In this document: positions 1-64,000 of the stretch, one piece after another
Layout: each line of letters begins with the position of its first letter
How positions within the stretch are numbered: the first letter of the stretch is position 1
Source: Balamuthia mandrillaris
Taxonomy: Eukaryota
DNA length: 64,000 bases
Direction of reading: 5' to 3'
Assembly: GCA_031835245.2 (NCBI GenBank)
Contig: JAVKOQ020000113.1
Coordinates: 1-64,000, forward strand
The notes under the pieces: model-generated
Databases searched by the model: none
Seen by the model: only the letters and a program-made list of their open reading frames with translations
Told to the model about the DNA's origin: nothing
Made by a program: the position numbers and the translations under genes

Positions 1-298
1 CAGAGAGCAGAGAGATGGTAAACCTTGGCCGAGTTTGAAGCGAAAGGGGTAGCCTTGGGACTCATCAAAGATCTCTCCGTCCTCCAACTTTCCAACGTAG
101 TCCACTGACAATGATGAGGTTGTATAACAAAAAAAAAAAATGAGGAGAGAGAGGGAGAAATGGTTTGTTTTTGGGCTGGGTGGGTAGGTCTCACATACCT
201 GAAACAAAGGATCCAGCAGGAGGCACGCCGCCTTTGCCCTTTGCAAGAACCTTCTTCAGCACTTTGCCATTGCCAAGCAAATCTTGTTGTTGGGCCAT
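1..298 (-). CDS. FKBP-type peptidyl-prolyl isomerase, 5' part (continues beyond window start)
   Basis: ATG at 298. Splicing exons 298-199 and 104-24 (GT-AG) gives KVLKKVLAKGKGGVPPAGSFVSVDYVGKLEDGEIFDESQGYPFRFKLGQG, the canonical FKBP N-terminal signature. Confidence 0.85.
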
Positions 299-776
299 TT
301 GCTTTCTTTTCGTCCTAAGTATCAACAAAAGACCCCTCAAAGTAGGTTTGTTTGTTTTATTTTTTGTCGACAATATTTAGATCAAAATCGATGATCTGCC
401 AATTATCGATGACTCCGAAATTTCTCAACTCCGCACGAATGAAAAAAGAGGTTTTTATAAAGAAAAAACTCTTCAACTGGTTTAACTATTTTCAGCTTTA
501 GACAATTGGTCTGTGTGCTCTTCCCTTTTGGGTAAACCCTCACAAGCGCAGGTGTGTCCATATTTGTGCGAGAAACCTGCTCGACGAACAAAAGAAAGAA
601 ATAAAGTAGTTGAAGAGGGAAAAAGCGGCGCAAGGGCTTGTAAGTGGGGGAGGCTCCGTTAGTTCTTGAGTGAAGGTGCGCCGGGGAAGAGAAAAATAAA
701 AGCAAACGGAGTGAGACTTGGAGTTAGAGTGAAGCATATCGTTCTCTCTTTCGCCGAGCGAGAAACAAAAAGAAAG

Positions 777-3620
777 ATGAAGAGCGCCCTTCCTACCCTG
801 CTGCTTCTTCTCTCAATCTGCAGCTCTCTTCCGGCGATAACGTTTGGTTCACATGACGTAAGAGTTGATTGGGAAGTGATAGGACAGAACTACACGGGTC
901 CCGTTGACGTGGAGGAAAACATAGAGTCAAGAACGGGGAGAGCTTTGACTTGCGGGCACTTCGACGGCGACAGCTTGGTAGAGTGAAACCCTTCAACATG
1001 AAAGAGTGTGTGATGAATGAAAGGAGAAGAGATGGTGTTAGATGAGAAGGAATAGAGAAAAAGAGAGAGCAGTATGCAGTACTGACCGCATTGTTTCTGC
1101 AGGTTGATCTCATTATTTCTGGGGATGGTGCGTTGGGTAGAGACCTTGATGGTAACATCTGTTCCACCTTTGATAGCAACATCTTTCCCCCTTTCTTTCT
1201 TTAGATGCTAAGAGAGGGCAACAACAGGGAACTTGGTGGTGAAGAACGCCGGTCGCGCTTGGTTCATCTTCGGTTCAGAGGCGTTGTCTACTGGAGACTT
1301 GTCCCCCGAAAGCCCTGTCTCATTCGCGGGAACCAATACCAACGACTATGTCGGCTCCGCTGTGGCTGCTGGTGATGTCAACGGAGATGGATTGGTGAGC
1401 TCTCCTCTGTTTATTGTTGTTTGATTTTTGTTGTTTGTTATTTTCCTTTTCATCTGCTCCCATCACTGTCTCACCTTTGAATGCTGCATCCATCAAACAG
1501 GACGATGCAGTGATCTGTGCAAGTCAAGCTGATCAACACGGTTTCTGTGCCATCATCTTTGGCAACAACGAGCGGAGCGTGCCCACATCACAGAGACAAG
1601 TCAAGAACGAAAATGGCTTCCTCGTGACTGACTCGGACGTGTACACCGGCTTCGGTTCTTCTGTCGCCGTGCTGGATATCAACCACGACGGCTATGCCGA
1701 TGTCTGTGTTGGTGCTCCTCACTCTGAAAACAACAAGGGTAAGGTCCACTGCTTCTTTGGCAAGCAGTCTGGCTTCCCTCGGCGGTTTGAGACATCTCGT
1801 CTCAACGGGCTGAACGGTATCACCATCGTCGGTGAATACGCCAGCGATCTTTTCGGTATCAGTTTGGCTGGTGGTGACATTGACAATGACCAACGCCATG
1901 ACCTCGTGGTGGGTGCCACTGGAGCCTTCACCGGGGATGTGGACTACCATGGAGCTATTTACGTCATTCTCGGTCGCGGTGCGCTCCGTCAGAATGCCAA
2001 CTACCAAGTGGGCAACTTGGTGGCCAACCAACAAGCCTACTACATGGAAGGTTACGATGGTAACACTGGCTTCGGTCGGGCAGTCGCCACTGGAGACTTC
2101 AACGCCGACGGCGTGGTACGTTTATCCCCCTGGCCTCTTTCTTTCTCACCTTAGAAATCCTGTTTTTTGAAGAGAGTTAATGACAACGAACATTGCTTCT
2201 GCTCCCTCTCGCGCTTCTCTCTCAGACGGATATTGCCGTGACAACTGAGTTTGGAACCTATGCTTACCTTATTCTGGGCGGTTACGCTCCCTACAACCCC
2301 GATGCCTACTTCAACCGCGGTCTCAGAATCCGAGGCTACGGTGACCTCAACAAGGATCCCCACTGGACTTCCGTGGCCTTTGGCGACGTCAACGGCGACG
2401 GCGGCGCGGATCTTATCTTGGGTGCTGCGCGCGGCACCACCAACGAGGCCAAGGTGCAGAGCGGCTACATCGCCATTCTGTATGGTTTCTGTAATGAGGG
2501 CACGGCCTTTTACAAGAGCAGCATCATGCCCACCGTGGAGCTCAGCCAGGCCACCACCGATGTTACCATAGTGAGAGGCAACCTGAACGACGAGGGGCTG
2601 GGCACTGGCCTCGGTCTCTCTGTACTCTCCGTTCCCGACGGCTTTGGCAGGTCCAACATCTTGTACGGCTATGAGGGGGAGAACAGGGCCAGCTTGGTCT
2701 TCGCCAACGCCATCACCGGCGAGACGGACCCGCTGGAGTGCGCTGCTTTGCAGGTAACCACCGGCGGCACCACCATCTCCAGCACCATCACCACCTCCTC
2801 TGCCACCACCGGAGACTATTCCACCACCACCGCCACCTCCACCACAGGAGGCGGAAGTACCACCGGAGGGGCCTCCTCTACCACCACCACCGGAGGGGCC
2901 TCCTCCACCTCCACCACGGGCGTGGGCAGCACAACCGGCTTCGTTCCGCCTACCGTCAACCCGCTGGAGAACGGGGTGATCTCGGAGCAGCCGGTCACGC
3001 AGAGGGGCATCACCTACTTCCAGATCGATGTGCCTCAGGGGGCCGCCACCTTTCAGGTCCTCGTGACGGAGGGAGAGGGCTCTGACACGATGTGCGCGTT
3101 GGTGCGGAAGGCCGACCTCCCCACCGAGGAAGACTTTGACTACCGAAGGTGCTCCAACCTGATCGAGCTGGACGTTGAAAACACCGGCCTCTCCGTCAGG
3201 GAACACACGGATGACCCCTGCGAGCTCGTCACTTACTTTGTGGCGGTGCAGGGCAACCCTGGGGATCTCTTTTCCATCGTGGTGGCCTGGGACACTGGCT
3301 GCGACGGCTGCGGCTCCGTTGAGGACAGATGCGGCGACTGCCCGGCCACCGGCACCTGCGAGTGCGAGGTCGGCAGCTACCGCAACTATGAAGAGGACCT
3401 GCTGGACCAGAGCTTGTTGACATGGGAGACCCTCCGACTGAGGCACAGCGTGCGGACGACCCGCCAGGTCATCCAGGAAATCCAGGAAGCCATCCTCGAA
3501 GGCAAAACCACCACCCCCGAGTTTTACGATGAGCACTTTGAGCTAGCGAAGGCGTTCCTTGCAGAGATTGAACTGTTTAACTCGCAAGCCCAACTCGTGG
3601 CCAACGCTTTGAACGCGTAA
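777..3620 (+). CDS. Secreted FG-GAP (integrin-alpha-like beta-propeller) repeat protein with Thr/Ser/Gly linker, PPC-like beta-sandwich and Cys-rich segment; multi-exon
   Basis: Signal peptide MKSALPTLLLLLSICSSLPA. Repeated GDxNGDGxxD/FG..GAP motifs (GDVNGDG, DINHDGYADVCVGAP, GDIDNDQRHDLVVGA, GDFNADG, GDVNGDGGADLILGA). Introns fall after the Ca-binding loops. Stop at 3620. Confidence 0.85.
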
Positions 3621-3902
3621 TGCCGCTTTTTCTTTCTTTCGCCTCTCTCTTTTTTTTTTGTGCCTCTTCCTCGTCTTTTTCTTCTTCTTCTTCTTCTTCG
3701 CGTGTTCAAAAACTTTAAAAAACAAACAAGAAACCAAAATGGTGGGTGGGCTCTGTTGGTTTCACCACCCGCAATAACAACAACTACTACAGGATAACGA
3801 GGAGAAGCCATTCTTTTTCAACTCGTGCCTGGAAGCTTCTTTTCTTTTTTCTTTTTTCTTTTAAACAGATCAGTATAACAACTTATTACAGTAAGGCGCT
3901 GC

Positions 3903-6900
3903 TTACTCGCTCAAGGGGATAGGCAACCACCGTTGCAGCGTTTGGCGAAGCTGCGCCAGTTTCAAGGGCTTGCTCAAGAAAGCAGTCATGCCGGCCGCCT
4001 CGCATCGCTGCTGGTCTCGGTCCATGCCGCTAGCTGAGAGAGCCACTATAGGAAGGTTGCTGAGGTAACGCCGCCGCCGAACATCCATCTCTGCTCGTTG
4101 GCTCATTTCCCTCAGTTGCTTTGTGGCCTCGTAGCCGTCCATGATGGGCATGGCCAGGTCCATCAGCACCAGGGCAAAGTGTCCCGTCGGCGCTGCGTTG
4201 ATGATGTCGATGGCTTCTTTGCCGTTAGTGGCGACCGTCGCAGGTAAACCTAGCTTGCGGAGCTGTGCCAGCACCACTTTGATGTTGACGCGGTTGTCTT
4301 CCACTACCAGTATGTGGTTCGTTTTGTACGTTGTTGTCTGTGTCACGTCCTTTTCCTCATTTTTCGTTTCTGATTTTTGTACAAGTGGCGGGTGACCAGC
4401 TGCTGTGTTTCGTTCTGTTTCCTCTTGTTCCTCTTCCTCTTCCTCCTCTTCTTCCTTTAATGGATGCAGTTGCTGTTGACAGTCCTTTTCTCGATCTTTG
4501 CAGCCGCTGAGACTATGCCAAGAAGACAAGGACTTGGCAATAGCGGCACGTATGCACTTGGTTAACTCGCTCTTCTTGATGGGTTTCGTGACGTATCCAC
4601 TGCTGAGGTGGCTGCCAAGCATGGCCAACCCCTGACGAGCCAGCCCACGTGCTATCTGCGAGGACCCACTCATCAGCACCACTCGCAACCATGATTGGTG
4701 TCGATGCAGTGCTCTGCCAGTATTGATCGCAGATTCCAAGTTGGGCGACGCTATGTCCAGTACAATAATAGTGAATGGACGCCCTTGCTTTAGGCCTCTG
4801 TAGAAGAGTCGTAAGCCTTGTTCCATGCTTGTAGATCCTTCGCATTCTAGGTAAAGAATAGGTAATAATGAGAAACGGAGATGAAGGAGGAGAAGGAGAA
4901 GGAGAAGGAGAAGGAGAAGGAGAAGGAGAAGGAGAAGGAGAAGGAGAAGGAGAAGGAGAAGGAGAAGGAGAAGGAGAAGGAGAAGGAGAGAAGGAGAAGG
5001 AGAAGGAGAAGGAAGAGGAGAAGGAGAAGGAGAAGGAGAAGGAGAAGGAGAAGGAGAAGGAGAAGGAGAAGGAGAAGGAGAAGGAGAAGGAGAAGAAGGA
5101 GGAGGAGAAGCAGAAGCAGAAGCAGAAGCAGAAGGAGAAGAGCAATAAAAAGATACGCACCAACAATATCGCACAATTGCAGAAGAATCGAATCGAGACT
5201 GTGCTGCTTGGCCTCAATAACGAGCACGCGTTGGTCGTATGGGTGCAAGAGACAACCATCGGTCGAATAGCTAGTTTGTAGTTGTTTCAAGGTGAAGCGA
5301 TGTCCTGGTGTACTACTACTGGACGGGGATGGTAGAAGCTGGCAGCGCCAAGTGAACCAGAACGTGGAGCCTTTACCAGGTTTTGTGGTCACTCCAATCT
5401 CTCCTCCCGCCATCTCCACTAACCGTTTGCTGATGGCCAAGCCAAGTCCTGTGCCGCCATGTTCTCTTGTTGTAGAAGAGTTCACTTGACTAAAGGATTG
5501 AAAGATTTTCTGCACGCCTTCTTCGCTGATACCAATGCCTGTATCTATAATTTCCACATGTAGAATGACTTCTTTTGGATTATCTCCAAAGTTGTCACTC
5601 TCATTTTCGTGCGACGCCTCTCCAGTAGCTGTCTCCGCTCCCGGTTCAATTGCAGAGCGGGGAAAGGAAGAGGAGGCAATCGGTGATTGTTCAACGATAG
5701 AGTAGCGAACCTTCACCATGACCTCCCTGCCTCTTTCCGTGAATTTGATGGCGTTATTGATGAGGTTCACAAGCACCTGCTGCAGGCGGAACGGGTCGCT
5801 GCGTACCCAAAGACCCGAGTTAGAGGTCACCAGGTCCGACATGTTCACCAGTTCGATTTGACGCATCCCGGCTTGCTCCGCAAACATGTCCATGGTTCTC
5901 TCTACTAGCGAACCAACCTCAAACTCTGAGCAATGAAACAGCACTTTGTCCATTTCCATCCTTGAAAAGTCCAAAATGTCATTCACAATCTCCAATAACA
6001 GTTCGCTTCAGAGACCAAAGCGCATTAACATAAGCCATTATGAAGAAAAACAAGCAAGAAAGGCCCAACCTTGAATGTTGAAGAGTCTGCACCATCTCCT
6101 TTTGCTCTGCATTGAGCGGCGTATCTCGGAGCATTTCCATCATGCCGATGATTGCATTGAGAGGAGTACGAATCTCGTGGCTCGTGTTGGCCATAATCAT
6201 GCTTTTGGCTTTGTTAGCAGCTTGTGCTGCCTCTAGCTGTGTCTGTTGCTGCATTCGTTCCTCCATCAGCCGGGCTTGATTGAGACCGAGGCCCACCTGC
6301 AATGCTATTTGCAGCAACAAGGCTTTGTCTACTTTGCTCCAGCTATTATCTCCTTTCATTTCTTGGATAACAAGCCTAGAGGAGGTTGAACTAGAAGGAA
6401 GAGGCGCCCATCGTACACATTGCAACAAACCCCAAACTTTGTCTCTCATAGGAATGATGGCCGAGATGCTGTTCTCTGCTTGCAACTCGTTAGGAAGCAT
6501 TGCCACCAACCGCTCCGTTTGCTTGGAGTCTTGCCAGATGTCAGTAGTCGAGAAATTGACATCCCACAAACCCACTTCGCTTTCGCAGTTGTTCATTGCG
6601 AATTTAAGGCCAAGATACCGTTTTTCCGGTACCCGGTGGCTATCTACGCTTTCGGCGGGGATGGTGCACACTTGTTGCGTTGGACATGGGTAGCGTGCAT
6701 CCCTCGCACCTTCTTCTTCTTCTACTACTGCTTCTTCTGTTCCCACATACCGATCTTCGTATTCTTTTGCTGCTAGAGTTTGATCTGGTACTTCCAAGTC
6801 CTTGCCGTTCTTCTTTATTCTTCGTTCCCCTGAATCAGCAGAGAGGCTGCGACGGCGAATCGAGTTTTGAGCTTTGCTGGGTTGTAGCTTTTGCCGTCGC

Positions 6901-9433
6901 GATTGAGGAGGACTAGAATCCTGTTGTGGCGTGTTCTTTCGTTCGGGATCCCCTGTATCGTAGTCACCATGACGTTGAGTCCCTTTGACTTCTCCATCTG
7001 AATCCGTGCCAGAAGCCTCTTCGGTAGTGCCGTGATTCGTACTGGTGATGCTTCTCTTTCTTGCCACTTCCTCGAAGCGATAGATACGCACTGCGTCTGC
7101 CTTCAACACTGCTCTAACCTCCGCAACGGTGCTGTCCAACACTTCCTGCATGCTGATTTTTCCACAACGAATCTTCTCACCAATTCGCATTACCAGATGC
7201 TTCCGTTTGACGAGTTGCTTTTCTCTGAGATTCATCTGCTTCCTCAGCCTACTGAGCTTGACAGTAGCTCTGGCTTTTGCTACCAGTTCTGTGGCCGAAA
7301 AAGGTTTGGCAAGGTAGTCATCTGCGCCTGAATCTAGACCTTCTGCAGAAGCGTCTGGTCCAGCACGTGCAGACAGTAGGATAAACGGTATGCTGTGCGT
7401 CTTTTTGTTGGCACGAACATCGTGCAATAGGGAGAATCCATCCTTGATTGGCATCATTACGTCGCTGATGACAAGATCAGGAGGCGGAACACGGTGTATC
7501 ATTTCGAGAGCCTCCGCTCCATTCGTCACAGTCGTGACACGAAAATGGGGACTCAACAATCTCGAAACGTAGTTCCGCATATCTGCGTTGTCATCTGCAA
7601 TAAGCACGCGCGGTTTGCTTGAGAGCATCTCGCTTGCTATTTCTTCCATTTTTTCTTGTTCGAATTCTTCCTCTTCCTCTTGTCTTTCTCGTTCATCTGC
7701 TTCCTCTTCTGCTTCTTCTTCGTCTGTTTCGTCCAAAATCTTCCCCTTCCCCATTGGCCGCTCAAGCAAAGACTGTGCGGAAGAATTGGTGTCCCAGTTG
7801 AGGATCTCGCTGGCATATTGGTCGGTTGTGTAGCACCCAGCTATCTTGTTCTGAGAGACGGAATCTAGTTGACCGCAGTCGGCTACATCATCACTCAGGG
7901 GCATAACCACTTTATCGCGCGGCAGGTGCTTGTAGCCGGATGGTATGAAAACGGTGAATGTGGTGCCTTTGCCTTCTTGACTCTCCACCCTTATGGTGCC
8001 TCCATGAAGTTGCACCAATTCTTGGGCCAGCGCAAGGCCAATGCCCGATCCTTCGTGGCTACGGGCCTTATCGTTTTGAATGCGATAGAACCGTTGGAAT
8101 AGTTTCTGTAAGTCCTTCTCCGCGATTCCCACTCCTGTGTCCTTTACTTGCATCTCCATTCCCCCGTTCACTCTCTCCACAGAAACGGTAATGCTTCCTT
8201 TCCATGTGAATTTAAGCGCGTTTGAAACTAAGTTCAGAACGATCTTCTCCCACATATCTTTGTCTACGTATATCTCTTCTTCATTCGCAGACTTTGTTGA
8301 ATTCACGCATCGCGTGATCAATTGAAGGCCCAGCCGTTCCGCCGAGGATTCGAATTCGCTCACTAACTCTTGAGTAAATGCTCCCAGATCTATTGGTCGA
8401 TATCTTGCTTGTACACTGAAAAGTACGTGAGAATTCACGTTGCACAAAACTGCTAAAATGATGGGAATTGAGTACGAACCGGCCAACTTCAATCCTGCTG
8501 AAATCGAGCAGAGTATTAACAAGCTTAAGAAGCCTTTGCCCATTCCTGAACACCGTTTCTAACTGTTGTCGATGATCGGGAGGAAGATTCTCTGACTGAA
8601 GGAGGTCTGCAAGTGGAGCCACGATCAGTGTCAGCGGGGTGCGAAACTCGTGGCTTATATTGCAGAAAAAATTAGTTTTGGCTTTGTCGAGTTCAGCGAG
8701 CTTCTCTGCCCGTTTGCGTTCTTCCTCGCGAGCCTGATGAATGGCGACATTGGTTAGCCTTGTTTGAAAGACAAGTTCGTACTGAAAAAAAATACCTTGG
8801 CGTTATTCAGAGCAGTTGATAAATGACCTCCAACCAAATTGTAAAATTCTTCATAGTAGGTATCAAAAGGGAGAAATGGGTTGACACGAGCCACCATCAC
8901 AGCCGAGGTGTGGCCTTGCTCTTCGTAGGAGGTTGTCACTGGTACCAGCATCACACGACCTTGCCCTTCTGGCAGCGAGACCAACATTGTTGCGCCTGTC
9001 GCAAATACTTGTGCTACGGGCCAATCCTTTCCTAACGCCGCGTGCTGGTATTTAGAAGAGGAGTTCATTGTTGGCAGAGCACTTCTGGGCGAGACGCCAG
9101 CCCGCGAATTAGTTTGTGGAAAGTTGCTGCTTTCTTCTTGTTCTTCTTCATCAAAAGCAGTAAGGGAAACAGTTGTGGGAAGGGTCAACAAAGCAGAAGG
9201 AAAATCTCCAGGTTGCTCTTTGCTTGCGTTGTCAGGAGCGTATTCTTTGTCATTTTCTTCGCGCTGCAAGTCCTGGTCGAAGGTGCTTGCCACTAGTGTT
9301 GCAGTTTTGTTGTCTTCTGACGCCAAATAGATAAACGCGAACGGTATGTCCTTATTGCCCTTCAGTGTCTGTGCTGTAACCTTGCACGCCTATTATCGTC
9401 GTTCATTGTTACGATAGAATGAGTTCATGAATC

Positions 9434-9477
<44 letters not shown>

Positions 9478-10214
9478 CGGGAAGGAGAGAGAGAGGAGAA
9501 GACAGAATGAGAGAGAAAAGAAGAGAAAGGAGAGAGACGAGAAAAACCACACAAAAAAAAAAGAAAGTAAAAGAGGAAAACAAACGTCAACGAGGCAAGA
9601 GGCTGAAGGGGTGCGGATGGCCAGCTCAGACAGAGTATTTAAGCGTCTCTCACTCATTACTCGCTGAGAGGTCTCAAAACACACATTGACAAGGCCTATG
9701 ACGGAGTTATCAGGGCCTCGCAAGGGTGATAAGCTGAAGGAGTAGTAGGTCTCCTCCACGTAGCCATGGCGCTCCATCATGAGGCGAGTGTCATGGCACA
9801 GAACCCCCTTTCCAGAGGAGTACGCCTCGTCCATCAAAATACCAACGACGTTCCAGATCTCTTCCCACACTTTTTGCCCAGGTTGGCCCATGGCTTGGGG
9901 GTGCTTTGTTCCGAGCGTTGGCCGCCATGCCTGTGATTGGTCCACGAGGTAAAAAAGAGGGGGAAAAAGAGGGCAAGAAACAAAAATCAGGAGCTGTTGA
10001 GGAGGGAAACGAGGAAAGGAAAAAAACGTACATCTCCGTAAATAAGGTTGCGCCCAGGACCCAAGTAGAGCGCCATGGGGAAGGTACTCTCCAAACAGAG
10101 TTCCACCGCAGTGACCAGTTGAGGGGGCCACTCTTCCCTTGGCCCAATGGGGGTCTTGGACCAGTCCATGGTGGCCACCAACTCAGCAGCGGTGATGCTG
10201 GCTGGGTATTCCAT
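3903..10214 (-). CDS. Dual hybrid sensor histidine kinase (PAS-like/GAF-HisKA-HATPase-REC-GAF-HisKA-HATPase-REC-REC); multi-exon
   Basis: N-terminal [14 protein letters not shown]. Two H-boxes ([18 protein letters not shown]). Two ATPase domains ([22 protein letters not shown] and [22 protein letters not shown]). Receivers ADDN..DVMMP..KPF and VEDN..MDLAMP..KPL, plus a degenerate one between HATPase2 and the last receiver. Confidence 0.9.
4883..5140. repeat. (GAAGGA)n / (GAAGCA)n microsatellite inside a histidine kinase intron
   Basis: About 250-bp hexamer array seen directly. It interrupts the degenerate receiver-coding region. Confidence 0.95.
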
Positions 10215-10764
10215 TGTTCCCCACCCTCTCTCTACTTTTTTTTTGTTTGTTGTTGTTTTTGAGTCGTTCTCTTTCAAGCTCGATCCCCTTTTTTTTATTG
10301 TTGTTGGTATTGCTTCCTTCCTTCTCCCTCCTGGCTTTTATTTTGTTCCTGCACTTTAAATGAAAGCTGCAGGCAGCCTTTGCGTTGCTTTTCCCTTTCC
10401 CTTTCTCCCTTTCAAATTATTTTGTTGCTTTTGTTTTGACTGGTTGTGTGTATGTTGCCAAAGCGGGAGGGGGATCCCCCCCAAATGAGGTCGCCATGCT
10501 GGGTTTTTAGTGCCCCACCTGCCATCCCTCATCCACAATTTTTCCTTCCCGGCGCCCAAAGGAAATTTAATCACTGCATCTCTGCTCTTGCCCCCATCCC
10601 GAAGGATAGCACCGGGCATGCGTAACGCTTCATCTACAAAAATTTTACGGTTCTTCTCATTTTCCCTGTTGTTTCGTTCAGTTTTCAGATTTTCAGAATG
10701 CATGTAACAAAAAAAGGAGAATTTGAGCAGATCTCTTTCGTCTCCTTTTCATCGGCCAGATGTT

Positions 10765-11616
10765 TTAAGGTTCATTCACCCTCCACAGAGCTCCATGCTG
10801 CTGGGCTCCAGAGGACGTGGCCTTTTCCTGAAAGTTTCTGGCAAAGAGAACGACGGCGACGGTGTTGAGGCTGGAGTTATGCTTCCCAACGGCCAGGCCG
10901 ACATGCGTCCACTCCTTTTCAAACATGTCTTTGCTGTACGTTTTTTTTTGTTTAGTACGTTTTTGCTTGCTTTCTGAACAAACAGAAGGAGGCAAAGAAG
11001 GAAGAGATACCGTTGGGAGCGAAGATCATCTCCATCGCATATCAACAAGCTGAAGAGCATGCCTTTGGCGTCACGGGCGCCCAAGGCGCAAATCTCAGCG
11101 GCAGTGCTGCCAGGTTCCATCCTGCCAAACTCTGAAATAAAAGCGGTGGCATCTATCTCTCTACTTCCCTCTTGTCCAAACTTGTTGGTTGCCTCTGCAA
11201 AGATGTTGCTGTGTTTTGAACAAAAATATCATCAAAAAAGGAATGAAGATGAGAATACCAACTCTTTGCGGCAAGGGTTAAGCCTTTGCTGAGAGACAAA
11301 GCAGGAAGGCCACTGGTGCTGTTCAAAAAACTGATTGCTTCTTGGCACGCGGCGGCCCCTTCGTGGGTTTCCAATTGAACCCGCCGCTTGGGGTTGAGGG
11401 ACGGCACGAGTGTAAGCAAACTGCCATCGTAGTTTGGTAACCGTTCTTCCTTGAGCAATTTAGCTATTGTGGTCGGCTCTGTCCTCGCTAGTTGCACTAA
11501 GTGGAACAGTTCTTTCTCATAGTCTACATGGCTCATAAACAACACCTTTAGAAGATAAAAAATAAAAACAACAACAACAATAACAACAAACCATTGAGAG
11601 GTAAGTCTATTTCCAT
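10765..11616 (-). CDS. CAP/SCP (allergen V5/Tpx-1-like) domain protein; multi-exon
   Basis: Spliced product includes ELFHLVQLARTEP, ETHEGAAACQEAISFL, LSLSKGLTLAAK, LLICDGDDLRSQR and WTHVGLAVGKH, typical of protist SCP-like proteins. The start at 11616 is inferred from a phase-1 intron. Confidence 0.7.
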
Positions 11617-11726
11617 AGCTGGTAAAAAGCGTTACACAAAGTTCTTGTTGGTTTCCTTTCTTCTTCACTCGGTTTTGGGCGTCAGTTCGAAACTGGACCC
11701 CGACAAACTAATTATTTTAATTTCAG

Positions 11727-11748
11727 GTGACGTCACTTCCCGCCAAAA
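11727..11748 (+). promoter_or_regulatory. CRE/ATF-like palindrome GTGACGTCAC abutting E2F-like TTCCCGCCAAAA in the CAP/RECQL4 divergent promoter
   Basis: Exact motifs about 110 bp upstream of the RECQL4 ATG. E2F sites are typical of replication genes. Confidence 0.55.
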
Positions 11749-11856
11749 TGGTTTTCCAAACAAAAAAAAAACCCGCCACTTGTAAGGAATGAGAGACTAA
11801 CAGTTGGAACGAAGCGAAGCTGTGTGCTCGGTGGTTCGTTCCGGCCAAGAAGAAAA

Positions 11857-14800
11857 ATGGAACAGCTGCGGAAGGAGCTCAAGGCTTGGGAGCGGGCGGT
11901 TCAGGATGAGAAAGGTCACAGGCCCACCAAAACGGACATTAACAGCCAACCCGAGATAGGTTCGTAACGTGCCTATTTTTCTCCCCTGCCAGCTCGTTTG
12001 CTGATGAGCAGGTTTCGCCTCCTCTTCTCATCAGCAAAGAAATTCCAGCTCTACCGCCGACTGAAGCATGAGGAGGAACAAAGAGAGAACCAACCACCTT
12101 CTCGCTTAAGTGTTATTGCTATGGACCCTCCTAACAAGTGCGAGACCACCTACAGCATATGGAAGCCTCCGACAGGAGGCACACGCCTCTTGCGACAGAA
12201 CTCTGCTCGCTCGTTTTCCAGTAATTCAAAGAGTGGGCAGGTTCGCCGACACACACAGAAAGCGGAAGAGATCGCAAGCGCACCGCTTGCTCCTACACTG
12301 GAGCCGCTTTCGTTGGTCGCCATATCGTCTCCTGACCTGCAGCAAGCAGAAGAAGAGCCAAGCACGGAGCAAGGCAAACCCATTTGCATTGACGCCATAT
12401 TTGACGTGGTTACCGCAACCACGACGAAACGTGTGGCCACTTCCAAAAAGAGAGCAGCACGCAGTCTGAAGAGCTTTATCTCTCCTCCTTTTGCTGCCTC
12501 CTCTGCTCTATCTTCATCATCGTCTTACATTTCGGCAGACTGGTCCTCCAATGTTTCTGCGTTTGATGCTTCTGCTTCTGCTTCTGCTTCTTCTTCTTCT
12601 TCTTCTTCTTCTTCTTCTCACAAGCGAAAGAGAGCAATTGAAGCGGAACAGACAGGCGGCGAGGAGCAGCGAAACACAGAAACAAAGGACTCGCAGCAGA
12701 TGGCAGCAACTCCACCTAGAGCATCTCCACTTCTGAAGCGACAAAGGCCAAATGGCACCTCCCCAATGGCCTCGTCTAGGCTAACCTCGCTCCTGAGAGA
12801 AGAGGAGGAAATGGTACAAGAAGAGGCAAAAGAATCAGAAGATGATAAGCCGTTGTATAGAAGAAAAACTCGACGGAACAAAAGAACGGCAATAAGTTAC
12901 CGAAAGTGGAAACGAAAACGACATGTTTTGAGGTCTTATCTCTTTCTCACTCACTCACATACATACATACACACTCTCTCTTTTTCTAATGTTCCTGGGA
13001 TTGCTAATATTAACACAACAGCCATCGCAAGTCAAGTCGGCAAAAACAGAAAGCAAAGCAAGAACACGACAAAATCGCCACAAAGAATGAAGAGGAAGAA
13101 GATGTGGATGAAGCGGAATGGATGGAGTTGGCGAGTGCTGCAATTGCAGAGAATGTGTTTCGCGGTGCTAGCAACACTGCACCCGAAGCAGAGCAAAACT
13201 TAACATCGCCTAGAATTAGAACAAATCCTGGTAGTCGAGACATTGAGGCTTGTCTTTCAACTGATTCTTTGCGTGCATTGTTACAAAGTCACTTTGGCTT
13301 TACTTCTTTTCGGCATGGTATTGTTGCTCTCGATTCTACGCGATTTGTACATGCTAAATCCACACATAGGGCAGGAAGAGGCGATACGACGATGTGTAAA
13401 GGGCTTCTCAACGGTACCTATTGTCATTTGCTTTTTCAATTTATAACACGTTAAGTTTGGGGTTTTGTACGCTGGTAAAAGCTGGTGGTGACGCCTACCG
13501 GAAGCGGGAAGTCGCTCATTTTCCAATGTACTGCTATTCTGTTCAAGCAAATTTATGGTCCATCGTTAGTTCTAGTTATAGTGCCGCTGCTATCTTTGAT
13601 GTAATGCTCTCTCACCACACTCTGAATGTTGCTTCTTACCTTCAACTCGGATAATAGTCAAGACTTGTTGAAAAACTTACCTCCTTCATTACGAGGTGGA
13701 ACGCTCAATAGCCAGCAATCTGAGGAACAAAAGGCAGAGGTAATGAAAATGTTACGAGCCGGAGAGATAGACGTGTTGTTTATCTCTCCAGAGCGACTGC
13801 TGAGCAGTTCATTCATCAATGCATGTCCCTACTTTCCTCCCATTCGATTGGCCGCCATCGACGAGAGTCATTGGTAGGCTATTGTCATTCATCCAGTCAA
13901 GCCAAATGTTTCAACTAACAAACAACCCACAAAAAAAAAGCGTTACAGAGATATCTCACAACTTTAGACCATCCTACTTGCGGTTGAAGCCTGTGCTGCG
14001 CAACCTATTGAACGTACCGAGTATTCTTGCTCTTACCGGTACATTCACCTTATTTTGTTCCTTTTCGAACATCTAAAAGCTTGCTAACTTTTCTTGAATA
14101 CTGAAGCGACGGCCAACAGAAGCACACAAGAAGCCATCTTGAAAGCACTAACAATACCTAATGATAGCAATGATGGCCATTCCACAGGACTGATACTGGC
14201 ACCTTCTCCTCTATGCAACAATCTCCGTTGCACTGCGTCAAAAGATATTGAACGGCTCTCTGCTCTTGTGTCATTACTTCAGAGCCCACGCTTTTCATCC
14301 GCTACCAGCATCATTGTGTATTGTCCCACACAGAAACAGACCGACCAAGTGGCTACCTATCTATCGTATGTTGCCCACTTCTGTTTTTGTCATGTTATCT
14401 CGTTTTTTGTTTGTTTTTGTCTTTATTCTTCTTGTTATGGCGGTGTTTGCTTTGCTCATCAGTTGCTGTTACCTGACAGCTCACATGGACTGATTGCAGC
14501 ATCATACCACGCTGGAAAGTCAACAGGTCAGTTTGTATTTTATTCCTCATGGCTTCCGTTTCTTACTCTTATTTCTTTTCGCAACTTTGCAGCTGAGCGT
14601 TCGCGCCTGCAATCTCGCTTCCTTAACAATAAGCTTAAGATAATGGTGGCCACAGTGGCATTTGGAATGGGCATAAACAAGCCTGATGTAGACGGTACGT
14701 TTAAAACAAACAAATATTTGCATTCTCTGAGGGTTGTCTGACCTTATAACTTGTTTTTTTCAGCGGTGATTCACTTTGGGCTGCCTGCTAGTTTGGAGCA

Positions 14801-14958
14801 CTACATTCAAGAAATAGGTAGAGCAGGCAGGGATGGAAGACAAGCTGAATGTCATGTCTTTTTTGGTGCAGAGGACTATGCTCGGTTATGTTCCCTTTCG
14901 CATACAGACTCGGTTGACGAAAGCACAGGTTCAATCCCTCATCACTTCTTCTTCTTCT

Positions 14959-14996
<38 letters not shown>

Positions 14997-16182
14997 CTTA
15001 AACTGATCGGCTGATACGTTTGCAAAACAAGTGAAAGCATTGTTAAAGCTACTATTTGGTGGAAATGTGGGACCTTCTATTTGTGGAAAGCTATTGGCAG
15101 TTGGAATGGAGAATTGTGCAACGCAGCTCGACATCAAAGCAGAGGTTATTGGCACGCTGCTTGCTCACGTAGAAACGGAAGGTTATCTCCAAATGCTTCC
15201 AGCGGGCAACGCCACATGCAACCTTAGTTTTTACAAGCGAGAGCCCAAAGAGCTGGCCAAACACAACCGCCTCATCGCAGCAATACTGCAAGACAACAAC
15301 ACCAAACATAAGGGAGGTTCTTACAGGGTCGACCTTGCTTCCGTCTTGAACAGCAGCCAAGAGCTGGTGGAGGCAGGAATAGACATTAGTATGGTCTTCC
15401 AGGAGCTGTGGCGCCTCCAGATGGAAAAGGAAATAACGTATACTCTCGAAGACAAGTCTTTCTTTGTGCGGATATTAGGTTTGTAGTTTGTGTCCCCCGT
15501 CTATTGTGTGGTGGCAACACTCGCTAACAAGACTCGTTTGGACAGATGTACCAACGGACATTGATGCTCTTAGCCAGCGATGCTTTGAGAAAACCGAGAA
15601 ACTGGAGCAATGCAAACTGCGCAAGCTCAGTAGCATTTACAAGGTGATGGAATCAGTTGCATTCAGCTCGTTTGGGTCAGCTGCTTCTCTTTCAGAGGAA
15701 GTTACAAGCAAGAGTATGTTTTATGTTCCTACCATCTTTCTACTTCCATGAGTGGCCTAACTGATGTTGTTGTAGGTGGACTGCTGCACGAACTCATCAG
15801 TGAATACTTTACCTCTTTGCAAACCAATGGAGCAGAAACTGAAGAAGTGGAGATTGTGGGCTCTGAGAAGCAAATGCCGTTGCTTCGAAGTGACATCAAA
15901 GTGTTCTTGCGTTCTCACGATGGTCAAGTTAAGACGGGAAGGCAAGTTGCCAAAGTATTCCACGGTTCGTTTCCTTTCAACACCACGCGGTATTATCCTT
16001 TACTTAGATGTGTCACTTCATGTTGCATAGGCCTTGCTTCTCCGCAGCTACCACAAAGTGAATGGGAACAGAACTACTTTTGGGGAAAGTATCGCGATGT
16101 ATCTTTCAACCACATCCGCAAGATGGCCAACGAGGAGCTTGCCTCGCGTCGTCAATCTGCTCGCCTAACCGAACATTACTAA
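11857..16182 (+). CDS. RECQL4: RecQ4-type ATP-dependent DNA helicase with Sld2/Drc1 N-terminal domain; multi-exon
   Basis: N-terminus LRKELKAWERAVQDEKGHRPTKTDINSQPEI..KFQLYRRLK is Sld2-like. Helicase motifs FGFTSFR, PTGSGKS, ISPERL, IDESH, SHNFRPSYLRL, ATVAFGMGINKPDV, YIQEIGRAGRDG. C-terminal TGRQVAKVFHG..FWGKY. Confidence 0.92.
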
Positions 16183-16219
16183 AAAAAAAACACGGAAAGA
16201 AACGTTTCGTCTCGTATTT

Positions 16220-16524
16220 TTATTCTTTGTAACGAGAAGAGGCTGGTATTGCCGACCACAATGATCCCAACAGTAACAAAGACAATATAGCAACAGCAAA
16301 TAGCACCCAGAAAAAAGCAGACCAGCCGAAGCCCAACACTATGCTGCCCGCTGGCAACCCCGCCAAAGTGGTTCCTAACCCTGACCACATTCCACACACC
16401 CTTTTTTGAGAAACAGATTTGTGAGCAGATGCTCGCAAAGCAGCACATTGACAACAGAAGGTACCCTTGGGCAGTGGCGCGGGCACGGGAATCGGCTAAT
16501 TCCACTGCATGTAGACCCACCAAC

Positions 16525-16565
<41 letters not shown>

Positions 16566-16979
16566 ACAACAGAGTTTCCGCTATGATAAGGAGAGAAGAT
16601 AAAGAGTACCGTTTTGGGGCCATAAATAAAGAACCCAAAGATGAAGAGAGAAACGGATGTCATGGTGGCACTGTCGGAATGCTGCGTGGTGGAAATAAGA
16701 ATTAGGATAAGAGGGATACAGAAAATAAGGCATTTGGTGGCAATTCAGCCATATTACCCACAACATCCAAAAAGAAAATAGAGCTCCAAGCATGAAGATC
16801 ACGTTGGTAGGACCTCTCTTTCCTTTGGTAACGGCATCAGAGAACATGCCAGATCCTGATGCACCAAAGATGCCTCCAATCTCCAGCCAAAATAAACAGC
16901 CACCTGCTAATAGTATGCTATATCCCTTTTGCTCTACTAGAAACAGCGTCATCCTGTTGAGATTCTTAGACCTATCCAT

Positions 16980-17013
<34 letters not shown>

Positions 17014-18466
17014 CCGCACCAATCAGCGATACTTGATCGTACAACATTGACGAGGCAGCATGCCACACCCAAACGCAATAATTGAGGTTCCAAAGCACCC
17101 AGACGAACGCCATCCACGAATGAAAGAGCATCCCTTGCTGATTTCTTTTTATATACATTATATGAATCTGCATTGTGTAAATGCTCAAAACGACGTCATT
17201 TTAAAGATGAAAAAACAGAACTTACCAATGGGGGCATCCACTGGAGGAAGGCCCACTGCCCTGGGCGAGTCCTTCAAAGTCAGCCATAAACCCGCCGCCA
17301 CCGCAAATGAAATAACACTAGGCACTACCATTGCAATTCGCCAGCCATAGCTTTGTGCAACAACGACAGTAAACAATACGCGGAATCAATGATAAGCAAA
17401 CAAATAAGGTGAAGGAACAAACTGTTGGGCACAGAAGCTGGCCATCAGTGCTATTATGGCAGCACCTGCGCTCTGGCTTGTGCTAGCCAGGCCATATACA
17501 CTCCCTCTGTTCTATAACGATCACCAAGCATCGCGCCAAAAGGTGAGATAGGAAAAACAAACCAAATATATCAACTCGAATAGTACCGTTGCGGGAAACC
17601 ATTCCGTCAACAAAAGTGTGATTGGCGCCTGTTTCAAGCACAGTTAATGTCCCAAAATAAGTACGGTTGATGGGGGCTCGTTACCCAACCACCGCTCTGA
17701 ATAAGCCCATTAAAAGACCACACTAGCACAAATACCGGCACCGAATAGGCGGCAGCCATCCCCACATTCGACAGCCTAAATGGGAGCATGTCACGTGTGG
17801 TAATGTGGTACCGGGGGTCATTAAAATACTAAGCCCCCAAAAAAAAGAAAGAAAAATGGAAAGAAAAAATGGACAAAAAGGAAAAGAGAATGAAGGTGCT
17901 TTGGTGTGGTACCAACCCACAAAGGCAGAGACCATAGACCAAGGCCACAGTGGGAGAGACCCTGTCAGCAAAGTAGCCAACAAAAATCTTGCCGAGAGCA
18001 TAGCTGAGTCCCATTCCGCTGTTGATCACTCCAATCTGGTTTCATGGTAAGGCAAAGGCTGTCGTTAACAACACTTCCCCCTGTGTATAACAACCAATAA
18101 GAAGGAACAGACAAACCTCGGCTTTGGTGATGTTGGGCAGGTTTGGGTCTTCAATGACGCTCGGTATCACAAACGTGAAGCTTTTCCTGGTGAAATAGTA
18201 GCAAGTGTACCTGTTGTTGCAGTTGTTTCAACCAACCCACCCTCTTCAGTAAAACTTCTATGTTCTACTGCTGTAGATCCAAACAGGAAAAAATAAAAAG
18301 GAGAGAGAATGAACAAGGCTAACCCTACGTAAAGGCTCAAGAAAATGCAGAGCTGCCATCGCCGCATTCTGGTGGCGGTGGCGCCGTTCGACTCGAGAAG
18401 TGTAGGAGGAGAGGAAAAGCCTCCATGGGGTCCAGTGCCACCAACGCCCGGCAAAGGATGGAGCAT
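16220..18466 (-). CDS. MFS transporter, OPA family (glycerol-3-phosphate/sugar-phosphate exchanger, GlpT/SLC37-like); multi-exon
   Basis: YTCYYFTRKSF, YALGKIFVGYFADRVSP, EWFP, GWRIAMVVPS..LKDSP..VGLP, EIGGIFG..GMFSD, FFIYGP, with many hydrophobic segments. Confidence 0.8.
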
Positions 18467-18777
18467 GGCCGAGGAGGAGGAGGAGGAGGTGCTTGGAGGA
18501 AAAGAAGAAGAAGCCTCTTTGCCTGTCTTCTTTGTCGCAAATGGGAGGCGCCCACCCCCTTGGTGCACAAACTGTGCAGGGGCCGAGGAGCGTCGGCACA
18601 AAATAAGCACGAGGGGTACATACAGAAAGACCACGGAACGATCGATCCGATACATACCGAAAATTATCGATTTTTTCTATTCTTTTTTTTCCTTTTCTTT
18701 TCTTTTCTTTGCAAAAAAAAGTAGAGACAAGCGAAGAGCAGCCCCCCCTTTACGTTCCCCTCCCCTCTGATCACCAA

Positions 18778-19278
18778 ATGGCTGAGGAATCTACGCCCAA
18801 CCCAAAGGCCTTCCCGATGGCCGACTCCCAGCTCACAGTGGGTTTGCTGGACCTGGTGCAACAGGCAGCAAATTACAAGCAGCTGAAGAAGGGCGCCAAT
18901 GAGGCCACCAAGACCCTTAACCGCGGCATTGCGGAGCTCATCATCATGGCTGGAGATACCGAGCCTCTGGAAATCCTCCTCCACTTGCCTCTCCTTTGCG
19001 AAGACAAGGTACCTTCCCCCTGTTTTTTTTTTGTTTGTTTGTGTGTACCGGCACTCTCGGAGTTGTTGAGACTAACGGCTTTCTTCCTTTTTGTCCGTTC
19101 TTTCTTTCTACTCCGACTACAGAACGTGCCCTACGTGTTTGTTCCTTCCAAGGCAGCTTTGGGAAGGGCGGCTGGTGTGTCCAGGCCGGTCATTGCCATC
19201 TCCATCACCAGCAATGAGGGCTCCCAATTGAAGAACCAAATCTTGAAGATGAAGGACGCCGTGGAGACGCTGATCTAA
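18778..19278 (+). CDS. SNU13: NHP2-like protein 1 / 15.5K (U4 and box C/D snoRNP protein); one intron
   Basis: [78 protein letters not shown]. Confidence 0.97.
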
Positions 19279-19802
19279 TAAAAAACGATCTTTGTCTGTC
19301 TATCCCTCTTTGTTTTTTCCCCCTCCCCACTACTACCACCATCTCATGCCTGCTGCGATGGTTTGCTCAACAAAGATTAGACCCAGGGTACCAGTAAAAC
19401 CAGTCATGGTGGTGTGCGCTTTGGGCCCGCTATCTATTGCACGGGCGATAAATTGTAATTGTGTGTAGTAAAGCGGCTCAATGCTTTGATAGTTTACTGA
19501 AAGTTTCAAACCACCAATCAAAAATCAAAACAGAGGCTTTATCTTACCATAAAAAGGCCATTTCTGTTGTCTTTTTCTTTGTCTCATCTCTAGCAGAGAT
19601 CTTTCACGTCGACAAAAATTCATTGCTCCGCTTTAGGGGGGGGAGGGGAGGCGATAATAATTGAGGCCTCATATCCTGCTTAGGCCGCCTTTCTTCCCCA
19701 GCGGCGACCTCTCCATTATCCAATAATTATCGCGGCGGTGCCTTTGATAGCTCTCTCTGCTGCCCACAGCAAGCAAGCAAGCAAGCGAACAAGCAAGAGC
19801 CT

Positions 19803-21038
19803 ATGGAACAACAGAGTCAAGCCAAGTACCACGCGGCTGCTGCTGCTCCTTCCTCCTCTCAACAACAGCCCTTGCCGCCGCTGCCTCAGGGTGCTGCTGC
19901 TGGCTACCAACAGCAGCCCCTGCCGCCGCTGCCACAAGGGGGTTACTACTACGCAGCACCACCCCCTCAACAAGGGGGCCAGCCCGTCTATTATTACACC
20001 CCAGCACCAGCAGGAAGCGGAGGAGCCCCACCTCCACAAGCCTACTATTACGCCGCTGCTGGCCAACAGCAGCAGCCTGTTTACTATGCTGCCCCTCCGC
20101 AGCAGCAGCAGCAACAGCGTCAGCAGCCACAGCAGCAGCAGCAACAACAACAAAGAGGACGAACGGTGGCTGCTGAGGACTACTCCACCTCAGAGGAAGA
20201 GGAGGACGGGAGTGAAAGGGCTCCCTTGTATTATGGTCAAGAGGGAGCTGCAAGTGGAAGTGGCATACCTCCTGCTGGTGCTTATGGTGGAGGCCCTGCT
20301 GCTGGTGGTGCTGGCCTAAGCGGATCGGGCCACCATGGAGTGCGTGATGGTGCTTCTAGGGTCAAGCATAAGATCACAGGCTCTCTGGAGGTGTTTGACC
20401 TGCCGCCAGAGGAACAGCTGGTTCGTTCGTTTAAGTGCAGGAAAGGCATCAAAGTGGGTCATCTCTACGTTACCACCAGCCATCTCTGTTGGGACACCCT
20501 TGTTTCTGGATTTGGCACTCGCCTTGTCATTCGGGTTCGTTCCTGCCACTTGTTTAAACTCCTCACCTTCGCCTTGTGCGTTCTCTTCTTTCTTGTTCTT
20601 CTTTTTCTTGTTCCTTTCTTGTTGTTCTTCTTCTTCTCTTCTGTTCTTCTCTTTGTTGTTCTCTCTCTGGGGGGAAGGCTGACCCTTTGAGCTTCGCTTT
20701 GTTTGGTAGATGAGCAGCATTGGTTCAATCAAGATGAAGAACGACATCGAAATCAAAGTAAAACTCCCCATGGACCCCTCCAAGAAGAAACAGGTAATGA
20801 TCTGTTCTGTGAGTCTCTTTGTGTGTCCATGTGCGTGTTCACATTCTCACCACGAGTTTTGTGGGTTTTTTTTTTCTGAAAACAGAAACAAAAGTACAAG
20901 ACATTCACGTTCAGCACCTTCAAGAATCAAGGCAGACGCCGGGAGGCGTACGACCTTATCCTTGAGCAAGCCAAGAAGAACGGGCTTGACTTCCCTCACC
21001 ACCCACCTCAAGGCACCAGCTCTGGTGAACGTTACTAA
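19803..21038 (+). CDS. GRAM-domain protein with Q/P/Y-rich low-complexity N-terminus; multi-exon
   Basis: FDLPPEEQLVRSFKCRKGIKVGHLYVTTSHLCW matches the GRAM consensus. Spliced 3' exons end at TAA 21038. Confidence 0.75.
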
Positions 21039-21251
21039 CAAGCAAGCAAGTAACCTTTGGTACCCCTTCTTTTTCCAGTTTGTGCAGTTAACAACAGGAT
21101 GGACCAACAAACATCATCAGTAGCACTTCTTTAACTGTTCTTTTTATGTATTCAGAAGTTGTAAATGGCCTGGAAGTAGCTTAAACTTTATGCTCTCCTC
21201 TTTCTTTTTCTTCTTTTACAACATGGCCATCTTGTCTTCTTTCAGAGAAGC

Positions 21252-21858
21252 TCACCTGACTACCAACACAGGTCTATCCGCATTGTTGACGAGGTAATTG
21301 CTCACGGAGCCCAGCAGCATCCGTTTGATGGCGTTGAGGCCCCTGGACCCCACCACTATGCTATCCACGTTCTCTCTCGCGGCAGCCTCCAGGATGCCCA
21401 CCCTCACGTCCTCCGTCACCTCCTCCTTCAGTTCGAGTTGCTTTGCACTCAACTTCACCAGCGAAACGCGTTAGAAGGCAACAGAAGAGAAGAGCAAACA
21501 AGTTCGAAAACGAAGAAGAAGCAGAAGAAAAAGAACGAACCCCAAGAGCCTCCAGTCGGATCTTGCTCTCAAAGAGAAGGTTCTGGACGTAGTTTTTTCT
21601 GTGCATGATCTCCTGTTTGGTGAGGTCATTGCTGATGGCTGTTAAGCTGCCTTCCTCTTCCCCTTCCTTGATAGTGGAAGGGGTGGTTGGGGTGGAGGGA
21701 GCCGCAGTGGTGGTGCCGCGCACCGAGATGAACTCGGAGGGAAGGGTCCACAAGGACATGACCAAGATGTGGTCCTCCCCTTTCTTGGCCATTCTTGCCA
21801 GGAACTCCAGCGCCTTGAAGCTTGGCTCTGAGCCATCCACACATAACATGTACTTCAT
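21252..21858 (-). CDS. Universal stress protein (UspA family); one intron
   Basis: MKYMLCVDGSEPSFKALEF ... ILEAAARENVDSIVVGSRGLNAIKRMLLGSVSNYLVNNADRPVLVVR. Confidence 0.92.
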
Positions 21859-22069
21859 CTTTTTTTTTTGGAGTCGTTGTGGTTTGTTTCTTGTTTGTAC
21901 TCTCTTCGAAGGGCAAAAACGAACAGAGAGAACTCTTTCACTAGCGTGATGAACCACCGCAACGCAAGAAGGCGTGTGGCAGAGAGACAGAGGTGCTTCA
22001 AATCGATAGAAACTAGACTGAAAGTAAACTAGTAAAGGTCCGTTCATTGATCAGCAGATGGGATTGGTG

Positions 22070-22099
<30 letters not shown>

Positions 22100-22103
<4 letters not shown>

Positions 22104-23169
22104 GCGGAGGAGCAGGGAGCCATGTCCGAGACGTCAAAGGTAGCGGGGTCAATGCCAACGCCCCACTCCTCATCGTTCTCCCAGCTCAGGAATGTGAACC
22201 CCTGTCGACCGGGATATCCCAACCACAACGGCGGTGGCTTTTGTTTGGGTGGCTGGGGAGGGGCCTCCACTTTCCCCACCGCTTCTGCTGCGCTTGGCTC
22301 CTCCTCTTGCAGCTTTTCGGTGAGGTAGTGCAGGGGGAGCTTGTCTAACTCCTCGTCAAACCCCTTGGTCAGAGAGAAGAACATGCTGAACACGACGCCA
22401 TCCCAGCGACCTCCTTTGCTGCGACGGCTCCACCGCTCCGCCCGCTTGCAGTTGAAGTGCTCGAAGGAGGCCTGGCGGCCATCCGGGTGTGTGTCGTGAG
22501 GCCGGACGGGTCGCATGCTGCGCATCCAGTCTGGAGGCGGCACGCTGTTAGGGCGATGTAACTTTATGCATTGCAACTGGCTCCATCCATTTGTTTCCTT
22601 TGGAAAGAGAACGTAGAGGTGGTCCTGTGCGTGGTGAATGCACCTTCAGCAGGGTTCTCATGAAACAGAGGAGTGTGTGAGGAGGGGAGATAGCATAGCT
22701 TTCAAACCTTCTTCCAAATCAAGCTAGTAAAGACAGGTTGAGTGAGAGGGTGAGCTTCTGACTCGCCAGCGCCGGTGCGGGAAGGCTTCCAGTAGGACGG
22801 AGGCCAGGACAACAAGCTATCCCGCCTCATCATGCGGTTCGGCCAGTCATAGTAGATAATGCTACTGCCGTTCCAATCGTCAGCGTAACCCATTGCGATG
22901 AAACTGGAGGGCCACATAGGTGGCTGTTCTGCTTCCTCGTCGTCCTCACCCTCCTCGTCCTCAGCTATATGCCCAAACTGCTGTCCTGGCTCTGCCTCCA
23001 GTTCTCCATCCTCCTGGTACTCATACTCCAGCCATATGTACTCCGCATCGTCTTGCGCAACTGCCTCGCTCAACGGGCACAGTAGGCTAGGACAAAGGCA
23101 TGCCAGTGCCAGCGCAACCACAAACCATGGTGCACCACAGCTACCTGTCCACCGGCTCTCCCTTCCCAT
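22100..23169 (-). CDS. Secreted protein of the At4g14100/ependymin-related type; spliced
   Basis: Signal peptide, an acidic stretch, then PPMWPSSF..IYYDWPNRMMRRD and PPPDWM motifs. The family assignment is from recalled motif similarity. Confidence 0.5.
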
Positions 23170-23336
23170 TTTTTCCCCTGTTGTCCAGCCACCTTTTCAA
23201 GAGAGTTCCCCGTTCAAAACCTCTCCCACATGCAAACAAGAGGTTGCGACGGGAACAATTGAAGCTTTTATCTGTCCCTTGGGCATACACTCTCCCACTC
23301 TTACCCCTTCGGGCGCAGAGGAAATCTTAATAGGGG

Positions 23337-23353
23337 GTGACGTCACTGCCAAT
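23337..23353 (+). promoter_or_regulatory. GTGACGTCAC palindrome followed by CCAAT in a divergent promoter
   Basis: The same 10-bp palindrome as at 11727, here between the secreted-protein gene and the sterol desaturase. Confidence 0.45.
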
Positions 23354-23547
23354 ACGCTTCGCCAAATGCCCCCCCCCCCCCCTCTATTGGCATAAACAAC
23401 CAACTTTTTGTATTCAGCTGTAACGTAACAGCTTCACTCCTCCTCCGAGGATAATTACGCAAAGACTTCTTCCGCTCGCGAGAGAGAAAGCAGTGGGCTC
23501 TGGCCTGTACCGCGCAACGCGTGAACGACGTCGGAAGAGGGACAAGA

Positions 23548-24481
23548 ATGGACATAGTGAGGGCGTACGTGGACGATGAAATAGTGGACAAGCACTTGTT
23601 GGGAGAGGGAGCCCCGCCGGAATGGTTCCAGAAGGGCGGCTACCTTCGGGACTTTGTGGTGCTGTTCTGGATCCAGATCGTGGGCGCCTACCTCCTCTAC
23701 TTCTTCTTCACTACCACCAGCTACTACATCTTCTTCGTGTGGTTCAAGGACACGTTCAACCCCACCTATAAATACAACGGCAAGGAGATCCGCAACGAAA
23801 TCGTAACGTCCTGCAAGGCCGTGCCTTGGTTGGCCATCATGACTGCCCCTCTCTGGGTACCCATTTCTCTTCCTTTTTTTTAAAAAAAAAAAACTCGTGT
23901 TGAACAAGGACTCACGAAACAAACGACCGATGAAGATGATAGACGAAAAGCTGACCTACAAGAACGTGGCGGACTATGGAGTGGGATACCTGCTGTTCAG
24001 CGTGGTGTGGTTCCTGGTGTTTACCGACTTTTTGATCTACTGGTTCCATCGGTGGCTGCACTACCCGCCGCTGTACCGGGTGCTTCACGCCACGCACCAC
24101 AGCTTTGTTTCCATCACGCCGTTCGCCAGCCACGCCTTCCACCCTGTGGATGGCTACATACAGGCGCTGCCCTACCACCTCTTTGTGCTGTTCTTCCCCA
24201 TGCACAACATCACGCAGTTCTGCCTCTTTATCTTTGTCAACTTTTGGACCATCTCCATCCACGACCGAGTGCGCATGGAGCGCGGCGGCGTCATCAACGG
24301 GGCTGCTCACCATACCCTCCACCACCGCTACTTTAAGTGCAACTACGGCCAGTACTTCACCCTTTGGGACAGGGTGGGCAACACCTACCTTGAGCCTGGC
24401 GATAAGCCCTCTTGGTCCTACAAGACCCTGAAAGAGGAGGCCCATCGCCGCAATGGCTTTGCCCAGGACAAACAAGATTGA
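23548..24481 (+). CDS. ERG3: Sterol C5-desaturase (lathosterol oxidase); one intron
   Basis: Histidine boxes HRWLH, HATHH and HHTLHH. TPFASHAFHPVDG, NFWTISIHD and NYGQYFTLWDR. Confidence 0.9.
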
Positions 24482-24651
24482 GGTTGCCCAATATCCGCCC
24501 CATTACTTTGTGCCTCCGGTGGTGATGCTCGGAGTATCACAGCAAAGGGAAGAGAAGACCCTTTTTCATGAGAATTCATTTAATATGCTTGTGCTACTGA
24601 ATGGATTGTGGTTGTGCTTGGTTGGCGTTATTATCGTTCGAACTTATCTTG

Positions 24652-24687
<36 letters not shown>

Positions 24688-24711
24688 AAAGAGGAGAGAG
24701 CAAAGAAGAGT

Positions 24712-26674
<1,963 letters not shown>

Positions 26675-26941
26675 CCTTCCTTCCTCCTCTGCTCTCCAGC
26701 ACTACCGAGGCCAAATGGTGCAGAAATTGTGTTGTGCGAAAAACTCCGCTAAACTCCGGGTCGAGGGTTCAGATCTTAAAGAGACAGAGGAAGCCCATCC
26801 CCCAATCCTCCCTCCCAGCCCCCACCCTTGCTTTCTCTTTCCCATTCTTGCCGACTGCACCATCAGTCAACCCTTATCGAGCAACTCGAGACGAGCAAAC
26901 CGCCGCCAGAGCACCAAGACCCACCAACACACCCATCAACA

Positions 26942-27501
26942 ATGGAGGCCCAACGAAAGAAGTCCGTACAAACCTTTGGCAGAAAGAAGACTGCCGTCGC
27001 TGTCGCCTTTTGCAAGCAAGGCCGTGGTTTGGTCAAGGTGAACGGCTGCCCTGTGGAGTTGGTGGAGCCCGAGATTCTGAGGTACAAAGTGTTTGAGCCC
27101 ATCTTGCTCTTGGGTTCCGACAAGTTCGCGGATGTGGATATCAGAATCAGGGTGAAGGGAGGAGGTTACGTGAGCCAGATCTATGGTACGCGAAACTCAC
27201 CACTCAATTGTTGTTATGATTCCGCTTCTCACGCTTTTCGCTACAGCCATTCGTCAGGCTCTCGCCAAGGCCATCATTGCCTACTACCAGAAGTGTACTG
27301 TCTTCCTACCTTCTTGCTGGCACCGCTACCTTTGCTTACCTCTATTTCCTCACAGATGTTGATGAGGCTCAAAAGAAGGAGATCAAGGACATTTTGTTGT
27401 CGTACGACAGAAGCTTGCTTGTCGCCGATCCCAGGCGCTGCGAGCCCAAGAAGTTCGGAGGACCTGCTGCCAGGGCCAGGTACCAGAAGTCTTACCGTTA
27501 A
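26942..27501 (+). CDS. RPS16: 40S ribosomal protein S16 (uS9); two introns
   Basis: [66 protein letters not shown]. Confidence 0.98.
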
Positions 27502-28090
27502 ATCCTCTCGCTTCTCCTTTTTCAACCGATTCCATCTTGTTTGTCTTGTTCTGCTCGAAATACATACCCTTGCTTGGTATCCCTCGGTTCTTCTCTTTTG
27601 TTCTATTATCCTACTCTGCCCTTTGTTTTTTGCCCTCCTTGCTTCCCTCGCCCTCCTCCCTGCCCAATGCAACCGGACTTCTTCCTCCACCCTTTGTATC
27701 CATTCTCTCTTTCTCCAAGTTGGTTGACTGGCGAGGCTGGAGGTTGGGTTGGGCGCGTTGCTTGTGCATTGGTGGGTTAGCACCGGTTGGCAGAATGAGG
27801 ATTACCACCAAGGGTAATGTTGCGCGTGGTCCTCTTGCTGTTTGTTTTTGGGAAGTTTTTGGTCACTTACAAGGCCACCACGCTTCTTAACATGTGCAAC
27901 TTCGGAGAAGAGGGCGGGGCCAACAACCCAACCACGAAAATGCGTCGTGGGCCGAAGTAAAATAAAAAGGAAAAAAGCAAACAAAAAACACTTCTATTCT
28001 ATTCAAAAGAGAGGACTTAGCAGCAACCAGAGAGAGAGAGAGAAGGAGAAAACGGCAACTCCTGTAGCAACGAGGTGAGGAGCATAATAA

Positions 28091-30223
28091 ATGGAGGTGG
28101 ACAAGAAGGCCAAGAAGCTGGCAGAAAAGACGGAGGAGGCGCGCCGCCTCTTCAACCTCCCAAACTCGGAGGAAGTTATACAGGATTACACCTGCACCAT
28201 GTCTCGCACTATACGGGTTGGCGGCCGCCTTTACATTACCCAGAACTACGTCTGTTGGACGGCTGTCGTCTCTCTCACCAGCGCCACCGTAAGCTACCCT
28301 TTTACCTGCCTACCCCTTGGGACAAAGAACTTAATAGTTCATTGTTTGATATAAACACAAACAGGAAAAAATCCCCTTTCGTGAGATTAAGAAGATAACA
28401 CCACAAAAGACTTTGTTGGTACCCAGCGCTATTGAGATACAAACCGCAAAGGCTCAGGTGCGTTTTTCTTCTTGTTCTCTACGCGCTGCTCACTTAATAA
28501 GCTAATCTCTCTCTGCCTCCTCCCCAGTACTTCTTCTCTGCGTTCATGCACAGAGATGAAGCGCTGAACCTTATGCTCTACCTCTGGCAAAACCCACCCA
28601 GCGTTGTCTCTTTGTCCGCCGCCGCCTCTTCCTCTTCCTCCTCCTCTTCCTCCTCGGCGGTCAGCGGTACCTCTCGCTCCGGCTCGTTTTCGACCACAGG
28701 CACCGCTGGGTTCGGTGCTCGTCCTTCTTCAAGCCCTTCCCTTGCCGCTTCGGACGGTGGCGCCTCATCACGACCCACCTCCACTCCTCACCCCTTGAAC
28801 CGCGCCCCCTTGAAGTGGGGGAGCAGCGCTGACATTCAACAAATATCTTCCTCCCCTTCCTTGGGACATCAACAGCAAGCTCAAATTACGAATAGGAACT
28901 TGGTGGACACTGCAGCCTCCAAACGCGCACTCAAGGCCGCTCTTGAAGCCAGAGACCTTGGCCAAGATACCCTCCAGGAACTCAGCATACAAGCCGGTAT
29001 CTCTCCCTCTCTCTCTTGGCTTTTGGTGACTTCTTAGACTCAAATTCATTGCAAATGCTCCACAACCATATCTCCACCACCATTCTCTACATTCAACCAC
29101 AGAGCAAATCGATAGGATTGAGAACGATATAGAGAAAGTGCATGGCAATTTGGACAAAGGAGAGCGGTTGATGCGGGGCATTGAATCATTGGGCGGCTAT
29201 GTGCTCAACAACGTAACGAACCCGGTCTCTAGCGCAAAAGGAACTAATTTCACCGACAGAACGGTGTGTATGACTTCGGCGTCTATTTCATTATGTATGA
29301 TCCCTTTCTTTCGCTTCGCTGACACTTTCTTTCACTCGTTCATTGTGATTCCCTGGTCAGCTTCATGTGGCCAAGCGCACCAAAGTGGTAACTCTGGAGA
29401 TACTGATAAAGCACAAAAATGATCACCGTATCCTTTTCTTATTATATTTTTTGCGTGTTGATGCGTTTGTCGTTTTACAGTGGCCATTCCTTGATTCCAA
29501 CACAGTTGCACCAGCTACTCTTCAGTTTGAGGAAGACATATTTAGATGCCTTGAAAATGGAGAGCAGATAAGGGGAATGCAGTGGCGTTACGATTCTGTA
29601 GATCGTGTGGTTGTGAGGAGCAGGCCTCTGCATTTGGATATCAGGTATCTCTTCCTCTCACTTTTTTTCATTGTGCCGTTTTGGGAGTGAGCCGAACTAA
29701 TCCCCACAAAACAGATTCCTGAAGCAGGACCGCTTTCGTATATGCTCCTCATACTTGCAGGCTATTGTGAACGAGATGTATCTTCGAGTGGCAACCTGCC
29801 AAGTTGTCTTTGAGGCCGGGGCCAAGTCGTTTGACTACGGGGACCCCTCTCTCGTTATCGCCACCAAGAAAAGCAGGGATGACGGCGGAGGAGGAAGCGC
29901 CTTCTTCGGCGTACGCAAGCAGGCTCCTGACTTGGTAAGTGACAACGTTTCCCAGGAAGTGAAGCAGGCCTTGCAAGAGCAGCAAGATGATTTGGACCAA
30001 ATAGAAATGTTGGTTGGCGAGATGGGAGGCATGGGCGTCACCATATCTACTGAACTTGACAGGTCTCTCTCTCTGTCTCTTTTTTGTACTCTTTCGCTTA
30101 CTGACATTGTCCCTACTTTCTTGCGATAGGCAAAACCAACAACTGGATCGCGTCACAGGAAGAGTGATTTCAGCCAACGAGAGATTGCACAACAATACCA
30201 ACAGGATCGAAAAGATGTTGTAA
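28091..30223 (+). CDS. GRAM-domain Qbc-SNARE (SNAP-25/29/47-like, two SNARE motifs); multi-exon
   Basis: GRAM: LFNLPNSEEVIQDYTC..GRLYITQNYVCW. SNARE 1: ALEARDLGQDTLQELSIQAEQIDRIENDIEKVHGNLDKGERLMRGIES. SNARE 2: QDDLDQIEMLVGEMGGMGVTISTELDRQNQQLDRV. No transmembrane tail. Confidence 0.8.
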
Positions 30224-30365
30224 ACTTAAGCAGAATAGAACACCCTAAAGAGGCAGGCACACGCCTTCCGCTGTTAATTTACTGTAGTCTGAATGGGTGA
30301 CGAATGAGGGAGGGTCATTATGTTCAATCTTTACAAAAAAGGTTGGCGAATGGAGGAGTGGCCAA

Positions 30366-31676
30366 TCACGCTGAGTCAAAGCACAGCAAGCCTGACCGTA
30401 CTCGGAAGGAGTTGCTTGAGGGGGACTGTGAAAACGGAGAAGATGGCGCTGCTTTAGGCAAACTGATCCAAGCTTTAAAACGGCAGTGGTTGCGCTGTTC
30501 AACGTCACTGGTGGGTTCATCCTCCTGGCTTTGCTGAGAAGAGGTAGCAGTCTTTTTGAGTGAAAAGGAATCTTCCTTGCGTAGTGTGACTCTGTACTTG
30601 ACAAGGTTGGCCCAAGCGTTGCCCATATACTCTGCATGAAGGGGGATTGGGAGGGAGGAGGAGATTGAGGAGGAGTGATGGCAGAAAGGCCTATGTGTTT
30701 GCAGTTGTTGCGGCGAATGTTGATAAGATTCAGCAGAGTTGTTGGTTGGAGCAGAGCCAAAGCTAGAACGTGTTTTGGAGTAGAGGGCAGCTTTCGTGGC
30801 CACCAATATGAGGTTGTAGGTCAGCACATAATGCCTCAGCAGGTTGACCACTTGTCCGTGTTGTCGTTGCTTTTTATCCGTATATTTGTCCAAGTCGTGG
30901 AAGGCCGATATGCTGTCCACTACCAACAGCCTTATTCTATTTTGGTCGCTCTTGTTGAGGTCGCCGCTACCACTGCCACCATCAGTCCCAGCAGCAGAGT
31001 CAGAGCCACCCATCCTTTCTTTGTGCTTCTGTCGTTGCGTTTGCTGTTGCTGTTGCTGTTGCAGCGAAGAACGAGTGGGTTGGGAATAGCCTCCAGCCGC
31101 AAGTAAGGGCTCCAAGTTTCGAAGTGTAGCAAAGAAGTGCAGCGTGTTGAAGCAACGAACTATGTGCAGCCGCTGTAGGCTGCTTCCAATGATTTGCTGT
31201 AGGTTTGGTTGCTCAAGTAGATCAGGCCTATTTTGTTGTTGAAGAATGATGGTGAGACGGCTTTCCAGCATCGTCACCAACTTTAACAGGTTGAACTTAT
31301 GCCGGTTGTCAAACATGAGCACTCCCGCTTCTTCACCAGCCAGCAGCACGCCGTCCCACTCTTTTGGAAGCACTGCGTTGACTATCATCTGTAAGAGGAA
31401 GGTCGACTTGCAGGTACCCTCGCCGCCGTATACCTCCACTACATCGCCCGGTCGCAGCAGTCCTTCTCCGTCTGGTGCTTGTGGCTGACCCGAATTCCCC
31501 CTCCAACCCTTGTTGTTGTTGTCAAAGCCCTGCTGCTGTTGATCTAAGAGGCAGATCCCGGTGGTGAACGGAGGTTGTCTGCCTCGCATGAATAGCTCAG
31601 CTGCGTTCTCACTTGATTGCAGTAGCGAAGAGAAATTGAGGCAAGGCTGCCGCTGCTGCTGCTGCCGCACCTTCAT
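30366..31676 (-). CDS. XRCC2: RAD51 paralogue XRCC2-like DNA repair protein, apparently intronless
   Basis: LRPGDVVEVYGGEGTCKSTFL (Walker A variant), LPKEWDGVLLAGEEAGVLMFD, LLVVDSISAF (Walker B), YMGNAWANLVKYRVTL. Confidence 0.8.
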   Translation of the reverse strand: MKVRQQQQRQPCLNFSSLLQSSENAAELFMRGRQPPFTTGICLLDQQQQGFDNNNKGWRGNSGQPQAPDGEGLLRPGDVVEVYGGEGTCKSTFLLQMIVNAVLPKEWDGVLLAGEEAGVLMFDNRHKFNLLKLVTMLESRLTIILQQQNRPDLLEQPNLQQIIGSSLQRLHIVRCFNTLHFFATLRNLEPLLAAGGYSQPTRSSLQQQQQQQTQRQKHKERMGGSDSAAGTDGGSGSGDLNKSDQNRIRLLVVDSISAFHDLDKYTDKKQRQHGQVVNLLRHYVLTYNLILVATKAALYSKTRSSFGSAPTNNSAESYQHSPQQLQTHRPFCHHSSSISSSLPIPLHAEYMGNAWANLVKYRVTLRKEDSFSLKKTATSSQQSQEDEPTSDVEQRNHCRFKAWISLPKAAPSSPFSQSPSSNSFRVRSGLLCFDSA

Positions 31677-31681
31677 ACTTG

Positions 31682-31712
<31 letters not shown>

Positions 31713-31962
31713 TCCCACCTTTTTTGTTTTTTGCTGTTGCCCACCATTTTTTGGTTTTCTTGGAAAAAAATTATCCACCAAAAATAAAAAAAAGAGAACA
31801 GCGTGAGGAGCAGGCAAGCTGCTGTTTACACGACAAATACAAGAGGAGGGGGGGAAGGAGGGAGGGAGGGGTTGGGGTGGGACCAAAGCAGACGATGATT
31901 TACTTGATTTTTCTTCTCTGTAAAAAAAAAAAAAAAGACAAAGCGCCCACAACATGTGGCAT

Positions 31963-32907
31963 TTAAAGACGGGCAGCATGTGCGGGACAGGAACCGGAGG
32001 AGGAAGGGCGGGTGATGGTGCCCTTGATGAGGCCTTGCGGCTCGGAAACGGGGGTCAGGATTTCATTGCTCCACTCGTGCTGCAAGCCAAAGCGGGTGAG
32101 GTCCACCGTCCAGTTGTGGATGTTGGGCAAGGTGAAGGAAATGGACTGCACGTGCACAAAGTCCTTCAAGACTGCGTCCCCAATGGCGTACACGGTCTCT
32201 TGCACGGAGCGGCTGTATCGCTCGGCAAAGAGACGGCAGGTGTTGCGAACCACTCCATTCCATACGGCAGTAAAGTCTATTTGGTGGGGAGGGGCGTTGT
32301 AGGTCCACGTGGCCTCCACCTGGGTGCGGAGCAGGCGGTCTTTGACCTCAGGCAAGGTGGTGTAGCGGTCCTTGTGGAAGCCAACGAAGCCAGAGCCGCT
32401 CGTCTTGAGGAGCTCCAGGTTCCTGAGGCCAGAGACCACCTGGATGGGGCGAGGGCCAGCGTCGAGGCCAGCAGCGCCCTTGCTGCTGGAGATCAGAGCG
32501 GTGCGCACCTCCCTACGAGGGGCAAAGGAGTGGGAGTGGGGCTGTCCAGCCACCACCAGCCGCTCCCACAGCTGCTCCTCTATGTAGGCCTCTACGGTGT
32601 GTATGTGGGAGTACTCCTCCAAAAAGTGTTGCACCAGGCGCACTCCGAACGTCTCTATGTGGGTGATGGGGTCTTTCTTGGCCAGAACGTAGATGGTGTT
32701 CTTGACCGTGTCTGTGGGTACCACAGCCGAGTTATCACCGGTGAGGTAAGAGGCGTCCAGACCCTCTCCTTGCAGCAGGACGCGCACGTTGAGGTCCCTG
32801 ACCTGCTCCTCTCCGCCACCCTCCTTCCTCGTCACCTTCAACAAGCGCACATGTCGCTTGCCGTACTCGTTACCCGATAAATAAGCTGCGGTACTGCTGC
32901 TTGCCAT
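31963..32907 (-). CDS. UOX: Uricase (urate oxidase), intronless, with PTS1 (-ARL)
   Basis: YGKRHVRLLKV, SYLTGDNSAVVPTDTVKNTIY, LKTSGSGFVGFHKDRYTTLPEVKDR, YSRSVQET, LPNIH, PQGLIKG. The 945-bp ORF starts at ATG 32907. Confidence 0.95.
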   Translation of the reverse strand: MASSSTAAYLSGNEYGKRHVRLLKVTRKEGGGEEQVRDLNVRVLLQGEGLDASYLTGDNSAVVPTDTVKNTIYVLAKKDPITHIETFGVRLVQHFLEEYSHIHTVEAYIEEQLWERLVVAGQPHSHSFAPRREVRTALISSSKGAAGLDAGPRPIQVVSGLRNLELLKTSGSGFVGFHKDRYTTLPEVKDRLLRTQVEATWTYNAPPHQIDFTAVWNGVVRNTCRLFAERYSRSVQETVYAIGDAVLKDFVHVQSISFTLPNIHNWTVDLTRFGLQHEWSNEILTPVSEPQGLIKGTITRPSSSGSCPAHAARL

Positions 32908-33067
32908 CGTGGTGCTAATAACAACAATGTTGTGGTGTTGTGGGAGGAAGAAAAGAAAGAAGAAGAAGAAAGGCGACTCAAGAAGAAGAGCTCTGTTTGT
33001 TTTTTTTTTTTTTTTGTTAGAGGGCGACTTGAAGTCGCTGCGGGAAGGCTGCGGGGAAAAATATGGC

Positions 33068-33085
33068 TTAGGGTTAGGGTTAGGG
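33068..33085 (+). repeat. (TTAGGG)3 interstitial telomere-like repeat / telo-box
   Basis: Three exact TTAGGG units followed by degenerate units. Confidence 0.8.
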
Positions 33086-33169
33086 CCACCAGGGGTTACT
33101 AGGGCTAGCCTTTTGTGCCTTCCTTCCACCTCGTGTCGACGGAAGTTTTAAGGAGAACCCTCTTTAGGC

Positions 33170-33360
33170 TAAGGCGGCGCCAAGATCAAGCCGATCCATG
33201 GGACAACGAAAATAAAGCAAAATTAGTAAAAGATTAGTAAAACAAAAAAACAGACACAAAAAATAACCCACCTCCGGCGTGCCTAATCACGGCTTGTCTT
33301 ACGACTCGCTATAAGCAACGGTGCCGGCACCAAAGCAACCTTACCGCCTACCGCCCCCTC
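33170..33360 (-). ncRNA. Candidate Fanzor omegaRNA scaffold (guide predicted from flanking DNA)
   Basis: Lies between the Fanzor stop and the element end, where TnpB/Fanzor omegaRNAs are usually found. Contains the GGTGCCGGCACC palindrome (33320-33331), a GUC-GUAA-GAC tetraloop hairpin (33296-33305) and a possible GGCGG/CCGCC long-range pairing with the terminus. Boundaries are inferred. Confidence 0.45.
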
Positions 33361-35079
33361 ACAGAGGAGGAGGAGGAGGTGGTAAGTGCTTGTAAAGTGA
33401 AAAAGCGGATCAAGATGTTTCGGGCGGCGTTGGCATCTCGATCGGCCTGGTAGCCACACTCGGGTTGGGCACCGAAAGGTCTTGTTTCCCCCCAACTGGT
33501 GGTGGACTTGGCCGCACTTGCCGCAGGTCTTGGAGGTGTATTCCTCATCGCAGAGGCAGACCGTACAGGACGGAAATTGCTGGGCCTTGTTGAGGAGCCT
33601 CTGCCTGAAGCGATAGTGGGACCAGGTGAGCATGGCTCTGGCCGTTCGCGAGCCAATGCGGCGGTGGCCTCGCCGCACCATCTGCTGGCTCCTGAACTCT
33701 GGCAGAAGGATGAGGGAGAAGTTCCTGACCAACCAAGACACGAGCTTCTTGTGGAGGTCATCCACCAGGTTGCGGATCCTCTGGCGAAGCCGAGCAGCGG
33801 CCCTTCGGAGACGGCGCCGTTGCCTGTGGTTGCCCTTGGTGCCCTTACTCTGCATGCGATCCAGGCGGTGGCACAGCTTGCCTATCTCGTTGATGTCCGC
33901 TTTGCCCCACTCGGTGACCTCCCCGCAGCCGTTGTAGGTGGTCATGAATGTGCGCACTCCTGGATCCAAGGCGATGATGCCTGCCTCTCTCCTTCGGTGC
34001 TCACGGGCTTGGCTCTCGCCCATGAGCTTCAAAGGCTGAGGCACGCAGAGGTAGTAATGGCCCAGTCGAGTGTCCTTCACCAGACGAACGGCATAGAGCA
34101 CCTCTGACGGAACTTTGTAGTTCTTGTCCCTCGCTTTGATTCGCGCCTCCCCGAAGAAGAGTTGGCGGATAGAGCTGTTGTGGTTCCACTCCCTGGCTTG
34201 GATGCTGAGAGACTGGCTCTTGTCCTTCCTACCACGGAACTTCATCTGGAATCCAGTCGTGCCTCTGCCCGCCGCCAAGCTGCTTTTCACGCCGTTGAAG
34301 AAATCATCGACAGCGTCACTCCGAATGAATCGAGGAGTTTCCAACACCCACGCAAGGCTCTTGTCCTCTCCCGTGAAATTGCTGTTATTTAGGAATTTCT
34401 TCCTGACTTGTTCCTTCATCTCATCACGAGGCATTCCTTGATGTTCACGATGGAACTCCACGGCCTTGTTGTAGGTCCATCGTACTGTGCCGAACCACTT
34501 GGCCAACGTCTTCTTTTGTTCCGGGCGCGGATAAAGGCGGATCTTCTCCACTCGCCCCACTACCGGTTTCTCCTCTCCGTTCTTGCCTTTTTTGGTAAGC
34601 TGTACGGCTGGGCGAGACGGAACGAGTCCCTCGATGAGGCCTAACAAGCCTTTCTGGTTTTTCTCCTCTTCTTCCTTCTCCTTCTCCTCTTCCTCTTCCT
34701 CCTTCTTCTCCTTCTCCTTCTTCTCCTCCTCCTCCTCCAACACCTTTTCTCCGTTAGGAATGTGCTTGCAGGCGGTGAACCATCCTGAACCACAGGCAAA
34801 GGGTTCTTCCAAGCACAAGGCTTCCGGGCGTATTAATCTTCTCCCGATTAAGCTGGAAAACTGGTTCCAAAAGGGCTGGGCGGGTGCAGCCTGCGGCCTT
34901 CCACGCTTCTGTGCCCTTGCCTGAGGTGCCGCTGGGGCGTTTTCCGCTCTTCTTTTCCGAGTAGCAGTGGAAGTAGCAGAAGTAGTGGCGCGACCCCCTT
35001 CCTTGTGGACCCGACCGAAGTGGATGGCCAACCCGTGAGAGGTAGCAAACTTTTTTCCGCACTGTGGGCAACTTGCCAT
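33348..35079 (-). CDS. Fanzor2 (IS607 TnpB-derived) RNA-guided endonuclease with N-terminal C2H2 zinc finger; frameshift near 33465
   Basis: KIRLYPRPEQKKTLAKWFGTVRWTYN (OrfB HTH), RuvC-I IIALDPGVRTF, LVDDLHKKL, MLTWSHYRFRQRL, shifted RuvC-II and Zn ribbon EEYTSKTCGKCG. RuvC-III ECGYQADRDANAARNI lies in the adjacent frame and ends at TAG 33348-33350. Confidence 0.92.
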
Positions 35080-35558
35080 TCAGGCCAGCTTCCAGCAGCG
35101 TTGTGGAAGAGGCGCACAGAGGTTCGTGATGCTGTTCTTTTTTAAACAATTTTGTTTCCATCATCAAAAAATGTAGTGAGCGAGCAGAGAAAAAAGAACG
35201 CTACCTTTTCAATCGGAGCAGTGCCCCTGCTTGCGGCTGAACCGCTTCGGTTTCCACCTCTGCCTCCTTCCGCTGGTTTCCTCCTTGTGTAGTAGAAGCG
35301 TAGCAATGAGAAATACGGTGGTGCGTGGAGCTTCGTGGATGCGTGTGTCTGTGTGTTTACTTTTTAAAAGAAAGAAATGAAAAGAAAAGAAGAGAAGAGA
35401 AGAAAAGAAAACGAGTAGCAGAAAAGTGTCAAGGCGACTGACGAGTACCAAAAGTTTATTGGCGGCAGCAGCAGCATGAGCATCCATTCCGTACACCCCC
35501 CACCCCACACCCCAACCCTACCACTTTGCCTTCAGAGACGTGGGAGAAGGAAGGGTTG

Positions 35559-35583
35559 TTTTGGCGGGAAACATGCTCATTGG
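35559..35583 (-). promoter_or_regulatory. E2F-like site (TTTCCCGCCAAAA) and CCAAT box inside the transposon, upstream of Fanzor
   Basis: TTTTGGCGGGAAA at 35559-35571 and ATTGG at 35579-35583, just inside the 5' TIR. Confidence 0.5.
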
Positions 35584-35762
35584 CCCAAAAGACTAATGTC
35601 GTGATTTCTATTTTCGTTGTCCTTAGATCTTATGATCTTTGCGCCGCCTTACTCTTTAGGCTGTGCCGCCAACAATTAAAAAGCACTAGCTAGCTGCGGG
35701 CGACGAGCAGCTTTCCTTCGCCACTCATTTCGTCAGCAGTCAGGATAAGGCCGATCTCTGCC

Positions 35763-38700
35763 ATGTGGTCTCACAGCATCCGCAACGGGAACTGGCGTTC
35801 CTTGCCCAGTTTGTCAAGTCCGCGTTCTTTTTTGGGGAGTTGCACCAGCGGGCTGCTGGGGCGGAGCTGCGGCCCAAACCTCGGCCCAAGCCTTCCTGCG
35901 GAAACTCGCCGACATGCTTCCTCATGCACACCATTTTCCGTCTCGCGGGGTGCACCGCCCTCCGCAACACCAACAACAAAGCCAGTGGGAGGACTGCCCA
36001 CACTGGGCCGCAACGGCCGGTTTGATGGTCTCCACGCTCTTCGCACGTTCAGTACTCACTACAAAACGTGCGGTAGGCTAGACCCCATGAAGCGGACCGG
36101 CTGGCAGACAGGTGGCAACCTTCGCTTTGTTCGTTTTTTCTGCACCAGTGGCACCGGCGGAATTAGCCGCCTCCGCAACGTGGCCATCATCGCTCACGTC
36201 GATCACGGAAAGGTACGCACTCACGGACAGCACTCCCATCTGTTGCAACACTTGCTCATCACCACCCCTCCTACCAAACAACAAACTACCACATAGACAA
36301 GCTTGGTTGACACCTTATTGAAACACAGTGGTAGTAACTTTGCTGATGGAGAACGTGTCATGGTTAGTTTGCCAACCCCTCCTTATTCGTGAGCGAGGGC
36401 GATGCTAAGTTTTGTCTTGGCTGCTCTTGAAATTCTAACAGGATTCCAACGAGCTGGAGAAAGAGCGAGGAATCACTATCCTATCCAAACAAACTAGCGT
36501 TTATTACAAAGACTACAAAATCAACATTGTTGATACCCCCGGTGAGTTCTTGTTCTTTCTGCTTTCTTTGTTGTTGTCTTATCTTCTTCTTGTTCTTCTT
36601 CTTCTTGTTCTTCTTCTTGTTCTTCTTCGTTCTTCTTCGTTCTTCGTTCTTCGTTCTTCGTTCTTCGTTCTTCGTTCTTCGTTCTTCGTTCTTCGTTCTT
36701 CGTTCTTCGTTCTTCGTTCTTGTTCTTGTTCTTGTTCTTGTTCTTGTTCTTGTTCTTGTTCTTGTTCTTGTTCTTGTTCTTGTTCTTCTTGTCCGTATTT
36801 TGTTAAACCATCGTCTCCAGCGGAGTATACTAACCTCTAAGGTGTCACCGCTTTAGGGCACGGCGATTTTGGAGGGGAGGTAGAACGGGTGCTCGGAATG
36901 GTAGATGGTGTACTTCTGTTGGTAGACGCTTCCGAGGTTTGCATTCACGTCAATGCTCTTCATGAAGACTGCGACTAACCAGTATCACAGGGACCCATGA
37001 CCCAAACTAAATACGTGCTTTCAAAGGCTCTACAAAGGAACCTGCGACCCATTGTGGTTCTCAACAAAATGGACCGTGAGACTGCTCGACCAGAGGACGT
37101 AGAAACAGAAGTACGTTCTTGCCTCTCTCCAGACAGCACTGCATTTTTTTTGATAATCCACAACGTTTGAGTGTTGTGATGCTACTCTGACATGTTGCGG
37201 TTGCCATTAGATTTTTGATCTTTTTGTGAACTTGAGTGCATCTGATGAACAGTTGAGCTATCCTACTTTATATGCCTCGGCCAGAGAGAGTAAGGATACA
37301 CCTCCTACCAGTCGTCAATCATTATTAACACATTTTTCCCCTCTCCCTTGCCCTCCATCCCTGAAGGCTGGGCTGTGGCGAACAAGGAAGACGAAAGAGT
37401 AGATATGACACCTGTCTTTGAGGCGATCATAAACAACGGTACGTCTGTGAGCTCAATCTTAATTTATCATGTCCATCACTGATCGGTTATTGTTTATGAT
37501 GATTGCAGTCCCGCCGCCAAATGTTGATCCTAGTAAACCGTTTTCAATGCTGATTACCACTTTGGAGTATGATCCTCACTTAGGCAGACTATTAATTGGT
37601 CGCGTGGAAGGCGGGCGAGTTGTGGCTGGCTCACCCTTGCGCTCCCTTTCCTTGGAAGGAAAGGAGCTGGAATCAGGTATGCCTCTTCTTTTGTTGTTTT
37701 CCTCTATGTCTTTTCTAATTTTGCTTGCCAACCCTCACAATCGGAAAACAAACATGAAACAGGAAAGGCGTTGAAGGTGTTGGGTAGGCAGGGCCTGCAG
37801 CGCAAACCACTAGACGTTGGCGAATGCGGAGATATCATTGCTGTCGCAGGTTTTGCAAATACTTCGGTGACAGACACTCTTTGTGACCCTTCTGTCACAG
37901 AGCCTATCAAAGCAGTTCCGATTGATCCTCCTGTTCTCTCCATGGTATTTGGAGTCAACGACTCCCCTATGGCTGGCAAAGATGGAACCAAAGTAACATC
38001 GACAGCCCTAAAAGCTCGCATCCTCCGAGAGCTTGAAAGCAATGTGACCATTGAAATGGAGGAATTGCCAGAGGAAGGCAAGATGGAAATCAAAGGAAGA
38101 GGAGAATTGCAGCTTGCGATTCTCATCGAGAACCTTAGGAGAGAAGGCTTTGAGCTCTCAGTCTCTCCGCCCAAAGTACTTTTCCAGTACGATGAAGATG
38201 GCACCAAGCTTGAACCACAGGAAGAACTTACAATTGATGTGGATGGTGAATTCAGTGGACCAATTATTGAAAAACTTTGTATGTACACCCCCAATTGTAG
38301 TTCTCTTGGTGCCTTTTGCTTACCTCTGTTTGTTCCTCTTAGCTAATCGCAAGGCTGAACTGTTGGAGATGAAAAATGAAGGAAAGAAGGCCCGCATGAC
38401 ATTTTTGTGTCCCTCCAGAGCTCTCATTGGCTTTAGGGTAAGGCATCAACTGCTGGAGTTTACTTGTAGCTGAACTCACCACGATGTCCTGGAACTACCA
38501 ACAGGCAGAGATGACCAGACTATGCAGAGGTTCCCTGGTCTTACACCATACATTTCATTCGTGGGTTCCTTACAAAGGGCCAATTGATAACATGCGAAAG
38601 GGGGCTCTTGTTTCCAATGCGACAGGCGTGGCAACAACCTACGCTCTTAACCTTCTTGAGCCTCGCGGAACTCTTTTTATCCATCCTCAAACCCAAGTTT

Positions 38701-39124
38701 ATATGGGTGAGTGCTAACAACTTCATCTCAATATCTGTTACTGATGCAGACAAATACCTTCTTCCAGGTATGATTGTGGGAGAAAGTGCCAAAAAGGGGG
38801 ACCTCGATGTAAATCCCGTCAAAGCGAAGCAACTCTCTAACGTGCGATCGGTGCAGAAAGAGGAGAATGTGCGCCTAACTCCTCCTCGCATTCTCAGCTT
38901 AGAGGAAGCCATAACCTATGTGCAAGGTACTTGCCCAGTGACATCGGCATGCCGTTTTTTTATTTTGCCAAAATGGTCTATTTTTCCCTCCCTAACCACT
39001 TCAATCCACATTTCCAGAGGACGAACTTGTGGAAATAACGCCAAAGCACGTAAGAATGAGGAAAGAAGTCTTGGATACTTCTCTCAGAGAACAGGCTGCC
39101 CGAAGGAAGAAAAAAGCGAACTGA
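35763..39124 (+). CDS. typA: TypA/BipA translational GTPase with long N-terminal presequence (probably mitochondrial); multi-exon
   Basis: [105 protein letters not shown]. Stop at 39124. Confidence 0.92.
36582..36790. repeat. Compound (TTCTTCG)n/(TTCTTG)n microsatellite in a typA intron
   Basis: Visible directly in the sequence. Confidence 0.95.
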
Positions 39125-39446
39125 AGAGGGTGCATCCAAGACCTCCACGCTTTGCCTACCCGAATAAACCACTGCCACAAAACAAGAATTACATCACTTT
39201 GCCCAGCCATCTCTCTGCAGGGGTGATAGATTAGGGGCTGTTGATCGTTTGCTTGTTGTTGTTTCGCTTTGTTGTAGTTCGGGAGTTTTTGGACTCGAAT
39301 TGCAAATAACTAAAAAATCCGGTTGGTGGGCTGGTTGACCCGCAAGCCGTACCAGTCTTTATGAACTTACCCAAATTGAGGTGTGCTTTATAGCGCAGAG
39401 AAGAGGAAGGCCAAAAACGCAAAAGCTGTCAAGCAAGAGGAGGAGA

Positions 39447-42400
39447 ATGAGCGGTAGCTCGGTGCGAAATGGCAGTGGTGGTAGTTGCTGCAGGGAGAGC
39501 TTCTGCGCCAAAACTACGACTACCACCGTAAACCAACTACTATGGCGGGCGGTGAGGCGGTTCGGCGAACGCCCGGCGTTGGCTTGGGAACAACAAGGCA
39601 AGTCCTACAGAATGACCTATTCGGAGTTAGGGGACGAGGTGCTGCGACTAGCCAAACAGCTGCAGAGACAGGGCGTTACAAGGAACAGTCGGGTGGCCAT
39701 CCTAGCAGAACGGCGCGCCGAACTTATTTTGGCAGAAGCTGCTGTTATATGCGCAGGAGGAGCCTTTTGTTGTTTAGACCCGGAAGCTCCCCCCCAACGC
39801 AACCAATTGATTCTTGCAGACCTTCAACCCTCCGTCTTCCTCTGTCAGCAGCATCTGCTGAACAAACTTAGACCTGGTGCAGCCCAGTGGAAGACCGTGG
39901 TCCTTCCCTTAGAGACCTTCTGTTGCAAACAAACGAGCAGCCAAAGAACCGAGGTAACCATTCACAACAACAACAACAACAACAACAACGTAGATAAGGC
40001 GCCACTGGAAGAAGAGAAAGAAGAAGACATTCAAGTAAACAACCGGCCGGAGGACTTGGCTTATCTGGTGTATACCTCCGGGACGACCGGCAAACCCAAA
40101 GGAGTTATGGTAACGCATCAGAATCTAGTCAACTTTGTGGAGAGCAGCATGAGCAGGAGGGGAAGGACGTGCCATCATCGGAAGCAACTCCATCGGACTA
40201 TCGCTAGGCGAAAGGAGGAAGAGGCAGATAAGCACGAAGGAGAGCAGGAGGAGCACCACTGGTACTATGAAGAGGGGGATCGTACGCTGCCCACTGCAGC
40301 AGTGCAATTTGACATTCATGTGATGGAAGTGTGGTGTGCGCTTTCAGCTGGCGCTTCCTTATTTCTTATAGCCAAGTGGGAGGTGCTGGACAGCAGCTTT
40401 CTTGCCCAATATCTCTACAAGCACAACATCAACAAAATGTTTATGGCAACGGGCTTGTTTCATCGGTACGCCAACACGAGGCCAGATATTCTCGGTCAAC
40501 TGGAGGCATTGTGTGTAGGAGGGGACTCCCTTTCGGCCTCATTGGCTATGGCTGTAGCCAACAGCTATCCCGGATTGCGGCTGCTAAATGCCTACGGCCC
40601 TTCGGAGACCACGCTTTGGGCGTCCTACTTTCGCGTGAGGCCTGGACGTCACTATGAGAGGATTCCAATTGGCTTCCCTTTGCACAACTACGTGATCTAC
40701 GTCTCGATGAAGAGATGCGGCCCCTCTCCTCGCATCACCAATACCAGGAGAAGGAGAAAGAAGAAGAGAGACAAAAACAGCGGCAACAGGTTGGCGAGAT
40801 TGTGATAGGCGGACTTGGTGTGGCGACCGGCTATTTCAACCTTCCAGAGCTGACTGCCACCAAGTTCCTTCCGGATCCGTTTGTGGCAACAGCAGGCCGT
40901 GAACCACAACGTATGTATCGCACCGGTGACCTTGGCTACTGGTTGCCAGATGGATGTCTAGCCTTCGCAGGAAGGGCTGATGATCAGTTAAAAATCAGGG
41001 GCAACCGTATCGAGCTCGGCGAGATCGAAACTCAACTCAATCAGCATGCCGGTGTGGCGGCGGCCTGCGTCTGCGTACAGCAAACGATAACACTTGAGGC
41101 TACAGCAACCAGTACAACCCACGGCAACGAAGGTGAAGAGAAACGCTTGATAGCCTGTGTGGTGCCACAGAAGAGCAATCATCCACGAGAACAACAGGTT
41201 TCGAAGGAGGAGCTGTTGCGCTACATGAAAGAAAGACTTCCAGAGTATATGCTGCCGAAGCACATCTTTTTTGCAGAGCATTTGCCTACCAATTTAAACG
41301 GTAAAGTGGACAAAAACCAGGTCCTCAGCATGTGGGAGGAAAACCAGGAAGAGGAGGATCTCCGAACGAGCTGCACACCGTTGCCTCTGGATGCCGGCGT
41401 AGAGACAAGATGTGACCAGTCATCTGTGGGGTGCATGTTGCGAGACTTGTGGCAAAGCTGCCTCCATGACACAGCCGGTACGATCGGCATGGATGCTAAC
41501 TTCTTCCAAATGGGCGGAGACTCGTTTGCATGCATGGCACTTGCCGCCAAAGCCAACGAAAAGGGGCTTCCCCTTACCCCACTCCTCATCACTGAGCATC
41601 CAACACTAAGAGCTCAGCTGCAGTACTTGCTTTCCTTGCCTGCTCAAGTATCAACGACTGGTACGACGCGCGAAGACTACTTGCTGCAAGTTCGACTCAT
41701 GCCTGCACAACAACGACTGGCAGACATAGTGTTGAAATCTCACGATAGTGTGGAATACCTTGTACCGGCAACTCCTTCCCAACGAGCTCTACTTATGATG
41801 TCACTACGGCAGCCAAGCAGCGGCCTCATGCAGCTTGTTGCCTCCACTGTTTCTTCTTCTTCTTCTTCTTCTTCGTCTGGAGTAGTATTCGATATTCATG
41901 CCTTCCACAGGGCCTGGGAGATAACCTGCGCCTCCCATCCTGCCCTCCGTGCAAGCTTTCACTGGACTGGCGACATGGCAACCGTTCTCCAAGCCGTTCA
42001 CAACAAAGTGAAACTTCCACGTTTTCCTGTGTTTGAGGTTGGCTCTGAAGAGAAACTCGAAGAGCGGGTGCAACGCTATCTCGCTGTGGATAGGAAACGA
42101 GGAATGGACTTCAAGGTAGCTCCATTGCTCCGCATGGCTATATTCAAGAGAGGCAACGATTCCCAAGGCCCTCGTTGCACATTCGTTTGGACCTACCACC
42201 ACGTTTCACTTGATGGCACATCAACTTCCATCGTCTTCCAAGACTTTGTTTCGTTGTACACAACCTTGGTCAGATCATCACCACCATCAACATCACCTTC
42301 AAATGACCCGAAACGATTGGAAACGCAAACCTCCCTCATCGAAGAGACTGCCCTCATTTCCACCAGCAGCTTACAAGGCCAACAATTCAGCGTGGAACAG

Positions 42401-45400
42401 GAAACAAGAGCAGAGCAGTTTTGGAAGGAGAGAATGGCGGGTGCCCCGACTGAACCATTGATACCGCTAGACTGTACCAGCAGCGCCCCTCCAACAGCGG
42501 AGCAGCTGGTCATCCATCACCCACTCCGACCAGAACTGGTGATACGATTGAAGCAGTGGTGCAACAGGAATGCAATGACTCTTGCTACTGTAACCTTTGG
42601 TGCTTGGCTGTTGCTTGGCTTCGTAGAAGATTGCCTTAGTGGAAAGAGGCGCAAGGCTCTGGGATCTCTCATCAACTTTGCAGGACGGCCTTCAGAAAGT
42701 CTGTCGGCCGCCGCACCCAAAGCCGTGAGCATGCTAGTTAACCCTCTCCCTGTTCATTTATCGGTGGACGAGGAGGATCTCCTTCTTCGTTGGCTGAGGC
42801 AGCTCCGTACCGCTGTGGTGCAGGCCCAGGAGTATGAGTTGTTTTCTCTCGCTAAGGCACTCTCCTTCGCCAACAAGCAAACCTTAGGTCTCGTGCGACA
42901 TTGCTTCAATTGGGACGGCTCACCATTGGAGCACCGAACGGTGGAGTGCTTTTCTACTCCTTCTTCTTCTACTGCTGCCTCTTGCGCTTTCCGAGTCGAA
43001 CGTATAGAAGAGCGTACAGGATTCGGGCTGGCCATGAATGTAGCGGACCATGGAGGCTCCACCCTCACTGTCACAATGGAGTGGAATAACGGAATGTACC
43101 GTCAGCAGACCATTCATAAGCAGCTAGTACGGTTTGAGTGGTTGCTGGAAGGTGTTGTTGCTGTAGACAAAGATGATGATCCTTCATTGAGACATCTCAT
43201 CGAAAACATAAGTGCTGTATCTGCACAGTTACCCATTCGGCTTCCGCTTGGGCTTACTCCTTCCGAGCTAGCTGTACTTCGTTACCGGCGAGGGCCAAAG
43301 AGGGCGAGGGTTGCTTCATATTTCGAAGAGAGTATGTGGAAGCTTCAAGTTGTCAAAGTCAAGGGTACTTTGAAGCCTTCTGCTCTGCATCGGTGTCTAC
43401 ACGAGCTGGCTCGTCGCCATCCAATACTTCGTACTGTCTTCTACCATTGCGAAGACAACGAAGAAGAGCTGCTGCGTCGCACCATTCCTCAGGAAGACAT
43501 CGATGTATCGTTTCAAGCGCAAGATCTTTCCTATCTGAGCAAGGGACAACAAGCAGCTAAATTTGAAGAGGCGCGGGCCTCGGCCAAACAGCTCCTTCGG
43601 CTTGGGCAAGGCGACAACCAGAACATGTTCGGCATCATTGCTTTGCGTCTTGGCAAGTTACGGCATTGCTTGCTTCTCTGTTATCATGAGCTTCTCCTCG
43701 ACCAAAACTCTACAATGCTCTTCTGGCAACAGCTTTCTTTGTTGCTGAACGGCAAAGATGGCAACCTCCGAGGCAAACCTAAAACAGATGCCTCTTCCTC
43801 TTCTTTTTTCTCCATTCATCAAGAAAGCGGGATATCAGCCGTTTTACTGTTGCCATTATTCAACAGAACACGTTTAAGAGGAAATTATGAGAAGATATGC
43901 AATCCGCAAACGAGTTTTAGTAAGCCTCCACTCCCTGCGCAACTACCTTATAGTGTACTACCTTCTTCATTATCAGAGAGTGAAGCAGCAGTGACGAGAC
44001 GGCCTACTGCTACTGTTGTGCGCACTCTTCTTGTCCCCAATATAAATGGCGAAGAGGGAGCACAACGGCTGTTGCTGCAACAACCGGTGGTTGAAGAGAA
44101 GCAGCTGTTAGCGGCTCTGCTCATACTCCTCCATAGATACAACACGGAAACCGAATGTGTGGCAGCCACTCTTGTCCCTTCCGAGCTCGTGCCTCGTGGG
44201 ACTGATAGCCATACTGCAGTTGTTTTGGGATGCTTTGTTGCTCCTCGTATCCTAGCAGCAAATATTCCATCAGCCAACTGCCGTGCGGAGGACGTTATAC
44301 GACAGGTGGAGAGGGCTCTTTTGAATTCTGGTGCTGACGATGACGAAGACAACTGCTACGATGATCAATGGCAGCAGCACTCATGCGACTCTTCATCCGG
44401 GATTCAACATCGCCATGGCAATAACGTGGAGTTGCTATTCCACCCATACGTTGAGTTCCCGAGGGAAGAATGCACCCCTCTACGCCTTTCACTCCTTCCT
44501 TCCCGTTCCATGACGCTTCTCTCTGGATCCACTGAGGTTGCCTTCCATATCTCAGAAGACAGACCCGGCGGCTCTCCTGTGGGAACGCTGGAGCTTGCTC
44601 TACACTACGATACGCGTCTGTTTTCCAGCAGAGCTGCTGCATTCATGACCGCCCACTACGCCAATGTTCTGAGCAGCATGTTGGCTGACCCAGCAGTACT
44701 GCTAGGCGACATACCGCTGCTCTCCGCTGAGGAAAATCAACTCTTGGATAGCTTTAGTACCAGCAATGAGAACCACAAGATGCAAGACGCTGCAGCTGCC
44801 GTGCTGGTGCAGCACCTCTTTGAAAAAAACGTCGCTTCTCTACCCGACAGAACCGCAGCATACGTTGCAGAAGGAGATATCTCAGTCTCATACGACCAAC
44901 TCAACTACAAAGCAGAAGCGATCAAGGAGATGCTATGGGATGTGTGTGGAAGGCAGAAGCGAGTGGTTGCACTTTTTTTCAGGCGGTCTGTTGGTTTGTT
45001 GGCCTCACAGCTGGCTGTACTCAAGGCTGGCTTTGTGGTTCTTACTCTGGACCCCGAAGCACCGCTTCAACGCAATTCTGGCATTCTAGAAGACGCCAAC
45101 TGCCAAGTAATCCTCCACATGGATGAGCTGAAGGACAGTTTGCCATCGCCTACTGTCAACGGTAGCTATGATCCTCGTCTTGTGCAGCTGTGCATTGATT
45201 GCCTGGGGGAACCTGTTGTAGCCGAGTCTTCTGGCAAAGGGCGGCATCTCTGTAAACCTACTGCTGCTGCCGCTCTCCATCATGACGTCGCCATGCTGGT
45301 ATTCACCTCTGGAACCACGGGGCGACCAAAAGGCATTCAGGTCACTCATCAAAACATGGTGAGCATGTTTAGCAACAAGTTTCAATTCCATGTGGAGGAA

Positions 45401-48400
45401 GGGGATAGGGTGCTGGCCACCACTGCTGTGCAGTTTGACATGAGCGTGCTGGAGGGGCTGGGCACTCTATGCGGAGGAGGCAGCGTCGTTTTGGTGGACA
45501 AAGAGTCTATTCTGGATTCTCGCTCTATGGCGAAGGTTATCAAGCAGCACAAGATAACCAAGATGGTTTTTGTCAGTGCACTGTTCAACCACCATGCACG
45601 AGAGAGACCCGAAATGTTTGCAGGACTGAAGCAAATCATACTTGGCGGAGACGAGGTGCTGCCCAAGCCTGTACTGCGGGTGCTGGAGACCAACCCAAGC
45701 CTGATCATCACTCCTGGTTATGGACCCACCGAGTGCACAATGGTCTCTACCTATTACTCGATGGACCCTGCCTTGTTGAGCAGCATGCAGACTTCAGTGC
45801 CTATTGGCAGACCCATTGACAACGCGGTGGCCTACGTAGTAGACAGCTATTTCAACCGCGTGCCCGTTGGTGTTTGCGGGGAATTGCTCATAGGCGGCGG
45901 AGGTGTTACTAAAGGCTACCTTGGCAATGAGGAGCTGACTGTCCGCAAGTTCGTTCCCAACCCATTTGCCTCCTCGGCTGTTGGAGGAGCAACGGGAGGG
46001 AGTGCCATGGCTCCGGTGTTGTACCGCACTGGGGACAAGGTGAAATGGCTGTCAGATGGCAATATCCTCTTTGTTGGCAGAAATGATGGGCAACTCAAGA
46101 TAAGAGGAAACCGTGTGGAATTGGGAGAGATAGTCCGCGCTCTGCAAGACCACCCACTTGTTGGGGACGTTGCTGTGGTAGCCTGCGACGGGGAAGGTCC
46201 TGCACCTACAGCAGAAAAGCATTTGGTAGCCTTTATAGTCAGGAAAGGAAAGATTGCCACGGGCAGCGGTATCACTGCTCCGCTAGAAGCTGCCATGCAA
46301 GAAGACTTCAGGACGTTTTTACGAGGACGCCTTCCCAGCTACATGACGCCACGCAATTTCTTCTCCATCGACCGTATCCCGATGACCCTTAACCAGAAGG
46401 TGGATGCTGCCAAGCTGAGAGATATTGCTCACATCAAGCTGCGTGAGGAGATGGAGGAAAACGATATCGGATTGCTTCATCCGCACGAATTAGGGAATGG
46501 TGGTGAAGCCTGCAAGAATTCCTGCGTGAATGGATCAAAAGATAGGATCACCTCTATCTCGGGAGGTTGTCCGGAGCACCACATCGCGGTGCGAAAGAAG
46601 CTGCACTCACTGTGGAAAGGGGTCATTGGCCATCCAGTCCGTCCGGAGGACAGATTTTTTGAGGTTGGCGGTGAGTCCCTCATGGTATCAAGGCTCTGTC
46701 AACAGATCGCCAACGCTTTCGGGCTTGATGAAGACGAGGACCTCATGGGTGTATTCTTTGAGCGGCCGACTATTGCCGGCATGGAGAAGTACTTATTACA
46801 ACGTTTTGAAGCTATAACAGCGACGGGAGAAACGCATCAGCTATTGCAACCATCCAACGCTGGTAGTATGACACAAACAATCAGCAAAATGCAACCTGAG
46901 TCGACGCCTACAGCCAGCTTTCCACCAGCGACTCACTCTGCTAATAACAAGGAAGGAAAGGAGAAAAAAGAAAAGAATCAAGCAATGGGCAATGTAGAAT
47001 CCACGCACATAGCAATAGTGGGTATGGGATTTAGAGGTCCCAAGGCTAGCAATTACCAAGAGTTGTGGGAGAACCTCAAGAATGGGCAGGATTGCATTAC
47101 TAGGTTTACCACAGCTGAACTGAAGGGGCACGTCTCAGATGAGGCCCTCTCTCATCCCTCCTATATAAAGGCAAGGGGGTGGGTCGAGGATGCTCTTCAG
47201 TTTGACCCACAGTTCTTCAACATTGCGGAGGAGGAAGCTTGCGCCATGAGTCCCCAACACTGGATGTTTTTGGAAATGGCTGCGACCGCCCTGAACGACG
47301 CTGGCTACCCCAATCCATCCCTTCTCAGGACGGAGAGGAAGCTTACTGGAGTATTTGTTGGAGCTGCGGACAGTCACAGTGATGACAGTGGGTATAGCAA
47401 CGGTGAGGACGAAAAAGAGGAGGAAGAGGAGGGAACTGGTACCTGCCGGAAGAACGAGACCAAGACGAAGAGGAGGAGGACTCCAGCAGAGGAAACCAAG
47501 CGAAGCATGCTACGCTCTAACCACTTTATAGCCTCCCGTGTGGCATACCACCTGGACTTGGATGGACCAGCAGTAAGCGTGCAGGCGGCCTGTGCCTCAG
47601 CTTTGGTGGCTGTGCATCAGGCTTGTTCCGCTCTGAACAACGGTGAATGTGACATAGCAGTAGCTGGCGGAGTGGAAGCTGCCCACAAGGAAAAGGAGGG
47701 CTACTTTGTGGCAACTACGAGCCTTTCCAAGGATGGGGTGTGCCGGCCCTTTGACACCCAGGCAGGCGGCTGTGTACCTGGTAATGGCTGCGGTGCTGTG
47801 GTACTGCGACGACTGCAGGATGCTCTTGCTGATGAGAATCACATCTATGCTGTGATAAGGGGCTCTGCCACCAAGAATGATGGGGCAGCAGGAAAGATGG
47901 GCTATTATTGTCCCGGCGTGCAGGGCGTCGCCTCCACTATTGAACACGCCATTCGTGTTGCTGGCCTGCGCCCTCAAGACATTTCTTTTGTGGAGACAAA
48001 TGGTACAGCTGTACCTTTAAGTGATTCCATTGAGATTCAAGCCCTTCGCAAAGTATTTGTTGAGAGAGCTGCTACCAAGGACGGACAGACTAAATACCAG
48101 ATGGAGCCCCTTCATCAGCACCGTTCTCAATATTGTGATGGAGAAGACAGCAGCAGGCAGCATCCTCATGGCCCCCATATCGCCTTGGGAGCTATCAAAT
48201 CCAACATTGGTCATCTTGGAGCAGCTTCAGGTATTGCTGCCCTCATCAAAACCGTTTTATGCCTCTACCATGATACAATTGTCCCAACTGTGAACCATTC
48301 TTCTTCTCATGCCAATCTCCGCTTGGAGAGCTCTCCATTCTTTGTGCCTACAAAGTGCGAGGCCTGGCCTCTCACTACTGTTCATTCTCACTTGGGTAAG

Positions 48401-48694
48401 GCAGCTGGAGACGAAACAAGAACACTTTTTGCAGGGGTAACTGCGATTGGTAGTGGAGGCACTAATGTCCATGTTGTACTGCAAAATGCCCATCCTTTCC
48501 TACCAAGAAGAGGAGGAGTTTCTCTGAGTGCTGACTCCTCCTTACAAGAAAGGAAACTAAACATCCCTCCCCTTTGCTTCAACAGAGTGTCAATGTCCTC
48601 TTTATTGTGTAAACATCAGATTGCTGTTAAGACATTAGACATATCTAGCATATCACAAGAGGAGGAGATTGCAGCCTTTGAACTTTATGAGTAA
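39447..48694 (+). CDS. Intronless hybrid NRPS-PKS (A-T-C-C*-A-T-KS); single-base frameshift at about 40703
   Basis: A1: YTSGTTGKPKG, NAYGPSETT, YRTGDL. T1: FFQMGGDS. C1: YHHVSLDG. C2 degenerate: YHELLLDQ. A2: FTSGTTGRPKG, YGPTECT, YRTGDK. T2: FFEVGGES. KS: IAIVGMG, GPAVSVQAACAS, ETNGT, KSNIGHL. Confidence 0.9.
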
Positions 48695-49562
48695 GGAAAC
48701 TTGGAAAAAAATAGAAATAAAAAACCTTCTGCCTTGTGAAATAAGAGCAAAATGATTTTCTTTTTTCTTTCATTTTGTTGATTCATTTCTCTTTGGAGAT
48801 GATTATTAAGAATAAGAATTACTTTTAACATATTAGCTCTGTCATCCCTTTCATTATTCTTTTCTTTCTGTCATTATCTATAGTATCTGCTGTCACATCA
48901 CTAGCTTTCTTCCTTTTTTTTGGTTACTTTTAGCTGGCCAGCAGGGACACAGCTCTGTTCCTCTCCTCTTTTATTCTATTAAACTCTCTGCATTTAAGTA
49001 AAAAAATGAAAAAATATTATTTATTATTTAAGAATTTTTCAATAGGAGATTCTTCTTTTTGTTTGCACTGTGTTCTACAAGAACTTGGAGATAAAGGTGA
49101 TAAGAAAGAATATTATGATAAAATAAAACTAATTAAGTAAAGAAAAGAAGACAGTAAGAAGATGAACTAGCAACATAATGTACAATCAAACAAGATAGAT
49201 TGGAAAAATTAATTAGCATGTTCAATAAGTGTATTGTCTTTTGATGAATACCATGTGTTATTGTTAATAGAGTCACCCTTTGTTATGTGTATGAATCTGA
49301 ACAGTGATTAATTAGACAGTAGCTTACCATTTATCAAGGCCTTGCTTCACTGTCATTCCTCAAACTCTGACATTGCCTTGTTGTTACAATGATTAAGGAA
49401 TAAGTGTGCTTCATATATATGTGCTATTGAGAGTATTTGTGAAAAATAAAATCAAATAAAATTTTGAAAAATAAGTTTAGTTTTGGTTCTATTAAACTTA
49501 TATTCTTTCCATCAAAATTCATTCAATTGGCAGTATAATTGAAAGTAACTATTGAAACCTGA

Positions 49563-51680
49563 GTAATAGTAATAAGAAGTTTATTTGCTCTGAAAGAAAC
49601 AACCATAAAAGTAGGCATTGTATATAGTTGTGTACTCATATTTTTTTTACTCATTCTTTATACCTTCCCAAGAAAAATGTAGAATGAGCATTTAGACTAG
49701 CTTTATACTATATCCATCCTCTTCTTTCCTTTTTTACTTTTTACTCTTTTTCTTGAATTTACATTACTAAAAAGGTGTTAAAGGAATGCAAAATAACTTC
49801 CATATTTTACTTGCTCTTGCTGCCTGTTATCTTCAAACTAATTTACAACTTTGCTTGCATTGTTTCATCTCTTGTGCTTTATTTCATTTCTTTTCACTTG
49901 ATAATAGCTTTGTTGTACAGTCTTCTATAATCAGCTTTCTGACTTGTTCTTCATCTTCATTATTGTTGTGAACATAACCAACGAAAATAGTCATTTTTGT
50001 CAAAAATAAGTCTGGACAAGCTGGGATTGGCAACTTGAGTTAAGGTCCTTATTCTCCCTCTTGGCTTTCTCTCTCTTTCCATTTCCTTCACTTTCTTCTT
50101 TCTCACCCTCCTCTTCCCTTAGTTGACTTATCTCTAGTAACTCAAAGTGCCCATCTTGTCCCTTGGCATAATGAATTACAGTAAGTAGGCCTTGATGGTC
50201 AACTAACCTAATTTTGCTCTACATATCCCTACTACTGTCTCAATGTACTAAGGCCTTAAGAAATGACACCTGGAACCTGAGTAGAACTGAGAAAAAGACA
50301 AACAGAGGATGAAAATGAAATGTATTAAAGGAAAGAGAAGGAAACAAGTGCGTTTTTGTTTGTGTTGTTGTCCCAATTCTCTGTATTTGAGGAGAAAGTA
50401 TTTATAATTGAAAAGCAAACCAAGGAAGAGACTTAGAGTTGAAGAGTAGTTTCTTACTTTCTTTGTTCTTGAAGATCTTTGTAATAGATGTTAAGATTGT
50501 TAATTAAAAAAAAATAAACAAAGACCCTGCGCACTTGGCTGTTTTTAGTAGTCAGTAGTCAAACTGCTGATTTCTGCCTTTATTGGCGGTTTTGGCGGTT
50601 TTCAGCAGTTTTTGGCAGCTTTCCTGCCACTGTTGTTTGAAATGTGAGATGCCCAGCTGCCTGGGCAGTCTCCAAAGTAACTCCCCAATGCTGCATACCA
50701 TTCTTCTCCCCTACTTTCCACACTTTAACATGCTTGAGCCCCAGCTCAAAGATCCTCTTGCACACCTTTTCTTTTTTAAGGCCTTACTGCTCACCACAAT
50801 CAATCTGCCCTCCACAGCCCCTACCTTGGAGTAGGGACTGGCAAAGCCATACTTTGGTTTTACTCCAGACCAATAGTTCAGGTTGGTTACCATATCCTTG
50901 GTTCACATCTTCCTGTATATTCTGAAGTTCCTCTGCCATTTCTTCCTTCCAGTATTCCAAGCTTGGTGTGATAGCTGCAGTTACCATTGGAAGGAAATTG
51001 CTTTCTGCAGTAATCTTATTACACCATGGAGCTGATCCAACCACCTCTGTATATGACTGTTGGGAACCCCGAGCAGGGCTGCCTTTGGTACTATTTGCAC
51101 TTCCTTTTTCTTTCACCATAAGATTACAGATCTCCTGGTCGAGAGATTCAATCAGGTCCCTGAATTGTACAATCACTGTGAGTGAGAGTACACTTGCCTT
51201 GGAAGGCTTACCACACTTGCAAGAAACACTGCTAATACAATCAAATAGCAGCGCCACTTGACTGTTGATTCACTCTTTAACATTGTCTACACTGACTGAG
51301 TTCAAATCAATCTTCCTCTCAGGCACAACACTGGTCCCTTCCCCTCAGCAGGGCGAATACACCACTGAGTTATACTGCTTGTCCCCTTTGACAAAACACT
51401 CAGGGATCTTTGCCTCTTTTTGCGCAGCTTGCCAAGCAGGCTCCTATGAACAATTGCTATTTAGGTCCAGTCCCCTTTGACAAAACACTCAGGGATCTTT
51501 GCCTCTTTTTGCGCAGCTTGCCAAGCAGGCTTCTATGAACAATTACTATTTAACCCCAGTCTAAGACGTTCCTTCATGGCCAGATCCATCCATTGATGTA
51601 GGACCTGTTCCCTCTTCTGATTCAATTGATTGACAGTCAGTGCTTTTGTGTGGCGGTGCCCTTTTTTTCTGCATTTTTTT
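49563..51680 (-). mobile_element. Decayed, internally deleted copy of the LINE at 56496-61398
   Basis: 50640-51680 matches ORF1 (ALLFDCIS, NYWSGVKPKYGFASPYSKVGAVEG). 50030-50260 and 49563-49960 match the ORF2 end, 3'UTR and tail (GCAAATAAAC..TTATTACTA). There is an 89-bp tandem duplication at 51381/51470. Confidence 0.85.
50262..50480 (-). repeat. LTR-like repeat fragment, homologous to 53960-54184
   Basis: Shared AAGAACAAAGAAA..CCTTGGTT..TATAAATACTTT..CACTTGTTT..CTCAGGTTC blocks. Confidence 0.6.
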
Positions 51681-51966
51681 CCCCACTCTATACATAAAAA
51701 GTAACATTGTACATACATAGTGTACTCTTACTTCTCTTACTCCCTTATCCTCAATGCCTTTTCAATTGTTATTCAAGTTCACAAGTGAAAGGTGTTGAAT
51801 TAGCTTTCAGACTAACTTTGTGCTATCTAGTTATTCTTTTCTTTCCCCTTTCCTTTCTTCTCTTTTCCTTACTTTTACATTATATCCAAAGTCCCTTTCT
51901 TGATCCACAGGGTTATTCCCTATCAACACATCCTCTATGAGAAAATCAATAAGGAAACAGAACACT

Positions 51967-52950
51967 ATGTCAGACCCTAATGCAGAAAAGTTTCCAACTT
52001 TCACTCAACATCTTTTATGAGACTTCTGACAAGGTCAGAAAAGAGAAACAGGCAGAAAATACTGCCCTGGAAACTCAGATAACAGAAGTTGACAAGGACC
52101 TCATACACTTTCCAGAATAGTCGAAGAAGTGCAAAGAGCTAATCTTCAACCTACTGTGGTCAGCTGATCACACCTCTTTCAATGCATTTCCTCCTTCAAC
52201 CCCCCAACTTTCCCTTATCATGCCAGCTTTGCCTACTCTCTTTCCTCGTATACAACCTTCTACTCTCATCATAGGATTGGAGAACAGCACCCCTGCTGGC
52301 CCCTTCACCTCTTCTAGTCACACACAACATCCTACTTCCATCATGTGATCAGCAGGTGAGTCTGCTTCTCACTCCTCCTCTCAAAATTTCCCACCTGGAG
52401 TCTACAAGCAATAGTGCTTCACCTTTTTCCACACCTACTCCAAAGAAAGTGCCTCACCTTCCTGCCAGATTACCCAAATTCAACTTAAACAAACGTGAAG
52501 ACTCTACTCTTCACACCAAAGAGCTTGAGTATCTTCTTTGTGCACACGACTACTCAGTTGAGTGTTGGATGCAAGCTTTGATCATCACCCTTACTGAACA
52601 TGGACAGTTTTGCGCCATCAACATGCTTGGCAACCTTCTTTGGAAAGAAGCTCACATTGTGTTCCATCAGCATTATCATTTACCAGATGATAAAACCACA
52701 ACCACTGCTGTAACTACCTTTCATCAGTAGTCAGGCGAGTCTGTTCACAAACTTATCAACCAATTCACTACACTCTGCAACCAGCTTCCCAATATGTTCA
52801 GTGATGAACTCAAGGCACACTACCTTGGGAAGTCTCTTCTAGAACTCCTCAAAACGCATTACAAACAATAAACTATGGGATAAACCCTGGACCTTAGGAT
52901 GGCAGCTGGAATTGCAATCCTAGTAGAAGCCGCTTTCCCTCCTTCTTCAG
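51967..52950 (+). pseudogene. Degraded retrotransposon gag-like remnant
   Basis: LPKFN..LEYLL..W..AL..LTE..W....F..HY and FHQ*SGESVHKLINQFTTLCNQL resemble the Q..GESV..F..RF gag major homology region. Several stop codons. Confidence 0.5.
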
Positions 52951-53726
52951 GAAAAAGCCACAAGAGCACAAGAACCAACAAGCTCCCAGCAGCTCTGCTC
53001 CTTCTTCTGTTACCTTGGCTAATCATGTCTCTTCCTTCAACACATCTCTGATTTCTATGTCACAGCTTTTCCTCTTCAAATCTCTTTCCCCCACTCTTTC
53101 CTCTTACACACAACTCAATCCTGTCTCAGGATCAGAGAACAGCACTCACACTGCTTCCTCTACCACTAAGCACACTAGACAGACTTTGAAAGAATGAATC
53201 AACAACTCTGTTGCTTTCCCTACGTCCCTTATAGCCACACTAGGTTGCTCTTCTACCCCTTGTTGGAAAACTCCAACATAGTAGCTCTTCTCTTCTTTCT
53301 GCTGACTTCTCCTTCCCGAGGAAACCTCTCATCTTCCCTTCTCCTTTCTTGATGTTTCCTTTTTTCTCTGTTTTCTGTTTTTTGCTTTGCTCTTTAATGG
53401 ATCTTTCTTCTAACTTAAATACTGCCTCTCCTTGCTTCTTCTTCTTTTTCCTCTTGGGACAACTTACAACAAAACACAAGATACTTTACTATCACTTGTA
53501 CTCTTCACTTTTAGTAAATTAAGTTTGGGTCGCATACATACTTTGTCTCCACCATCATTCACGTTCTTATTTTACAATCCTCCTTACTTTGTCTCAGCCT
53601 TCATTCCCGTTCTTATTTTACAACACCCTCACTCTTCTCTCAACAGCTCTTTCACTCCTCTCCCACATGTGTCTCTTCCCTTGTCTCTTTTATATCATAT
53701 TCACTCATCAGCATTCTTGCCAACAC

Positions 53727-54184
53727 TGTGATACCTTGGCTGCATCTTCCACCAGGCAGATTAGCACTTTTCCCCCTTCTACATACAGTTGCAGTGTTGG
53801 CAACTGCCAACATAACCAACTCTTTCTTCGTTTCTTTCTTCATTTCTTTTCTCTTTTTTGTCGACAATCTCATGTCAGCTATCATCAATCTTTTATGTCG
53901 ACACCGAGCCATTCCGAAGATCTTTCTCCTGCCTTCCCTGGAACTTTCCCAAGCCTAGAACTTAAGAACAAAGAAACCAAGAAGTCACTCCCCAACTCGA
54001 GCCCCTTTCCTTCCTTGGTTGCCTTCTCAACTATAAATACTTTTCCCACAACCAAGAACACACAGACAAACAAACAAAGAAACAACACACTCACAAACAC
54101 ACTTGTTTTCTTCCTCTCATTAAATACGTTTGGCTCCCGTCTTTCTCTTGGTTCCTGTCTTGGTTCTATGCTCAGGTTCTAACA
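53727..54184 (+). mobile_element. Putative solo LTR
   Basis: Begins TGTGATA and ends CTAACA. Internal TATAAATA (about 54032) and ATTAAA (about 54119). A second copy lies at 50262-50480. No clean TSD found. Confidence 0.4.
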
Positions 54185-56516
54185 GCAACACACAGCAACA
54201 CACTTATATATGTCTTGTGCTCCCTGGCCAAGACTTACTCTTCGCACTAACATTAAGGTCATTAGCATTCCTTTTGTCCCTAGCACTAACACTTCTGAGA
54301 TTCCAAGCTGTTAACTTAATACACAACCTACTACTTCTTAAATCAAAGCAAACATATTTTTTTAAGAAAAAGGGAACCATAAAGGAATAGAGGTAAAGAA
54401 GTAGGGCATTGAAGGATATGAGCCTACAAAAGATATGTTTAATCACCAACACATATCTCAAAACTCCTCATGCAGAATATCTTCTACAAATTTCTCTCTT
54501 CTTCCCTTTTCTCTTTTCCCTTTCTCTCAGTATACTCTAAAGCAACAACGGCTTGGTTTGTGTGGGTGGGATGTGGGGTGTGTACATGAGTGTCTTTGTT
54601 GGGCATGGGTTGCTGTGGTCTGTTATGCGTTGTGGTGTATTGTCTTGTTGCCTTCCTGTAAGGTGGTTAGTTGCTGTGGTGCTGTGGGGCAGGTGGGGTA
54701 CTGGCTGGCTACAGGTTTTGTAAGGGTAGGCCCAGTGGGCATAGTAAGGGAATTTGGAAATGAAGTTGTTGTAGAAGAGGAAGGGAGAGGGGGAGGGAGG
54801 AGGAGGGGAGTTCAGGGAGGGAGGGGGGCGGGGGGCAGCCAGCCCTTTTCTGTGAGGGCTTTGTTTGTTGTTCGGTAGAAGTTTTGTAGGGCATTTGCAA
54901 TTTTGTACAGGCTGTCTAGGACTTGTTTTCTTTTGTCTTTGTTCGTTGGGTGAAGGAATACCTGGTGTGGGAGGGCGCCTAACCAGACATCAGTGTTGTC
55001 TAGGTTGTCAATGAAGAGGCAGGCGAGGTTGGGGTTGATGTTTTTGAGGTCTTGGTGGAGGTGTTCTCTGGTTTTGCATCAGTGCTGGACAGTGATGGAC
55101 CAAGTGGATTAGGTCCTCTTCCTCCGGAGTTTGGTGGGCATAGCTTACATGTTGGGCTTTGGAGGCAGTGGAGGAGTATGCGTTTGCACATAGAGGGAGA
55201 AGGTTATGGCATGCACTGAATCTTACATGTTCTGTGTCAATTGGGAGATATGGTAATTGGATGAATCGGTCTGGTTTTTTGTTTGGGGCTGTTTCTTTGG
55301 GGAGGGTGGCTTTTACAGTTTTCCATGTGTTATGTGTCCAGAACTTTTGTTAGGTGTTGTCCTTGATAAGGTATTCTGTGGGGGAGAGGCAGAGTTCTTC
55401 TATAAGGGGCCTAGAGGGGAGCTGGGAGGCTTGGCTGGCCAGCTTGTCTGCTTGTTCATTGCCTTGTTTTAAAATAGCTGGGTCTACAAAGGTGGTTAGT
55501 ACTTTATCTTGGTGTGTGATTTTCTTTTTCCAAGTGTTCTTTTGTTTTTTGAGCTTTTCCTTTTGGTGGCTGTAGATATGCTGGAAATCAACTGTGGCTT
55601 CTTGCTCAAGGATAACTGTGTCGATGAGTTTAAGGATTGGATGCTCCTTTTTTCCTCTTGGGGTAGTTGGGTTTCTGTTCTTGAGAGCGTTGATGCAGCT
55701 CAGGTTGTTTGAGAAGATGGTAATGGGTAGATTGTTGTTACTTTTGACTGCTAAGCGGAAGGCTGTTAATTCTGCATTAAATGAGGTCTGATCATTTGGA
55801 GTTCTGTATATGATGTTAGCAGGGTCATTAGCGTTGAAGAAGATGCTTGAGCCTGTCCCATCTTTGGAGTGGGAACCATCTGTGAATATTGCACTTTTGC
55901 CATTCTTAAGGAGAAGGGGGTTGGAGAGGAAGTAATAGGGTAGAGAATATTGTGTATATAATTTTTCTTTTCTTCAATGAGAGCATGTGCTGCTAGGAGC
56001 TGTTCTTTGTAAGGAGATTGAATAGAGGTTCTTGTGAGGGGTGCTATGTGGCCTGCATAAAGGGTGGAGAATGGCACACCATTATTTAAGGGCTGTTTAT
56101 GATTTTCTCCAGTACTGTAAAGAGGCCTGTGATAGTAAGAAAACTTGATTTAGGTTTTGGGGCGTATGTGCCTATCAGAGGGTGAGGTTCTATTTTGCTA
56201 TTATAGTTATCAATATTGTCTTTTAGGAGTTGTGATGAGATTAGTTCAAGTCTTTGTGATGTGTTGTCTATGAGGTGGGACCTGAGATTGATGAGTTGGA
56301 GTGATAAGGCCGGTGAGGGACAAACGGATACCAACTCGTTGTATGCAGGGAAAAGACCTTTAATAGAATGAAAGAAAGAAATATATATACAAGGAGAGAT
56401 AGAGATAGGTATTATGGGGGAGTGGTATAACAGGAGTTCTTGTATTTTTAGTAGTTTTATATCATCTTCTTTGTTATATAGAATTGCTTTATTGTTGAAA
56501 GTCGAGGCAGGAAAAA

Positions 56517-57872
56517 ATGCGGAAAAATAGGACTCTGCCACGCAAGAGCACTGAATTGATTGACAGTCAGGAGAGGGAACAGGTCCTACGTCGATGGGTG
56601 GATCTGGCCATGAAGGAACGTCTTAGACTGGGGACCCTAAACGGTAATCGTTCGTGGAAGCCCGCTTTGCAAGCTGTGCAAAAAGAGACAAAGATCCCCG
56701 AGTGTTTTGTCAAAGGGGACAAGCTAAATCAGTTTCTGGAGGAAGCGTTCAAGTTTGCGGTGGAAAAGTATGGGCACCTGAACACTACCACAGTCAAGAT
56801 TCCTTCTCCCAGGGTGAACCAAAAGGAGGAGGACGACAGAGGGGCAGAGGATCAGTGTAACTCGGTAGCGGATTCGCCCCGCCGAGAGGAAGGGACAAGT
56901 GTTGTGCCCAAGGGGAAGATTGATTCGGACTCAGTCAGTGCAGCCGGCGTTAAGGAGCGAACCAATAGTCAAGTGGCGCTGCTGTTTGATTGTATTAGCC
57001 GTGTTTCTCACGAGTGTGGTAAGCTCTCCGAGGCAGGCGTACTCTCACTCGCAGTGATTGTACGATTCAGGGACCTGATTGAATCCCTCGACAAGGAGAT
57101 CAATAATCTTATGGTGGAAAAAGGAAGTGCAAATAGTACCAAAGGCGGCCTTACTCTGGGTTCCCAACGGTCTTACGTGGAGGTGGTCGGATCAGCTCCG
57201 CGGTGTGATATGATTACTGCGGAAAGGAATTTCCCTCCAACGGCAACTACGGTCAGCGCGCCAAGCTTGGAATACTGGAAGGAAGAAATGGCAAAGGAAC
57301 AAGGGATATGTTGGCAGGATAACTCCAACATATACAGGAGGCCGTGGACCAAAGATACAGTAACCGACCCGAACTATTGGTCTACAGTAAAACCAAAGTA
57401 TGGCTTTGCCAGTCCCTACTCCAAGGTAGGGGCGGTGGAGGGCAGATCGATTGTGGTGAGCGGTAAGGACCTTAAGAAGGAAAAGGTAAGTGAGAGGATC
57501 TTCGAGCTGGGGCTCAAGCACGTCGGAGTGTGGAAAGTAGGAGAGAAGAATGGCACGCAGCATTGGGGAGTTACTTTGGAGCCGGCCCAGGCTGCCGAAG
57601 ACATTATTGCGGAAAGAGCCAGGCTGTATGCTTTTACCCGCTGGTGGGTGGGCAAAGCCCGAATTGAAGAAGCCAAGAATGAAGGTAAACCGCTGTGGAA
57701 GCCTAAAGAGCAAAGAAAGATGGAGAAGAAGAAGGAAAAGGAGTAGAATGTTGGAACAGTGGCCTTGGACAGCTCTTTGGAACTCTCAGGCATCGCGCTG
57801 GCTGAGGAGGAGTATCATGGTGCTGCCAACTGGTCTGACATTGTGGAGGAGGAAGGAGAGGAGACCCAATGA
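56517..57872 (+). pseudogene. LINE ORF1 (one premature TAG at 57744-57746; natural stop probably TGA 57870-57872)
   Basis: 409-aa ORF. The same frame stays open after the TAG (..NWSDIVEEEGEETQ*) up to a TGA that overlaps the ORF2 ATG. Confidence 0.65.
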
Positions 57873-60800
57873 CTTCAGTAGCGTTTGTCAACTCTAGGGG
57901 CTGGGGACAAGAGGAATTGGTCAGCTGTTGGGCTGACAGTAAGCAATTTGACATTATTGGAGTGTGCGAACATAGGAGGATGGTTGCCCCTCGATTGGAG
58001 GGGTATCGGTGGATGGGTGGAGGGGCTGCTCCAGGGAGGAGTGGCTATGGAAGGGGTGGCGCAGGTTTCTTTGTTCGAGAGGGCTTCAAGGGGAACATCA
58101 GAGAAAGGAAAGAGTGGCGAACACCCAACTCCACTTGGGTGGAACTGGCGGGACAGGGTTGCATCTTTATAATCGGTATAGTGTATCTCCCTCCAGGAGG
58201 TACCGTGGACAACTTTAAGGTCACCTTGGCTGCGATTGAGAAAAGAATCCTGGACGTGGTCAAGGAAGGAAGACCCCTGATTATTGGAGGTGATTGGACC
58301 GCCAGGGTTGGAAAGGGATGGAATGGTAGAGGTGAATCTACTTACAACACGAGAGGAAAGGTGTTGGTGGAGGCTTTCAAAAGGCTGGCCCTCTCGTTGC
58401 CTCAGCTCGAAGAGGAAGCGCCAGTATTTACATGGAGAGCTGGAAAACGAAAGAGCATTGTGGACTATGTGGTAGCATGGAGATGGCCGGGCAAGGTAGT
58501 TGGTGACAGATGGCAAGCTTGGACCGATCATCGACCACTGGTAGTCGAGTTGAAGGACCCAGCAGATAATTGTGGCGGGGTTTGGATGGAACGATGGAAG
58601 TGGAAGTCCTACTCGGAGGAAGATCGCAAGAGGAGGTGGAGGGAGTACAAACGCGGGTGCAAGCGTTTCTTCAAAGGAGAGGAATGGAAGGCCATGGTCA
58701 AGAAAACACGGGAGGGAGCAGCTACTGTTGAAGATCTTTGGAGCAAGTGGAAAAAAGGATTGTGGGATTGTGCAATGAGATGGTTTGGTAGAGAAAGGAG
58801 ACTGATAGGAGCAACAACAAGCAGGGCAAGGAAGCCATGGTGGACAGCAGAGTTAACATCCTTGAACAAGCAGGTAGCGATAGCCCATGCTCAGTGGCTA
58901 AGAGAAGGAAAGAATGATGGAAAGGCCAGAGAGGAATTTGTGGAACTCAGAAAAAGGTTTGTGAAGTTGTGGAGAGCCAACAAATGGGACTGGATGAAGT
59001 GGAAAAGACAAGAGAACATCAAGGAAATGCAGAAATGGATCGGCAACATGTGGAGGATAGTGGCAAAGCGTAGAGCAGAGCCCAAAGCAGTTATGGAGCA
59101 CCACGGTAGCACAGCAGCCTTCAAGGAACATTGGGCAAAGCTGGGAAGGAAGGATTCTTCCATTGGGAGCTTGCATCGAGAGGAAGCAGGTCCAGAAGGA
59201 CTGCCTTGGTCTGGTAGTAACTGGCTTAAGAAGGAGAGTTTTAATCTTGCATGGAGGAAAAGATTGAGGGTGGGCAAAGCAGCTGGGGGGGACAATATTG
59301 ATGGGGAAATGATGAAGTATGGAGGCAAACATGTGCAAGATGCAACTTGGACGCTGATCAAGGTCATTGAGAACCAAGGCATATTCCCCAAGGAGTGGAA
59401 ACAGGGGGTGGTTATTCCCTTGCATAAGACAGGAGATCCCCAGAATCCAGCAAACTATAGAGGTATTACTCTCCTATGCAATGCAGCCAAGGTGTTCGAA
59501 GGAGCTATCTTGGTACAATTGAACATACAAGCAAGAGAGCAAGGGTGGATAAGTAATTGCCAGGGTGGATTTAGAAAAGGAAGGGGAGTCATGGATCAGG
59601 TGTGGCGGTTGAAGAAATGCCTGATGAAGAGAAGCAAAGAACGTACCTATATTGCTCTGTTGGATATCAGCAAGGCATATGACATGCTTGCCCATGACAT
59701 ACTGGCAAGGACATTACGCAAAAGAGGAGCAGAAGAGGCAGCAGTGGGTATCATTACAGAGTGGTACCATGGTATGACGAGTGTTATTCGCATGAATGGG
59801 CAGCTTTCAGAGGAATTTCTGGTGGAAAGAGGAGTTAAGCAAGGAGGAGTTTTGTCTCCATTCTTGTTCAATGTATACATTGATGTGGTGGCAAGAAAGC
59901 TACAAGCTGCAGAGGAGAAGGAAAGATGAGATAAAGCAAGGAATGTTTGCTTGTTGTTTGCAGATGACTTGGCAGTGGTGGCCAGCGACCCATTTGAGCT
60001 TCAGAGAAGATTGAATGTAGCAGTGGAGGCAGTGAATGCTCTGGGACTTCAGTTCAATGCAAAGAAATCAGTGGTGCTAGTACAAGGAAAGAAGGCTCAT
60101 TTTCAAGAGTGGAGACTGAAGGGGGAGGCTGGGAAACGGGTGAAGGAGGCCAAGTACCTGGGACTGTGGTTTGAAGAAAGTGGGGAATGGACAACTCATG
60201 CCAAGGAGAGGATCACCAAGGCCAAGCAAGCCCTCTACAGCCTTAGGCAGCGGGGAGCCAATGCCCAAGGCCTTGGTACACGCACTGCCCAGATTGCTGC
60301 AGAGGCTATTGTCAAGTCTACCTTGTCATATGGATTATGTATGACAGAGCTTTCCAAATCATGGTGGAAGAAGATCGAAGCAGTGTGGAATGAGACAGCA
60401 AGAAGTGTATTGCAAGTTCATCGAAGGACTGTGGCGGGGGTTTGTAGAGCAGAATTGGGCTGGTTGACCATCAAGGCCTGCTGTGAGTTGGAAAGACAAG
60501 CAGTAATTCATCATGCTGAGAGGCAAGATGGCCACTTTGAGCTACTTGAAGAGGTAAGCCAAGCAAGTGAAGAGGAAGGGGAGAAGAATGAAGGTGAGGG
60601 AGGTGACGGAACGACAGTTGTTGAAAAGAAAGCCAAGAGGATGAGGGCTTTAACTCGAGTAGCCAAGATGGAGTATGCAGCTGAAGGAGAAAGAGGAACA
60701 AGAGCATGGCTATGGCATAACTTCTTGACAAATGGAAGATGTTTGGTTGGACAACAACGGAGCTTAGTGATTACCAACCCAAGGAAAGAACGTTTGATGA

Positions 60801-61174
60801 ATGCTATTCGCTGTGGTGGACTGCCTATTGGAAAAAAGTGGGGATCCATTCAGCAGTCTGAGGAGGATAGCAAGTGCCCTGCTTGTGATGCTGAGGAAGA
60901 AACAGCAGAACACTTCCTGTTAAGGTGTCCTAACCTTTGGGAAGATCGCTTTAGAATCTGGAGTGTGGACAATGGAAGTGAAGAACAAGTCAGAAAGCTG
61001 ATTATAGAAGACTGTACAACAAAGCTCCTGTCAAGTGGAAAGAAATGTAACAGAGCTCAAGAGATGGAACAATGTAAGCAAAGTTGTAAACGAGTCTGGA
61101 GATTATGGGCAGCAAGAGCAAGTTGGAAGCATGGAAGTTCTTCTGCATTTTATCAGTCTTTGGAAGTAATGTAA
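57869..61174 (+). pseudogene. LINE ORF2 (APE endonuclease, reverse transcriptase, CCHC) with one in-frame TGA at 59927
   Basis: VNSRG, GVCEH, VYLPP, GDWT, IVDY, TDHRP; NYRGITL, QGGFRKG, DISKAYD, GVKQGGVLSPFLF, LFADDL, KYLG; CPAC..ETAEHFLLRC. The two track ORFs are in the same frame. Confidence 0.9.
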
Positions 61175-64000
61175 GCAAGGAAAAGAGGAAAAAGGAAAGG
61201 GAAAGAAAAGGATAGCTAGATGATACAAAGTTGGTCTGAAATCTCATTAAACACCTTTCACTTGTGAATTGAGTAACAATTGGGAAGGCATTGAGGATGA
61301 GGGAGTAAGAAAAGTAAGAGTACACTATGTATGTACAAGGCTTACTTTTTATGTATAGATTGGTGTTGCTCTCAGAGCAAATAAACTTTTATTACTACTA
61401 GAATTGCTTTATTGTATTTGTGGTTTATGTTGAGAGCTTTTCTGATAGTACATCTGACCTCCTGGTCTATTGTTTCTAGGACAAGTAGGGCAAGAGTGTG
61501 GGTATAAGTAATGTAAACAAAAAAAAACCCCTACCTTACAATGAAGTAAAACAATTCTGAAAAATCAATGTAGCATTTCCATCAAGACGGCTTCCAGCAC
61601 ACTTAAAAGCCCTACTTATTAACAACATAGCCCTTAGATAGGTAGAATACAATAAAATAAGGTAGGGGTTTCCATCAAGTTCTACATAAAGACTAGGTGA
61701 TTTGTCATGAATGGAGGAGATTGCAGTTTTCTTTGGGTTAATGTTGATAGAGAATAGTTTGAGGAAAAGGTAAAGGTGTTTAAACAACGTGCTAATCTTT
61801 TCTGCTGAGTCTGCTAAGAGGACAATATCATCTGCAGAAGCATTATGGCAATATTTCTACCTTTTCTAGTGGTATGACCTAAGTTGAGGTTTGAAAGGAA
61901 TTCCATAATAGGGTTTAAGAATTATATAAAAAGGAGAGGTGAAAGGAGGTCACCTTGTTTTACACCTCTACTAACTGTGAAAGGGGGAGAGTCTCCATGT
62001 GGGGTGATGACAGTAGTTGTTGAGTCTTTGTAAATTCCTCTATAGACATCACCTGCTGGATCCTCCAGACCATACAGTTGAAGGGTTTTGAAGATAGCTT
62101 TTTGAGTCAAAGGCTTTTTGTATATCTACATATTGAGTATGCAATGGGTGATTGTGAGAGGCTGCATCCTCTATGATGCATCTCAGGGCTGTGATGTTGG
62201 AGTGGGTAGAGTGGTTTTTCCTAAAGCCGGATTGATAGGTAGAGAGGATATTTGCCTTGTGGAGGGCTTCTTCTAAGCGTTGTTGGATGAGTTTGGTGTA
62301 TACCTTGTAGATAATAGTACATAAGGCAATTGGTCTGTAGTTCATTGAAAGATCGGGGTTCCTTTAAAGATTAGGAATATTTTTGTAGTGTTCCACTCCT
62401 GTGGAAGTTCTTTCTTCTTGTGTACTTCATTGAGGGAGTCAAGGAAAGAGGAGAGGTTATAGTCATCTGTGAGTTTGAGTAGCTCTGCTATGACGTTATC
62501 ACTACCTAGGGCAGAGTCATTCTTGAGTGTTTTTATACACATTTTTAGTTCCTGCATAGAGAATAGAGCTATTATTTGGTTTGTTGCTTCTGGGTGCATT
62601 TTCTTTTGGAGAGATTGCCAGTAGCAGTTGTTATCAATATCAGGTGGGAGGGGACGTTCTTTGTACATGTTTTCCTAGAAGCGGCCTACATTTTTAGTGA
62701 TTTTTTCTGGGGTCACAGATGTTTTTGTAGTATTATCTTTTGCTAAGTAAGTGACACGATTTTGTTGACCTTCTTCCTTAAGTGAGGAGAGGTTCTTGAA
62801 TTTTTTGAAAAAGAGTTTTGAGGCTTTGTTGCTTGCTTTTATTATGTGTTGGACATTTAGCTGTGTGATTTTTCCTTTTCTTTTGCTTCATGAGTTTTCT
62901 GTATTCACTATTTAGTCTTTTGAGTTTTGAAAGGGCTTCTGTTATCCAGTTAGGGTCATCTAGATGGAGGGGCATTATTGCTCTATTTCTCTTGTAGTCT
63001 TTTTTCCTCCATTCCTTTTCTCCACAGAAGCTCTTGATGAGTTTGTGGAGGCGATTCTTTTGTTGAATTGTTTTTCCTAACTCTGGAATTGAGAGTGGGT
63101 GTTTTATTTGTTTGGGAGGTGGAAGGGCCTTTTTGGCAGCATTAACATATTTAAGCATAATATTATGAGGGTTTGTTGGAGTTATATCAAGTTCTATTCC
63201 AAGTAGTGTGTTAAAGTATTCTGTGTCTTCTGTGGAGGGTTTTCTTTGATAAGGAGGCGTTTCTTTGGGATGATTGGCTTAGTACATTGAAGGTTTATTG
63301 TGGCAGTGATAGGTTTATGGTCTGTTGAAATGTTTGTTTTACCATGTTTAGTGAAAATGAGTTTTTCAATTCTTTCTGTAAGAAAGTAGTCTATGCGAGT
63401 CCTTTGTGTGTATTTTCTGGTAGAGATGTATTGTTCACGGGTAGGTGTTCTAAGGTTGTCATTGAAATGTAAAAATGCGTCCTGTAGGTTATGGCGTTCT
63501 TTAAACTGGGAAAAGTTTTTATTAGGTTTGCCATTTCCATTGGAGTTATCATGAGGGAAATCATATGCATTGAGGTCTCCACATACTGTTATTGGATTTT
63601 TGTTTTCAAGACTGGTAAGGTAATTGTTGATGTCTCCATTCCAAAATAGTTTATTTTCTGTTCTGTTTGCTGGAGCATATATGTTGACCAAGATTAGCTT
63701 TTCAAGTTCTGAGTTACTTAGCTTTTTTGCTATCACCCTGTCTTTAATGTTGTCTGGTGGGGGTTGTAAGGGTTGGATCTATCCTGCTAGATAGGATGGA
63801 AAGATGAAAGCAACTCCTCTGTGGTTGTTTTTGTCTGTTGGAGTACTAGAGGTTATTGTAGTAAGGTTTTTTGGGACAGACCTAGTCCATTTTTGTGTTT
63901 AAGTTGCACATTCCTGTAGACAAAGGATATCAATACTATGTTTTTTTTGCATTTTTAAGAGTTCAGGGAGTTTATTGGAGATTCCTCCTCTAATATTGAG

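Follow-up and report, generated by a model that had tools for sequence, protein, structure and literature searches.

Fanzor2 nucleases carry two sequence fingerprints, a DPG motif in RuvC-I and a catalytic glutamate shifted to six residues before the zinc finger (PMC10711439). Canonical members, such as ApmFz2 (9B0L) and those of Acanthamoeba ACa-1/2 (PMC3627910), belong to IS607EU elements. The element described here, from the amoeba Balamuthia mandrillaris, shares with them the protein family, an N-terminal extension and the fold, and a pseudoknot-type RNA layout is found in these relatives likewise. [quoted passage not shown]

TIR-borne Fanzor2 genes are not in themselves new. Yoon et al. 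(2023) described Fanzor2*, Fanzor2 proteins carried by cut-and-paste elements with TIRs and TSDs in Chloropicon and molluscs (PMC10711439), and TIR-borne Fanzor2 is mentioned also in a review (PMC13565253). The first-pass annotation of the Balamuthia locus had put it forward as the best candidate for an undescribed system; with the Fanzor2* of an alga and molluscs in print since 2023, this cannot be upheld. Like those of Chloropicon primus and molluscs, the Balamuthia gene encodes DPG and the shifted glutamate and is found outside IS607, in a cut-and-paste element that has (degenerate) TIRs and a TSD. The ends of this element are confirmed by an empty site and by multiple copies, and the arrangement is the one that defines Fanzor2*. 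What distinguishes it is an amoebozoan host and a TSD of 9-10 bp, published TSD lengths lying outside this comparison.

Fanzor1 genes have also been found in TIR elements. Bao and Jurka (2013) reported them in MuDR-like elements with 9-bp TSDs (PMC3627910). The elements ROr-4, PBl-3 as well as MCi-4 (PMC3627910) resemble the Balamuthia element in being non-autonomous, with TIRs, a 9-bp TSD, a Fanzor cargo and no transposase; however, what they carry is a Fanzor1, devoid of a pseudoknot, and through their TIRs they can be matched to confirmed MuDR elements, whereas the Balamuthia cargo is a Fanzor2. SpuFz1/Spu-1 (Saito et al. 2023, PMC10432273) is similar in size (~2-2.5 kb), in its single ORF and TIRs and in having gene-less 'ghost' derivatives. 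Its omegaRNA spans the 3' TIR, a likeness that on the Balamuthia side is a prediction. It is nevertheless a Fanzor1 in which the TAM is CATA and a flanking motif is conserved, as opposed to a Fanzor2 with a long duplication. Among protist Mutator-like elements, the short-TIR TvMULEs have TSDs of 9-11 bp and, likewise, TIRs of a few tens of bases (PMC6446971), although no MULE transposase has been tied to the Balamuthia TIRs.

A literature search outside Repbase and subscription journals found no publication naming both Balamuthia and Fanzor. The name Balamuthia is absent from the searchable text or supplements of PMC10711439, PMC10530073 and PMC10432273, and a preprint on the Balamuthia genome states that the transposons of the species still need annotation (10.1101/2025.02.25.640156). 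It need not be the first Fanzor2 with a long TSD. What does appear new is that a Fanzor2 was captured, likely independently, in an amoebozoan element with a long TSD, and that the guide-RNA scaffold, as predicted, seems to run into the 3' TIR.

Element ends, insertion site and copy family

The locus was studied in a 64-kb window, meaning the whole stretch of DNA analysed, and its features are collected in the table. The element had been said to have imperfect TIRs of about 45 bp, which is borne out: the two align at 82% over 45 bp (blastn E 2.6e-4), with a local alignment score of 63 against a best of 40 among 2000 shuffles. Their two core motifs occur in the window at two places only, the element ends. 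The claim of a perfect duplication on both sides holds equally, as CTCTTTAGGC stands at both flanks and is present as a single copy in an empty allele. An ORF check agrees that the Fanzor gene is the sole long ORF of the element.

Features of the Fanzor2 element and its surroundings (positions in the 64-kb window)
Feature	Position	Strand	Basis or remark
Host uricase gene, left neighbour	31963..32907	-	Pfam E 6e-58; start at 32907
Left direct-repeat copy (TSD)	33160..33169	.	last base may be the element's own, giving a 9-bp TSD
Whole element	33170-35651		2,482 bp; ends in imperfect TIRs of ~45 bp, with a direct repeat of 10 bp on either side
TIR, 3' side of Fanzor gene	33170..33214	.	TIR alignment; read boundaries at 33169
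Predicted omegaRNA scaffold	33178..33395	-	stem 1, pseudoknot hairpin, stem 3 and long closing stem; prediction only
Predicted long-range stem	33187..33296	-	33296-33290 with 33193-33187 in the TIR, 7 Watson-Crick pairs
Small hairpin	33320..33331	-	best counterpart to the hairpin bearing the pseudoknot loop in IS607 Fanzor2 relatives
Fanzor2 C-terminal part, out of frame here	33348..33466	-	second zinc-finger pair; RuvC-III Asp at 33435-33437
Fanzor2 main frame	33467..35079	-	domains, motifs and structure match
GT-AG intron, Fanzor 5' leader	35132..35204	-	spliced in one X6 contig, joint 35131-35205 (CT..AC on +)
TIR, 5' side of Fanzor gene	35609..35651	.	TIR alignment; 14 RNA reads diverge past 35651
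Right direct-repeat copy (TSD)	35652..35661	.	sequence match to left copy
Host TypA/BipA GTPase gene, right neighbour	35763..39234	+	intron-containing; ends approximate

The element had been placed between divergent uricase and typA genes, and the strands of the two neighbours confirm this; without the element they would be ~360 bp apart. The empty allele was recovered from sequencing run X8, another sample, as a 272-nt contig in which a lone 10-mer stands between the left and right flanks, at a depth of 14.9 equal to that of a variant left-flank contig. An empty allele with a single repeat copy indicates that the insertion is real and polymorphic. Nor is it fixed in run X1, where the filled left junction has a depth of 9 against 18-41 for the flank. 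Thus, the earlier suggestion of a recent insertion stands for this site, but the proteins of the family differ by ~3-7% and the copy at this site is broken.

The length of the TSD is less straightforward. A C abuts the TIR on either side of the element, so that an 8-, 9- or 10-bp TSD would fit both the filled and the empty allele. The 14 RNA reads that depart from the reference at the right end suggest that the right-hand C is not invariant, which makes 8 bp unlikely. Two unbiased cases with a C ahead of the left TIR are compatible with 9 bp; the real length is perhaps 9, perhaps 10 bp. A pile-up of contig ends at 33169 was considered as proof of an element-owned C and dropped, since contigs were apparently listed only when ~30 bases matched, a bias toward flanks that match one base more; the two unbiased cases are what is left of it.

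The element is a multi-copy family in B. mandrillaris with deletion derivatives. There are 12 annotated models from Balamuthia, no two of them on contigs of equal length, and 10 of the 12 match the window protein at 92-100%, one of them being identical over 528 aa. P0001 matches at 85%, a value lowered by a frameshift, and P0021 in two pieces (78% and 95%); the ~3-7% protein difference is that among near-full-length models. When contig depths are summed, the element reaches 4,500-13,000 in run X1, against 6-51 in the flank bins other than the last and 468 in that one, and 390-2,100 in run X8, against 9-45 and 191. This represents a gain of ~100-fold or more in X1 and, in X8, of ~10- to 60-fold, and the rise is sharply edged at the TIRs, although by the method's own warning summed contig depth is not copy number. 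Internal-deletion joints include 33226-35544 and 33188-35624 (among the 15 of 45 joints listed), and loose ends at 35611 are seen in five X8 contigs and seven X21 reads (among the 23 of 438 loose ends listed). These joints and loose ends show that the TIR is common to other sequences with other interiors. That the TIRs recur beyond this locus is evident from the multi-copy depth, the 12 models and the derivatives, and no copies with different ends were seen, as judged from read boundaries rather than assembled copies. RNA reads span the element on both strands.

The Fanzor2 protein and its relatives

Judged by its sequence and predicted structure, the window protein is a Fanzor2, as the first-pass annotation had claimed. 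The main frame has an N-terminal C2H2-like finger (aa 3-25, a weak Pfam match), the Fanzor2-type N-terminal extension and the domains HTH_OrfB_IS605 (aa 179-209), OrfB_IS605 and TNB. The RuvC-I DPG is at aa 372 and the shifted catalytic glutamate is E513, six residues ahead of the first zinc-finger cysteine. The best PDB sequence match is the mimivirus Fanzor2 9b0l (E 5e-20), and none of the 19 matches at E<=1 is a Fanzor1. The predicted model (pLDDT 83) has a compact TnpB-like fold that is nearer to ApmFz2 than to Fanzor1: 9b0l is the first-ranked fold match (E 1e-17, TM 0.63), with SpuFz1 at rank 33 (E 3e-5, TM 0.27). Taking Fanzor1 to be defined by a TDG motif in the WED domain together with enlarged REC domains, the TDG hallmark is absent from the translation, and the protein does not fall in Fanzor1. 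A search with the N-terminal 112 aa retrieved Balamuthia copies only (three matches; lengths of 328-1047 only) and no donor of the zinc finger.

In this copy the 598-aa ORF is frameshifted at 33466/33467, ahead of the third catalytic aspartate. As a result, the second zinc-finger pair and the RuvC-III aspartate lie in another frame, leaving no single-frame D-E-D triad. Two extra bases are present at 33466 in other copies and in 9 of the 11 RNA reads there. A sequencing error had at first seemed the cause of the two-base loss; however, the diverged copy P0125 has an identical reading, so that the loss is likely to be real. The protein of the window copy is predicted to be nuclease-dead; the frameshift lowers the chance that this copy is active without touching its membership of the family. 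DPG, shifted glutamate, second zinc-finger pair and RuvC-III occur together in none of the 12 annotated models, which may be due to decay or to homopolymer errors in the assembly.

Descent from IS607 had also been proposed, and the wider family agrees with it. Among relatives with at least 700 bp of upstream sequence, a serine recombinase lies beside the nuclease gene at 51/59 metagenome, 63/75 viral and 45/67 prokaryote loci, and all 25 recombinase ORFs sampled were confirmed as Resolvase. No serine recombinase (tnpA) was found in the 64-kb window, adjacent to the gene or elsewhere, and no tnpA relic in three frames. A FastTree phylogeny of 179 rows nests the window protein among recombinase-linked loci with moderate supports (81-93, no starred clade), its IS607 relatives being 45-52% identical to it. 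The tree is without Fanzor1 rows, loci with stops, sequences of <290 aa, near-duplicates, P0001 and P0021. A scan for TIR plus TSD over 156 related loci with enough flank recovered the window as a positive control and gave no credible case. Three AT-rich matches among these loci were set aside as noise, all of them adjoining a recombinase. The nesting among recombinase-linked loci, taken with relatives devoid of a credible TIR and TSD, suggests that the capture likely took place in the lineage of this amoeba. From the sequence comparison it was also probably independent of the algal and mollusc captures, because the nearest relatives with known context are IS607 elements.

The predicted guide RNA

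In related loci, the guide RNA ends 120-240 nt past the RuvC-III motif in the sequence NNRGCG, and a small hairpin that follows stem 1 has a loop complementary to it. This complementarity is found in 15 of 34 related loci, as compared with 3.1 (maximum 10) when loops are shuffled; the test was made without looking at the end first, and the related loci are not independent. The pairing corresponds to the pseudoknot described for ApmFz2 (PMC11832414).

When profiles of these features were scanned over the window, the hairpin profile matched best at 33327 and the end profile at 33178, a position within the 3' TIR. Each match is weak alone, 0.17-0.19 being expected by chance (hairpin 0.19). Between loop and end, five of the six positions can pair (3 Watson-Crick, 2 G-U), and loop, end and pairing together are equalled by 3 of 3184 control windows in a post hoc test. 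On the end profile the other TIR is no worse, with 7.2 against 6.7 for the 3' TIR. The 7-bp closing stem has a chance probability of 0.017 (5000 shuffles) and is lost when the sequence of the other TIR is swapped in; it is where pairing with the predicted RNA is gained that the 3' TIR differs from its partner. As the 3' end of the scaffold, 33178 scores best, the alternatives being 33172-33169 and 33272.

Other searches were negative. A sequence-only covariance model of the relatives' RNAs, with no base pairs, gave nothing significant in the window, Rfam had no match above gathering scores, and a plain fold of the 3' region was no more stable than shuffles (z -0.82). The TIR-specific closing stem and the loop-plus-end match in the TIR favour a scaffold that reaches it. 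On this modelling, the scaffold likely extends to the 3' TIR and possibly ends ~8 nt inside it.

Mobilisation, competing explanations and significance

The element likely owes its movement to a DDE transposase acting in trans. A Mutator-type enzyme is the likeliest partner, a guess made from the length of the TSD: MULE TSDs are 8-11 bp, with TIRs of 20-38 bp in the protist TvMULEs (PMC6446971), and the 9 or 10 bp seen here is within the Mutator/MULE range. No partner transposase was found among the 40 ORFs scanned of the 73 in the window of at least 150 aa, and a gapped TIR pattern had no matches in metagenome contigs. An 18-base TIR pattern matched one viral contig, which was taken as chance, there being no more TIR similarity in the 400 bases examined. 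The terminal motif of hAT elements is (T/C)A(A/G)NG, and both ends of the Balamuthia element start with TAAGG, which fits it; at five bases this is weak, yet it makes hAT a rival to Mutator. Active-looking hATs have been reported from Acanthamoeba, and the hAT TSD is 8 bp (PMC6004678). An 8-bp TSD would need both flanking Cs to be in the element, with which the 14 RNA reads ending at 35651 disagree.

The account tentatively preferred, at somewhat under an even chance, is that of an IS607-derived Fanzor2 in a non-autonomous TIR transposon, moved in trans by a DDE transposase, whose guide is seeded by the TSD and directs restorative homing. An IS607-type Fanzor2 cassette would have been captured by a resident TIR family, with loss of tnpA, and its omegaRNA remodelled such that the closing stem and pseudoknot draw on the 3' TIR. 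In intact copies the guide RNA would end at the 3' TIR, leaving the 9-10-base TSD to form the guide seed; empty alleles would be cut and the element copied back in. The TSD consists of 9-10 target bases and presumably varies with the site, so that TAM and scaffold could not incorporate it in fixed form, as happens in short-TSD Fanzor elements. A filled site would be spared, as 9-10 bases are all that match at its 5' junction, while a cut empty homologous allele or excision site would be repaired from the filled allele. The window copy, although its protein is predicted to be dead, might still supply an RNA usable by the protein of intact copies. Fanzor2 guides of 11-12 nt already give plateau activity (PMC10432273). 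Against homing stands the best-scoring RNA end at 33178, 8 nt inside the TIR, where homing requires the TIR tip; a review, moreover, sees little gain for DDE elements from such nucleases (PMC13565253).

It may instead be that the Fanzor2 is Pack-MULE-like cargo of the TIR family, of no use to the element, with the old IS607 end fossilised ~100 nt inside it (33272) and the guide fixed or the RNA decaying. Such a reading, on the whole unlikely, would account for the lack of a complete protein in any of the 12 models, the many deletion derivatives and the frameshift in the window copy. It can also point to an alternative partner for the loop far inside the element, a perfect 5-bp Watson-Crick complement at 33278-33274 (chance 0.05) with AG directly after it, an arrangement seen also in relatives L005 and L011. 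However, the distance from loop to end would be 50 nt, compared with ~65-140 in relatives, and the 33272 end lacks a proper closing stem and is outside the six best right-end profile matches. The frame kept at 33466 in most RNA reads, and the departure of the 3' TIR from its partner where RNA pairing is gained, likewise sit badly with a useless cargo. If the end at 33178 is taken at face value, the scaffold would stop there, and every guide would begin with the last 7-8 TIR bases and go on into the TSD; the nuclease would be aimed at transposon ends, for instance aiding excision or policing related TIR elements. Loop and end were both picked by the profiles, with pairing that few control windows rival, one pairing base is unique to the 3' TIR, and this register preserves the invariant pairs that RuvC reads in ApmFz2 (PMC11832414). 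Yet that test was designed post hoc on profile matches that are weak singly, and the equal score of the other TIR implies that a match need not mean RNA function. Self-cutting would also be a risk for a guide that matches its own end, unless the TAM differs, and no precedent was found in the literature examined, which leaves this a doubtful proposal, at perhaps one chance in several. Were it true, the guide RNA would after capture have rebuilt its pseudoknot at a position 8 nt within the TIR, an RNA-guided nuclease would thereby have been retargeted from empty sites to transposon ends, and a cut 17-19 nt from the TAM would land at the outer edge of the TSD.

A degenerate IS607EU, moved by a serine recombinase in trans within the TIR and TSD of an unrelated host element, is very improbable and largely refuted already. 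Close relatives are all of IS607 type, and each TIR bears a weak resemblance to the IS607 right-end profile. Nevertheless, depth is high from TIR to TIR and falls at the TIR tips, the empty allele lacks the whole span together with one repeat copy, and no boundary pile-up lies near 33272 among the 23 of 438 loose ends listed. IS607, moreover, creates no TSD (PMC13565253), and a tnpA relic is missing from every frame.

Fanzor2* elements have been proposed as stepping stones from IS607 Fanzor2 to Fanzor1, the paper that named them describing those of an alga and molluscs only (PMC10711439). The Balamuthia family has IS607 relatives at 45-52% identity, close enough to trace the remodelling of the guide RNA. 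According to a published rule, it is the 5' TSD that acts as TAM, the 3' TSD being located within the scaffold (PMC13565253). This cannot easily hold for a duplication of 9-10 bp, and the family therefore offers a way to test how a Fanzor with a pseudoknot accommodates a long TSD. It also makes testable whether DDE elements profit from such nucleases.

Transcription signals within the element

One of the sequencing runs compared with the window, X6, is labelled 'DNA?' and nevertheless behaves like RNA: it covers the uricase exon evenly and contains spliced joints, while its depth is zero over the divergent uricase/typA promoter and the start of typA. A deep contig from this run, together with eight reads from the RNA run X21, skips 55 nt of the Fanzor2 element at window 35120-35176. 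The skip was not seen in runs X1 or X8. Its borders read GT..AG in the plus-strand direction, antisense to the Fanzor gene, whereas the mate orientation of six of the eight X21 reads indicates minus-strand RNA, and the strand signals are thus in conflict.

Element ends and the surrounding promoter

In a contig from run X1 (depth 31.6), the right end of the element at window 35652 is connected back to the left end at 33169 with 17 letters in between, representing either tandem copies or an excised circle.

At window 35682-35684, X1, X3 and X8 each run on into differing sequence; the promoter beside the element thus carries additional indel polymorphism. The promoter also holds three telomere-type TTAGGG units (33068-33085), approximately 75 bp from the insertion site.

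Other features of the window

The hybrid NRPS-PKS gene contains one open frame of 2,678 aa, the RecA-fold ATPase is possibly a RAD51 paralogue, and GC skew is strong across the non-LTR remnants.

Positions of other genes and retrotransposon remains in the window
Feature	Position	Strand	Content
Hybrid histidine kinase region	3903-8558	-	two HATPase and two receiver domains
RecA-fold ATPase	30366-31979	-	weak AAA_25 and KaiC matches; directly downstream of uricase
Hybrid NRPS-PKS gene	39339-48694	+	AMP-binding, condensation, carrier and ketosynthase domains
Non-LTR retrotransposon remnants	55350-63778	both	RT, RNase H and endonuclease pieces
Reverse transcriptase of remnants	57839-61174	+	
RNase H and endonuclease pieces of remnants	within 55350-63778	-	

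Probable guide-RNA ends of the IS607 relatives

Among the related loci, a large group of IS607 Fanzor2-type elements, including L002, L003, L010, L016, L018, L025, L027, L047, L051 and L053 among others, ends in GCG 3' of the nuclease gene. In this group the end and the loop of a hairpin clearly vary in a compensatory manner, as expected of a pseudoknot.
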